Shown: one piece after another, positions 1 through 64,000 of the stretch
Position numbering within the stretch: the first letter of the stretch is position 1
Layout of the letters: each line of letters opens with the position of its first letter
DNA from: Cenococcum geophilum
Lineage: Eukaryota
Length of the DNA: 64,000 nt
Assembly (NCBI GenBank): GCA_050273025.1
Contig: CP158635.1
Location: 15,996,001 to 16,060,000, forward strand
Reading direction: 5' to 3'
Translations under genes and position numbers: made by a program
The notes under the pieces: generated by a model
The model's input: the letters and a program-made list of their open reading frames with translations, nothing else
What the model was told of the DNA's origin: nothing
The model's database searches: none

Positions 1-1
1 T

Positions 2-1471
2 GCTTCTAAACGGTCCCTTTCCTCCACAACCACCCTCTGGAGAGCCAACGAAATCGCAAATTCTGCTAGGCTGCTGCTCGAAGAGAATGCCATACTTTCG
101 GCCAAGAATTCTTTCATACGATGCAGTATAGGAGAACAGATTGATGCATTGGAGGCTGTCAGAAGAGGTATTGGATTGGTGGAAGCAGAGGTTAAAACGG
201 AGTTCAAGGTAAGCCCTGAATCACCATCCTCAAACTACCACCACCATCCCTACCCATATTTTACTTGGACCGGAGGATAGTTCTCAGAACCAGAGTGCTG
301 ACATGAGAAGAATCTCCTCCACTCCCTCGATACCTCTTTCAGCGGCCTTCAAACTACCCTCACAATTCTCCGCGACACACCAATAGAATCCGTCCTTCAG
401 CCCCCTAATACTCCACAAAAACACCTCTACGACTTCATTGACTCTGCCACTGTGACGAATCTAAAGGAGTCTCTGCGATCATGTATTGATCGTTACAATG
501 ACGCTCTCAATACTCTTCATGATAGCACCGACGCTTTCGATGAGTCTCTACAGTCCCTGCACATTGCCGCGACAAATTTACCAGCATCTCCGGCTACGAA
601 TTCAAGTCCGACACCACTACCAAGTCTATTCCGTGATCTTGAAATCCACGCTACAGAAGCAGCAACATGTTTCCAGTCCCTAGTTCGGCACTACGATCTC
701 TGCGTCACGGCTCTCAAGCACACAGAAGGAGGTGGAGAGGCTGCATCGCGCGCAACAGACGATATGCCTTCTGCTGAAGGCGGGGAAGGGGCAGGGGTTG
801 ATCTCTCACTCCAACAGTCCGCCTTCGCGGCACCTCCCGAGCCGCTTACAGAAGCAGAGCGGATCGACATGCTTGCTGTACTGCAAAAAGACGCCGTCGA
901 GGTAGACGACGTGGTAAACGAGATTCGCGAACGAGGCGCGGAAATGGAGTTTCTTCTCACGTCAATGTCGTCACACATCTCTCTGCTCCGAACCGAGCGG
1001 TCCGCTCTCCTCTCCATCCTCAGTGCGATAGAAAACATTGGTAAAGACACCCGTGTCTACATGTCCGCTGCCCGTGACTTCGTGGTTGCTTGGGACGCCG
1101 AACGCGCAAAGATCACGGAAGGTATTGAAGAGTGGAAGTCTCTCCGCGACTTCTACGAACGCTTTGATGAGGCCTATGCCAATCTGCTAGTTGAAGTTGG
1201 CGAGCGGCGCAGACGGCACGAGAAGGCGAAGCACAAGGCAAGAGAGTCGGAAAAGGAGTTGGAGGAGCTTTATCAAGAGGATGTTCAAGCCAGAGAGGCG
1301 TTCACACTTGCCCAAGGCGACTTTCTACCCTTAGACATATGGCCAAACCTCAGAGATCCACCACGTAGATATGAAATCGTGCCGATTGATAAGGAAGCGA
1401 GCGGGAGCATACCAGACGTTAAAAGAGAGGTGCTAGAAAGGGCGATGCAAAGATTGAGAGGAAGAATGTGA
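2..1471 (+). CDS. ATG17: Autophagy protein Atg17, 5' end outside window; intron 209-310
   Basis: Frame 2 reads ASKRSLSSTTTLWRANEIANSARLLLEE. A GTAAGC...GCTGAC...AG intron (209-310) joins it in frame to the 452-1471 ORF, which has Atg17-like motifs (SLVRHYDLCVTALKHTEGG, EVGERRRR, GDFLPLDIWP). Confidence 0.88.
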
Positions 1472-2082
1472 GGTTATTTGGTTTTATGAGGAGTTGGGCA
1501 CGGCCGGTTGGAATAAGCTGGCGTATGATGGGTTTCTGGGCCACATATACCACATTTCGTGTTCTACTTTACGTATTCTTCCTGTCAATGCTTCCTGTTT
1601 ATTTACTGGGTTCTATGGCTTTTATATCGTTAGCTAAGTCCACAAACGGAAGACATAGATGTCTCAGGGCGGGACCGATTTGGTATTAATTCTAGCTCGT
1701 CAGGGCTCTCTTTGTTCCGCATCTAGCACTCCCTGCCCATGTATACTTCCGTATACATGCACAGCGAAGCTATTCGGGGTGCGCCACAGAGGCACTCGCG
1801 GAGGTTAACCGCATAAGCAACACGGCCGCGAGGCTTCACTGTGTGACCTTTGGAGTTTCATCATTCGAGCGGCTTAGCAATGGCGGAGATGATGGAATGA
1901 TTCAGGGATATTTAAATGCATCTATACCTCTTGGTCCCCACGAAATGTCTTTTTTGTAGCTTTTCGTCGCTCGTAAATTCATGCGTTTTCGTGAAAAATA
2001 TGCTGATATGCAGAATGCCTGATGCTTTTCCTTACCCAATGCAAAATGCCGAAGAGGCGTGTATGTTGAGAATATCTGGAGC

Positions 2083-3813
2083 TCACTTCTTACGAGAGGA
2101 AGTGTTGATGAGCTTCTTCTTAAGGTACTTTGGCATCTTTGTCTTCCGCTTCTCACGCTTCTCTTCTTTGACGGCTTGTTTGTGCTCCTATTATCCAAAA
2201 TTAGCACGTTAAACTCTTAATGAATTCAAAACAAATGGATATCTGCCCACCTTTTTCGTGTCCTTATCCACAAACCTCTTTCCTCTCGGAGGGCCGGTCT
2301 TCTCAAACCTCTCTCCGGAGCCTTCTCCGTCATCACTACTGTCTTCTTCGCTTTCGTCAATCTCTACACCACCGTCTGAGATGGCCTTGGTCCCAACTAC
2401 CTTGTCAGCAAGTAAAGCCTGATAGACCAATCCCTCTCTATCTCCTTTTTTTACCATCTCCGCGTCGCGTTCGATATCGTATACTTGCTCGAGAGTCTGC
2501 GGAATGTACTGCTGTCTAAAGACCTCATTATCAAGTTCTTCTTGCCTCTTGTCCTCTTCTGTCTGTTTTTCTCCTTTCGCGTAAAGCTCCTCGACGGCTT
2601 GACTCATTCCTGTCATTTCCGTGCTCCCCTCCGTCTGAGTAATAAAGTTGAAGACAGTGCGTTCCCAAAGCGTATCCACGCTCCGATTGCGGAAGAAATC
2701 CGAGACATTCTTGACGTCCATACGCAAGAACTCTAGACTTCTTGGATGGTCATGCTCCACACTTTGACTGACATCGATAATCCAAAGCTTGTTCTCGTGA
2801 TACAGCAGATTATACTCGCTCAAATCCGCATGCACAAGCTTGCAGACCTGATAGATAACCCGCATGTAGCCCAACAGCTGCACATATAGCCCCTTCCATT
2901 TATCCTCCTCCTCTTGCGCCGTGAGCCCCTCAAACTTGACATCCCGCAACCTCGGCGCAGGCCAGCCCTTCTTGTCTCCCAAAAACCCCATGACGAGCAC
3001 GTGCAGCCGGAGGTATATTGGCTCTGGGCACGGAATCCCCGCGGCGTAGATCCGCTTCAGGTTCCGCATCTCTTTTTCCGCCCACACCTTCACCATCGCG
3101 CGGTTTGACGACTTGTTCCAGCCCTGCCGGAAGCGAAACTCGCCAGCCACATATTTTTCCCGGTCCTTGAAGACGAGGATGCTGGTTTTGTACACTTTTA
3201 TGGCGCGGTGGAGGGGCGTAGGGTCGGTTTCAGCTGCCACTCCTCCATCTGCCCCTTCAGATGGCTCGGGGATAGAAAGTGCGTGATACACGTTCGCCTC
3301 CTTGCCGGTTGAGAGGCAACCGTGGATCTCAGAGACGATGTTGCGGTTGATGAGCTGGAGGAGGATCATGCGGGTGCGTGGGTCGAGCACCTGCTCGGAC
3401 GTGGCACGGTCGCTCTTGTCCTTATCGGTTGCCTTGCCATGTCCTCCGCTTAGCCTGTCATCTAGCTTTATCTTCGCCGCATGTCGGGAGAGTGAGTGGA
3501 TCTGGTCGTCGACGGAGGCTTTGGTGTTGGCGGTTGGCTTTTGTGGGTGCGATTTTGGGAGCTGGGAGGCCGGGATGGTGGGGTCGTTCAACTTGTGTTG
3601 GCGATTGTAGGATTTGATGTAGTCGTTCGGGTTGGCTACCTCATTACTGCTGTCGTCGAATATGTCGTCCATGTCATCGTCATTTTCATCATCCTTGGCA
3701 GCTTCGGCATGAAAAGTTTCTAAATGGTTTGCGGGGTCTTGGGTCTTTTGAAATTCAAGGCTCAATGTACCATCAGAGGTGAGCTGTCCTGCCATGTCTT
3801 CTGGCTTGTCCAT
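2083..3813 (-). CDS. RIO1: Atypical Ser/Thr kinase Rio1; intron 2188-2250
   Basis: RIO motifs DRATSEQVLDPRT, STGKEANVY, IKVYKTSILVFKDR, LVHADLSEYN, IIDVSQSVEHDHP. A GTGGGC...GCTAA...TAG intron leads to the basic tail EHKQAVKEEKREKRKTKMPKYLKKKLINTSSRKK*. Start is ATG 3813 or 3795. Confidence 0.95.
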
Positions 3814-4313
3814 TTTGGTTGAGTTAGATATGAGAATGTGAGGTGTGGTGGTGATCGTGGTAGGCGAAATTATCATTGCTAGCAGAAAATCTCCAAGCGA
3901 AAGGACAGGGCGGCGAGCGAGCAATCAACGCAGACACAGATACATTGAACAGTGCGATGTTTGGCAAGGTGTCACTTGATCTATCAATAGAAATAAGCGC
4001 TCGGCAGTGGAAGATATCTGAGAAGGTTCCAATATTTTCAAATGCCTTCCCATGTCCCTTAACCCGTTGGAGTCCTACGCTAAGGTCGCTTAAGTTCACG
4101 ACTAGATGTCATTGGGTGTCTTTCGCTAATCCAGATACTTTAATTGGCTGATAATCATTGGACGAATTTCAACGGGTTAAGGTATAGACGAACAGCTATG
4201 CTAGAGCAAAGGCGAGATAGGGGAGTTTATAATACAAGAGTGGAGTATGAAGCCGCGAAGACATGCGAGCGTGTCTTCAGGATCATAGATGTCTAAAAAC
4301 CAAGGAAGCTTCG

Positions 4314-5418
4314 TTATAGCATTGTCTTCCTCCAAGCCCTCATCCCTAATGTCTCAATCTCCTTTACTTCCACTGGCCCTTGTATACTCTTATCCTCCAG
4401 TGCCTCTACCACTGCTTCTCCTACAAGGTCCGCCTTTAACGGCTTCGTTACACCAGCGCCCATCAGCCATGTTAGTTTACCACCCACCAACGAATTCGCT
4501 ATTGCACCCATACCGGTAAGAGCGGCAAGAGGCATTGTAAAACTTCGTGAGGCATCGTACATGAAAGGTGCGCGGATGAATATGCTACGCATGCGGGGAA
4601 ATATGGTGGCAATTGTAGACTCGGCTTCGCGCTTTGTGGAAATGTAGCGCGAGGGAAGCACAGGCGCGCCAGCGGCAGCAGAGATGTAGACAAACGAAGG
4701 AACAGAGTGGGCAGATGCTTCTTTAGCGAGGCTGATTGCTAAAGAGTAAGTTAGGAAAGAAAGTGTACTAGGGGTGCTTATTTAGGTGAGAGTAGGTTGT
4801 ATTACTAGAATCTCGATTCATCAACTCATAAGTAAGTTGCCCATCCTTTTCTTGTGGCCTTAAAGGCTCCCCTTCCCTCCTATCAAGTGGGTTCTGGCTT
4901 CTGCCGTTTGTTGAGCTGAAGGCGCGTTGCAGGCCACTCCACGGAGACTCTTTCCCTTGTAGCACGCCTTTATAATCGGCCTCTAGCAATATTCCTATAG
5001 AATGTACTACAGCATCTGCACCTTCAAGATGGGCATTGTACGTGGATGGGCTAAAGATATCGCCCTTCTGCCACGACACAGACTTGGACCATGATGGTGG
5101 ATCTGGTGATGAGGTTACTGAGGACCATGTTGGCTCGCCTGAGCGACTATAGCTACACTGTTAGCTTAACAAGCATATAAAAGGTAAGGTTGAAGATGTA
5201 AACACTAGAACAGCTCAAAGAATGAAGTGCTTGCCTAATAGATGTGACCTGCCAACCGCGAGCAGACGCAGCTTTGCAGATGCGGCTTCCTAGAACGAAG
5301 CGTTAACAAGCAATTGACATACAATTGGAGCAACTATAAAGCATAAGGTAGGTTCTCACTCACCTAAGAACCCGTTACCACCACAGACAACCAACTTCTT
5401 TTTTGCGGCTTGAGCCAT
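4314..5418 (-). CDS. COQ11: Atypical SDR / NAD-dependent epimerase, Coq11 (YLR290C)-like, multi-exon
   Basis: N-terminus MAQAAKKKLVVCGGNGFLG (Rossmann motif), then SRICKAASARGWQVTS, WQKGDIF...ADAVVHSIGILLEADYKG, FVYISAA, RYISTKREAE, RAPFMYD and C-terminal AWRKTML*. Several canonical introns; orthology is inferred. Confidence 0.8.
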
Positions 5419-6014
5419 TGCGAGTGTATCGTCACATTGTCAATCTGGTTTTGCAGTCTTGACATCAGCGAAAGGCGGAAAATCCCGGCACTATTTCGTA
5501 GGGCTGCAAGGATATTGACGCCACAATAAATGCGCCTGGCGCGTCGAGCTCTCGGAAGACTGCGCAGTTGGGCACCGAAAGGCATCCGCAGACACCAACA
5601 CGACCTCCAGCTCCCAATATCCCCTCAACAGAGCCATCATCAAACATCACGCTTTACACGCCAAACCGGACTTTGAGCTATTGAGAACATTGAAGACGGC
5701 GACCTTCCACCTAGACTTAAAGCACAGCTTGAGAGCAGCTTCACGCCCAAATATCTATCTTCGAGACCCCGCGCTTCTTCCCCGCAATACGGAGCCCCTT
5801 CGCCTATTAAAGACAAACTTCGTCATTTGAAAGGGAAAGTTCAATCTGCGCCGAGGCCTAAATCTCCCACGCCTAAATCCCCCACCAAAGAAATCCAAAA
5901 ATCCAAGCCCACCAAGGCTCCAAATGGAAACGTAGGCACATACCATCTCTGCCAGCACTAAGAACCTACGCTCCTAAAAACATCTCTACAAACGTCTGAC
6001 ATTGTCTCTTTGCA

Positions 6015-7017
6015 ATGCCAGCTCCTTCAGGAACGAAGCGTGTCAAGGTTAGTCCTCTCGAACTTACTCTGCGAGTTTCTGTTCTAACTAATACCTTTGC
6101 TAGGGCAAGCGCATCAGCCGAAACATCAGTATGCCTCATTTCCCCGCCCTTCACAAATCATCTGACAACCTCTGGCAGTCATCGGCTCCGAGGCATTCAC
6201 ACTACCAAAACTTGGGGATCCCGCCCGCCCCAAAGGCATTCCCGACGAACACACCACAAAATGGACCGTCTACGTACGACAGCCGGCGGGCGATCCAGAT
6301 ATGACAGCATGGTTAAACAAAGTTCAATTTAAGATCTTTCAAACTTACGACAATCCTTTACGAAGTACGCACAACAAGCATCACCTCTTTAACCGCAAAC
6401 CTTGTTTCTAGCGCTAACGCCTTCATCCAGCAATTGAGAATCCTCCCTTCGAAGTTACGGAAACAGGCTGGGGCGGCTTCATGGTTGATATCCGCCTGCA
6501 CTTCCAATCAATCAGCGGCGAAAAGCCACAATATAGGCATCACTTCCTACAGCTAGAGCGATACGGTGATGAGAAGCAGAAAGCGAAACAAGAGGCAGAG
6601 AACTGCGTTCGGTCCGAAGTCCTGGAAATTGTCGAATTCAACGAACCAACTGAGGCCCTTTTCGATGTGTTAACAAGTGAGAACCAATGGGACTATTTAA
6701 CCAAGGGCGGCAAAAAAAGCGCCGCGGCACTGAGTGCAAGTGGAGGCCCAAGGAGAGGAATGCCTGGGAGTGGCGAGAGGAGCGCACAGCTACCTGAGCG
6801 TGGCGGCGAAGATGTTGCGTTCAGTAAGGAGCAGGAGGAAATGCTAATAGATAAAATCAGGGAGGCTGGGAAAGAAATTGATGGCAAAATTAAGGTCGAG
6901 AATCAGGCTAGAGAGCTGGTGGAGCAGAGGCTAAAAGAGTTGAGGAGTGAGCTAGGTCATGAGGCTTCGGCGCAGGCAACGCAGCAAGCTAGCGGAGAAA
7001 GGGTGAGAAGGCGGTAG
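6015..7017 (+). CDS. YAF9: YEATS-domain NuA4/SWR1 subunit Yaf9, three short 5' introns
   Basis: MPAPSGTKRVK|GKRISRNI|VIGSEA...HTTKWTVYVR...KVQFKIFQTYDNPLR|TIENPPFEVTETGWGGF, then EFNEPTE and a C-terminal coiled coil. GT-AG introns with CTAAC/CTGAC-type branch sites. Confidence 0.9.
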
Positions 7018-7291
7018 GAGTACTATCTTATGGGTTTTGGGTGGGAGGCTGTCAACCTTAGGCGTTCCGGGGAGGATACGAGACAGCCGAATTCCCGTTG
7101 CCTCTAGTATTCCATCAAGAAACTGGAGCACCCTTCTTACTGTATAGCTCGTCAATAAGCCAAACCCGTTCTTGCTTCCGTCATTCATTTTTACTGACGC
7201 ATTCGAAGTGTCATTGGTGGCAATACTGCGGAACTCGGGATTCTAAGTCATACCACTATTTTAGTAAATCTGAAATAATCAAACCTACACC

Positions 7292-8976
7292 CTATGACAA
7301 AATACGGAATGACGGCCGAATAAACCTATATACCATGTAGCTAGGTTTTCGGTGCTCCTCTCTCCGCCGCCAGTAAATGTAGAACGCAAATGCTAGTAGC
7401 GTGGAAGGCACAGTAAGAGCTAGCCATATCCAGAGTCGCGATGTGTGCGAGAGCCATGTGTTGCCTTGGAAAAATGGCATCGCCAAAAAGGCCTTCCGAG
7501 AAATTAGTAAGATAAATACCAAAGAAGGGGACCCAGCAAGAAGAAGCGGAGAAAGCACATACTGAGAATGAAGCCCCAGGGAGAAAAAACATTGTGACGA
7601 TAGCGATCTAAGACAAGAAGATTAGTCGTACGGTATAAAAGAGAAGTGGTACTATTACCGTCTTCATAGCCGCACTATCCTTTTTCATTTCCTCGGCGGG
7701 GATCCGTGATTGATCCGCCATCTTTCGCGAGAGCCGAGCTTCCTCCTGGGTCGCGCGAAGAATCTCTTTCATAGCCTTCCCGTTCTCGACCTAGAGTCGA
7801 TCATTGGTGATCTAGATGCGGTTAAAAAGCTGCGGATGACGCGGTAAGTAGGAAACTCAAGTTTATGCTCGACACTGGCCAGCTCACCAATGCCAGTATG
7901 TTCTGAATCTTCTTTTCTAGTTCTTGAGCGAAGTCATTTGTTGCTCGCATCTGAGACAGGACTTGGCTAAAGCCCCTAGAGGCCCTGTCGGCGCTATCGT
8001 CTAGGCCTCGCTCACAAACGGCGGCGTAGTGTGTTGCAAGATCAACTATGAAGCCTTCTATAGACTTTAGCTCAGAACGATAGCGGTGCAAGTGCGCCGC
8101 TATGGAATGGAGAGCCCGGTTGATGTTGGTAGAAACCGACTCGGGCATGCTCTGGTGAGTATCCATCTCTCCTTGGAGTTGGCCCTCCTATTTCGTCCAA
8201 TCAGCAATTGGTCTGTTTACAAGGCGTAGATGGCTATGCTATCTGCTTACTTCCAAAAGAAGTCTACTACTTACGTAAGCAATAAGCTGCTCATTAACGC
8301 TGTGTAGAGTATTCGTCCACCATCTGGCAGCGCTAGTGGGATAGATTAGATGGACAAAGCAGCCCCTGCCAAGTTGCCTGGGCGAGCCCGACCAGTTCTG
8401 TATAGCCTCTGTGATTCGCTTTTGAGGCTCCTCGACCGCCTTCGGCCGCCCACCATGCATCATATTGAAAGCTATATTAGTGAACGAGGAGGACTCAACA
8501 TCAAGACTAAATGAAATTGCTATACAGGAGCCTCTGATGTCAACCTCGGCATTAGGCAGATGCAGGTAGTTGAATGGATTCATTTGATTGCTTCCGGCAG
8601 TACTCGACGCATGATCCCGGCGATTGTTGGTGCATGGAACTTGAATCCTTATAGGCAGGATGTACCATATATCCAGGAACCTTTGAGCAGATGGGTTGAC
8701 AAAGATACGGGACCCGCGTCCTGAGGGGAGGTAATATCTAGATAAGGCGAATACAAATGCTGATGGGGTATGGTAGTGCGAGGCAAGAGATTTTAGAGAT
8801 TTCTCAGTAATACGCAATTTGTTGGAATCTGGGGGTATTGAGATGTTGCGGTCTTCAACGAGGTACTTGTTTATGAAACTGGCATAATCAGCAGCCCCAC
8901 TCCGGACCAGTGCAGTGAGCTCTTTAACATACTAGAATTTATAACCGCGTCCCTGGTCTCTTGTCTGTGGTTTCAT
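7292..8976 (-). pseudogene. CorA-like C-terminal transmembrane-domain protein gene with three in-frame TAG stops
   Basis: C-terminus MKKDSAAMKT|IAIVTMFFLPGASFS|AFLAMPFF...WIWLALTVPSTLLAFAFY is typical of fungal CorA-like TM proteins. Introns at ~8188-8273, 7830-7887 and two further 3'. In-frame TAG at 8932-8934, 7812-7814 and 7791-7793. The 5' end is uncertain. Confidence 0.75.
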
Positions 8977-10001
8977 TTTTTAGCTAGAATCTCTATTATT
9001 TAGTTCGAATTGCGTTTTGCATACTCTTAGCCCCACATTTAGCTCAGCCTGCTCAAAACTCTCCTCTCAAATCTACGACCGTCTTAATCACAAGTATAAA
9101 TATTTACTCAAATTACATCTACTAACAGAGATGACTGGAAAATGTCAAAAGCCTTTGCTATTTCCGTGCCATGTTCTCGGGCCAGTATATATCTTAGATG
9201 CAAGGCTTATAGTAGCTAAACGCAATGAGAAGGGGGACCGGAAGCGGCAGAAGGCTGCTAGACGAGCCGTAAAGGCGGTTGCAAAGTCGCAATAAAGCAC
9301 TTCTACTAGATTTTTTAACTATATATTTTTAATATATACACGATTCGCCTTATACAATCTTCTCTTTTTAGCTAATTGCAGCCGAACTTCCTGTACGGAT
9401 TGCTAGGTAATTATACTTAAAAGATACAAACTATCGTTTATTTCATTGAGCCCAGAACTACTAGTAGAGTAAAAACTGGTTAGTACGATACGGTTTATAC
9501 GGCCGAGCGTATCGTTATACCAATGGTATTGTTATATAAAGAATTACTTGTTGGGTTAATAAGCAATAAAAAGGGGGGCTTTATACTTAAAAAGGCTTAA
9601 GGCTATAACGGAACCTTGTAGCAGGAACTACGGTGGGTTCTGTCAATGGGCTAGGTATATAGGTATTGCAAGTAAGTTAATAACGTAATAACAACTAGTG
9701 GAGTGGTTGCCTAACAGATTAACTCCAATTATATTCTAAGAATTACTATAAGGAAGGAACTATCTAGGTAGGGACTAAGGGTCCTTAAATACACAATTGT
9801 ACTCCTATAAAATCCTTCTTATACGTAATGTACGTGTTATACATGTTATACGTATATTCCCTTTATACACTTTATACACTGCGTACAATATTATATAACT
9901 TACTTACTATTCCTCGTTATATAGTTCTACCGGTTCTATACTAGACCGTGCCTATATTAACTAACTAGCTTCTTCTAACTCTTCTCTAAGTAGTCGTAAT
10001 A

Positions 10002-10453
10002 CGTCAGGAAAAAATTTAGCAGCATTTTGCCAGCATTTTTAGCATTTCGCAGCATTTAAAACAGACCATACGCATTAAGCAGCATCTAGGCAGCTATATA
10101 TATATATTATATATAAAATTTTTATTTTTAGATAGATAATTGGATATAGTATATTATATAATAATTTTTTTTATAAATTACTTATAAATTACGTAAGTTA
10201 TTCTACTTTTTTAAAAAAAATTAAAAAAAATTAAAACTTTTTTTAGAAGTAGAATAACTTACGTAATTTATAAGTAATTTATAAAAAAAATTATTATATA
10301 ATATACTATATCCAATTATCTATCTAAAAATAAAAATTTTATATATAATATATATATATAGCTGCCTAGATGCTGCTTAATGCGTATGGTCTGTTTTAAA
10401 TGCTACGAAATGCTAAAAATGCTGGCAAAATGCTGCTAAATTTTTTCCTGACG
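10002..10453. mobile_element. 452-bp foldback (palindromic) insertion inside the 3' LTR of copy A
   Basis: CGTCAGGAAAAAATTTAGCAGC...GCTGCTAAATTTTTTCCTGACG. Arms of ~207 bp are almost identical, with an ~40-bp A/T spacer. TA is duplicated at 10000-10001 and 10454-10455. The insert is absent from the sister LTR. Confidence 0.92.
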
Positions 10454-10586
10454 TATTATACTTAAAGCATTCGTAATACCATCTCCCTCCTCTTTATCTT
10501 TGTCCTTAAAGATTTCTAATATCTCTAAGTTATTTACTAGAGGTATAATGTCCGTCTAATTAATTTAGTTAATATTATTACTTATT

Positions 10587-11271
10587 ATACCTAAAGCATC
10601 TCTTTTTTTATAAGCGTAATGTTATGCTTATACTATTGCCGCCATATTGTTACTTAGTGAGATTATACCATCTCTGTGTTCTTATTGTGCAAAAAAGGGG
10701 TTAGTTTGCGTTGCGTTAGCGAGTCCTTTATTTTAGCAACCCTCTTTTTACTTAAAGTGTACTAAAGCGAATATTCGCTCCTTTTATAACGTTTGTTTAT
10801 CCTCTAACGCTAAGTATACGCGTCCTATAACTCTTAATAGTCGTTAAGTGCCCTAGTTAATTTGCCTTAGGGTTTTATATTTAATCTACTACTACGTATC
10901 TAGATGGTAATCTAGCGTAAGCCCTTGCTAAGCTTAAGCGTTCTTATAATGCGGAATAAAAGGCCCTAGATACTTATATCGCGGCGTCTACCTATCTTCT
11001 TTATTTTAAGAAAGTTTGTAAGAAGGTGCGTTTTAAGGAGTAGAAACTTATAGAATAAGGTTTATAGGAACTTAGCGATAAAAAAACAGATTCTCTTCTA
11101 ATAGAGAAGGAAATAACTCTAAGTAGTTTAGCAGTCGCTCTTTCTAGGTCCCCCTTAGGTGGCTTATTCTTTAGTGATCCTTCTTTATTAATACTACTTA
11201 ACCTTTTCTCTTCTAATACTCCTATACCTTTTCTATAGCGTTCTTTAGGTTTTCTAGTAGCTCTTAGGTAG
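10587..11271 (+). pseudogene. Antisense Zn-cluster-like plus coiled-coil gene of family 1 (copy A), one intron
   Basis: De-RIPed: MPKAS...GEIMPSPCSRCAKKGLVCVALASPSSRQPSSCSECTKANIRSSCDV..SDAE|W...coiled coil. Several Cys codons survive (TGT/TGC at ~10676-10760). The same layout is present in copies B, C and D. Confidence 0.75.
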
Positions 11272-14200
11272 TTTTATTATAGCCTATCCACTTTACTTTA
11301 TACTATATTTTATTATTAACGTCTTTATAACTAACGATCTTTAAAACTTACTATTTATCTTCTTCCTATCCTCTATATATGTCTGCTTTATAAACTAGTA
11401 GCTTAATATTCCTATATACTAGCTCTAGCATTGCGATATACTATATAGGGTAGATCTTTATTTTAGCTAGTAGGTTTAACTTATATATAATTAGTGAAAT
11501 TCTCTATATAATTTTAAAAGGTCTTAGTTTAACGTAGTCTAACTTCTTGCTTAGTCGTTAACTCTTAAAAATTTTATATAGTAGCTATACTTTATCCCCC
11601 TCCTTAAGATCTAATCCTTTAAATCTCTTAGCGTTATAGTACCTTTTTATTCTCTACTGTACCACCTTAGCTATTTCCGTAAGGTTTGTATAAAGATTTA
11701 TTAAATTCTCTATTCTTTACTTAGCTATACTACTTGTTTTCTTTACTTAACGTAGCGATAATAAGGTCCTTAGCTTATATCCGTAATTTACCTTAAATAG
11801 TGACGTTCCTATTCCTTCTTATAGTGTCGCATTATACGCGAATTATATAACTAGTAATAGCGATACCTAATTATTTTATGCGTAATTAATATAATGCCTT
11901 AGATACTGTTCTAGTATCTAGTTTAATCTTTCTATTTAACCGTCTGTCTATAAATAATATGTGGTAAAAGTTGCTGCTCTAACTCCTTATTCCGCTAAGA
12001 ATACCTCCTAGAATGCTACTATAAATCTTAAATCCCTATCTAATATAATTTTACTTAGTGCTCTATATCTTATAAACACTTCTTTAATATAGATTCTAGT
12101 AATATCTTCTACTAAGATTTCTTCCGTATATGCTATAAAGTATCCCTACTTTGTAAGCTTATCTACTATTACTAAGATCGCGTTATAATCTTGTCTAGTA
12201 ATAGGATTTTTTAACTTTAGTAACTTAATAATAAAGTCCTATAATATAACCTCCTATAGTCTTTCTAGTATTTTAACAGGTTATAGCCCTCTATACGGCT
12301 TATGCCTTATTAGTTTATTTCTTTAGCAATCTAGATATTCCTTTATAACTTTCCTTACTAATCCCTAGATTCCATTAATGATATACTTCTCTTAAAGTCT
12401 TAACACTAAGCCTGTAGCTCCATTATGTCCTTAAGTTATTCCCTTGTAAAAGTCTTCTATAAACTACTCTACTATACTTCTTAGGATGTACTTTACTTCT
12501 TAGTTTTTGTATGTCTATCTATAGGTCTTCTAGTTATGCCTCTAGAATTCTTTATACCTAAAAGCTTTTTAGTATCTTATAGACTCGTTTTAACTCTTCT
12601 TCTTAAGTTACTGCTAACTTTAGATAATTATACCTAATAAATCCATCCTTATCTTTGCGTAGCATTGCGCCTAATAGTTTTTCGTCGCTTTATAGTTTAG
12701 CCTTTCTACTTAGAGCATCTGCTTATGCATTTTTAGTACCCTTAGTATACTAAATCTCGAAATAGTATTCTGTAAGTATCTCTGCCTATCTAACTTATCT
12801 TTAATTAAGTTCTTTTATTATTAGGAACCCCGTTAGGTTCTTATAATCCGTCTTAACTATAAATAGTTTTTCTATGCCTTATAAGAATGCTCTTTATTTC
12901 TTAAGTGCTGTAACTATACCTAATAACTCCTTATTATAGATGTTATAGTTTAACTCTAGTAGTATTATCTTTTAACTATAGTATGCCACTAGGTGCTATC
13001 CATCTTTATATTTTTATAGGAAGCACGCTTCTAGTGCATAGTTTAATGCATCTGTCTTAACCACTATCTCTAACTTTAGTTGGTAGATTTTAAAAACTGG
13101 CTCCTAGGTAAACAACTGTTTAACTTCCTTAAATAGCTTCTTTTATTTATCTCCCTATACCTATAGTTCTTCTTTCTTTATTAGTCTTATAAACGGCTTA
13201 ATATCCTTTAACTATTAAGCTATAAACCTTCTACAGTAATTATAAAACCCTAAAAACGATTTTAACTATATAACGTTCTCTAATTCTTACTAATTTACTA
13301 TAGCCTTAATTTTTTTTAGATCTATACTAAGCTGGCCTAGTTTAATAATAAATTTAACGAAATCTGTCTTCCTAGTAAAGAACTCGCATTTCTTAATTGC
13401 TACTAGCATTTATTCCTCTTATAGTCTCTTTAAAACCCATTTAACGTATTCTCTATATTCTTCCTTATTTATTAAGTAGATAATAATATTACTAAGATAT
13501 ACTATAACAAATTCATTTAAGTGTTTTCTTAATATATTGTTAATACGCTTCTAGAACGTTACTAGTGCGTTTATAAGCCTAAATTGTATAACTAATAGTT
13601 TATATAGTCCTTCCTTAAACCTAAAGGCTGCCTTTTATTTATTGCCTTCCTTAATTCTAATCTAATGGTACGCCTATCTCAGATCTATCTTTATAAAGAT
13701 TTGCGTATTACTAATCCTATCTTAGATTTTACTAATTAAGGGTAAAGGATACCTATCCTTCCTAGTAATACTGTTTAACTGTTTATAGTTAATGCATAGC
13801 CTAAGTTTTCTATTCTTCTTTAGTACGAACAGTACTAAATAACCTGCTAATAATTATAATGGTCTAATATATCCCTTTTAAAGATTTTCCTAAACAAACT
13901 CTTTAAGTGCCTATAACTCTTTCTCTATAAGCTTATAGGTTAAAAAGAACCTTAGACTTATTTCTGGTTCTAACTCTATCTTATAGTCCTATGCTATATA
14001 TTCTAACAGCTTTTTACTTTCTAGTAACCATAGCTTTTTACTATACTTATGGTATCTCTTTAGTATATAACTTAATCCCTAATTAGTCTTTTTATATATC
14101 GCTCTAACTTAGTACTATACTAACTTGGTTTATTATTACATCTTATAGTATTAAGTATCCCTAATATCGACCTAACCTGTAACCTAATTAATCTTTAGAT

Positions 14201-17200
14201 TATATTCCTATAGCTAAGGCATCCCTAATACTGCCTTATTATTTCCTAATAGTAATATATTAAAAGACATCTTAATTCGTCTTCCCTTAATAACTAACTA
14301 AATAGGTCTTATTTTAAGATTAATAATACCTCCTCCGTAGGCTATTGGATCTCCTAAAATTGTAACTAATAGATAAGGGTGCTCCTTTTATCTATATAGT
14401 AGCCCCATCCGTTTTACTACTGCTAGTAAGATATGGTTCCTTATTACTCTACTATCTACTAATACTTTAAACTGCTGATCTTGCTAATTAACTTGTAGAT
14501 TTAGGTGTCGTCCTTAAATTCCTTTAAGGGTTTAAGGCTCTACTACTGGCTCCCTCTAGTCCCGTAGGCCTCTACTTTTCCCAACTATTAGCTACTAGAT
14601 CCTATTTATACTTAGTCTACTTTTAGCTAATACTTAGTTTGTTTCTTTTTTTTAATATGCCATAGATAGGTGTTCTCTAAATATTTCCACTATTATCGTC
14701 TATCTAGGCATTCTTCCGTAAGGAATCTTCCTGGTTAAAGTATTAAGTCTCCTAACTTCTAAATTTTTACTAGATACCAGCTGTGTATATACTTAGCATT
14801 CCTATACTATCGCTTATCTAGCGCCTAATATATTCTTATAGGGTATTTCCGATTCTTTTCCTTCGGATTCCTATATATTTTACATATATTATTTACGCAT
14901 ACAATCCATAATAGCGTATAGTGTGCTAGGTGCTTTAGGTTAACTCTTAACTTATTTTTATTCTTAAGTTTAAACCTTTACCGTGTTAATCTAAACATTA
15001 TGACTTCGTTTATAGGTACTAAAACGCGTCTTTTACTCCTCTAGTCCTCTAATTATTCCTTTAAATCTTTTAACGTTATAATTAAGGCTCCCTTAATATA
15101 ATTTATTGCTTTTTCCGTAATTAGGTGGTCTTAGATAACTCTTTCGTCCAACTATATATAGAAATCTTCCTACTTATTATTGTGCCTTTACCTATACCAC
15201 TTTTAGTATAGCTGCTAGAGTATATACGGCTTATCCGTAAGGAAGTATCTTCTTATTACTGCGTTATAACAGCCCTTTATATGTCGTTCTTTAAACCTAG
15301 TTAGAATCCCTAGATCCTCTTTATTTTCTAGTTCGGTAAGCTACTTAGCTCTTAGTGTGCCTGTTCTCGGCCTATTAGTGATTCTTTATATAGGTGCTCT
15401 GTCCCTTATATAGCCTAGTGTGCTAGATCTTATATCTAGTTTCTATTCTTGCCCTAAATTCTATTATGGTTTCTTTTACTTTTCGCCTTATAAGTAAATC
15501 CTTAAAGTTATCTTACTTCTTAACCTTAGTATTAAACTTTCGATCTTTAGTCTAAACACCTTATTTAACTAGTAAGTCCTTTAGGTCTATATATCTGTCT
15601 TCTAATTTAACTGCTGTTTATACTATAGATTCCCTAATTTATAGCGAAGCTTTTTGCTTCTTACTTATGGGTATCCTTATTTATACTCCGAATTCTTAGT
15701 CCCTTAGATTCTTTAATCCTAAGCTCGCTTCTTTCTTAAGCTGCGCTCTAGCCTTAGTCTAACTAGGCTTGGGTGTTCTTATCTTATCTTAAGAGTCTTA
15801 AATCTTACTTATCTTATCTTAAGAGTTTTATGCCTTTAGGAAACTTCGTCCTGAGCTTATTTATATATTACTAAACTAAGCCGTTGCTCTGCTCTATTGG
15901 TTATCGTCTATTATAGGTCCTTAAGCTTGCCTTATCTCGTCTTAAGAATCTTAAGCCTTTGGCCTTTTGCCTTTATTAAGTGGTAAGCTAGCACTAGCAG
16001 TCGTCTGCTTGCTTAATTATCTCTAGATATTACTCCTTCTATCTTATAAAGCGATGGATGCCGTATCTAATGGTGTTATAATACCCGTTACTAAACCTTG
16101 CTCTATGGCGGTCTCAGTCTCTACCTTTGTTGCGTCTTTAAGGTTTGGATACCCCTAGTTAGTTCCTTTATCTTCCTTGGCGCTATTAATTAATAAGTAC
16201 TCTAATTTTATTGTTATTGTTACTAATTATTGTCCGTATATTACTATAATATCTTAATCTAGCTTATAGAGTTAATCTTTTTCTTTATCTAACTCTTTGG
16301 TTCCTTTAAGTCCTCTTAACTCTGGCTCTTATGGCTAATAGCTTACGCCGTACTTAGCGTTTTTATAAATTCGGCATGCGTTATTATAATAAAACGCGAA
16401 ACTTTAGATTAAACATTCTTTTGTTCCTTATAGTATACTATTATCCCTCTATATATGTGTGTTGTCTACTAGTCTAGTTCCTTTTATTATATAGTAACTC
16501 TAACTATCTTTGCAATCCCTAATAAAATAACCTTATTTTCCGCAATTTATATAAGCTCCGTCTTTAAACCATTAACTTTGTTATAGAGTTTACCTAAACG
16601 TCTTCTGCTATTAAGATCCCTAGTTTAGCCTATACTTCTTAGTCCTATAATTACTTAATCCTTAACCTCTAAGTTTCCATAGTTTCTTATTCCATCTCTT
16701 ATGGTTTTTTTTAGTACCGCTTAGGTCTATTAGCTCTACGCTATACTATAGTTTTTAACTTGGCTTTAGTTGTTGCGTACTTTACGTCCTATATAACTAT
16801 AGAACTCTGTCCTAACCTCTTTTAGTCTATTCCCTTTAGAAGATCCTGTTATTAATCTTAATCGCTTAATTAATTAATTCCCTTAGGGTGTCCGCATCTT
16901 CTATTAGAATAATTACGTCCTGGACTTTAGCCTTAAGTCCCTGTTTGTACTGTACTATAAGCGCCTTATTATTCCACTTAACCTATATTACTAGTATTTG
17001 GAACTACGTTATATACTTAATTACTAAGGTTCGCTGCGTAATGTCTTAGAGTTTTCTTTCCGCTGTGGTCGTCGCCTCTAGGTCTCCAAATATTTATATA
17101 AGTCGTTCTATAAATCCGTTCTAGCTTAAAAACATAAACCATACCTCTTAGTTTATAGTTGTTATCCCGTTTGCTTGTATCTCTATAAGGTAAGGCTTAA

Positions 17201-18355
17201 ACTATTTAAGTACTCTTTCTAATAAGAACAATCCTACGTACGCTATTTAATCCATAGGTGTCGCCAGCTTTGCTCCCTCTTGCGTAACCTTAAAGTGCAT
17301 TTATATAAGGAATCCTTTAAGCTTTAATCTCTCTCCTAAGAATCTTTTAATTAATAGTAACTTAACCTTTACTACACCTATCCCGTTAATCCTATTTTTA
17401 AGTACCGCATTATTTTCCGTTAACTAGTTAACTATCTCTTGTAACTGTCTAACCGTTACTAATTGCTATAAGTTAGTATCTGCTATACTAGTATCGTTTC
17501 CTAATCTTAAGGTAGTTGCTGCCGTCGATAGCATTATAGTGGCTGCTTTTGGTGGCATGTTATTTAACTTATTGAAACCGTAACTGTGGTAGTAATTATA
17601 TAACGGAACCTTGTAGTAGGAACTACGGTAGGTTCTATTAATGGGCTAGGTATATAGGTATTGCAAGTAAGTTAACAACGTAATAATAACTAGTAGAGTA
17701 GTTGCCTAATAGATTAACTCTAATTATATTCTAAGAATTACTACAAGAAAGGAACTATCTAGGTAGGGACTAAGGGTCCTTAAATACACAACTATACTCC
17801 TATAAAATCCTTCTTATACGTAATATACATGTTATACATGTTATACGTACGTTCCCTTTATATACTTTGTACACTGCGTATAATATTATATAACTCGCTT
17901 ACCATTCCTCGTCATATGGTTCTACCGGTTCCATACTGGACCGTACCCGTATTAACTAACTAGCTTCTTCCGACTCTTCTCCAAGTAGTCGTAACATTGT
18001 ACTTAAAGCGTTTGTAACAAAGGCGTCTACCTTACCGGCTAAATTAGGCTCCCTCCCATATAAAATCTCTACTAGTTATACCGATTTTAGTAGGGGAGAC
18101 TTAACGATATCATTAAAAGTTAGAATATCGTAATATTATACCAAAAACACTTTAATTAAGAGGTGTAGATCGTAATATAGAGTATATCGTTGTAATCAGA
18201 TATTGTACTAACCAGTTTTTACTGTAGTAGCAATCTACAAGCTTCGTCTTAAAGGCATTTATATAAGTCCGTTATACCTAGCGGGCCTAGTCTTTATAGC
18301 TTTAATTACTAGCGTTTAAAGGCCTTATATTTTAACTAGAAGCCCCTTTAGCTAC

Positions 18356-18389
<34 letters not shown>

Positions 18390-18400
18390 ATGGTGGTGGT
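18356..18400. repeat. (TAG)n / (TGG)n microsatellite
   Basis: About 11 AGT units followed by TGATGGTGGTGGT; probably a RIPed (CAG)n or (TGG)n low-complexity tract. Confidence 0.85.
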
Positions 18401-18608
18401 ATAGCCTTAGGGCTAGTCTATTAACCCCCTATATCCGTCTATAGAAGCAGCCCCTTTAGCTCTATCTACTATATAATCTAGTAGATATATATCTACCTAA
18501 ATAAGCACTATAGGCCCTCCTTTTTATATAGCTTTACTATTACTACTACCGCTATTACCGCTATAGCTATAGCCGTAGCTAAAGCCTAGGTTTAGGTCTC
18601 TACTTATA

Positions 18609-18910
18609 TATTATATAAGCCGCGCGATAAACTCTACATAGGCTTTTTAGTATAAGTAAACTAAGAAGCTAAAAGGTAATTCTTTTATAGTAGCGCTAGA
18701 TTTTAAATAGGGTAGTAAGTAGTAGGCTAGCTAGTAAAAAAAGGTTTAATAGTACTCCCTATAGCTTAAGGTTATTAAGGAAATTAAGCGGGTTATATAG
18801 GCCTAGAAGGTTAGCAAGAAAGCGGCTATATAGTAGGTTAATCTACAATAGAAACGGATGTAGTACTTACTAGATTAGCTTTATAAACGGCTTTAAGCGG
18901 GTAAAAAGCT
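18609..18910 (+). pseudogene. GCR1_C domain relic (Crypton/Ndc10-type element C-terminus)
   Basis: Frame from 18609 de-RIPs to YRMSRAVNS..AFWHEWT..L.GN..IAALDFKWGSKWRAG...VQWYSLRLEVIKEIKRVAQAQKVSEEAA...VNLQQ.RM.CSLDQLCKRL. All stops are TAG/TAA. A low-complexity linker lies upstream. Confidence 0.75.
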
Positions 18911-19222
18911 TTAAAAAAGTTATATATATTATCTATATCTAACTTCTAATAAAATACTAAGATATTCTATTAAAGCCTTTATCTATAGCCCCCTAGGGGC
19001 TTATTTTAGTGCGGTATAAGTTTAATAGGGTACTTTAGGATGCTTATATAATGGCGGCGCGCAACTTAAAACGTGAATAACTCTATTAACCTATAGCCGA
19101 TTCTTACCATTTTAGTATAAGTAGAAAGCGCTTAGTAGACTCTACGTATAGCGCTTAACGGGTGCTAAGAGCGCGGCGTTGCTGGCAATTAAAAATCAAC
19201 CGTGGATATAGGGTAACATCTA

Positions 19223-21289
19223 CGGAGGACGACGCAAAATTGAATTTCCCCTTCCTATTTGGGAAAAGCGTCTTTTTGATGCCAAGACCCCACCAAAAAT
19301 CAACTCAATCAACTTAATTGAAGTTTTTGATACTAATATATCATCTAGATAGCTTCCAAAACGTAGTGTTTTACCGTTTAATATTTACATAATTAACCTC
19401 ATTCTATCGCACCTTATATTCTATAGGCTTTCGAGGCTTTCGGGGCCTCAATTGCGTCTATTCTTGGCTTTCTACTTAGCTCTCTACCCGTTTAACTGCC
19501 CGTTTAACTACCCGTTTAACTACCTGGTTACGATCGTTCCTTTAAAGTCTTTAATTATAGAGCTGTCGATCTACAATTAAGCCAGGCCCCTAAGTATCTT
19601 GACGTCGATTTGGAACCACTAAATTAACTAATTTTTGCCACTCTTCCTCAGTAATCTCCTTAATCTCCTCACGGCTCTGCGTAGGGAGGAAGAATTGCAG
19701 ATAGGTGTTAGGTAAACCACAGTGATTACGCAACGTCTTATAGCCCGTTTAAAGCACCTTAACGATTATAGAAAGCTTATGATTAGCTTCCTTATAGAGT
19801 TGCTTTTGGCTTCGCTACTTTTCCTCCGCTCCCTCTCTATAATTGTTACCTCCTTTAAGTTCTATAAGCTTCTTAATATAGCAAGATATCCTCTTAATCT
19901 ACTACTAAATTCGCTACTACTTAAGATCTTGCTAAACTCTAAGCTAAGCCTTCTCTGCAGCTACATAGGAGGTAAGTAGGCCTCTTTTTATAGTTACCCG
20001 TTTTAGGTAGCTCTAATAGGGCTTAATTATATTTAGGTTAGGCGAATTACCTAGCCAAAGAAGACATTAAATCTTATAGGCGTTAAAGTAGATCTAGTAA
20101 ATCTTTGTAATATAAGAAGTAGCTTTATCTTCCTGTATAATTGTATTAGGATTTAAGTATATAAGGCTTTAAGCAAACGGAAGAAGTTTTAGTATTAAAA
20201 TATTTGTTAGATATCACTACTAGTTAATTCTACCTCCATCTAATTAAGTAAAAGCTCTGTATAATGCTATAAACTTCTATTTAGCAGGAGCTCCGCCTAT
20301 ACGCCTCCCGTAACGTAGTTCGTGTAAGCCTCTTTTAGTATCTTATTTCTCTTTCTAAGCCTTATACGCCTCTGGCTCTAGAGCTTTATTCCAGATCTTA
20401 ATAATAGATTTTAATTTATCTAATTCCTTCTTCATTTGAGGCTTCTAAATATAGCATAGGCCTTTAAAGTTATATAAAAAGCAACCCCAGAATATAAACT
20501 TGGAGTACCCCTTCCACCATTCTCGTACGTAGCTACGTACGCAGGCCTTATGCAGTTGTCGCTATACTTAGTAGCCCCCTCGACGGTAGCCTAAAACAAT
20601 ACTCGTCTTATCTAACTAAATTATAGCCTTCCAATCTTCTAGTGTCTAGTGGCGGTAGGCTAATGCAAATCTATATTATTTATTCTTTATAGCTATAGTT
20701 AATCTAGGCTTCCTTATTAGCTTTATCTTACGGAAGCCGTACTTTTAGAGTATTGTTTAAACGGATAATGCGGAAAGGCCCGTTTCGCAAGCGATTATTT
20801 TAGTGCTTTTTTTACGCCCGTAACGATCGCATATAACGGCGTTAACGACTTTGTGCTTAAGATTAGGGGTAATAGTTTTCTTACGCCCTAGGCCAGGCTT
20901 ATTCTTAAGGTGGTTATTAAGAAGGACCTAATCTGCGCGCCAGCTATTCTCTACTGCCTTTTTTACTAGGTTGCCGATGTGCCTAGCACTAATTCCAGTA
21001 ATATAAGTAATTACCTTTAGGGGTGTTCCTAGAGCCTTTATTACTATAGCCTGCGCCCTTGTTGCAAGGCCGTAGCGAGGCATTTTAGGCTCCAAAATTG
21101 ATAGAAAAAATAGTAGAAGGTAAGTAAAGGACGTTATAAGCGACTAAGTGAATAGATTCTATCAAGAAGTTGGTGTAAAGTTGCTTTTTACAAGCTCAAA
21201 GTCAAAAAGTTGGTATTTTTGGTGGGGTCTTGGCATCGAAACGACGCTTTTCCCAAATAGGAAGGGGAAATTCAATTTTGCGTCCTCCG
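19223..21289 (-). mobile_element. Tc1-like (DD34E) DNA transposon, RIPed, 2067 bp
   Basis: ~80-bp TIRs CGGAGGAC(GAC)GCAAAATTGAATTTCCCCTTCCTATTTGGGAAAAGCG. TA TSD at 19221-19222 and 21290-21291. Transposase ATG 21083 (MPRYGLATRAQA); QED(34 aa)WPGNSPDLN.IE at ~20130-20022; GGNNYREG near 19850. Confidence 0.93.
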
Positions 21290-24200
21290 TACAGCTGCTG
21301 AGCGCACGGGCCCCCCGTCGTCGTAATTGTGACTTAGCCGCTAATTTAGCCATATAAACGTAACTATGGATATACTATTGCTATTTTTGGTCCATACATA
21401 ATATCTATCTAAGTATTATTAAAATACGAGCTTAATAGCCCGATCCGCTACCTATAGACGTTCGTAATCTAGCCTTATTAATCTAGCTAACCCGACAGCT
21501 CTTATTATGCATCTAAACGTCGCACAACTAGCTACGCTAGTCTGAAGATACATTTATAGCGAATATAATTGTATAAGAAATTCCATCTTCCGGGGGACTT
21601 TAGCCTGCACCTCTATAGTATGTCGAGCAGATAATAAAGCACTACTAGATAATCTGGAGAGCCTCCGCCTGCGTCAACTGCGCCAGAACTATTCTTTTAA
21701 TTGGGGCAATTCTCTAATAGCAGCTGCTTCAGCCGCAGTGTACCCAAGTATCGTTTAATGGCCCCAATATACCTACCAAGAGGGCTTAATACGGTGCAAG
21801 TCAATACTTCTTTGCATATTCGGCCGTTAGGCCTTTTTAAGGCCTTTGGCTCTATAGATCCCTTTATATAGTATTTAGCACTTTTTGTATAGGGCGCTTT
21901 GGGCGCTTCTACTTGGGTTAGCATGCTGCAGGTATTCTAGCTAGTGTGGTTTTATTAGCAAGCCCCACCAAAACACCTTAATATTGCGATGCCGATAAAA
22001 TGCTACCTAAGGCCACCACCACAAATACACTAAATATATTTTTAAGGAAGTTGGGCAAGAAGTCGTGATATAATATTATAACTATACGTTCTTATCCTTC
22101 CTCCATTAACCAGCTGCTAATTATATAGAAAAAGCCTTTAGAGTCCTCCCCTAAATCCTTACTACCTATATACTTTATATATATTCTTAACGTTAATAAG
22201 AATAAGCTAGTGGAGGATTAGCTTAAGGTTATAAGGGAGGACGTATTATATACATTAAATAAGGTGGATTAGATACTATAGGTAATTAAACGGTTTAATT
22301 AGCAATTATTTAGTATAGAGGCGCGTTTAAAGGCAGTAGAGGAGGGCTTAAGGATAAACGCTGTAGTAAAAGCTTAATTAGCTTTAGAGTCTCAATATTA
22401 GAGACATAAGGAAGTAGAGAATTAAAAATAGTTACCTAATTGTCGCCTACTAAATGAAAGTTGTTAAAGCACTATAGGCATAGAGGAAGCCTATAAACTT
22501 CGCATTTATATACTGTTCGCTTTATCTTTACTATAAGCTTCCTTATATATTTTCATCTATACATCTAGCACGTTAGTAAGCTCTTATGGCCTTGCTTCTT
22601 TATATAGCTATTAATATAGCGGTAAGTTTATGTTTTACATCGTTAAATTATAGGTAGTAGGGTTTTGGCAGTAATGTAGGTGTTTATTTAATTTGTTTTA
22701 TTTCTATAACTAGACCTAATACCAGGTTTATATTGCCCGTAATTTAGTAATATTAAATAAAAAAACGCTTAGTATTTTCCTTATTTAGGCCCGTTTGCCG
22801 GCTATCTATAATAACAAGATTCCATATTAATTATACGCGGAAGTATTAATAGGTTTAAAGGAAGGGCTTACTTAATGTTTAGAAGATCTTCTTACTAATA
22901 ATATAGGCGTTAATTATAGCTATATTAAGCGCCTAGAGGAATAAGGGTATCTAGGTATAAATAGTGGTAATTTAGGTAGTATAGTAGCTTTAAAGTTAAT
23001 TATAGATATTAACACCGCCTATTTAGTTATTATAGTCAATAGAGAGCCTAGGAAGCGTTAACTTCTTAATTAGATTATTACCCTAAATATTAGCTACTAG
23101 CTTCTTAAGAAAGGAATTATATCCTTGCGGCCGGCGCTAATTAACTTTATTAATATCCTTATCGCCGTAAAAGTAAGCTATCATTAAAAACCGTACTAAA
23201 TTCTTATCTTACCATATAATTAAAAGCACTAGATTAGCTGCGCTAACAACTACTTCTATAATAAAGTTAAACGGTAACCTTGCCTTCCTTTTATTAGCCC
23301 TTTTATATACCTCTAAATAGTCCTTTAAGTTTAATTAAGCTATACTAGCTATAGTAATTCCAAGTTATTAAAGCACCTAGAGCAACGGAATATTTATAAA
23401 GTAGTTATCTAAAAATAGGCAGAATCGACGGGCCTAAAGAGGAAGCTACTAAGTAAGGTAGAGGATATACTTAGAGGTCTTTAAGAGGACAATATCTTAG
23501 TAATCTATTTAAGTAGGAAGCCTAAAAAAGCAGCCAGGTAAGGTAAATATAAAGCTATAGCAAAATTATAAGAGGTTAGTCTAACCGGAACGTATAATTA
23601 TCTAATTAATAGAATAGAATAAGAGTTATAGGTAAGTAGAAGATAAGTTAAGGTAAAATAAGCTTTATATAATAAAGGATAAATGCTTTTTAACCTCTTT
23701 TATTTAGAGACTAATTGCTAGTTATAACGAAGCCTTGTAGCAGGAACTACGGTAGACTTGTTAATGGGCCGGGTATATAGGTAAACAAGAAAGTCAACAA
23801 CGTAATAATAACTAGTGGAGTGGTTGCCTAACAGATTAACTCTAATTATATTCTAAGATTCACTATAAGGAAAGAACTATCTTAGTAGGGACTATAGTCC
23901 TTTAAATATACAACTATACTCCTAAGAAATCCTCCTTATATATAATATACGTAGGGTATATAAGGTATATAAGTTCCTTATGTTCCTCTTGTTTAGTATA
24001 TAGCATATTATATAACCTTAGTTACCATTCCTCATTACACGGCTTAATCGGTTCTATTCTAGACTATACCTATATTAACTAACTAGCTTCCTCTAACTCC
24101 TCTCCTAGTAGTTATAATATCGTGCTTAAAGCGTTCGTAATACTATCTCCCTTCTCTTTATCTTTGTCCTTAAAGATTTCTAATATCTCTAAGTTATCTA

Positions 24201-26294
24201 CTAGAGGTGTAATATCCGTCTAATTAATTTAGTTAATATTATTACTTATTATACCTAAAGCCTCTTCTTCTTTATACGCGCAACGCTGTACCCGCACTAT
24301 TACTATAATATTATTGCTTAGTGAAATAATACTATCTCCGTATTCTCGTTATACGAAAGAGGGGTTAGTTTATATTACGCTAGCGAGCCCTTTATCTTGG
24401 TAACCCTCTTCCTATTTAAAGTGCACTAAGGCGAACGTTCGGTCCTCTTTGTTACGGACGCTTTAAGTACGATATTACAACTACTTAGAGAGGAGTCGGA
24501 AGAAGCTAGTTAGTTAATATAAGCACGGTCCAGGATGGAGCCCGTGGAACCATATGACGAGGAATAGTAAGCAGAGTCACATAATATAATCTATATAATC
24601 TGTATAATCTGCGAGATCTGCAATAAAGCGAACAGAGCAGGCAGAGTAGATAGAGCAACGACTTTCTTAAGAGTACGGTTATATATTTAAGGACCCTTAG
24701 TCCCTACCTAGATAGTTCCTTTCTCGTAGTAATTCTCAGAATATAATTAAAGTTAATCTATTAGGCAACCACTCCGCCAGTTATTATTACGTTATTAACT
24801 TATCTGTATATCTATATACCTAGCCCATTAACAGAACCCACTATAGTACTTACTACAAGGTTCCGTTATATAATTACTACCATAGTTACGGTTCAATAAG
24901 TTAAACAACATACCACCAAAAGCAGCCACTATAACGCCATTAACGGCGGCAACTACTTCGAGATTAGGTAATGACACTAGTATAGCAGACACTAACTTAC
25001 AATAACCTATAACAGTAGGACAGTTATAAGAGATAGTTAACTAGTTAACGGAAAATAATATAATACTTAAAAATAGGATTAATGGAATAGGTGCAGTAAA
25101 GATTAAGCTACTATTAATTAAGAGATTCTTAGGAAAGAGATTAAAGTTTAAAGGATTCCTTACGTAAATGTATTTTAAGGTTTTATAAGAAGGAGCTAAG
25201 CTACTAACACCTATAGATTAAGTAGCGTATACAGGATTGTTCTTATTAGGAAGAGCACTTAAATAGTTTAAGCCTTACCTTATAGAGATATAAGTAAATA
25301 GAATAACAACTATAAACTAAGAAGTACGGTTTATATTCTTAAGCTAAAGCGGATTTGCGGAGCGACTTATATAAATATTCGGAGATCTAAAGGCAACAAC
25401 TATAGCGGAAAGAAAACTCTAAGACATTATATAATAAACCTTAGCAATTAAGTATATAACGCAGTTTTAGACGCTAGTAATATAAGTTAAGTAAAATAAT
25501 AAGGCGCTTATAGTATAGTATAAATAGGGACTTAAGGCTAAAGTCTAGGATGTAATTATTTTAATAGAAGATACGGACACCCTAAGGGAATTAATTAATT
25601 AAGCGATTAAGATTAATAATAGGATCTTCCAAAGGGAATAGACTAAAAAAGGTTAGGATAGAGTTTTATAGTCGTATAAGGCGCAGAGTACGCAATAACT
25701 AAAGCTAAGTTAGAAAATATAGTATAGCGTAGAGCTAATAGACCTAAGTAGTACTAAAGAAACCTATAAAAGATGGAGTAAGAAACTATAGAAACCCAGA
25801 GGTTAAGGATTAAGTAATTATAGGACTAGGGAGTGTTACGGACGCTTTAAGTACAATGTTATAACTACTAGGAGAGGAGTTAAAAGAAGCTAGTTGGTTA
25901 ATATAGGTACGGTCCAGAATAGAACTGGTAGAACTATGTAACAAGGAATGGTAACCAAGGTTATATAACGTGCTACGTATTAAACAAGAGGAATAAGAGG
26001 AACTTACGTACCTTATATATAACATATATATTACGTACAAGAAGGATTTTATAGGAGTACAATTGTGTATTTAAGGACCCTTAGTCCCTACCTAGATAGT
26101 TCCTTCTTTATAGTAATTCTTAGAATACAATTAGAGTTAATCTGTTAGGCAACTACTCCACTAGTTATTATTACGTTGTTAACTTACTTGCAATACCTAT
26201 ACACTTAGCCCATTAACAGGACCCACCGTAGTTCTTGCTACAAGGTTCCGTTACACAATTACTACCTAGTTACGGTTTTAATAAGTTAAACAAC

Positions 26295-29134
26295 ACGCCA
26301 CTAAAAGTAGCCACCACGCTATTAACGGCAGCAACTACTTCGAGATTAGGAAACGACACCAGTATAGCAGATACTGACTCGCAACAACCTGTAACAGTAG
26401 GACAGTTATAAGAGATAGTTAACCGATTAACGGAAAATAATGTGACACTCGAAAATAGGATTAATGGAATAGGTGCGGCAAAAATTAAGCTACTATTAAT
26501 TAAGAGATTCTTAGGAGAGAGATTGAAGCTTAAAGGATTCCTTATATAAATGCACTTTAAGGTTTTATAAGAAGGAGCGAAGCTACTAATACCTACGGAT
26601 TAAGTAGCGTATGCAGGATTGTTCTTATTAGGAAGAGCACTTAAATGGTTTAAGCCTTACCTTATAGAGATATAAGCAAATGGAATAACGACTATAAACC
26701 AAGAAGTACGGTTTATGTTCTTAAGCTAGAGCGGGTTTATGGAGCGACTTATATAGATATTTGGAAACCTAGAGGCAACGACTATAGCAGAAAGAAAACT
26801 CTAAGATATTACGCAACGAACCTTAGCGATTAAGTATATAATATAGTTCTAGACGCTAGCTATATAAGTTAAGTGGAATAATAAGGCGCTTATAGCACAG
26901 TATAAATAGGGACTTAAGGCTAAAGTCTAGGACGTAATTATTCTGATAAAAGATGCGGACACCCTAAGGGAATTAATAGATTAAGCGATTAAGATTAATA
27001 ATAGGATCTTCTAAAGGGAATAGACTAAGAGAGGTTAGGATAGAGTTCTATAGTTATATAAGGCGCAGAGTACGCAACGACTAAAGCTAAGTTAAAAACT
27101 ATGGTATGGCATAGAGTTAATAGACCTAAGTGGTACCAAAGAAACCTATAAGAGATAGAGTAAGAAACTATAGAAACCTAGAGGTTAAGGATTAAGTAAT
27201 TATAGGACCAAGGAGTAAAGGCTAAATTAGGGATCTTAGTAGCAGAAGACGTTTAGGCGGACTCTATAATAAAGTTAATAGTTTAGAGACGGAGCTTATA
27301 TAAATTGTAGAAAACAAGGTTATTTTGCTAGGGATTGTAAAGATGGTTAAAGTTACTATATAATAAAGGGAACTAGACTAGCAGACGACATATATATATA
27401 GAGGGATAATAGTGTACTATAAGGAACAAAAGAGTATTTAATTAGAAGTTTCGCGTTTTGTTATAATAACGCATACCGAATTTATAAAGACGCTAAGTAT
27501 GGCGTAAGCTATTAGCTATAAGAGCTAGAATTAATAAAGTATAGAGGTACTAACGAACCATCTCGTAGATTGGATATTAAGGACGATGAATTTAATATAG
27601 GCGAAATATTTAGTAATAATAAGGCAATAAAGGCAGTTTACTAGGAACGTGTAAACCTTAAAGAAGTTATATTAGAAGTAGAGATTAGGACCGCTATAGA
27701 GCAAGGTTTAGTAATAGGTATTATAATACTGTTAGATACGGCATTTATCGCTTTATAAGACGGAAGGAAGAGTGTCTTATAGAGACTAAGTAAGTAGATA
27801 AGTGCTAGTGCTAATTTACCACTTAATAAAGGTAAAAGGCTAAAGGCTTAAGATTCTTAAGATAAGATGAGGCATGCTTAGAGACCCATAATAGATAATA
27901 ACCGATGGAGCAGAGTAGTAGCTTAGTTCAGCAATATATAAATAAGCTTGGGATAAGAGTTCCTAATAGCATAAGACTCTTAAGACGAGATAAGTGAGAT
28001 TTAAGACTCTTAAAACGAGATGAGAATATCTAAGCCTAGTTGGACTAAGGTAGAAGCTAAGCTTAAGTTAGAAGCAAGCTTAGGATTAAGGATTCTATAG
28101 GACTAAGACTTTAACATACGGATGAGGACCATTAATGAGGGAATTAAGAAGTAAGAAGACTTTAAGGATCCACTTGCAAAACGCGAAAAGAAAGAAACCA
28201 TAGAGGAATTTAGAGTAAGAATTACCTCATAGCAAGAACAGAAACTAGATAAGAGATCTAGTATATTGGGATATATAAGGGACAGAGTACCCGTATAAAG
28301 AATTACTAATAGACCTAAGATAGGCATACTAAGAGCTAAGTGGCTTACTAAACTAGAATAAGAAGAGGATCTAGGGATTCTAACTAGGTTTAAAGAACGA
28401 TATATAAAAGGCTATTACAACGCAGTAATAAGAAGATACTTTCTTACGGACAGACTGTATACACTTAAGGAGTTATACTAAAAGTGGTATAGATAACGAC
28501 ATAATAATAAGTGGAAAGATTTCTATATGTGGTTAGATAAACGAGTTGTTTAAGACCACCCGATTACGGAAAAGGCTATAACTTATATTAAAGGAGCCTT
28601 AATTATGATATTAAAGGATCTAGAGGAGTAATTAGAGGACTAAAGAAGTAAGAGGCGAATCTTAGTACCTGTAAATGAAGTTATAACGCTTAGATTAATA
28701 TAAGAGAGATTTAAACTTAAGGATAAAGACGAGCTAAGAGTTAACCTAAGATACCAGGCGTATTATACGTTGGCATGGATTATATATATAGATGACGCGT
28801 GTAATATATATAGAGCACTAAAAGATAAGAACTAGAAGTACCTAGTAAGGATATATTAGGTACCGGATAAGGTAAAGTACAGAAATACTAAGTATATATA
28901 TAGTTAGCACTCTATAAAAGTTTAAGAATAAGGGGACTTAATACTTTAACCAGGAAGATTCCTTACGGAAGAATGCCTAAATAGACGACAATGGTAGAAA
29001 TGTTTAAAGAACACCTATCTATGGTATATTAAAGAAAAGAAACAAACTAAGTATTAGCCTAAGTTGGACTAAGTATAAATAGGATCTAGCAGCTATTAGT
29101 TGGGAAAAGTAGAGGCCCACAGGACTAGAGGGAG
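26295..29134 (+). pseudogene. gag: Long gag of copy D (~940 codons)
   Basis: Retrotrans_gag-like core (ERFSGE.SKLKGFL, GRALEWF, YKQGLK..VQD), PMDL motif, CCHC knuckle GACINCGKQGHFARDC at ~27291-27341 and a long C-terminal extension. Confidence 0.85.
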
Positions 29135-32100
29135 CTAGTAGTAGAGCCTTAGACCCTTAAAGGAATTTAAGGACAATACCTAAATTTATAAGTTAAATGG
29201 CAAGATTAGCAGTTTAAAGCATTGGTAGATAGTGGAGTAATAAGGAACCACATATCACTAGTAGTAATTAAAAGGATAGGACTACCATATAGAGAGAAGG
29301 AGTACCTATATCTATTAGTTATAATTTAAGGAGATCCGATAGCCTACGGAGGAGGCATTATTAATCTTAAAATAGGACCTATTTAGTTAACTATTAAAGG
29401 GAGATAAATTGAGATGTCTTTTAATATATTACTATTAGGGAATAATAAGGCGATACTAGGAATACCTTAGTTATAGGAATACAATCTAAAGATTAATTAG
29501 GTTATAGGTTAGGTTAATATTAGAGATACTTAATGACGCAAGATGCGATAACAAACTAAGTTGGTATGGTACTAAGTTGGAGCAACATATAAGGAGACTA
29601 ATTAAGGATTAAGTTATATACTAAAGAGATACTATAAATATAGCAAAAAGTTATAGTTACTAGAAAGTGAAAAGCTGTTAGAGTATATAGTATAGGACTA
29701 CGAGATAGAGTTAGAACTAGAAATGAGTCTATAGTTCTTTCTAACCTATAAGCTTACTAAAGAAGAAGGTAGAGCATTAAAAGAGTTTATCTAGGAGAAC
29801 TTATAAAAGGGATACATCAGACCATTACAATTATTAGTGGGTTATCTAGTATTGTTCGTACTAAAGAAAAACGGAAAACTTAGGTTATGCATTAACTATA
29901 GACAGTTAAACAGCATTATAAGAAAGGATAGGTATCCTTTACCCTTAATTAGCGAAATTTAAGATAGGATAGGTAATGCGCAAATCTTTATAAAGATAGA
30001 TCTGAGATGGGCATACTATTAGATTAGGATTAAGGAAGGCGACGAATAGAAGGCAGCCTTTAGGTTAAAGGAAGGACTATATAAGCTATTAGTTATGCAA
30101 TTTGGGCTTATAAACGCACTAGTAATATTCTAGAAGCGAATTAACAATATGTTAGGAGAACACCTTAATGAGTTTGTTATGGTATACCTTAACGATATTA
30201 TTATCTACTTAATAAGCGAGGAAGAGCACGGAGAACACGTTAAATGGGTTTTAAAGAGACTATAAGAGGAACAGATACTAGTAGCAATTAAGAAATACGA
30301 GTTCTTTATAAGGAAGACCGATTTTGTTAAATTTATTATTAAGCTAGGCAAACTAAGCATGGACCTAAAGAAAGTTAAAGCTATAGTGAATTAGCAAGAA
30401 CTAGAGAATGTTACGCAGTTAAGATCATTTTTAGGGTTTTGTAATTACTATAGGAGGTTTATAGCGCAGTGGTTAAAGAATATTAAGCCGTTTACTTAAT
30501 TAACGAAGAAAGAGAAACCGTAGGTATAGAGAAAGGAACAGAAAGAATTATTTAAAAAACTTAAGAAGTTATTTACCTAGAAACTAATCCTTAAAATCTA
30601 CTAACCAAAGTTAGAGACAGTGGTTAAGATAGATATATTAGACTTTGCACTAGGGGCGTACTTTCTATAGAAATATAAAGATAGATGGCACCTAGTGGCA
30701 TACTATAGTCGAAAGATAACACTACTAGAACTGAACTATGACATCTATAACAAGGAGTTATTAAGTATAGTTGCAGTACTAAAGGAATAAAGGGCATTCT
30801 TACAAAGAACAGAAAAACTATTTATAGTTAAGACGGATTATAAGAACCTAATAGGATTCCTAACAACAAAGGAACTTAACTAAAGATAGGTTAGATGGGC
30901 AGAAATACTTATAGACTACTATTTCAAGATTTAGTATACTAAGGGTATAGACAATACACGAGCAGACGCTCTAAGTAAAAAGGCTAAACTATAAAATAAC
31001 GAGAAGCTATTAGGGGCTTTATTGCGAAAAGACACAGATAGGTTAATTAGATACAATTATCTAAAAATCGCAGCAACTTAAGAGGAAAAGTTAGAAAGAG
31101 TCTATAAGACACTAGAAAGCTTTTAGGTATAAAAAATTCTAAAGGCATAGCTAGAAGATTTATAGATGGATATATATAAGAATCGAGAAGCTAAGTATAT
31201 CCTAAAAAGTATAGCAGAGCATTTTATAGAAGACTTTTATAAGGGAATGACTTAAGGACACAACGGAGCCATAGGCTTAGTGTTAAGACTCTAAGAGGAG
31301 TACATTATTAATGGAATCTGGGGTTTAGTACGGAAAATTACTAAGGAATGTCTAGATTGCTAAAGAAATAAACTAACGAGGCATAAGCTGTATGGAGGGC
31401 TATAACCTATTAAAATACTAGAAAGACCATAGGAGGTTATATTATAGGACTTTATTATTAAGTTATTAAAGTTAAGAGATCCTATTACTGGATAAGATTA
31501 TAACGTAATCTTAGTAATAGTAGACAAGCTTATAAAGTAGGGATACTTTATAGTATATATAGAAGAAATCTTAGCGGAAGATGTTGCTAGAATCTATGTT
31601 AAGGAAGTGTTTGCAAGATATAGAGCACTAAGTAAAATTATATTAGATAGAGATCTAAGATTTATAGCAGCATTTTAGGAAGTATTTTTAGCGGAATAAG
31701 GAGTTTAAGCAGCAACTTCTACCGCATATTATCTACAGACAGACGGTTAAACGGAAAGATTAAATTAGACACTAGAGCAGTATCTAAGGCATTATATTAA
31801 TTATGCACAGAATAATTAGGTATTGTTATTACCAGTTATACAGTTTATATACAATGCCACACTATAGGAAGGAATGGGTATATTACTATTTAAGGCGAAT
31901 TACGGATACGAACTAAGAATATTGTTATTACTACGCTAAGTAAAGAAGACGAGTAGCATAGCTAAAGAAAGAATGGAGACTTTAATAATTCTTTATAAAA
32001 ACCTTATAGAAATAGCTAAGGTGGTACAGCAAAGAATAAAGAAGTACTATAATGCTAAGAGATCTAAGGGACCAGATCTTAAGGAGGGAGATAAAGTATG

Positions 32101-32515
32101 GCTACTATATAAAAATTTTAAGAGTTAACGACTAAGCAAGAAGTTGGACCACGTTAGATTAGGACTTTTTAAAATTACGCAAAGAATTTTATTAGTTACG
32201 TTTAAATTGAACCTACCAGCCAGAATAAAAATCTACCCTATACAGCATATCGCGATGCTAGAGCCAGTATATAGGAATATTAAGCTATTAGTCTATAAGG
32301 CAGACATATATAGAGGATAAGAGGAAGACAAATAGTAAGTTTTAAAGATTATTAATTATAAGGATATAGATAATGAAATATAGTACGAAGTAAAGTGGAT
32401 AGGCTATAATGAGACTACCTAGGAGCTACTAGAAAATTTAAAGAACGCTATAGGAAAGGTATAGAAGTATTAGAAGAAAATAGGTTAGGTAATATAAATA
32501 GGGAAGAATTACTAA
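29102..32515 (+). pseudogene. pol: pol of copy D (PR-RT-RNaseH-IN-chromodomain)
   Basis: LVDSG(A) ~29222, LRLCIDYRQLN ~29880, YLDDII ~30185, ELNYDI.DKEL ~30730, QTDGQTERLN ~31736, chromodomain YEVKW.GY..TTWEP ~32385-32430. Confidence 0.93.
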
Positions 32516-33099
32516 AGAATAAGTCACCTAAGGGGGACCTAGGAAGAGCAACTGCCGAACTATTTAGAGTTGTTTCCTTTACTAGTAGAGGAGAGTTAGT
32601 TTTCTTATTACTAAGTTCCTATAGACCTTATTCTATAAGTTTCTACTCCTTAAAACGGACCTTCTTACGAACTTTCTTAAGACAAAGTAGATGGGTAGAC
32701 GCCGTAATGTAAGTATCTAGGGCCTTCTATTCCGCATTCTAAGAACGCTTAAGCTCTATAAGGGCCTACGCTAGGTTACTATTAAGCTTTATAGCAGTAA
32801 ATTAAACATGAGACCCTATAACAAATTACTTAGGGAACTTAGAGACTATTAAGAGTTATAGGACGCGTATACTTAGCGTTAGAAGTAAAACAAATATCGC
32901 AGGATAACCGGATATTTACTTTAGTGCACTCTAAATAAAAAGAGGGTTGCTAAAATAAAGGACTCGCCAACGTAACATAAACTAACCCCTTTTTCGCACA
33001 ATAAGAATACGGAGATAGTATAATTTCACTAAGCAATAATATAGTAGTAATAGTGCGGGCATAACGTTGCGCGTATAAAGAAGAGGATGCTTTAGGTAT
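32415..33099 (-). pseudogene. Antisense Zn-cluster-like gene, copy D
   Basis: Collinear with the copy-A antisense gene; its 3' end overlaps the last ~100 nt of pol. Confidence 0.72.
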
Positions 33100-36000
33100 A
33101 ATAAGTAACAATATTAACCAAATTAATTAGACGGATATTACACCTCTAGTAAACGACTTGGAGATGCTAGGTATCTTTAAGGACGAAGATAAAGAGGAGG
33201 GAGATGGTGTTACGGATGCTTTAAGTACAATATTATAACTACTAGGAGAGGAGTTAAAAGAAGCTAGTTAGTTAATATAGGCACGGTCTAGGATGGAACC
33301 GCTAGAACTATATAATGAGGAATAGTAACTAAGGTCACATAACGTGCTATGTATTAAACGAGAGGAATAAGAGGAACTTACATACCTTATATATAACACG
33401 TATATTACGTATAAGAAGGATTTTATAGGAGTACGATTATGTATTTAAGGACCCTTAGTCCCTACCTAGATAGTTCCTTCCTTGTAGTGATTCTTAGAAT
33501 ATAATTAGAGTTAATCTATTGGGCAACCACTCTACCAGTTATTATTACGTTGTTAACTTACTTGCAATACCTACACACCTAGCCCATTAATAGGACCCAC
33601 CGTAGTTCTTGCTATAAGGTTCCGTTATAGGGAGCATAGGCTAAACTAAGGATCTTAGCAGTAGAAGACGTTTAAGCAAACTCCATAATAGAAATAATGG
33701 TTTAGAGATAGAGCTTATATAAATTGCGGAAAATAGGGTTATTTCGCTAAAGACTATAGAAGTGGTTAGAGTTACTACGCGGTAAAGGGAACTAAACTAA
33801 TAGTATATAACACACATATATAGAGGGATAATAGTGTACTATAAGGAATAAAAGAATATTTAATTAGAAGTTTTGCGTTTTATTATAACAATATATACTA
33901 AGTTCATAAGGACGCTAAGTATAGCGCAAGCTATTGGCTATAGGAGCCAAAATTAAAAGGACTTAAAGGAATTAGAGAGTTAGACAAAGAATAAAATTAA
34001 CTTTATAAGCTAGATTAAGATATTACAGCAATATATAAATAAAGATTAGTAACAATAACAATAGAGTTAGAGTACTTATTAATTAACAGCGATGAGGATA
34101 GTAAAGGAACTAACTGGAGGTATCTAAACCTTAATAACGCAATAAAAGTAAAGACTAAGACCGCTATAAAGCAAGGTTCAGTAACGGGTATTATAATACT
34201 ATTAGATACGGCATCTATTACTTTATAAGACGGAAGGAGTAATATCTAAAGATGATTAAGCAAGTAGATAACTGCTAGTACTAGCTTACTACTTAATAAA
34301 GGCAAAAGGCCAAAGGCTTAAGATTCTTAAGATAAGATAAGAGACAACTAAGATTCTTAAGATGAGATAAGGCATGCTTAAGGACCTACAATAGACGAAA
34401 ACCAATAGAGTAGAGTAATAGCTTAGTTTAGTAATATACAAATAAGCTTAGGACGAAGTTTCCTAAAGGTATAAAACTTTTAAGACAAGATGAATAAGAT
34501 CTAGGACTCTTAAGACAAGATAAGGACACTAGTAAAGCCTAGTTAGACTAAGGCTAGAGCTAAGCTTAAGAAAGAAGTAAGCTTAGGATTAAAGAATCTA
34601 AGGGACTAAGAATTTAGAATATAAATAAGGACACCTATAAGTAAGAAGCAAGAGACTTCTTTACAGATCAGAGAATCTGTAATATAAACAGCAGTTAGAT
34701 TAAGAGACAGATATATAGACCTAAAAGACTTACTAGGTAAACGAAGTGTTTAGCCTAAAGATTAAAAAGTTAATATAGCAATTAAGAAGTAAGAAGACTT
34801 TAAGGATCTAATTACAAGACGTAAGTAATAAGAAACCATAGATAAGTTTAGAGCAAGAATCCTTATATAGCAAGAACAGAAACTAAATAAGAGATTTAGT
34901 ATACTAGGTTATATATAAGATAGAGCGCCGGTATAAAAAGTTACTAATAGGCCGAAAACAGGCACGCCAAAAGCTAAGTGGCTTACTGAACTAGAAAATA
35001 AAGAGGATCTAGGGATTCTAACTAGGTTTAAAGAACGACATATAAAGGGCTGTTATAACGCAGTAATAAGAAGATACTTCCTTACAAATAAGCCGTATAC
35101 ACTTCAGCAGATATACTAAAAGTGGTATAAGCAGCAATACAATAATAAGTAGGAAGATTTCTACATATAGTTGGACAAGAGAGTTATCTAAAACTACCTA
35201 ATTACAGAAAAAGCAATAAATCATATTAAGGGAGCCTTAATTATAACATTAAAGGATCTAAAGAAACGATTAGAGGACTAGAAAAGCGAGAGATATATCT
35301 TAGTACCTATAAATAAAGTCGTAACGTTTAGATCAACATAACAGAGGTTTAAACTTAAAGATAAAGATGAGTTAAAAGTTAACCTAAAGCACCTAGCACA
35401 CTATACGCTATTATAGATTGCATGCGTAGACGATATATATAAAATGCATAAAAATCCAAAAGAAAAGAACCGGAAATACCCTATAAGGATATATTAGGCG
35501 CTAGATAAGCGATAGTATAGGAATGCTAAGTATATATACGGCTAGCATCTAGTAGAAGTTTAGGAGTTAGGAGACTTAACACTTTAACTAGGAAGATTCC
35601 TTACGGAAAAATGCTTAGACGGATAACAGTAGTAGGAATACCTAGAGAACACATATCTATAGCATATTAAGGATAAAAAGCGAATAAAGCATTAGCTAAA
35701 GAGTAAGCCAAGTATATAAGGATCTAGCAGCTAATAGTTAGGAAAAGTAGAGGCCCATAGAACCAGAGGGAGCTAGTAGTAGAGCCTTAAACCCTTAAAG
35801 GAATTTAAAAACAACACCTAAATTTATAAGTTAAATGGTAAGATTAGCAGTTTAAAGCATTAGTAGATAGTAGAGCAATAAGAAACCACATCTCACTAGC
35901 AGCAGTTAAAAGGATAGGGCTACTATATAGATAAAAGGAGCACCTTTATCTGCTAGTTACGATTTTAGGAGATCCGATAGCCTATAGAGAAGGTATTATT

Positions 36001-39000
36001 AATCTTAAAATAGGACCTATTTAAATAACCATTAAAGGGAGATAAATTAAGATGTCTTTCGATATATTACCATTAGGGAATAATAAGGCAGTATTAGAAA
36101 TACCTTAGTTACAGAAATATAATCTAAAGATTAATTAGGTTATAGGTTAGATCGATATTAAAAATATATAACGCCGCAAGATATAATAACAAATTAAGTT
36201 AGTATGGTACTAAGTTAGAGCGATATATAAAGAGACCAATTAAGGATTAAGCTATATACTAAAGAGATACCACAAATATGGCAAAAAGCTATAGTCACTA
36301 GAAAGTAAAAAGCTATTAGAATTAGAACCAGGAATAAGTCTAAAGTTTTTTCCAATCTATAAGCTTATTAAAGAAGAAGGTAGAGCGTTAAAAGAGTTTA
36401 TTTAGGAAAATCTTTAAAAGGGATACATTAGACTATTGCAGTCATTAGCGGGTTATCTAGTACTATTCATACCAAAGAAGAATAGAAAACTTAGACTATG
36501 CATTAGCTATAGATAGTTAAACAGCATTATAAGAAAGGATAGGTATCCTTTACCCTTAATTAGCGAGATCTAAGATAGGATAGGTAATGCGCAAATCTTT
36601 ACAAAGATAGATCTAAAATAGGCGTACTATCAGATTAGGATTAAGGAAGGCAACGAATAAAAGGCAGCTTTTAGGTTAAAGAAAGGACTATACAAACTAT
36701 TAGTTATACAATTTAGGCTTATAAACGCACTAGCAACGTTCTAAAAGTGTATTAATAATATATTAAGAGAACACTTAGATGAATTTGTTATAGTATACCT
36801 TAATAACATTATTATCTACTTAATAAACAAGGAAGAATATAGAGAACACGTTAAATAGGTCTTAAAGAGACTATAAAAAGAACAGATGCTAGTAGCAATT
36901 AAGAAATATAAATTCTTTACTAAGAAGACCAATTTTATTAAATTTATTATTAAACTAGGCCAATTTAGCATAGATCTAAAGAAGATTAAGGCTATAGTGA
37001 ATTAGCAAGAACTAGAGAACGTTACGCAGTTAAAATTATTTTTAGGGGTTTATAATTACTATAGAAGGTTTATAGCTTAATAGTTAAAGAATATTAAGCC
37101 GTTTACGAGATTAATAAGGAAAGAAGAATTATAGGTATAGAGAGAGGAATAAAGGAGACTATTTAAGGAAGTTAAGCAGTTATTTACCTAGGGGCCAGTT
37201 CTTAAAATCTATTAACTAAAGTTAGAGACGGTTGTAGAAACGGATGTATTAGACTATATACTAGGAGCGTACTTCCTATAGAAATATAAAGACGGATGGC
37301 ACCTAGTGGCATACTATAGTCGGAAGATAATACCACTAGAGTTAAACTATAACATCTATAATAAGGAGTTATTAGGTATAGTTACAGTATTAAAGAAATA
37401 GAGAGCATTCTTATAAGGTATAAAGAAACCATTTATAGTTAAAATGGATTATAAGAACCTAACGGGGTTCCTAACAATAAAAGAACTTAATCGCAGATAG
37501 GTTAGATAGGCAGAAATGCTTGCAAAATATTATTTTAAAATTTAGCATACTAAGGGTACTAAAAATGCACGAGCAGATGCTCTAAGTAGAAAGGCTAAAC
37601 TATAAAACGATAAGAAGCCATTAGGGGCTTTACTACGAAAAGACATAAACGGATTAATTAGGTATAATTATTTAAAAATTATAGCAATACGAAAAGAACA
37701 GATCTATAAATCACTAGAGAGTAATTAGATATAAAAGATCTAAGATATATAGGTAGAGGATCTAAACTTAAAGCAGTATAAAAACTAAAAAGTAATGTAT
37801 GTGCCAAGATCTATCGCAAAAGAGTTTATTAAGTCATTTTATAAGGGACTAACTTAAGGACACAACGGAGCTATAGGCTTAGTGTTAAGACTCTAGGAGG
37901 AGTATATTATTAACGGAATTTAGGGTATAGCACGGAAAATTACTAAAGAATATCTAGATTGCTAAAGGAATAAACTAATAAGGCATAAGCTATATAAAGG
38001 GCTATAACCTATTAAAATACTAGAGAGACTATAGGAGGTTATATTATAGGACTTTATTATTAAGTTGCTAAAGTTAAGAAATCCTATTACTAGACAAGAT
38101 TATAACGTAATCTTAGTAATAGTAAACAAGCTTATAAAGTGGGGATACTTTATAGCATATATAAAAGAAATATTAGTGGAAGATGTCGCTAGAATCTATA
38201 TTAAGGAAGTATTCGTAAGATATAGAGCACTAAGTAAGATTATATTAGATAGAGATTTAAGATTCGTAACAGTATTTTAGAAAGTATTTTTAGTAGAGTA
38301 AAAAGTTTAAGCAGTAACTTCTACCGCATATTATCTACAGACAGACGGTTAAACGGAAAGATTAAATTAGACACTAGAATAGTATCTAAGGTATTATATT
38401 AATTATATATAGAATAATTAGGTATCGTTATTACTAGTTATATAGTTTATATATAATATAACACTATAGAAAGGAATAGGTATATTACTATTTAAGGCGA
38501 ATTACGGATATAAGCTAAGGACCTTATTATCGCCATATTAAGTAAAAAAGATAAGTAGTAGAGCTAAGTAAAAGATAAAGGATTTAATAAATCTTTATAT
38601 AGACCTTATAGAAATAGCTAAGGGAGTATAGCAAAGAATAAAAAAGTACTATAACGCTAAGAGATCTAAGGGACCAGATCTTAAGGAGGGGGATAAAGTA
38701 TAGCTACTATATAAAAATTTTAAAAGTTAACGACTAAGTAAGAAGTTAGACTACGTTAAACTAGGACCTTTTAAAATTACGTAAAGGATTTCACCAGTTA
38801 CATTTAAGTTAAACCTACTAGTTAAGATAAAGATCTACCCTATATAACATATCGCAATGCTAGAACTAGCATATAGAGATATTAAACCATTAGTATATAA
38901 GGCAGACATGTATAGAGGGCAAGAGGAGGATAAATAGCAAGTTTTAAAAATCGTTAGTTATAAGGACGTTAATAATAAAACATAGTATAAAGTAAAGTAG

Positions 39001-39016
39001 ATAGGCCATAACGAGA

Positions 39017-39722
39017 CTACCTAGGAACCACTAAAGAACCTAAAGAACGCTATAGGAAAGGTACAGGAGTATTAGAAGAGAAAAGGTCAGGCAGTATAAA
39101 CAAAGAAGAATCGCTAAAGAACGAGCCACCTAAAGGGGACCTAAGAGGAGCGACTGCCAAACTACTTAGAGTTATTTCCATTACTATTAGAGGAGAATCT
39201 ATTCTTTTATTACTAAGTTCCTATAAACCTTATTTTATAAATTTCCACTCCTTAGAATAAACCTTTTTATAAACTTTTTTAAGATAAATTAGCTAAGTAG
39301 ACGCAGCTAAATAAGAGTTAAGGGCCCGTTGCTAAGCATTAGCAGCCTCCTTCTTAGCGTTACATAAATAATAAAGTTCCGCCAAAGTAACGGACAGTTT
39401 ATTATTAAGCTTTGTAGCAGTAGATTAAATATAAGACCCTATAATAAATTACTTAGGGAACTTAGAGACTATTAAGAGTAATAGGATATGTATACTTAGC
39501 GTTAGAAACGGAGCGAATATCGCAAAATAATTAAATATTCGCTTTAGTGCACTCTAAATATAAAGAGGGTTACTAAGATAAGGGACTCGCTAGTATAACG
39601 TAAACTAATTCCTCTTTCGTATAACGAGAATAAGGAAATAGTATAATTTCACTAAGAGATAATATTGTAGTAATGGTATGAGACTAATAAGCTATAGACA
39701 AAGAAAAAGATACTTTAGGTAT
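39017..39722 (-). pseudogene. Antisense Zn-cluster-like gene, copy C (coiled coil 7 codons longer)
   Basis: Same Cys pattern and intron position; divergent in-frame segment at ~39301-39405. Confidence 0.7.
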
Positions 39723-42428
39723 AATAAGTAATAATATTAACTAAATTAATTAGACGGATATTATACCTCTAGTAAATAACCTAAAGATGCTAGGAATCTT
39801 TGAGGACGAAGATAAAAAGGAGGGAGATAGTGTTATAGACGCTTTAAGTATAATGTTATAACTACTTAGAGAGGAGTTAGAAGAAGCTAGTTAGTTAATA
39901 TAAGTACGGTTTAGAATAGAGCCCGTAAAACTATATAATAAGGAATAGTAAGTAGAGTTATATAATATAATCTATATAATCTATATAATCTATAAGATCT
40001 ATAATAAAGTAAATAGAGTAGGCAGAGCAGACAGAGTAACGACTTTCTTAGAAGTATGGTTATGTATTTAAGGACCCTTAGTCCCTACCTAGATAGTTCC
40101 TTTTTTATAGTAATTCTTAGAATATAATTAGAGTTAATCTATTAGGCAACCACTCCGCCAGTTATTATTACGTTATTGACTTATCTGCATACCTATATAC
40201 CTAGCCCATTGACAGAACCTACTATAGTACTTACTACAAGGTTCCGTTACACTCTTATAACATTTATTCTACCTCTAACGCTAAGTATACGCGTCCTATT
40301 ACTCTTAGTAGTCTTTAAGTTCCCTAAGTAATTTATTATAGGGTCTTATATTTAGTCTACGGCTATAAAGCTTAATAGTAACCTAGCGTAGGCTCTTATA
40401 ATACGGAGTAAAAGGCCCTAAATACTCGCATCGCGGCGTCCACTTAGTTACTTCATCTTAAGAAGGTTTATAAAAAGGTGCGCTCTAAGGAGTAAAAACT
40501 TATAAAATAAGGTTTGTAGAAACTTAGTAATAAAAAAACGGATTCTCTTTTAACTAAGAAGAAAATAAATCCAAGTAGTTCAGCAACTACTCTTCTTAGG
40601 TCCCCCTTAGGTAACTTATTCTTTAGCAATCCTTTTTTATTAATACTGCCTAACCTAATCTCTTCTAATACTCCTATACCTTTCTTATAGCATTCTTTAG
40701 GTTCCCTAGTGGTTCCTAGGTAGTCTTATTATAGTTTATCCACTTAACCTTATACTATATTTTATTGTTAATATCCTTATAACTAACGATCTTTAAAACT
40801 TGCTATTTATCTTCTTCTTATCCTCTATACGTGTCTACCTTATAAACTAGTGGCTTAATATTCCCGTATGCTAGCTTTAGTATTACAATATATTATATAG
40901 GGTAGATCTTTATTTTAGCTAGTAGGTTTAACTTAAATATAACTAGTGAAATTCTTTATATAATTTTAAAAGGTCCTAGTCTAACGTAGTCTAACTTTTT
41001 ACTTAGTCGTTAACTTTTAAAAATTTTGTGTAGTAGCTATACTTTGTCCCCCTCCTTAAGATCTAGTCCCTTAGATCTCTTAGTATTATAATACTTTCTT
41101 ATTCTTTCTTATATATTTTTCGCTAATTCTATAAGGTCTATATAAAGATTTATTAATATATTTATCCTTTCTTTAGCTATGCTACTCGTTTTCTTCGCTT
41201 ATTATAGTAATAATGATATTCTTAGCTTATATCTATAATTTGCCTTAAATAGTAATATACCTATTCCTTCTTATAGTGTTACATTATATATAAACTATAT
41301 AACTAGTAATAACGATACCCAATTATTCTATATATAATTAATATAATGTCTTAGATACTGTTCTAGCGTCTAATTTAATCTTTCCGTTTAACTATCCGTT
41401 TGCGGATAATATGCGGTAAAAGTTACTACTCTTACTCCCTACTCTACTAAGAATACTTCCCAGAATACTATTATAAATCTTAAATCTCTATCCGATATAA
41501 TCTTATTTAGTGCTTTATATCTTATAAACACTTCTTTAATATAGATTTTAGTGATATCTTCTACTAAGATTTCTTCTATATATGCTATAAAGTAGCCCTA
41601 TTTAGTTAACTTATCTACTATTACTAAAATTATATTATGCTTTTATCTAGTAATAGGATCTCTTAACTTTAGTAACTTAATAATAAAGTCCTATAATATA
41701 ACCTCCTATAGTCTTTCTGGTATTTTAATAGGTTATAGCCCTCCGTATAGCTTATACCTTATTAGTTTATTTCTTTAGCAATCTAAATACTCCTTTATTA
41801 CTTTTCTAGCTATACCCTAGATTCCGTTAATAATATATTCTTCCTAAAGTCTTAATACTAAGCCTGTTGCTTTATTATGTCCTTAGGTTATTCCCTTATA
41901 GAAATCTTCCATAAAATACTCTACGATGCTTTTTAGGATGTACTTTGTTCCTTAATTTATATATATATATATATCTATAGATCTTTTAGCTATACTTTTA
42001 GAATTCTTTATACCTAAAAGCTCTCTAGTGTCTTATAGACTTTTTCTAGTTCGTTACCCTCTTAAGTTGCTGCTAGCTTAGGGTAATTATATTTAATAAA
42101 TCTATCCTTATCTTTACGTAGTATTGCTCCTAATGGCTTCTCGTTGTTCTATAGTTTAGCCTTTCTACTAAGTGTATCTACCCTTGCATTCTTAGTTCCC
42201 TTAGTATACTAAATTTCGAAATAGTATTCTATAAGTATCTCTACCTATCTAACCTATCTATAATTAAGTTTCTTTAGTTATTAGAAACCCCATTAGGTTC
42301 TTATAATCCGTTTTAACTATAAATAGTTTCTCTACGCCTTATAAGAATACTCTCTATTTTTTAAGTACTGTAACTATACCTAATAACTCCTTATTATAGA
42401 TATTATAGTTTAACTCTAGTAGTGTTAT

Positions 42429-45400
42429 TATAAGGGATATTATTGCGGACACCTTAGGTTGCCCTTAGGACAACCCCTAGACGCCCCTCAAATAGTCGCC
42501 GGTTACGTGCCGGAGGCACGTACCCGTAGTATATAGTCTCTACAATTCTAGAGGCCTTACCTCCTTAAGGATTCGTCTCTCTTACTAATCTATCCTGTTC
42601 TAATCGTGTCCTTATAGCCCCCTGTCTATAAGATCCCCTTACATTTAAATCCTTTCTACTCTTTTTTGGAAGGGTAGTTGGCTTTAAGGACTAGATTGTT
42701 TATTTATATCTTTTGTTTATAACTACTATTCTCCCTTAAAATCTTATAATAACCTAAATGGAAACTCTACAGATACTTTATGGAAAGCCGTCGCGCAAAG
42801 GTAGGAAGGTCCCTCTAATAGCGAGAGATTGCGATAATATAACCCTCTAGGTAAGACGGCTAAACGAGCCCTAATACCTAGATGCTCTAGGAGCTTAAAG
42901 ACTCTCGCACACCTACGGTTACCGCTAAGGAAAACGCAGACACCCTTTATAACGGTTATAACGCTGCCAGAAAGCAACCGGAATCTCTCTAGCCCCACCT
43001 AAGCTAATTAGAAGATTAAGCGCCAAAGGCAACTCTAAGATCTTCCCCTAAGCCAGAAATGCTAGAGGAATATACTAACGCGTCTAACTAGGGAACTAAC
43101 CGGAATCCTCCCGGAAGACTACCGGCCTATAATTAGTATAGTGGTGGTGTATAAACTGCTTATAAGCTAAGCGGGCCTATCCCTTTAGGTAATCTAAGCT
43201 AATTACTAACTTAAGACCCGAGCCTTGTTGGGAAGCCTACACTAACTACTAGTACTAACACTACCTCTATAGCAGGAGCCTCCCTAGGCCTAAGTTTAGA
43301 AGGTTAAGAGCCCTATACCAATCTCCTCTAAGACGGATATTAGGAAGCTATTGTAACGCTCTTAGAAGCTATATGGGAGGAAGCTACTAATAAATATATT
43401 AGAACCCTTTAAGGGTAAATTTAGATCTAGTAGGGTCTAATCTAAGCTAGGCAAATTCTTTTACAACCTAGTTAAGGCTAAGGGCTTTTTAGGAGCTACC
43501 TAATACCTACCTAAGTAGGTATAGAAGACTTAGAGAGTTATCTACGCTATAAATAAAAAAAGGATATAGACTAACTGGCTAAGGCCTCTGGTAGCCTAGA
43601 ACTCCGCCATAGACCCAACGCCCAGTAGTTAGACGATTGGGTTTATAAGGTAGATAACTTCTTTAAGATGCTAATAATACGAGATAATACCAAAGAGCGT
43701 ATACGCTAGATTATTAGCAAGATTAAAGACCGATTGCTAAACCAGATCGCACTTAATCAGCTTAATAAAGAGCAAATTACTATATAGCTATAGCTGTAAA
43801 CCTTCCTAAAGAAATGGACTTAAGATCCGTATATTATATAATATAATAATATAGAGCTATTCTGGAATCGGATACAGCTAGACCGCTATAACTTCCGCCA
43901 GTTTATAAACTTTATAGAAACTTATGCTTAGTAGATAGATCTAAAACCCTTTAAAAATAAGGACGGTAGCATCTATAAAAAGGAGAAGATTGGGTTTATC
44001 TAGGCTAGAATTAAGCTAGTAATTCGTAACAAAATAAAGCGCGTGGGAGCCTTATCGCGGATTACTATATATGCGGATTTTAAACGAGTAGTTCTAAATG
44101 CTAAAGATGCGGTAAAGAACTAAACCTCTTCTAGTAGAAAGCCTGGGGGTTATTAGAAGCGTGGGCACTTTAGTAGTAATATAGGGTAGACCTAACCTTT
44201 AAAGAAGCCGTTCTTAAAGAGAACTTTAAAAGGGTTAAAGTTAGGAACCTTAAATAATGGGAAAGACTTTTAGGGCCAACCTAACACCCGTCTAGCACCT
44301 TTACGGGAACACTCTAAGAAGTTAAGAGAAAACTCTAAAGGTAGATTTTATTGGAAAAATAAGTAGGGCGATAATCGCACTAATAATCTAAAAAAAGAAA
44401 AGCCCTAGTTATAGATCTCTCCTAGCTATAACTAGGGCAAGATACGGAAGAAGAGACTCTCTATATTGCTGTTAAGCTAGAAATAATACTCCCTATAGGT
44501 AAGGTATGTTAGTTCTAAGCACTATATAACAGCGGCGCTAAAATTAATCTTATATAATATAATTTAGTAAAAGAGTATAAACTTACCCCATTATAAAGAT
44601 GGCAGAAACTTATCGCAGGCTTCTTAGATAAACATCGGATTAAACTATATAGTGCCTATAAGCTTATAGTGTTAGTAGCCGACATACATAACCGTACTAA
44701 GGTAGTTGGCCTACAACCCTTCTAGGCGGCTGACTTCGTAGGTTATAACCTTATCCTTGGATACCCTTAGCTAGCGGAAGCAGATCCTAAGATACGCTTT
44801 AAAACTAGAGCCTTTAAATAATAGAATAATAAAGATTTAAAAGGGCGTATATTACTAATAAGCCTAAAGGACATTTTAGAGAATGTAGCCCTAGGCGAAA
44901 TAGTATACACTTTACACCTAAAGAAGTATCAGATCTAACCCCTATTTAATAGCAAGATGGGTATAGAGCCTAGTATAGGTGATAACCCCTCTATAATGAA
45001 GACCCTATAGGGAACTGCCGGATAGGTCGCGGAGACATTATAGGGAGGCGGCGATCTTAAGGATCTTACGAGATACTTTAACCGTTATAAGTTACTCTGG
45101 CTTAAGCAATATGCGGAGAGTATACTACGGCATCTTAAGCGCTGCGTCAAGGATTTCCTTACCCTTTACTAGCTACCGCATAAAACGGTATAACGTACGG
45201 TGGCAACTATGTATAAGTAACTACTATAGCGCACGACGCTGCCCGTAAGTATTCTGAGGGAGCTTTAGAACCTACCTAATAATAACGCGGAGGACAAACG
45301 CGACCCTAATTTGTTAAATATTTTAGCAGGCCTAAGGGACTTACTAAGGGTATTTTCGGGCAGGAGAGCTAAAGTCCTACTATAAAACTCGGAGTACGAT

Positions 45401-48400
45401 TATATAATTAATCTAAAAGAAGGTAAATAACCGCCGAACCTTCCTATCTATAACCTCTCGCGTAAAGAGCTTAAGATCCTATAGGAGTACCTCAATAGCT
45501 TACTAGAAAAGGGATGGATCTAGCCTAGTAAGTCGCCATTAGGCGCGCCGATTCTCTTTGTTTTAAAACTAGATAGAACTATAAGGCTATACATAAACTA
45601 TCGCGGTCTTAATAAGATTATAATTAAGAACCGTTACCTACTACTACTAGTTAGTAAAATGCTAGATTAACTATCTAGGGCGAAGATCTTTATAAAGTTA
45701 GATCTATAAGACGCCTATTATAGGCTCCGTATTAAAGAAGGGGATAAGTAGAAGACCGCTTTTAAGACCTAATACGGCCACTTTAAGTATCTGGTGATGC
45801 CTTTCGGGCTAGCTAATGCGCCTATAATATTCTAATTATACATTTATAGAGCCTTAGGGGGACTAGTTAACTATATATGCGTCGTCTATTTAGATAACAT
45901 CTTAATCTACTTAGAAGATAAAGATTAACACAAGTAATACGTCCGCAAAGTGCTGGAACGTTTAGATAATTAGGGCCTCTACGCTAAGGCGTTAAAGTAT
46001 ATCTTTAATACTAAGCAGGTTAAGTTCCTAGGTTACATTATAACGCCTATAAGTATAGTTATAAACCTAGTACGAGTATAGATAATCTAGGAGTGGCCGA
46101 AGCTAGAGAGCTACTAGGATATTTAAGTATTTTTAGGCTTTGCCAATTTCTATAGGCGCTTTATCTATAACTACTTAGACGTCGCCTAATACCTATCTAA
46201 CTATATTACGGAAGCTTCCTAAGACCTAACCTAAGGAGCAAAAAGCTTAAAGGTAGTAAGGAAGAAAACTAAAAAGGGACTAACTAAATGGTATAAGCTA
46301 TGGTTATGGCCCAAAAAGGTTTAAAAGGCCTTTTAGGAACTTTGCGTAAAGTTTATAGAAGCTCTAGTGCTGCGGCATTTCAACCCAGATTAGCCATTAA
46401 TAATAATTACTAATGCATTAAATTTTGCCCTTGTTGGTATCCTACTACAACCCAATAGGCATTTGGACGCTACCTAGCTCTATTAAAGACTAGTAGCATT
46501 TTATAGCAGAAAATTCTAGGGACCTAAAGTTAGGTATTATACCCACGATAAGGAACTGCTGGCTATAGTTAACTGCTTTAAATAGTGGCGATACTACCTT
46601 AAGCACGCGAGCCATACCACTCGTGTACTCTCAGATTACTACAATCTACGCTACTTTATAACTACGAAGGAGCTTATACCTTAACAAGCTAGATAGGTAG
46701 AGGAGCTTACATAGTTTAATTTTAAGATTAAATATAAGCTAGGGGAAAATAACCCTACTAATAGACTGTTATAACGGCTAGACTATACTAAAGGCTTTAA
46801 AACGGGAGAAGGAAAATAGATAATAGATATCTTACTCCCTATATTACAGAACAAGCTTTAGGTGTGGGATACTTAAGCACCTACAGCTCTATACACTAAG
46901 TCTTAGGCGGTGCAAGCCCTATTAGTTTCCACTAACGTTTTGGTTGGTACCCGGTCCGTTGCCGATAAGGGTCCGAATATACCTAGATAGGACGTCCTTA
47001 ATATATTCTTAGAACCTAATAATACACTATCCCTAATTGCTAAGCTATCCCCTTAAACTAATAGCAAAGCTATAGAGCAATCAGAACTTGGAGCCCTATA
47101 ATAACTAAAGGACTTTAACCTTGTAGCGGCCTTCCTAATATACGCGTATTGAAGAGTTATAAGATCCATAGTACCATCTAGTCTTATACTTAGAGTAGTA
47201 TAGGACGAAATAGCTTTTACCTAGGAACTACCCAAAAGGTTAATAGATCTTATCCATAAGGTATAACGGAGGGACGCTTCCTATACTATCCTTAATGCGG
47301 AAGTAGACCGGAAACGTAACGGAAAGGAAGCTACTAGGCACTACTATTGGGAACTAGACCTAATGGGCCTACTACATAGAGGTGGCAAGGTTTGGGTGCT
47401 ATAAGAAGTAAATCTATAATAGAAGATTCTTATAAAGAATTACGATAATCCTTTAGGCGGCCACTATAGTTAAGCAAAGATAGTGGAATTACTTTAACGT
47501 AAATACTATTGGCTAAGGCTTAATTAGGAAGTAAAGGAGTATATTAGCTATTATAAGAAGTGTTAAGTATATAAGATCCGTAGGCACAAGCTATAGGGTC
47601 TACTTAAATTAGTTCCCCCCACTAGTAAGCTATAGCGATATTACGCTATAGACTTTATTATAGATCTCCCACTATCTAAAGATGGCTAAGGACGAATATA
47701 TAATTCGGTCCTTGTACTTATTAATAGGTTTTTAAAGTACGTCTAATACCTTTCTATTAATAAGACGATTAACGTATAAGAGCTCGCCAACCTAATTAAG
47801 GAGAAATGCTTTCTTAAAGTAGATTAGCCGTACTCTATTATTACTAATAGGGGCAGCGTCTTTATAAGTTAATACTGGTCGGATCTATACTTCTATTTAA
47901 AGATAGACCACCGTTATAGTACGGCTTTTAACTATAGATGGATGGGCAAACGGAACGCCAGAACTAGGAACTGGAGTCTTACCTATAGATGTATTTAAAC
48001 TACTAGTAAGATAACTGGTGCGAGCTACTTCCGTATGCGGAGTATGCTTATAATTTAAAGTAATATATATTGTATAAGTATGCACCAATCTAGATTGCCT
48101 ATAGCGTCCGACTATTTGGGTTTAATAGTATACCCAACAATTACTGGCTAAGGCCGTATGATTAGTTATAGGATCCTACCGGGAAGTTTAAGGACATCTA
48201 CTAGAGAGTATAAGGATACCTTTAGAAATGGGAAGAGTAATAGAAGTATGTAAAGCAGAGCCTATAAGATGCCTAAGAGTAGTAAAGACTTTGGTATAAC
48301 CGCAAGCACTAAGATAAGCATTTTGGAGTAGGTAATGAGGTTCTATTACGTTTAACGAATATTAAGACCCGTTGACTATTAAAGAAGCTTAATATAAGAT

Positions 48401-51321
48401 ACCTAGGTCCCTTCTAAGTTAAGGAATGAATTGGTAAGCTAGCCTATTGTCTCTAGCTACCCCTATCTATAGCCTATATATATTTAGTGTTTTATATAAA
48501 CCTACTAGAGCTATGGCATAGACTATTACCGGAAAAGAACTTCCGTCTAGGCCCAATTAAACACCTTAAGGTGGTGGGCGAGCGGTATAAGGTTGAAGCT
48601 ATACTATGCTATAAGTCTGTTAAGAATAAGCTTTAATTTGAAGTTAAATGGCTAGGCTAGCCTGCTAAGGACTCTATATGGGAACTAGAGGATTACCTTA
48701 ATTATTGCGAAGATATTCTAAAAGAATACTGGGACTAAGGTCCATAATCTGCAAATTATAGAAAGCGCTCTAATACTATGGTGTTATTGCGACCTATAAA
48801 GAAAGCTCGCGAAAAGAGTAAATAGGTTAAATTAGATATGGAACGGACAAGCTCCGGAAACTATAAGGATTAGGGCTATAGCCTAAGGCAGGACTGGTCC
48901 TTAGCCTTTTCACATATATAGTATAGAATTAATAGGGCATTTTGCTAAAATTGTATACCTATTAATTAATTTATACTAGGAATACTGTTTTTAGGGCTCC
49001 TAAGCCCTTTCTAAAAGCCTTATAAGGCCTTTCTAAGCACCTAATCGAGGTCCTCGATTGCTACTATATATAAAAACGAATCCCAAAAGTCTAAACCATA
49101 AATGCCTAATCTAAAAAGCCACTATACCTTATCCTTAGGAGTAGGATTAGTATTTATCGGCCCTCTAAGGGATGGCTAACGAGAATAAGATCTAGAACCC
49201 TTGGTAGGGGTATGGGTAGGCATAAAAATAGGGGTAGGACGATAAGGTGTAGCTAAAGCAAAGACTCTTAAACGCTTAACACTAATATTAGGTCTAAACC
49301 AATACTAATAAAGCTTCTAGGGAGTAAGCTTATAGTTAATAAAGACACGCTTAAGCCTAGAATAAACAGAGACGTTAGCTAGCTGGCATAGTCTAGAACT
49401 ACCGAGATCTTGCTACGGCAACTATTAGTTACCTATTCGCTAGGTACCCAAAGGGTAACCTACCTAATACCGTATTATGTTATGCTCTTTTAAAACTTAA
49501 CGCGCATACGCGAACTTCTTCCTATAGTAGACGGCAACCTTCTTCTTATTACCCCTATCCTGTACCCTATCCTTAGTATACCAACCTTACTCTCGCATTA
49601 GGCGTTGCTGGCTAGCTTGCTAAGAATTATAGGCGGTGTAGATGGCTGTAGCATAGTCTTAAATGCGACCCAGATATTTAGCATTAGCGCTTAAATGGGA
49701 AAGAGCCCGGGCGATATAGTAGTTAAGGACATTAAAGGAACGTCGCCACTTAGGCCTAGGCTATTAAAGTCAGTAATGGAAATCTATTAAGGATAGAAAA
49801 GCTCACCTTAACGCAACTGCCGCTCTTAGTACGCATGCATTAATTATAAGGACTAAAGGTATTAGATCTGACGTAGTGCGTCTTATTATAAGCCTCTAAA
49901 ATCCTATTATTAGATTTCTGGTCTTTTAAAGACGTGCAGGCAAAATCATTTAGGTAGGACTAGCACTAGTTACGAGTTAGTGGGGGTTAAGGTTCTATGT
50001 GTAAAGGCAAGGCCAGGATACGCTGTGGAATTTACTTAAAAGAGTAGTTAGTAGGAGAACGAAGAGGCATATTAAATTAATAATGAAAAAGAAGAAAATC
50101 TTAATGATATATTAAAGATACGTCTAAATTAGACGAAGGTTAATAATGGGAAGTAAGGTGTTAAGGAAAAGGATTAAGCTCGATAAGTAAAGTATCTTTA
50201 TACTTCACCGTCTAATACCCTTCTAGTAAATAGCCGCAACCTTGCCAATATAACTCCGTTATAATAGCGCTATTTAAAAGGAAGGAAACACGCGTATAAG
50301 TTATTTAACTATTACTTCCTTATAAAAACTGACTACGCGGCCGGGGGAAGGTAATTAAGACGTTAAATTAAAGACATATATAGGTTAAATTAAACCTAAA
50401 ACAATACTATAGTATTAAAGAACAACGTTATAGACGTTCTTAATAATCGTATAATAGCTACAATTACTATTACAAAATGTCCCTGTTTACTAGGCAGTAG
50501 AGCTACGCCAAATATATAGTATAGGACTACTAGATTTAAAACTATATGCACTAAATATTAAGAGATAAGTCTCTTTAACTAACTAATTAATACCTCAACT
50601 GTATCTAATAGCCTAAGGGCAAATGCGGGAGCAATGCGTTAGTAACATAGGGGATTATAAGAAAAGGATTATAAGAAAGGATTATAGACTATATCTTAGC
50701 AGTTAAAGACAACGGCAAGCCAAGGCTCTGTACGTTAAATCCCATACTAAAGGTTCTACGGAACTATACTAGAATACTAAATTGCCTATAATACTCGTAA
50801 TTAATTATAGACCGGCATAAAGGCTTAAAAGCAGAGTTATATAAAAATCCCTATATTAGCCCAAGTAGTCACTAGCATGCTTCCGGTAGGCTTCCAATAG
50901 GTCTCCTAGCAATCCTCGCGTCTTTTCTCTAGTTATGTTTTTTCCTTATTGAGGTTTTTTAGGAGTTTAAAGTAGGGGTTAGATAAATAGATAATATATA
51001 GCGGTATACCAATATCTCTCCAAACCTCTTCCGGGACGAGCCCTTATAATCTCCCTACCGCAAGGTAATGGCGATCGGGGGCCGACCGCAAGAAGGGGGG
51101 GGGCAATGTAAGGGATATTATTGCGGACACCTCGGGTTGCCCTTAAGACAACCCCCGGACGCCCCTCGGATAGTCGCCGGTCACGTGCCAGAGGCACGTG
51201 CCCGTAGTATATAGTCTCCACGATCCTAGAGGCCTTACCTCCTTAAGGATTTGTCTCTCTTACTAATCTATCCTATTCTAATTGTGTCCTTATAGCCCCC
51301 TGTCTACAAGATCCCCTTATA
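42429..51321 (+). mobile_element. Ty3/Gypsy chromovirus family 2, copy E, 8893 bp, inserted in RNase H of B
   Basis: 215-bp LTRs 42429-42643 and 51107-51321. TSD GTTAT at 42424-42428 and 51322-51326. PPT AGAAGGGGGGGGG ~51091. DSGA ~44530, YLDD ~45887, DGQTERQN 47941, chromodomain ~48580-48740, then a ~2.3-kb 3' extension. Confidence 0.95.
48960..50070 (-). pseudogene. Antisense two-exon gene in element E with a six-Cys motif
   Basis: ATG 50070 and an 88-codon exon 1. Intact intron 49806-49761 (GTGAGC...CTGAC...TAG). Exon 2 is ~265 codons with only TAA/TAG stops. The 3' end is approximate. Confidence 0.65.
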
Positions 51322-52347
51322 GTTATTTTCCAACTATAGTATGCCACTAAATGCTATATATTCTTATACTTCTATAGTAAACATACTCCTAATATAAAGT
51401 CTAATATATCTATTTCTATAACCGTGTCTAGTTCTAGTTAGTAGATTTTAAGGATTGGCTTCTAGGTAAATAACTCCTTAAGTTCCTTAAATAACTTTTT
51501 TTACTTATCTCCCTATACCTATAGTTCCTCTTTCTTTATAAGCCTAGTAAAAGGTTTAATATTCTTTAACTATTATACTATAAACCTCCTATAGTAGTTA
51601 CAAAACCCTAGAAATAACCTTAACTGCGTTATATTCTCTAGTTCTTACTAACTCATTATAGCTTTAATTTTCTTTAGGTCTATACTAATATAACCTAGTT
51701 TAATAATAAATCTAACGAAATCTGTTTTTTAATAAAGAACTTACATTTTTTAATTACTACTAGTATTTATTCTTCTTATAGTCTCTTTAAGACCCATTTA
51801 ACGTGTTCCCTATATTCTTCCTTAGTTATTAAGTAGATAATAATGTCGTTAAGGTATACTATAATAAACTCATTAAGGTATTCTCCTAATATACTATTAA
51901 TTCGTTTTTAAAACATTGCCGGTGTATTTATTAATCCAAACTATATTACCAATAGTTTATATAGTCCTTCTTTTAATCTAAAAGCTGCCTTTTATTTATC
52001 GCCTTCCTTAATTCTAATCTAATGGTACACCTATCTTAGATCTATCTTTATAAAGATTTATATATTACCTATCCTATCTTAGATTTCACTAATTAAGGGT
52101 AAAGAATACCTATCCTTTTAAGTGATGCTATTTAACTATCTATAGTTAATATATAGCCTAAGTTTTCCGTTCTTCTTTAGTACGAACAGTACTGGATATC
52201 CTACTAATAACTGCAATAGTCTAATATATCCCTTTTATAAGTTCTCCTAAATAAACTCTTTAAGTGCTCTTAACTCCTCTTAAGTAAGCTTATAGGTTAA
52301 AAAGAACCTTAGACTTATTCCTAGTTCTAACTCTATCTTATAGTCCT

Positions 52348-55300
52348 TGTTACAGGACACCCCCGTAACACCTTGCACATATCTACCTGTTTCCACCGAC
52401 TTAGCAATTAGAGACTAACCGCGAAATAGCAATCTAACGGCAATCTAATGGCAATCTAACGGCAATCTACGGCATTCTGCTATATTCTGCCAAGTTTCAC
52501 CAAATTCTGCTAAGTTCTGCCAGGACTACAACCTAAACCCTATTCTGCCTATGTACGTGTTAACTAAGCAACTAAGTTAACGATATATGCCCTTTCTTCC
52601 CGTTTCCCTACCTTCTTTCCTTATACAACGTCTTAACTTTATCACGTAGTTTATATATATAGCTTAATAATACCTACTTCGCTATATATTATTACCGCTT
52701 ATACTTACTCCGTAACACTACGTTACGTTAAAAACTTACACTACCCTCCGAAAATACAGAACGACCCTAAAGCCCCTATAACGGCCGACGCTATTATAGC
52801 CGCACTCTGAGAATAATTAGTAGGTATACAGAAGTCCTTTATAGACGCCCTTATATAGCACTAAGCCACTTTAACTTAATAGTAAGCTAAATAAGAAGCA
52901 CGATAATAATAATTAATTAAAGCACTTTAAGAAGAAGTCCGTATCCTTAAGATGCCTATATTAAGGCCCTAAGACTAAATGCTATCTCTAGAGATAAATA
53001 CGCGGAACGCAAGCCCCGAATTAGTAGTAGTTACTTACCCTATAGAGCCGACTACCGCACTAAAACAATCTGAGAAACTACTAGACCCCCTAGTATTTAC
53101 TGGTAAATAATAAGAGCTTTGGTTATTCTTAAGCCGGCTTAAAAATAAGCTAACCGGTAATACTAACCGCTACCTAACCAAAGCTAACCGACTCTATTAC
53201 GCCCTAAGTTAACTAAAAGGAGACGCAGCTAACCTTATTAAATCTCTCTAACCAAACTTAGTATAAAGCCTAGTTACACTTCTTAAAGCTATATACGGTG
53301 ACCCAAACCGCCAAGCTACTGCTTAAAGAAAGATAAACTAAATAACTTAAGAAAAGAAAAGTTTCCTAGTATACTTCTCCAAATTTAACTACTACGTAAA
53401 GGAAATAGGCTAGAATAACTCCGCACTAATTAATAGCCTTATTAAATCCCTAAGCCCTAAACTAAAAACCTCCCTAATAGGCGTAGACCTCCTGGAAACT
53501 TTTAATGCCTATATAAACGTTATTAACAAACGGTATAATGATATACTACGCCTTATACTAAAGCCCGTTTATTAGTATAATATAATAACTCTGTAAACGC
53601 CCACTAAGTTATTGTCTTAACCTAAGCACCTTAACGCTATGGATATTAACACTGGGAACCTAGGATATGCCCTATTAGGGTCCTCTAAATAAGAACGACG
53701 TATTAAGCTAGGCCTTTGCTTTAAATATAAAAGCGGCTCCCACCTCTTAAACTACTGCTTTGTTCCTATACCCTAAAACGATTTACGAATAGCTAGCACT
53801 AGCAGCCGTTTACTATATCGATCTTCCGGTTACCGTCCCCAATCTTTATCTAGTTCTAGCCCTACGTCTAGTAAGCACCACTTATGAGGATAAAGCTCCA
53901 ACTAACGTCCTATAAGAACCCCGCCCTAATTGCCTTTAAAAGGAAGGTCCTAGAGCTAAGTCGCTTTTTGGGACGGCTCTGCTATAGGATCTCGTTAAAC
54001 GTATTTAACGTTACAAACTCTGACTCTTAGGACTGTAGTATAACTATTAACTACCGCCTTTAGCAGAATAGTTAAAAGGCTAATGCTTGAATTCTAATTA
54101 ATATAGGAGCTAGCGGTATAGGATTTATTAACAGGATCTTTGCGTAAGATAATGGTTTTACCTTAACCCCCCTTAACCGGCATATTAATGTATTTAGATT
54201 TAATAGCAAACGCACCGTCTTAGGCCGTATTACCTATATGGTAGCCCTAAGACTCTAATACCTAAACCATAAAGAACTAATTAAGCTTTTTGTTACTACC
54301 CTAGGTTACCTAGTAATCCTTAGATAACCCTAGATAAAGCTATATAAAGTAACCATTAATTAGGATAACCTTAAGCTTCTATTTACCGCCTCCTATTATA
54401 AGTAGAAGTGTTATATAATATACCGCCTTAACCCTAAACTAAAATCTAGGAAATCCGCTAAGATCCACCAGCCTAAGATTTCCACTAATATCTACCCCGC
54501 GCCTAAGAAATCCACTAAATTCCACTAACCTAGGAATTCCACTAAACTCTACGAATTGGCCCTAAGCACTGTACCGCCCTAAGCTAAGCAAAAGCTTAAG
54601 CTCTATACACGAAAATACCAAAAGGACTAGTATTCCACTATAAAAAGGATTCTTAAAGAACCCGAACCTAAATCTAACACTAACTCTATACCTAATACCG
54701 AACTTAAACCTGAATAAGAAACTATGGATAATCTAAGCGAGCTTGGTACCCTAGATATCCATATAATTAGAGCTACCCCGCTAGCGTAACTTGCTAAGAA
54801 ACCCGAATATATAATCTTCGCTGTTACTATAGCTGATATTAAAAAGGCCTTAGCACCAAAAAAGCACACTAACCCTGCTACGAAGGTACTAGTAGAGTAC
54901 TATAACCGCCTAGAGGCATTCTTATAGAAGGAAGCTAATAAGCTACCGGAATACTAATTGTACGACTATAAGATTATACTTGAAGAAGGAAAGCAGCCTA
55001 GATTTAGACCCTTATACGGGATGTCCTAAAATGAACTCTAAGTACTATAAAAGTATTTAGATGAGAACCTGAGTAAAGGATTTATTAGAGCAAGCTTATC
55101 GCCTATAGCCGTACTAGTAATCTTTGTTAAGAAACCCGGCGGCAGTTTGTGCTTTTGTATAGACTACCGAGCTCTTAACGCTATTACCATTAAAAACCGA
55201 TATCCGATCCCGTTAATATAGGAAATACTAAACTAACTAAGTAAGGCTTGCTACTATATAAAGCTTAATATTATCTCTGCATTTAACCGCCTCCGTATAG

Positions 55301-58260
55301 CAAAAGGAGATAAATGGCTTACTGCATTTCGTACTCGGTATAGACTATTTAAATATTTAGTAACGCCATTTGGCCTCGTAAACGCTCTAAGCTTGTTTTA
55401 ACATTATATAAATAACACCCTACGCCCCTACCTGGATATCTTCTGTACTGCTTATATTAACGATATCTTAATATATAGTAATAACCTGACTAAATATTGG
55501 AAATACGTTAATTTTGTCCTATAAGCCCTGCACGGAGCTAGTTTATAATTAGATGTAGATAAATGCGAGTTCTATAAAACGGAAGTCCTATACCTTAAAC
55601 TCCTTATTTCTATAAACAGTATATAAATGGACCTAAAGAAAGTTAAAGTAATTATAAACTGGTAAGAACCTAAGAACGTTAAGGACGTAAGAGCCTTTAT
55701 AGGATTTACTAATTTCTACTAACAGTTTATTGATAACTTCTCTGCCTTAGTTTTACCCCTTATAGCTCTAACCCAAAAGGATAAAGTCTTTGTCTTTAAT
55801 AAGGAATGTAAGAAGGCCTTTACCTATCTAAAGATTATGTTTACTACTGCGCCCATGCTCTAACACTTTGACCTAAACCGAATAAGTGTTATAGAAGCCA
55901 ACTTATCTAACTATGTTACTAGAGGCATCCTGTCTTAATATAACGAGGATAGAGTATTGCACCCTATAGCATACTTCTTAAAATGACTAAGCCTAGCCGA
56001 ATGTAACTATAAGATCTACGATAAGGAATTATTAACTATTATTAGATATTTTAAACAATAGCGACCTAAACTAGAAGGCGCTGGATTTCTAATTAAGGTC
56101 CTTAGCGACTATAAGAACCTACAGTACTTTACAACCACAAAACAGCTAAGTCATTATTAGGCCCGCTGGTTAGAATATCTGTCTTATTTCTAATTCTTAA
56201 TTACGTACCGCCTAGGCGTCTAAGGCTAGAAGCCTAATGCTCTAACTTGACGCTCGCAAGACGCGCCAGCCTTAGAAGAAGCGCGCTCTTACCAAAATTA
56301 GACCCTACTTCGCCCTAAACTATTTAACCCTTCTACTAAAGATCTTACGGTATACGTCCTTAAAATAACTGATTAATTGATTAAACAGATTATAGTTAAT
56401 AAATACCTAAATAACGAGTTTATTTAAGAGACACTTAAGCTAATGTAAGATGGCATTAGACGCTCTAAAAAGATTTCTCTAAATAAATATAAAGCCTATA
56501 AAAACCGCTTATATTACTGGAACCATCTAGTTATCCCTAATTATAATAAGCTTAAGCTTAAACTCCTTAAACACGTATATGATCTACCTGTTGCCGGCTA
56601 CCCGGGCCAAAAAAAGACCCTAGAACTACTTTAATGGGAGTATTATTAGCCGAATATGCATAATATAATATAAAGGTACGTCTCTAGCTGCCACACCTAT
56701 TAATAAGCTAAAGCCTCGCATGAGACGTATAACGGTCTTTTAAAGCCGCTGCCTGTTCTAAACTAAAGATGGAGGGATATCTTAATTAACTTTGTTGTTA
56801 ACCTTCCTAAGAGTAGAGGCTGCACGAATATTATAGTAGTTGTAGACCGACTATCTAAAATAAAACACTTAATCGCCTGCCCTAATATATTAACGCCTGC
56901 TATTGCCTAACTATTTTTAGATTACGTATAGAAACTCTACGGACTCCCTAAAATGATTATCTCTAATAAAAACAGCCAGTTTATCTTAGTATTCTGGAAA
57001 AAACTAACTACTTAACTCCGTATTAAAGTACTGTTGTCTACCGCGTATTACCTAAAAACGGATAACTAAACGGAACGCGTAAATGCTATAATGGAATAGT
57101 ATATTTAGATATACACGTCGTATTTATAGGATAATTGGATTAACTAGCTTGTATTCGCCAAGTTTACTATAAATAACTCCGTCTCGGAAACTATAAAAGT
57201 CTCCCCGTTCCTAGCTAATTACGGCTAGTACCCACAAATGGGTTTTAAACCCTTTAGTAATATTCCTTACCCCGCTTATCACGCCTTATAAATTGTAGAA
57301 GCAAATAAATTTGTAGAGAAGATAGAGGAACTATAACAGTTCCTTACTAATAAGATAATATGGGCTTAATCTGTCTATAAAGCCGCAGCGAATAAGAAAT
57401 AAACCCTAGCACTGGCTTACTAAATTAGTAATTTTGTCTGGCTAGATATAAGAAATCTAAACATAAAACAACCTACTAAGAAACTTAATTAGAAGAACGC
57501 TGGCCCTTATAAGGTTAAAAAGGTTATCTCTCCTTATACCTACCAATTAAAGCTCCCTAATACGGTTAAAATCCACCCCATATTCTATACGTCAGTCCTC
57601 CGCCCTACTACCCCCATATTAAACGCCCTGCCTAGATAGATATAAGACCCTCCCCTACTAGTTGAAGTGGATGGTGAGAATAAGTACTTTATTAAAAGAA
57701 TTGATAATATTAAGTACGATAAACGGAAACGCTAATATATATATCTTATAAAATGGAGAGGCTTTACTAAGTCCTTATGGGAACCCGTTAACTCTATAGG
57801 ACTTATATAAGCCGCAGAAGACTTTTATAAACTCTACCTAGAACTACCATAGCCCTATCTCGCAGAAGCTTAAGTTTAAAGGGGGGGTACTGTTACGGGA
57901 TACCCCTATAACACCTTACACACGTCCACCTGTTTCCACTAACTTAGCAATTAGAGACTAACTGCGAAATGGCAATCTAATGGCAATATAATAGCAATCT
58001 AACGGTAATCTACGGCATTCTGCTATATTCTGCCAAGTTCCACTAAATTCTACTAAGTTCTGCTAGGACTACGACCTGAACCCTATTCTGCCTATATACG
58101 TGTTAACTAAGCAACTAAGTTAACAATATATGCCCTTTCTTCCCGTTTCCCTACCTTCTTTCCTTACGCAACGTCTTAACTTTATCACGCAGTTTATATA
58201 TATAGCTTAATAATACCTACTTCGCTATATATTATCACCGCTTATGCTTACTCCGTGACA
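52348..58260 (+). mobile_element. Ty3/Gypsy chromovirus family 3, copy F, 5913 bp, inserted in pol of B
   Basis: 370-bp LTRs 52348-52717 and 57891-58260. TSD GTCCT at 52343-52347 and 58261-58265. CCHC knuckle ~53711-53758, KKPGGSL.FC.DYRALN ~55130, YIDD ~55453, chromodomain ~57680-57840, G-rich PPT 57879-57887. Confidence 0.95.
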
Positions 58261-61200
58261 GTCCTATGCTATATAATCTACTAGCTTTTTACTTTCTAGG
58301 CTCTATAGCTTTTTGCTATACTTATAGTATCTCTTTAGTATATAACTTAAGCCTCGCTTAATCTCTTTATATATTACTCTAACTTAGTACTATACTAACT
58401 TGGTTTATTATTATATCTTATAACGTTAAATATCCCTAATATTAACCTATTCTGTAATCTAATTAATCTTTAGATTATATTCCTGTAACTAAGGTATTCC
58501 TAATACTACCTTATCCCGTCCTAATAGTAGGATATTAAAAGACATCTTAATTTGTCTCCCTTTAATAGTTATCTAAATAGGTCCTATTTTAAGGTTAATA
58601 ATACCTCCTCTATAGGCTATCGGATCTCCTAAAATTATAACTAATAGGTAAGGCTGTTCCTTCTATCTATAAGGTAATCCTATTTTTTTTACTACTACTA
58701 GTAAGATATAGTTCCTTATTACTCCACTATCTATTAGTGCTTTAAACTTCTAATCTTGCTAATTAACTTGTAAATTTAGGTATTATCCTTAAATTCCTTT
58801 AAGGGTCTAAGGCTCTACTACTAGCTCCCTCTAGTTTTATAGGCCTCTACTTTTCCTAACTATTAGCTATTTAATCCTTATATACTTAGCTTACTCTTTA
58901 GCTAATACCTAGTTCGCTTCTTATCCTCTATATACTATAGATATATATTCTTTAGGCATTTCCACCACTATTATCTATCTAAGCATTCTTCCGTAAGGAA
59001 TCTTCCTAGTTAAAGTATTAAGTCTCTTAACTCCTAAACTTTTACTAGATGCCAGCTGTGTATATACTTAGTATTTCTATACTATTACTTATCTAGCGCC
59101 TAATATATTCTTATAAGGTACTTCTAATTTTTCTCTTTTAGATTCTTATGCATTTTGTATATATTATCCATATATATAATCTATAATAGCGTATAGTATA
59201 CTAGGTGCTTTAGGTTAACTCTTAACTTATCTTTATCTTTAAGTTTAAACCTTTACCGTGTTAATCTAAACGTTATAACTTTATTCGCGGGTACTAAGAT
59301 ATATCTCTCGCTTCTCTAGTCCTCTAATTATTCCTCTAAATCCTTTAATATTATAATTAAGGCTCCTTTAATATAAGTTATAGCCTTTTCTATAATTAGG
59401 TAGTCCTAAATAACTTATTTATCTAACTACATATAGAAATCTTCCCACTTATTATTGTATTATTGCCTATACTACTTTTAGTATAGCTATTAAAGTATAT
59501 ACGGCTTATCTGTAAGGAAGTATCTCCTTATTACTATATTATAATAGCCCTTTATATACCGTTCCTTAAATCTAGTTAGAATTCCTAGATCCTCTTTATC
59601 TTCTAGTTTAGTAAGTTACTTAGCTCTTAGCGTGCCTACCCTAGACCTATTAGTAATTCTTTATATAGGCGCTCTATCCCTTATATAACCTAGTGTACTA
59701 GATCTCTAATCTAGTTTCTATTCTTACTATATAAGGATTCTTTATCTAAACTCCCCTATGTTTTCTTTTAGTTTTCGCCTTATAAGTAGATCCTTAAAGT
59801 CTTCCTACTTCTTAATCTTAGTTTATTTAATAGTCCTTATTTACGTCTAGAAATCTTAGTCTTATGGGATTCTTAATCCTAAGCTTGCTTCTATCTTAAG
59901 CTTAACTCTAGCCTTAGTTTAACTAGGCTTCTATAGTGTTCTTATCTTATCTTAAGAATCTTATACCTTTAGGAAACTTCGTCCTAAGCTTATTTATATA
60001 TTACTAAACTAAGCCGTTGCTCTGCTCTATTGGTTATTGTCCATTATAGGTCCTTAAGCTTATCTCATCCCGTCTTAGGAATCTTAAGCGTCCCTTATCT
60101 TATTTTAAGAATCTTAAGCCTGTAGCCTTTTACCTTTATTAAGTGCTAAAGTGGTTTATTATCCTACTTCTCTTACGTTTTATAAAGCGATAGATATTAT
60201 ATCTAGTAGGGTCTTAATCCCTACTAATGTTCTCTATTCTGTAGTAGAATTATCCTTTACCTCATTTATAACATCTCTAAGGTCTATATACTTTTAGTAA
60301 GCTGCCTTTATTACCTTATTATTACTAAATATTTCATCTATATCGAATTTATTGTCCTTAATGTCCGATCTGCGAACTGGTTCATTAGTTCCTCTAAACT
60401 CTAATAATTTTAGCTCCTATGGCTAATAGCTTACGCTATACTTAGCATCCTTATAAATTTGGTATGCGTTATTATAACAAAACGCAAAACTTCTAATTAA
60501 ACATTCTTTTGTTCCTCGCAGTACACTATTATCCCTTTATATATATATATCTTCCGCTAATCTTATTCCTTTTACTATATAGTAACTCTAACCACTCTTA
60601 TAGTCTTTAATATAATAACCTTATTTTCCGCAATTTATATAAGCTCCTTCTTTAAACCATTTTTCTTGCTATAGAGTCCGCCTAAACGTCTTCTACTATT
60701 AAAATCCCTAATTCGGCCTCTGCTCCTTAGACCTTTAATTACTTAATCCTTATCCTCTAGGTTTCTATAGTTATTTATTCTATTTTCTATTTTCTTTAGT
60801 ACTACTTAGGTCCATTAGCTCTATGCCATACTATAGTTTTTAACTTTAACTTTGTTATTGCGTACTCTGCGCCTTATATAACTATAGAACTCTATCCTAA
60901 CCCTTTTTAGTCTACTCTCTTTAGTAGATCCTATTATCGATCTTAATTACTTAATTAATTAAATCCCTAAGAGTATCCACATCTTCTATTAGGATAATTA
61001 CGTCCTAGACTTTCGCTTTAAGTCCTTATTTATACTATACTATAAGCGCCTTATTATTCTATTTAACTTATATTGCTAATATTTAAAACTACGTCGTATA
61101 CTTAATTACTAAAGTCCTTTATACTAGGTTTTAAAGTTTTTATTCCGCTATAGTAGTTACCTCTAGGTCTTTAAACATCTATATTAAGTATTCTATAAAC

Positions 61201-64000
61201 CCGTTCTAGCTTAAGAACATATATTATACCTCCTAGTTAGTAGTCGTTATACTATACTCCTATACCTCCGTAAGGTAAGGCTTAAACTACTTAAGTACCC
61301 TTCCCGTTAAGAACAATCCTACGTAAGCGACTTAATCCATAGGCGTCCCTAGTTTAACTCCTTCCTATATAACCTTAAAGTGCATTTATATAAGGAATCC
61401 CTTAAGTTTTAACTTCTCCCCTAAGAATCGCTCTATTAAGGGTAACTTAACCTTAACTACTCCAATTCCATTAATCCTTTCTTTAAGTATCCTATTATTA
61501 TCTATTAATTAATTAACCATTTCTTATAGCTATCTAACGGTAACTAGCTAAAAGTTAGTATCTGCTATACTAGTATCGTTACCTAATCCCAAGGTAGTTG
61601 CTGCCGTTAACGCTATTATAGCTGCTGCTTTTAATAGCATATTATTTAACTTTTATTAATACCGTAATCTTAGTAGTAAATATATAATAAAGCCGTATAG
61701 CAGGAACTACGGTAGACTTATTAATAAGCTAGGTATATAGGTAAATAAAAAAGTCAACAACGTAATAATAACTAGTAGAGTGGTTGCCTAATAGATTAAC
61801 TCTAATTATATTCTAAGATTCACTATAAGGAAAGAACTATCTTAGTAGGAACTGTGGTTCTTTAAATATACAACCATATTCCTAAGAAATCCTCCTTATA
61901 CGTAATGTACGTAGGGTACATAAGGTACGTAAGTTCCTTACGTTCCTTTTATTTAGTACGTAGCATATTATATAACTTTAATTACTATTCCTTATCACAC
62001 GGCTCAATCGGTTCCATCTTAGACCGTGCCTATATTAACTAACTAGCTTCCTCTAACTCCTCTCCTAGTAGTCGTAACATCGTGCTTAAAGCGTCTGTAA
62101 CACTAGTTCTTCTCTAGAGGAGAACTAGCTCCCTATATAATCCTTTTAAGACGCTAATAAAACCCTTTACCCCTTATCTAACTATGTCTTTTAGGATGTA
62201 GATAGAATATAGATAAAACCTCTTACTATCTTATCTAATATGTACCTTCTAGGGGATTCTATTATAATTGCCTCCCCTTTAAGAGTTTTAGTCCTCTAAG
62301 ACTTCGCCTTTACTAAGCTTTTATAGAATTCCGGATAAAACTACTAGGGAGAATTCTTAGTAGAAAGGTACTCTATAATACGGCTTATAGCTAGTTCTTT
62401 ACTAGCATAGAACCTTACTTTATCTTTAGTTCCTCTACTCTTCTTCTACTATAGCTCTTTATAATGCCTTTATAATGGAACTGTAATAATAATAATAAAA
62501 ATTAGATGGGATTTACCTTTCTTATTATAAGAGTTTGTTATAAGTTAATCTAGAGGTTGTTTTATATAATGCGTCTACTAGCTACTATCCCTATTTACCT
62601 AAAATAGGTTCTAATAATAACGTTTTTATTTTTATTTTCTTTTAGTTTATAAGCTGTCGCCTCTTATATATCTTTTTATTAATAACACTATTTATCTTAT
62701 CTTTTAGTAGACTGTTTTTACTATATTTTAGCTTTTAGCTTCTATATCTCTAGCTATTCTTTTATAACTACTTTATTCTCTTTTTATAATACGCCTATAA
62801 GCAATAGGATCCCTATTTTATCTCTATTAATAATACTAACTTCCCGTAGTATTCTCTTATAATAGCTTATAGTTATACTACGCGTCCCTAAACCGGCGGT
62901 AGTGTTATTTTAGTGCTACCCTAGACTACCTCTATTGCTCCCGCGGTAATCTCTCTAAAGTACTACCGTTATTACGTTTACGCGCTTATATTAGACCTAT
63001 CCCACGCCTATAAGATGCCTTACTTCGGTAAAAATAAATTTAAGTATTTCTATTGCCGTAGTAGGAGAAAGACCTACGTTTTAGTATTTTCTATTCTATT
63101 CTATTCTAAATTTTACTAATTATATTAGATCCCCACTATTTATACGCGTAAGACTTATAAGCTTTATTACGCTATTTAGGATTTCCGCCTATATTTAAAT
63201 AGCGATAAATAGGGATAGAAGGTATCCACCTTTACTTATAGGCTCTTTAATTTAATAAGGGTTTTTACTACTATAGAGACGTAATAATCTTAGATATATA
63301 GTGTCTAAGAGCGTATATATAAGCAGCTTACCCTTATAAATAATAACATCCGCACTCTTACGCGGGCCTTTTTAGCTAGGTAAGTTTCTTTAGTAATACG
63401 TTTAGGAACTATACTAATTTTCTTAGCTAATGGCTTTTAGATCCCTGCTTAGATACTAATTTAGAGCCTAAGGATACTAAGGATAGCAACAAAAGTTAAA
63501 GTAAACGTTCTCCTCGCCGGTTTCCCGCCCGTACTAGTCCTTTTAGTTCCTATTATACTAAGAAGAATATTAGTAGAAATGCTAATACTTTTAGGAATAA
63601 AAGTGCTGATAATACTATTAATAATAACGTTAAGATAGAAGGGAGGCTCCTATTACTGCTGCTAGTATTTAAGTTATTATTTAGTTCTTTCCTTCTTTTT
63701 ATAAAATAGCTTTATATAGTGGTGCTTAGGTACCTCTAGGATACCCTATTATTAGGAATTAACTTTATACTTTAAGAATACCTTTATTTTAAGCTTCGGT
63801 AACAATTTATATAAAGGTAGTGCACTACTATAATCCCTATATATAATAAACGGGTAGTATTTCTATAAGTACTTTATAATTTCTTAAAAATTTTGATTCT
63901 TTATAGGCTGTCTTTTTACTCCTTTTTATACTATTAACTCTATTATATATCTCTAGTACTAAACCAGATACTCTCTTTTTATCCCTAAAGGGTCTTTCTA

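Follow-up and report, generated by a model that had tools for sequence, protein, structure and literature searches.

The window analysed here is a 64,000-nucleotide stretch of Cenococcum geophilum contig CP158635.1 (positions 15,996,001 to 16,060,000 of the forward strand) and contains four copies, designated A, B, C and D, of one Ty3/Gypsy retrotransposon family. Each copy carries, between pol and the 3' LTR, the traces of a reading frame on the opposite strand. The question raised by this locus is whether the frame is the remnant of a genuine gene of the element or a by-product of a degraded pol and, if it was a gene, what manner of protein it encoded.

Carrier elements and the antisense frame

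The window opens with a block of host sequence with a GC content of about 0.49-0.50, in which an ATG17-like gene and a RIO1 kinase gene are located. From ~9.6 kb onward it is composed of nested AT-rich repeats with a strong RIP signature: the TpA/ApT ratio of the elements is 1.6-1.9, compared with 0.8 in the host block, and their (CpA+TpG)/(ApC+GpT) ratio is 0.45-0.51. Transitions constitute most of the differences between element copies, with 154 transitions and 35 transversions separating copies A and D over 1094 aligned bases.

Copy A extends from 9604 to 18019 with pol on the minus strand. Its 421-nt 5' LTR occupies 17599-18019 (minus strand), and its 3' LTR (9604-10478, minus strand) is split by a palindrome of roughly 460 nt into segments at 9604-10001 and 10453-10478, outside which lies the 5-bp target duplication GCCTT. 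A polypurine tract, read from the sequence, directly adjoins the 3' LTR at 10479-10501 on the minus strand. Copies D and C follow one another in a head-to-tail arrangement between about 25.8 and 40.2 kb, and copy B is present in four pieces with nested insertions between them. On the minus strand of copy A, pol yielded matches to RVT_1 (4e-14) and RT_RNaseH (8e-20) together with weak matches to Integrase_H2C2 and SH3_Tf2-1, and the end of pol, at 11207-11347 on the same strand, codes for a chromodomain. The Chromo profile scored 16.4 bits in the RIPed copy A versus 41.9 bits in L001, a less mutated relative. The carrier is a Ty3/Gypsy chromovirus, with reverse transcriptase, RNase H and integrase in Gypsy order and a C-terminal chromodomain.

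The start string of the opposite-strand frame occurs exactly four times in the window, at 10587 and 24251 on the plus strand and at 33099 and 39722 on the minus strand, in agreement with an earlier note on this DNA that had placed such a frame between pol and the 3' LTR of all four copies. A two-exon frame is common to copies A, B, C and D, and in each it is situated between the polypurine tract and 3' LTR on one side and the chromodomain end of pol on the other, beginning ~110 nt inside the 3' LTR boundary and reading toward pol. The frame is antisense, as it is read from the plus strand in copy A, where pol is encoded on the minus strand. The polypurine tract of copy A lies 86-108 nt upstream of the start, and therefore inside the leader or promoter region of the antisense gene.

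In copy A, exon 1 (10587-10815, plus strand) has ATA in place of ATG at 10587-10589 and three premature stops, and its six-Cys motif at 10677-10787 now reads C,C,C,Y,C,Y. It is followed by a 55-nt phase-1 intron relic at 10816-10870, in which the donor GT has become AT and the acceptor AG is kept, and by exon 2 at 10871-11238, which has six premature stops and encodes the long helix, the acidic stretch and a conserved ..TP.PF. end before a conserved TAG at 11236-11238. The last 32 nt fall within the chromodomain-coding part of pol, so that the 3' part of the gene and the end of pol share sequence on opposite strands, an overlap that the earlier note had also described.

The gene in copy D (32448-33099, minus strand) is divided into exon 1 at 33099-32871, the intron at 32870-32816 and exon 2 at 32815-32448; its start reads ATA and its donor AT, and eight premature stops interrupt it. 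In copy C (39050-39722, minus strand) the corresponding parts are at 39722-39494, 39493-39439 and 39438-39050; there are nine premature stops, the start and donor are again ATA and AT, and exon 2 is 21 nt longer. After conceptual splicing, the translations of A and D are each 198 residues long and that of C is 205. In copy B the first part of exon 1 (24251-24449, plus strand) is ended by a nested insertion flanked at both edges by the 5-bp duplication CTCTT, and the remainder (40257-40690, plus strand) comprises the end of exon 1 at 40257-40286, the intron at 40287-40341 and exon 2 at 40342-40690, the last with a frameshifting deletion of 19 nt.

The start codon has changed from ATG to ATA and the splice donor from GT to AT in all four copies; in addition A, D and C each contain eight or nine premature stops, and B is split and frameshifted. 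With these losses in every copy the gene is inactive in the window, and the copies are dead, RIP-inactivated relics. The window alone does not decide what the frame once was. Single copies have stops in the gene frame no fewer than in the neighbouring frames, and RIP correction across the four copies also leaves one frame of the sense strand open over exon 2, for about 125 codons. Both observations count in favour of an artefact, either a mirror image of the sense-strand tail of pol or a frame opened by a generous reading of RIP stops, and it was the comparison with relatives that decided the matter.

Relatives, intron and coding constraint

Translations of the four copies of exon 1, with stops read as X, returned two mutated relatives, and a profile built from the four window copies and these two sequences was searched against 1.84 billion representatives. 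A total of 242 proteins were matched at E ≤ 1e-3 and 146 at E ≤ 1e-10, some of which reflect DNA conservation only, because positions 1-89 of the profile represent untranslated upstream sequence. Nearly all matches were short, RIP-damaged reading frames; three were largely unbroken. Within a protein atlas the nearest clusters (0.87-0.91) were from Ascomycota, which was also the commonest phylum among the nearest, and with 242 cluster representatives the gene family is widespread in that phylum.

By way of P0081, two largely unbroken proteins were reached, P0153 (239 aa) and P0155 (152 aa, beginning MPPK), and both are continuous across the predicted exon junction, between ..SVSDAEW and SRV... 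The search for intact relatives that the earlier note had recommended thus reproduced its reconstruction almost residue for residue, junction included. Both are known as proteins only and may represent spliced gene models, cDNA-derived contigs or intronless copies. P0153, P0154, P0156 and P0159 terminate in ..TP[VI][PS]FP at the point where all four window copies have TAG; the shared end of these relatives therefore sets the end of the gene in copy A at 11238, rather than at 11271 as formerly given.

When P0153 and P0155 were compared with the window using tblastn, every copy gave matches to both exons, and the matches fell in the two frames that were expected. Copies A, D and C were matched at E-values of about 1e-15 to 1e-20, the pieces of B at 4e-4 to 2e-8. 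The other matches in the window were short ones to the leader upstream of each start, and one stray match at E 7.8. Premature stops in the window copies align mostly to Q, W or R in the intact relatives, with one falling at a variable position.

Scanning of metagenome contigs with an alignment of three proteins as query identified 27 loci with the gene. At 23 of the 27 the chromodomain end of pol was found on the opposite strand, abutting or overlapping the 3' end of the gene; three of the others stop at a contig end and one runs into unrelated DNA. No fully intact DNA copy was found; even at L001, the least mutated locus, exon 2 is frameshifted and pol is broken. Subfamilies of the gene encode proteins that are only 50-60% identical to one another. 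As judged from these comparisons, the gene family is genuine, element-borne and additional to gag and pol.

The intron was present at the same codon, in phase 1 (after a codon for E and between the T and the GG of the next), in 24 of the 25 locus copies that retain both exons, as expected from the single 55-nt phase-1 intron proposed beforehand for the window. Most of these introns (18 copies) are 55 nt long and belong to the same class as those of the window, whereas three copies have 127 nt, two have 130 nt and one has 64 nt. Every one of these lengths is a multiple of three plus one, so that the frame is broken when the intron is left in place and restored when it is removed. At locus L002 most of the intron has gone through an in-frame deletion. 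The acceptor AG is kept in all 24 copies; the donor GT is kept in 11, and the other 13 have the RIP-type AT. The G of the donor is preceded by T, which is a RIP context. Retained donors include GTGCGC, GTGCGT and GTACGT among others, and the ancestral donor of the window subfamily was probably GTGCGC, as in its less mutated relatives, in preference to the GTACGC previously suggested. Splicing at the phase-1 site is thus predicted from a comparison of loci. An intron lying antisense to the genomic RNA escapes splicing of that RNA and is inherited through reverse transcription; the intron would have survived retrotransposition because splicing of the genomic RNA cannot remove it, and the family provides a clean natural example of a retroelement intron kept through its antisense position.

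The suspicion of a mirror image is a fair one, since the pol ORF of L001 extends about 130 codons beyond the chromodomain and through the whole of exon 2. Against it, the sense frame of L001 is interrupted within the intron interval, and because none of the four intron lengths is a multiple of three, no sense frame can be continuous across the subfamilies. The two strands were further distinguished by counting transversion columns by codon position in 30 sequences, RIP making no transversions. In exon 1, transversions were found at 24, 13 and 44 of 72 columns each for positions 1, 2 and 3 of the antisense frame (chi-square p=4e-7), and in the conserved part of exon 2 at 25, 22 and 40 of 84 columns each (p=0.007). 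The third position of the pol-tail frame corresponds to position 2 of the antisense gene, at which there was no enrichment. No pattern by codon position was observed in the variable middle of the helix or in the intron. As controls, the chromodomain part of pol gave a weak pattern (11, 17 and 26 of about 77 columns each) and the integrase C-terminal part gave no periodicity (60, 49 and 50 of 104), which makes for a weak positive control. On the evidence of the alignment, constraint at the protein level is visible as a concentration of transversions at third positions of the antisense frame and not at those of the pol tail.

Taken with the unbroken proteins, these observations are best explained if the window holds four RIP-inactivated copies of a genuine antisense accessory gene belonging to one lineage of ascomycete Ty3/Gypsy chromoviruses, a reading to which we assign a probability of about 0.8.

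The cysteine motif and the long helix

Intact relatives are about 200-220 residues in length and consist of a basic N-terminus, a hydrophobic stretch, a six-Cys motif, a helix of ~100 residues and an acidic stretch, with a conserved hydrophobic-acidic end, ..FSMLPD..TPVPFP. The Cys spacing is C-x2-C-x6-C-x13-C-x2-C-x8-C in P0153, P0155 and L001, which corrects the C-x2-C-x5-C formerly read for the first triad. Of 161 retrieved proteins, 121 aligned to this segment and together contribute 726 residues at the Cys positions; 316 of these are C and 393 are Y, making 709 in all, the replacement of Cys by Tyr (TGY to TAY) being a RIP change. Zn2Cys6 clusters have the spacing C-x2-C-x6-C-x5-12-C-x2-C-x6-8-C. 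The middle spacer of 13 is one residue over the 5-12 range, and the other spacers are within the range. Gal4-type domains typically have a basic run after Cys 2 and before Cys 3, whereas the family has just one or two basic residues in this segment.

A GAL4-type cluster followed by a coil had been suggested for this protein. Six ancestral Cys followed by a long helix were confirmed, and the likeness to Gal4-type Zn2Cys6 factors resides in two C-x2-C-x6/8-C triads, then the long helix and an acidic tail. Membership of the Pfam family Zn_clus (PF00172), which the earlier note had proposed as a check, did not follow: the best score was 15.0 bits against a gathering cut-off of 21, and the threshold was missed in every sequence tested. 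At E ≤ 1, two of 36 family members gave Zn_clus matches (best 0.073), and half-domain matches scored 13-15 bits. The four window copies had no match to Zn_clus and yielded only a stray match to C6_DPF (E 0.022). A search of the PDB with the family profile returned no match at E ≤ 10. With a single sequence the best PDB match was PPR1 (1pyi) at E 0.56, in which ..PSCSRCAKEGLVCV.. is aligned with ..PSCKRCAKLEVPCV.. of PPR1 and the first Cys triad of the protein pairs with the second triad of PPR1. The family departs from Gal4-type domains in scoring below the Pfam cut-off, in its 13-residue linker and in the scarcity of basic residues in the stretch from Cys 2 to Cys 3. Because the Pfam matches are sub-threshold and the match to PPR1 is weak, with the triads shifted, the Cys domain is designated as Zn2Cys6-like by its spacing and is not assigned to the Zn_clus family.

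A second fungal domain gave comparable scores. Pfam DUF3716 (PF12511) matched P0157 and exon 1 of locus L003 at 15.4 bits (E 0.018) over profile positions 3-59 of 59, below its gathering cut-off of 22. Such sub-threshold matches were obtained for two of ten sequences in one set and for one of 36 members at E ≤ 1, and in the protein atlas a cluster bearing DUF3716 appeared at 0.77 only. According to PMC8232023, REP9-1 and REP9-2 are DUF3716 proteins encoded on a class II transposon of Zymoseptoria tritici. The resemblance is to a Cys-rich fungal domain of ~60 residues on transposon-borne accessory genes; unlike the window gene, the REP9 genes are carried by a DNA transposon, and the matches of the family to DUF3716 are sub-threshold.

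The long helix contains the very conserved ..RLEKVREKVRSKE.., and in the AlphaFold2 model of P0153 it spans residues 98-199, with a pLDDT of 94-98 over residues 101-190. The fold of the Cys domain was predicted with low confidence, its pLDDT being 56-69 in the full P0153 model; when the domain was folded alone the mean was 56 and values in the Cys region were below 50. Prediction of a homodimer of P0153 residues 50-200 with zinc gave 0.38, compared with 0.42 for the control. The combination of the six Cys with the helix and the acidic tail is a motif that invites direct experiment.

Known antisense genes and the role of the product

The window gene joins a kind already known for decades, that of antisense ORFs located between pol and the 3' LTR. 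The view that it lies outside the standard gag-pol model is accordingly retained in that it is a genuine extra gene; its novelty is reduced, antisense ORFs in this position having been described in plants and in Boty. The fungal element Boty carries brtn, an antisense gene between pol and the 3' LTR (Zhao et al. 2011, Virology 417:248; as cited in PMC8365987, PMC7264820, PMC4227169 and PMC5987419). As described there, brtn is, like the window gene, an extra gene of a fungal chromodomain-bearing Gypsy element, located on the opposite strand between pol and the 3' LTR in the copies of its family. A Monilinia transcript that matches both a truncated Pol and BRTN, reported in PMC5987419, is consistent with an overlap with pol like that of the window gene. 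We consider brtn to be the closest known case, the comparison being one of position and orientation and not of sequence. The supplements of PMC8365987 make no mention of brtn.

Among plant elements, maize Grande (gene23), rice RIRE2 and Silene Retand possess antisense aORFs between pol and the 3' LTR, according to the review PMC7264820. These share with the window gene their position, their orientation and their conservation across copies, and a nuclear protein has been suggested for some of the products. They differ in belonging to another kingdom and in that no zinc-cluster-like motif is reported for their proteins, which are described as having no clear similarity to any other protein; the same review credits no extra antisense gene in the 3' part of an LTR retrotransposon with an established function (PMC7264820). 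In the literature searched, no description was encountered of a six-Cys or zinc-cluster antisense gene in fungal LTR elements, and the words antisense, accessory and zinc are absent from the fungal LTR survey PMC3248453. The contribution of the window, four dead copies with a well-resolved anatomy, is a solid and modest addition.

As to how the gene may have served the element, its transcription would be driven by an antisense promoter within or beside the 3' LTR, with a leader that crosses the polypurine tract. The product would be a zinc-binding nuclear protein with a miniature Gal4-type layout, consisting of a metal-cluster domain, the long helix and the acidic tail, and it would regulate expression of the element itself. 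This combination of promoter, protein and regulatory role is offered tentatively, as a possibility that falls somewhat short of even odds.

A similar layout is found in HBZ of HTLV-1, a bZIP protein of a vertebrate retrovirus that is encoded by an antisense spliced gene. The likeness would be one of layout, in that an antisense gene at the 3' end of a retroelement encodes a module of nucleic-acid-binding type and a long helix, both transcription and splicing of the window gene being predicted; there is no sequence relation between the two. An antisense promoter has been placed in the 3' LTR of HTLV, according to PMC7264820. A bolder form of the same proposal, which we regard as rather doubtful, is that the retrotransposon encoded a miniature Gal4-like transcription factor of the zinc-cluster type, whose binuclear cluster was permuted or derived. 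This factor would have been translated from a spliced antisense mRNA originating in the 3' LTR, would have bound the LTR of its element in a sequence-specific manner and set the element's expression, and perhaps founded a broader class of Cys6 proteins carried by transposons, DUF3716 included. If true, such an LTR-binding factor would be the fungal counterpart of retroviral antisense or accessory regulators like HBZ.

Nearly as likely as regulation of the element's own expression is a real protein that was not a DNA-binding regulator and acted instead as a zinc-binding adaptor on proteins or RNA, whether in integration targeting with the chromodomain integrase, in particle assembly or nuclear import, or in anti-silencing. 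The failure to reach the Zn_clus threshold and the one or two basic residues found where Gal4-type domains have a basic run would suit such an adaptor, as would the overlap of the gene end with the chromodomain. The plant aORF products, nuclear in some cases and with no function reported in PMC7264820, are also compatible with it. The order of Cys cluster, long helix and acidic-hydrophobic tail is nevertheless that of small fungal activators, a resemblance only, and it is this that speaks for regulation over the adaptor.

It is improbable that the gene was a passenger, a piece of a host zinc-cluster gene captured long ago and of no service to the element. The first Cys triad with its flanks does resemble the second half of a host Zn2Cys6 domain, as in the alignment with PPR1 (E 0.56), and the Pfam matches of 13-15 bits are to half-domains. 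However, the gene is present in all four window copies and in every checkable relative (23 of 27 loci), it has been kept across subfamilies whose proteins have diverged to 50-60% identity, and its third-position enrichment in transversions and near-invariant Cys positions are at odds with a sequence free of constraint. One-off captures are normally limited to one or few copies, as stated in PMC7264820.

Still less probable is a function residing in the antisense RNA, through double-stranded RNA or control of copy number, with the ORF incidental. Regulatory antisense transcripts are discussed for several retrotransposons in the same review (PMC7264820), but an incidental ORF would not account for the codon-position pattern, the conserved start and stop or the presence of C or Y in 709 of 726 Cys cells. 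An RNA role could exist alongside the protein. The mirror-image or artefact reading, for all that the sense frame is open across exon 2 in the corrected window sequence and in L001, is scarcely credible and is largely refuted by the unbroken database proteins, the intron lengths and the transversion pattern.

For a genuine accessory gene of this lineage there is also a consequence for annotation, in that the many short "hypothetical proteins" matching the family in RIP-affected fungal genomes are the wrecks of one transposon gene.

Overlap of pol and the antisense gene

In L001, the metagenome locus carrying the least mutated relative, the extended pol ORF (1194-1856, minus strand) continues for approximately 130 codons beyond the chromodomain and covers, on the opposite strand, the entire exon 2 of the two-exon antisense gene. 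The chromodomain itself overlaps the antisense gene by approximately 32 nt in L001, as it does in copy A of the Gypsy family in the window (11207-11238). The pattern of transversions favours the antisense gene, rather than the pol extension, as the constrained frame.

Residues 30-45 of P0155, a largely unbroken database relative of the antisense product, span the first of the two Cys triads with its neighbouring residues (..MPSCSRCAKEGLVCV..) and were aligned to the Gal4-type factor PPR1 (PDB 1pyi) with a non-significant E-value of 0.56. This segment resembles the second half of the Gal4-type cluster (PPR1 ..FPSCKRCAKLEVPCV..) and not the first. This sequence likeness hints that the Cys domain of the antisense gene might be a permuted or half-derived zinc cluster.

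Intron loss and degraded reading frames

A second metagenome locus, L002, the source of protein P0081, has undergone an in-frame deletion at about 1240-1265 that removed most of the intron together with the first bases of exon 2, leaving the antisense gene as a single read-through exon (..SDAECTFHVRS..). Hundreds of short "proteins" in public sets, such as P0001-P0152, are RIP-wrecked reading frames of the antisense transposon gene, some of which extend upstream across the polypurine tract, read on its complementary strand (..SPSSLSLSLK..). Short "proteins" of this type constitute annotation noise in fungal genomes.

Organisation of the window

Copy B is one element in four pieces (23723-24449, 40252-42428, 51323-52347 and 58260-62102), broken up across 23723-62102 by three nested insertions. 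The first break is flagged by a CTCTT duplication, and the insertion responsible contains copies D and C along with further LTR-related pieces.

The 3' LTR of copy A harbours a near-perfect palindrome of approximately 460 nt (9997-10458), separated by 26 nt from the inner edge of the LTR, with arms of approximately 215 nt each, a self-complementarity of 96% and a predicted DNA fold of -232 kcal/mol (z = -44). The palindrome is absent from the other three copies in the window (B, C and D) and may represent a foldback or MITE-like insertion.

The GC content of the window declines from 0.49 at 6-8 kb to 0.42 at 8-10 kb and approximately 0.29 at 10-12 kb. The GC-normal block contains two host genes, one on the plus strand with an ATG17-like domain (764-1471; E = 3e-35), the other on the minus strand with a RIO1 kinase domain (2209-3876; E = 2e-67).

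Follow-up and report, generated by a model that had tools for sequence, protein, structure and literature searches.

Evidence for a RIP-killed, intron-bearing antisense gene for a six-cysteine protein in a fungal Ty3/Gypsy chromovirus

The usual view is that gag and pol are all that an LTR retrotransposon needs. In the window, by which we mean the whole stretch of 64,000 nucleotides of Cenococcum geophilum DNA analysed here, one Ty3/Gypsy element, E, has 2.3 kb between the end of pol and the 3' LTR, against about 0.8 kb in a second family of the same window (family 1), and the question is whether this region holds a third gene. We conclude, with a probability of roughly 0.88, that it does: the stretch would be a RIP-killed copy of a genuine protein-coding gene of the E family, lying on the strand opposite to gag-pol between pol and the 3' LTR. 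The features are listed below; L004 is an un-mutated copy of the family from a metagenome contig.

42429-51321, plus strand: element E, a complete RIP-mutated Ty3/Gypsy chromovirus, identified by its domains, LTR pair and target-site duplication
46847-48822, plus strand: 3' part of E pol (integrase, SH3, chromodomain), ending in a stop at about 48820-48822; the frame changes near 47940
48823-49121, no strand: non-coding spacer separating the pol stop from the 3' end of the gene on the other strand
49122-49412, minus strand: exon 3, here 96 codons plus stop, mapped from L004 2576-2283
49413-49463, minus strand: intron 2, 51 nt, in frame; L004 reads GTAGGT...CTGAC...TAG
49464-49760, minus strand: exon 2, 99 codons, the predicted helical part
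49761-49806, minus strand: intron 1, 46 nt here and 47 nt in L004, GTGAGC...CTGAC...TAG
49807-50070, minus strand: exon 1, 88 codons from the ATG at 50070, with the six-cysteine domain
50071-51108, no strand: non-coding stretch from the ATG to the 3' LTR, putative promoter and 5' UTR, with a polypurine tract at 51080-51105

Element E is flanked by a 5-bp target-site duplication (GTTAT, read in the flanks at 42424-42428 and 51322-51326) and bounded by an LTR pair (approximately 42431-42647 and 51109-51325) that is 91% alike. Its plus-strand frames matched, in order, the Pfam families RVT_1, RT_RNaseH, Integrase_H2C2, SH3_Tf2-1 and Chromo; this order of RT, RNase H, integrase and chromodomain, with the LTRs and the duplication, is that of a Ty3/Gypsy chromovirus, and the indices (TA/AT 1.74; (CA+TG)/(AC+GT) 0.51) are those of a RIP-mutated repeat. 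The intact pol of L004 aligned with E pol (tblastn) at 70-72% identity in two pieces, 46847-47950 and 47938-48822. The pol domains lie in plus frames, whereas the minus strand holds the antisense gene and the matches of its homologues, at 49122-50070, between the pol stop (48822) and the 3' LTR (about 51109).

Within the window alone, neither the stop density nor the intron motif is beyond chance. The gene has 13 premature stops in 284 codons, compared with 6.5-8.8 per 100 in E pol and 7-10 per 100 in non-coding frames. The motif GTGAGC...CTGAC...TAG at 49806-49761 is the single such site in the window, where chance predicts 0.59; at least two matches arose in 14 of 100 shuffles, so that the motif alone proves nothing. 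The initial annotation, which had proposed a spliced antisense gene here, pointed out that its frame was broken only by TAA and TAG; this is true, but it carries no weight, because TGA is nearly missing from all six frames of the RIP-mutated DNA of E. Pfam found no match on the read-through minus-frame translations of E or of the family-1 copy B.

We recovered 121 copies of the E family from metagenome contigs by fishing with a transition-tolerant pattern inside exon 1, a choice that makes gene-less copies invisible and under which the count of copies aligning over the gene, 109 of the 121, has to be read. Contigs from four runs cover 30 of 30 bins of the post-pol region, with about 17-80 contigs per site. 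L004 is not RIP-mutated (GC 0.49, TA/AT 0.70); its pol is open, and its antisense gene is intact, with 284 codons in three exons (88, 99 and 97) separated by two short introns (GTGAGC/GTAGGT...CTGAC...TAG). At each of the 13 premature stops in the window copy (five in exon 1, five in exon 2 and three in exon 3), L004 has CAA/CAG, TGG or CGA. RIP has turned eight Gln, three Trp and two Arg codons into stops and five Cys codons into Tyr, and the window copy of the gene is dead. Over 1455 nt, the window copy and L004 differ by 183 RIP-type transitions, 15 transversions, six reverse transitions and seven gap positions, so that 183 of the 204 substitutions are C>T or G>A, and the sole indel in the exons is an in-frame 3-nt deletion within the acidic tail of exon 3.

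The comparison with L004 also settles the outline of the gene. The initial annotation had placed the minus-strand ATG at 50070, the 88-codon frame down to 49807 and the 46-nt intron at 49806-49761, all of which we find as described. It had continued the gene as one exon of about 265 further codons reaching to 48960. What follows is in fact 99 codons, a 51-nt in-frame intron, which in L004 contains TAG, TGA and TAG, and 97 codons, and the gene ends at 49122. Since the gene frame of L004 ends in TAG with more stops beyond, the equivalent of 48823-49121 is not coding, and the same goes for the part from 48960 to 49121. Exon 1 of the window copy shows five Cys-to-Tyr changes and keeps four intact Cys codons (C36, C45, C78 and C86), not three as first counted; the ancestral exon 1 has nine cysteines, C9 and eight in the cluster. 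Y39, Y61, Y66 and Y75 of the window are Cys in L004, and these include all three positions at which an ancestral Cys had been proposed. Among 121 other aligned copies, Cys is found at position 39 in 17, at position 66 in 62 and at position 75 in 8. The proposed pattern, C-x2-C-x26-C-x8-C-x2-C-x7-C, is exact for E.

Selection on the gene was analysed using the non-RIP variable positions common to at least two copies, in 109 of the 121 copies. These fall on codon positions 1, 2 and 3 in the numbers 9/8/57 (p 1.6e-14), and the same phase is seen in exon 1 (4/3/11), exon 2 (4/2/27), exon 3 (1/3/19) and with transversions only (4/4/28). The reading frame shifts across intron 1, and the phase of the variable positions shifts along with it. 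RIP-type changes are flat across codon positions (139/114/117), and non-RIP variable positions have no codon phase in the spacer at 48823-49121 (5/6/5) or upstream of the ATG (L004 3206-4320). Exons 1 and 2 have no indels common to at least two copies; intron 1 has nine indel types common to copies, including 1, 2, 5 and 7 nt, and the first 270 nt upstream of the ATG have ten shared indels, none of them a multiple of 3. Gene variants were 68 synonymous and 21 non-synonymous, giving an omega-like ratio of 0.086; for pol, used as control, there were 30 and 19, with a ratio of 0.14. These patterns in the copies show that, during the diversification of the family, purifying selection acted on the gene with a strength equal to that on pol. 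The open frame of L004 extends 78 codons upstream of the ATG; we rejected this extension as coding, because its frame is shifted from one un-mutated copy to another and its variable positions lack a codon phase.

A protein search with the 172-aa ORF of L004 gave 19 matches, all same-family copies and many of them part-mutated, and a search with exons 2-3 gave one match. With exon 1 of L004, phmmer against 1.84 billion representatives gave 33 matches, namely 24 distant homologues (30-48% identity), five same-family pieces and four repeat proteins. A profile built solely from six distant full-length homologues, with no E sequence in it, matched L004 at 3235-2966 (model positions 1-92, 1e-24) and 2918-2406 (model positions 93-236, 1e-17), and the window at 50070-49798, from model position 1 (i-E 6e-14), and 49757-49458 (i-E 1.4e-5). 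The change of frame occurs at model position 92/93, i.e. at intron 1. These profile matches confirm where the gene starts (the ATG), on which strand it lies and where its two splice junctions fall. The distant full-length homologues read unbroken over both junctions (at intron 2, ...RYQ/QGLG...), and in tblastn they align L004 down to 2319-2442, in exon 3. Two homologues, P0046 and P0043, contain an insert precisely at the site of intron 1, and P0043 stops at the site of intron 2.

On these alignments, the product of the E gene is a member of a protein family that occurs in other fungi and is characterised by an N-terminal six-cysteine domain. Four of the six cysteines of the E pattern (C36, C75, C78 and C86) are invariant, the 24 distant homologues included; of 25 aligned sequences, 23 retain C66 and 22 retain C39, P0038 and P0041 having lost both. 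The family-wide spacing is C-x2-C-x(17-30)-C-x8-C-x2-C-x7-C. The antisense spliced gene of the initial annotation is therefore borne out by the intact L004, by the codon phase and by the homologues, and from the sequences we infer that it would be transcribed, spliced and translated.

Given the cysteines, the product could be a true transcription factor of the Gal4 type, with a Zn(II)2Cys6 binuclear cluster, that binds DNA as a dimer. The Zn2Cys6 consensus is C-x2-C-x6-C-x5-12-C-x2-C-x6-8-C. The E protein shares with this type (PF00172) six conserved cysteines, divided between two halves that each contain C-x2-C, with helices after them, and the spacings x2, x8 (within 5-12), x2 and x7 (within 6-8) fit. 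In the AlphaFold2 model of exon 1 (pLDDT 79.8), short helices begin at both C-x2-C pairs; in the full-length model of the homologue P0025 a helical stretch follows the cluster, and the joint loss of C39 and C66 in P0038 and P0041 is what would be expected of a shared metal site. However, the consensus has 6 residues in the second spacing, where E has 26 and its relatives have 17-30. None of 25 family members matched Pfam Zn_clus (PF00172) at E up to 10, nor was Zn_clus matched in a Pfam search at E up to 1 with exon 1 of L004 and 11 homologues, and no Gal4-like chain appeared in PDB sequence or fold searches. The 'Zn-cluster' label given initially is not supported, and we consider a Gal4-type factor unlikely: by the tests run the E protein is not a member, and at most works like a Gal4-type cluster.

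No Pfam zinc family rose above noise in any of the 25 members. DUF3716 (PF12511), a lead from one Ascomycota Atlas cluster (score 0.82, with 28% of members carrying the domain), matched 0 of 25 at E up to 10. An Atlas search with exon 1 gave weak IBR/RING-like leads only (0.90 or lower), with recognition below the bar. In the PDB, the best hit of a sequence profile search was a PHD finger at E 0.26, which we take as chance, and Foldseek with the exon 1 model gave no match at E <= 0.001; the best Z in VIA-align was 2.5, the models being metal-free. Related loci were searched for in viral contigs and none was found. The full-length model of the homologue P0025 was poor (pLDDT 52.5), and the predicted complex of two copies of its residues 30-170 scored 0.00, a value that says nothing on dimerisation. 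At low confidence, the middle part of the protein is predicted to be helical and the tail unstructured. Zinc binding and a regulatory role would be guesses from the cysteine pattern.

Less probable still is that a host gene was picked up as a passenger by transduction and does nothing for the element, in which case the conservation would be that of the host gene. The intron places common to the distant homologues P0046 and P0043 would agree with this, and the available text of PMC11963269 names cellular-gene capture as a known source of additional ORFs. Against it stand the synonymous excess, seen among E copies and sub-lineages and leaving an omega-like ratio as low as that of pol, and the presence of the intact gene beside an intact pol in the un-mutated copy. 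Moreover, one distant homologue, P0026, itself seems to lie antisense to a Gypsy integrase (a weak match of 25.8 bits, reached by 0 of 200 shuffles). That there is no gene at all, only a chance frame in RIP-mutated DNA where all stops are TAA/TAG and Tyr codons are plentiful, could draw on the window-only statistics and on the silence of Pfam on the window's own reading, but is refuted by the Cys and sense codons of the intact L004 ORF, by the codon phase, by the 24 distant protein homologues and by the E-free profile, which matches both exon frames.

The E gene would have its own promoter, in the approximately 1 kb that separates the ATG from the 3' LTR, and be transcribed from there. The introns would be antisense in the genomic RNA, so the spliceosome would never remove them from the copied template, and for this reason they would survive retrotransposition. 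The cysteine domain may bind zinc, and the protein would serve the element; its most probable role would be that of a regulator in the nucleus, or of a cofactor, in the expression or integration of the element.

An additional antisense gene in a fungal Gypsy element is of a known kind, brtn of the Boty elements having reportedly been described in 2011 (Zhao et al., Virology 417:248). In the text available from three sources, brtn is an additional antisense gene of the Boty-like (BcGypsy1) Ty3/Gypsy elements of Botrytis cinerea, and thus, like the E gene, an extra gene opposite gag-pol in a fungal Gypsy/chromodomain element (PMC8365987, PMC4227169, PMC5987419). The likeness is one of position and orientation, and the E protein matches no Pfam family. 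New here are the three-exon structure, the six-Cys pattern, the low omega-like ratio and the distant homologues; a search of the literature for this protein family, or for antisense genes with introns in Gypsy elements of fungi, brought up nothing beyond citations of brtn and reviews on plants.

HBZ is a bZIP protein, and it is spliced. According to the available text of PMC11963269, deltaretroviruses have minus-strand genes near the 3' LTR that encode a nuclear regulatory protein, HBZ in HTLV-1 and APH-2 in HTLV-2; the E gene is like them as a minus-strand gene near the 3' LTR, but has no sequence relation to them. In plants, antisense ORFs between pol and the 3' LTR are described, in the parts available of two sources, for maize Grande, rice RIRE2 and Silene/plant Retand, with a TRP28 domain (PMC11963269; PMC7264820). 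They share place and orientation with the E gene, occur in most copies of a lineage and are suspected of a regulatory or DNA-binding role (PMC11963269, available text). They differ in host kingdom and protein family, none of the 25 E-family members matching TRP28 (PF04195). The E gene has two introns; the word 'intron' is absent from the available text of PMC11963269.

The initial annotation had also compared E with two other families of the window, and its observations stand. Apart from one 79-nt RT match, E has no likeness to family 1 at the DNA level. Family 1 nevertheless carries a Cys-rich antisense stretch at the same place (e.g. 32450-33240, minus strand), similar in position and orientation and in having a cysteine cluster, an apparent intron and a Lys/Glu-rich stretch; its pattern, read by eye as C-x2-C-x6-C-x13-C-x2-C-x8-C, is unlike that of E. 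The E-family profile matched neither the family-1 copies in the window (negative scores) nor a partly de-mutated family-1 reading, and the mutated family-1 peptide had no match among longer proteins. Family 3 (F) lacks the module, its pol reaching 57837, 54 nt short of the 3' LTR at 57891. A bolder proposal, which we advance tentatively and hold to be doubtful, would count fungal chromoviruses among the 'complex' retroelements. Gypsy families that share a genome but are unrelated would each have independently gained an antisense gene with introns, encoding a small nuclear protein that is rich in cysteine, binds metal and is needed for expression of the element or for holding off genome defence, as a counterpart of the antisense regulators of deltaretroviruses, and the E-type protein would be a new transposon-borne family of zinc-binding fold.

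The combination of transition-tolerant fishing with the codon phase of non-RIP differences recovers gene structure from RIP-wrecked repeats and is reusable. Here it points, from DNA alone, to a third gene of a fungal chromovirus family under selection of the strength seen on pol, with an undamaged copy, L004, available for experiments. The antisense orientation would explain why introns can persist in a retroelement. In a second, dissimilar family of the window the corresponding place is taken by a different Cys-rich antisense gene, and a third family is without one; this presence in two and absence in the third make it a testable question what the elements would need such a protein for.

The window consists of nested fungal LTR retrotransposons mutated by RIP, and its GC content falls from ~0.49 to ~0.30 beyond 9 kb. 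The chromovirus E and a second Gypsy element, F, are nested insertions that split one copy of a further Gypsy family, family 1 (minus strand, 40252-62102). The elements are as follows:

42429-51321 (+), E, its extent read with the 5-bp duplication GTTAT
42431-42647 and 51109-51325, LTRs of E, 91% alike
52348-58260, F, with the duplication GTCCT
9604-18019 (-), family-1 copy
25833-33629 (+), family-1 copy
33208-40249 (+), family-1 copy, LTR shared
23723-25834, family-1 fragments

The plus strand of E (RIP indices TA/AT 1.74 and (CA+TG)/(AC+GT) 0.51) encodes the Pfam domains RVT_1, RT_RNaseH, Integrase_H2C2, SH3_Tf2-1 and Chromo, and since pol stops at 48822, 2.3 kb remain up to the 3' LTR. At ~47938-47950 the Pfam domains switch frame and the tblastn pieces overlap; the pol of this copy evidently has an indel on top of its RIP damage. 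Apart from 79 nt in RT, E and family 1 have no DNA likeness; the pol proteins are 25-36% identical. Self-comparison also revealed ~450 nt between the 3' LTR and the post-pol region of family-1 copy A (10001-10454) that copies B and C do without.

The initial annotation had placed a spliced antisense gene in the 2.3 kb after the pol of E. Its ATG at 50070, its 88-codon frame (with 5 stops), the 46-nt intron GTGAGC...CTGAC...TAG and the frame that follows are all present in the window, and by themselves these features are weak evidence for a gene. The intron motif is expected by chance 0.59 times per window, the stop density of the antisense frame is about that of pol and little below that of the non-coding frames, and a Pfam search of the RIP-mutated antisense reading gave no match. 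That the frame is broken only by TAA and TAG, taken at first as a sign of a gene, proved worthless: hardly any TGA occurs in the six frames of 42000-52000 (0-2 per 100 codons, mostly 0), so its lack in RIP-mutated DNA does not mark a former ORF.

The post-pol region of E is highly repeated in the contigs of four sequencing runs. Using a 55-nt exon 1 pattern tolerating transitions, we searched metagenome contigs for copies of the family and obtained 121 loci; for 80, up to 3 kb of flanking sequence was included. RIP has mutated all but one, L004 (GC 0.49; TA/AT 0.70; (CA+TG)/(AC+GT) 1.33), which covers positions 1-4320, has pol open over 661 codons, to 1987, and has an intact antisense gene. 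Many of the mutated copies depart from L004 almost solely by C>T and G>A (copy L017, for example, by 169 such changes and 1 transversion), which places L004 near the un-mutated progenitor. The family may have an active master copy now, or may have had one in the recent past. The gene is organized in three exons:

L004 3235 (-), ATG
L004 3235-2972 (-), exon 1, 88 codons
L004 2971-2925 (-), intron 1, 47 nt, GTGAGC...CTGAC...TAG
L004 2924-2628 (-), exon 2, 99 codons
L004 2627-2577 (-), intron 2, 51 nt, GTAGGT...CTGAC...TAG, in frame, with three internal stops
L004 2576-2283 (-), exon 3, 97 codons and TAG
Window 50070-49807, 49760-49464 and 49412-49122 (-), exons 1, 2 and 3 as mapped from L004

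The sole TGA of the L004 frame sits within intron 2. Of the 285 positions aligned with L004 (284 residues plus the stop), 206 are unchanged in the window copy, whose only exonic indel is an in-frame loss of 3 nt. Its 13 premature stops correspond to 8 Gln, 3 Trp and 2 Arg codons of L004, and five Cys have become Tyr. Three of the window's Tyr codons (39, 66 and 75) had been proposed to be former cysteines, and ancestral Tyr, TGA stops or frameshifts would have refuted the proposed gene. This did not happen: all three are Cys in L004, and P0003 and P0005, two more un-mutated versions of different origin, have all the cluster cysteines. Among the 121 other aligned copies, Cys is found at position 39 in 17, at 66 in 62 and at 75 in 8.

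We then counted the differences that RIP cannot produce (transversions and, with L004 as the reference, T>C or A>G) common to at least 2 of 109 copies, leaving out 12 of the 121 in which transversions exceeded 2.5%. Across the three exons, codon positions 1/2/3 hold 9/8/57 of these variable sites (p 1.6e-14; 4/4/28 when only transversions are counted), and their phase shifts across intron 1 exactly as predicted by splicing. The flanks of the gene are flat (11/12/18 and 5/6/5), as are the RIP-type changes within the exons (139/114/117), and the 1.1 kb between the ATG and the 3' LTR has no codon phase. The alleles comprise 68 synonymous and 21 non-synonymous changes, a ratio of 0.086 against the non-RIP opportunities; the same count over 394 codons of pol, as a control, gave 30 and 19 (ratio 0.14, phases 8/10/31). 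No indel in exon 1 or exon 2 is shared between copies. In exon 3 the shared indels comprise four with a length divisible by three and two others, each seen in just 2 copies. There are nine types of shared indel in intron 1, among them lengths of 1, 2, 5 and 7 nt, and ten in the 5' flank, all frame-breaking. Codon phase, synonymous excess and indel pattern together demonstrate that the gene was under purifying selection while the E family spread, and that RIP killed the copies afterwards.

When 1.84 billion representatives were searched by phmmer with exon 1 of L004, 33 matches were returned: 5 same-family pieces, 24 distant homologues and 4 repeat proteins, the last regarded as spurious. The distant homologues are 30-48% identical over nearly the whole domain. 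Once aligned, they show no variation at C36, C75, C78 and C86; C66 is present in 23/25 and C39 in 22/25. The conserved cysteines are exactly the six originally pointed out; C45 and C61 are extras particular to the lineage of E. Homologues P0038 and P0041 lack both C39 and C66 (Ser and Gly instead) and keep the other four, a joint loss hinting that these two may bind the same metal ion. Translation starts with MP at the proposed Met in P0024, P0025 and P0046, and with MA, MS, MV or an N-terminal extension in the others.

Five full-length homologues (P0025, P0026, P0045, P0046 and P0047; 242-397 aa) are unbroken over both splice junctions (...C.xV/P.FRR... and ...RYQ/QGLG...). P0046 and P0043 (182 aa) have a 19-20-residue insert precisely at the intron 1 site of E, and P0043 ends at the second junction, just past the RYQ of the exon 2 end. 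Both look like unspliced gene calls; if so, distant relatives have kept the positions of both introns. A profile built from these six distant homologues only matched L004 at 3235-2966 (model 1-92, 1e-24) and 2918-2406 (model 93-236, 1e-17), and the window at 50070-49798 (6e-14) and 49757-49458 (1.4e-5), in agreement with tblastn. The C-terminal extension of P0026 resembles an antisense reading of the L004 integrase (25.8 bits, reached by 0/200 shuffles), the one hint that the distant relatives may be element-borne.

What protein does the gene encode? No Pfam family matches the exons of L004 or any of 25 family members, and the PDB sequence search gave E 0.26 at best. AlphaFold2 modelled exon 1 at pLDDT 79.8, with short helices beginning at both C-x2-C pairs; Foldseek and VIA-align found no like fold for this model (best Z 2.5). 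The P0025 model is poor (pLDDT 52.5); three helices lie at 86-167, and the tail is disordered. In the Atlas, P0047 adjoins clusters of Ascomycota hypothetical proteins, and a weak neighbour (0.82) has DUF3716 in 28% of its members. The initial annotation spoke of a Zn-cluster. Three of five spacings are indeed like those of Zn2Cys6, but where Gal4-type clusters have 6 residues, the E-type family has 17-30, and Zn_clus and DUF3716 are absent from the 25 members even at E 10. We therefore do not use that name; the protein has a six-cysteine, probably zinc-binding domain without an assigned fold.

F, as had been noted, is without an antisense module, its pol reaching 54 nt before its LTR. In family 1, pol is followed by ~0.8 kb that contains, in antisense, a Cys-rich reading; beyond this lie a frame change and a stretch rich in Lys and Glu. 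The Cys-rich stretches are:

32450-33240 (-), family-1 antisense Cys-rich stretch
10440-11400 (+), the same
38900-39870 (-), the same
40240-41200 (+), the same

Partial de-RIP of five copies gives roughly C-x2-C-x6-C-x13-C-x2-C-x8-C. This stretch has no Pfam match, and no un-mutated copy of it was found. E-type profiles did not match any family-1 copy or the partly de-mutated reading (scores were negative), and only 'CSxCAK' aligns.

Taken together, the antisense gene of E has three exons and was under selection, and its copy in the window is dead. Antisense extra genes in fungal Gypsy elements are already known: brtn, in the Boty-like elements of Botrytis, was reported in 2011 (cited in PMC8365987, PMC4227169 and PMC5987419), and further extra ORFs of Botrytis Gypsy families, drawn in the supplements of PMC8365987, may bear on the gene of E. 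The gene of E is a further case; our literature search found no description of the E-type protein family, its introns or its selection. Transcription of the gene would start from a promoter of its own, located either within the 1 kb upstream or in the 3' LTR. The introns would survive because the genomic RNA, the template of reverse transcription, contains them in antisense. The protein would bind zinc and serve the element, perhaps by regulating its transcription; such a role is suspected of antisense ORFs in plants and known for the antisense proteins of deltaretroviruses (PMC11963269). DUF3716 is carried by two genes of the class II transposon REP9 of Zymoseptoria (PMC8232023), and fungal transposons may commonly carry small Cys-rich proteins without a known role as cargo.
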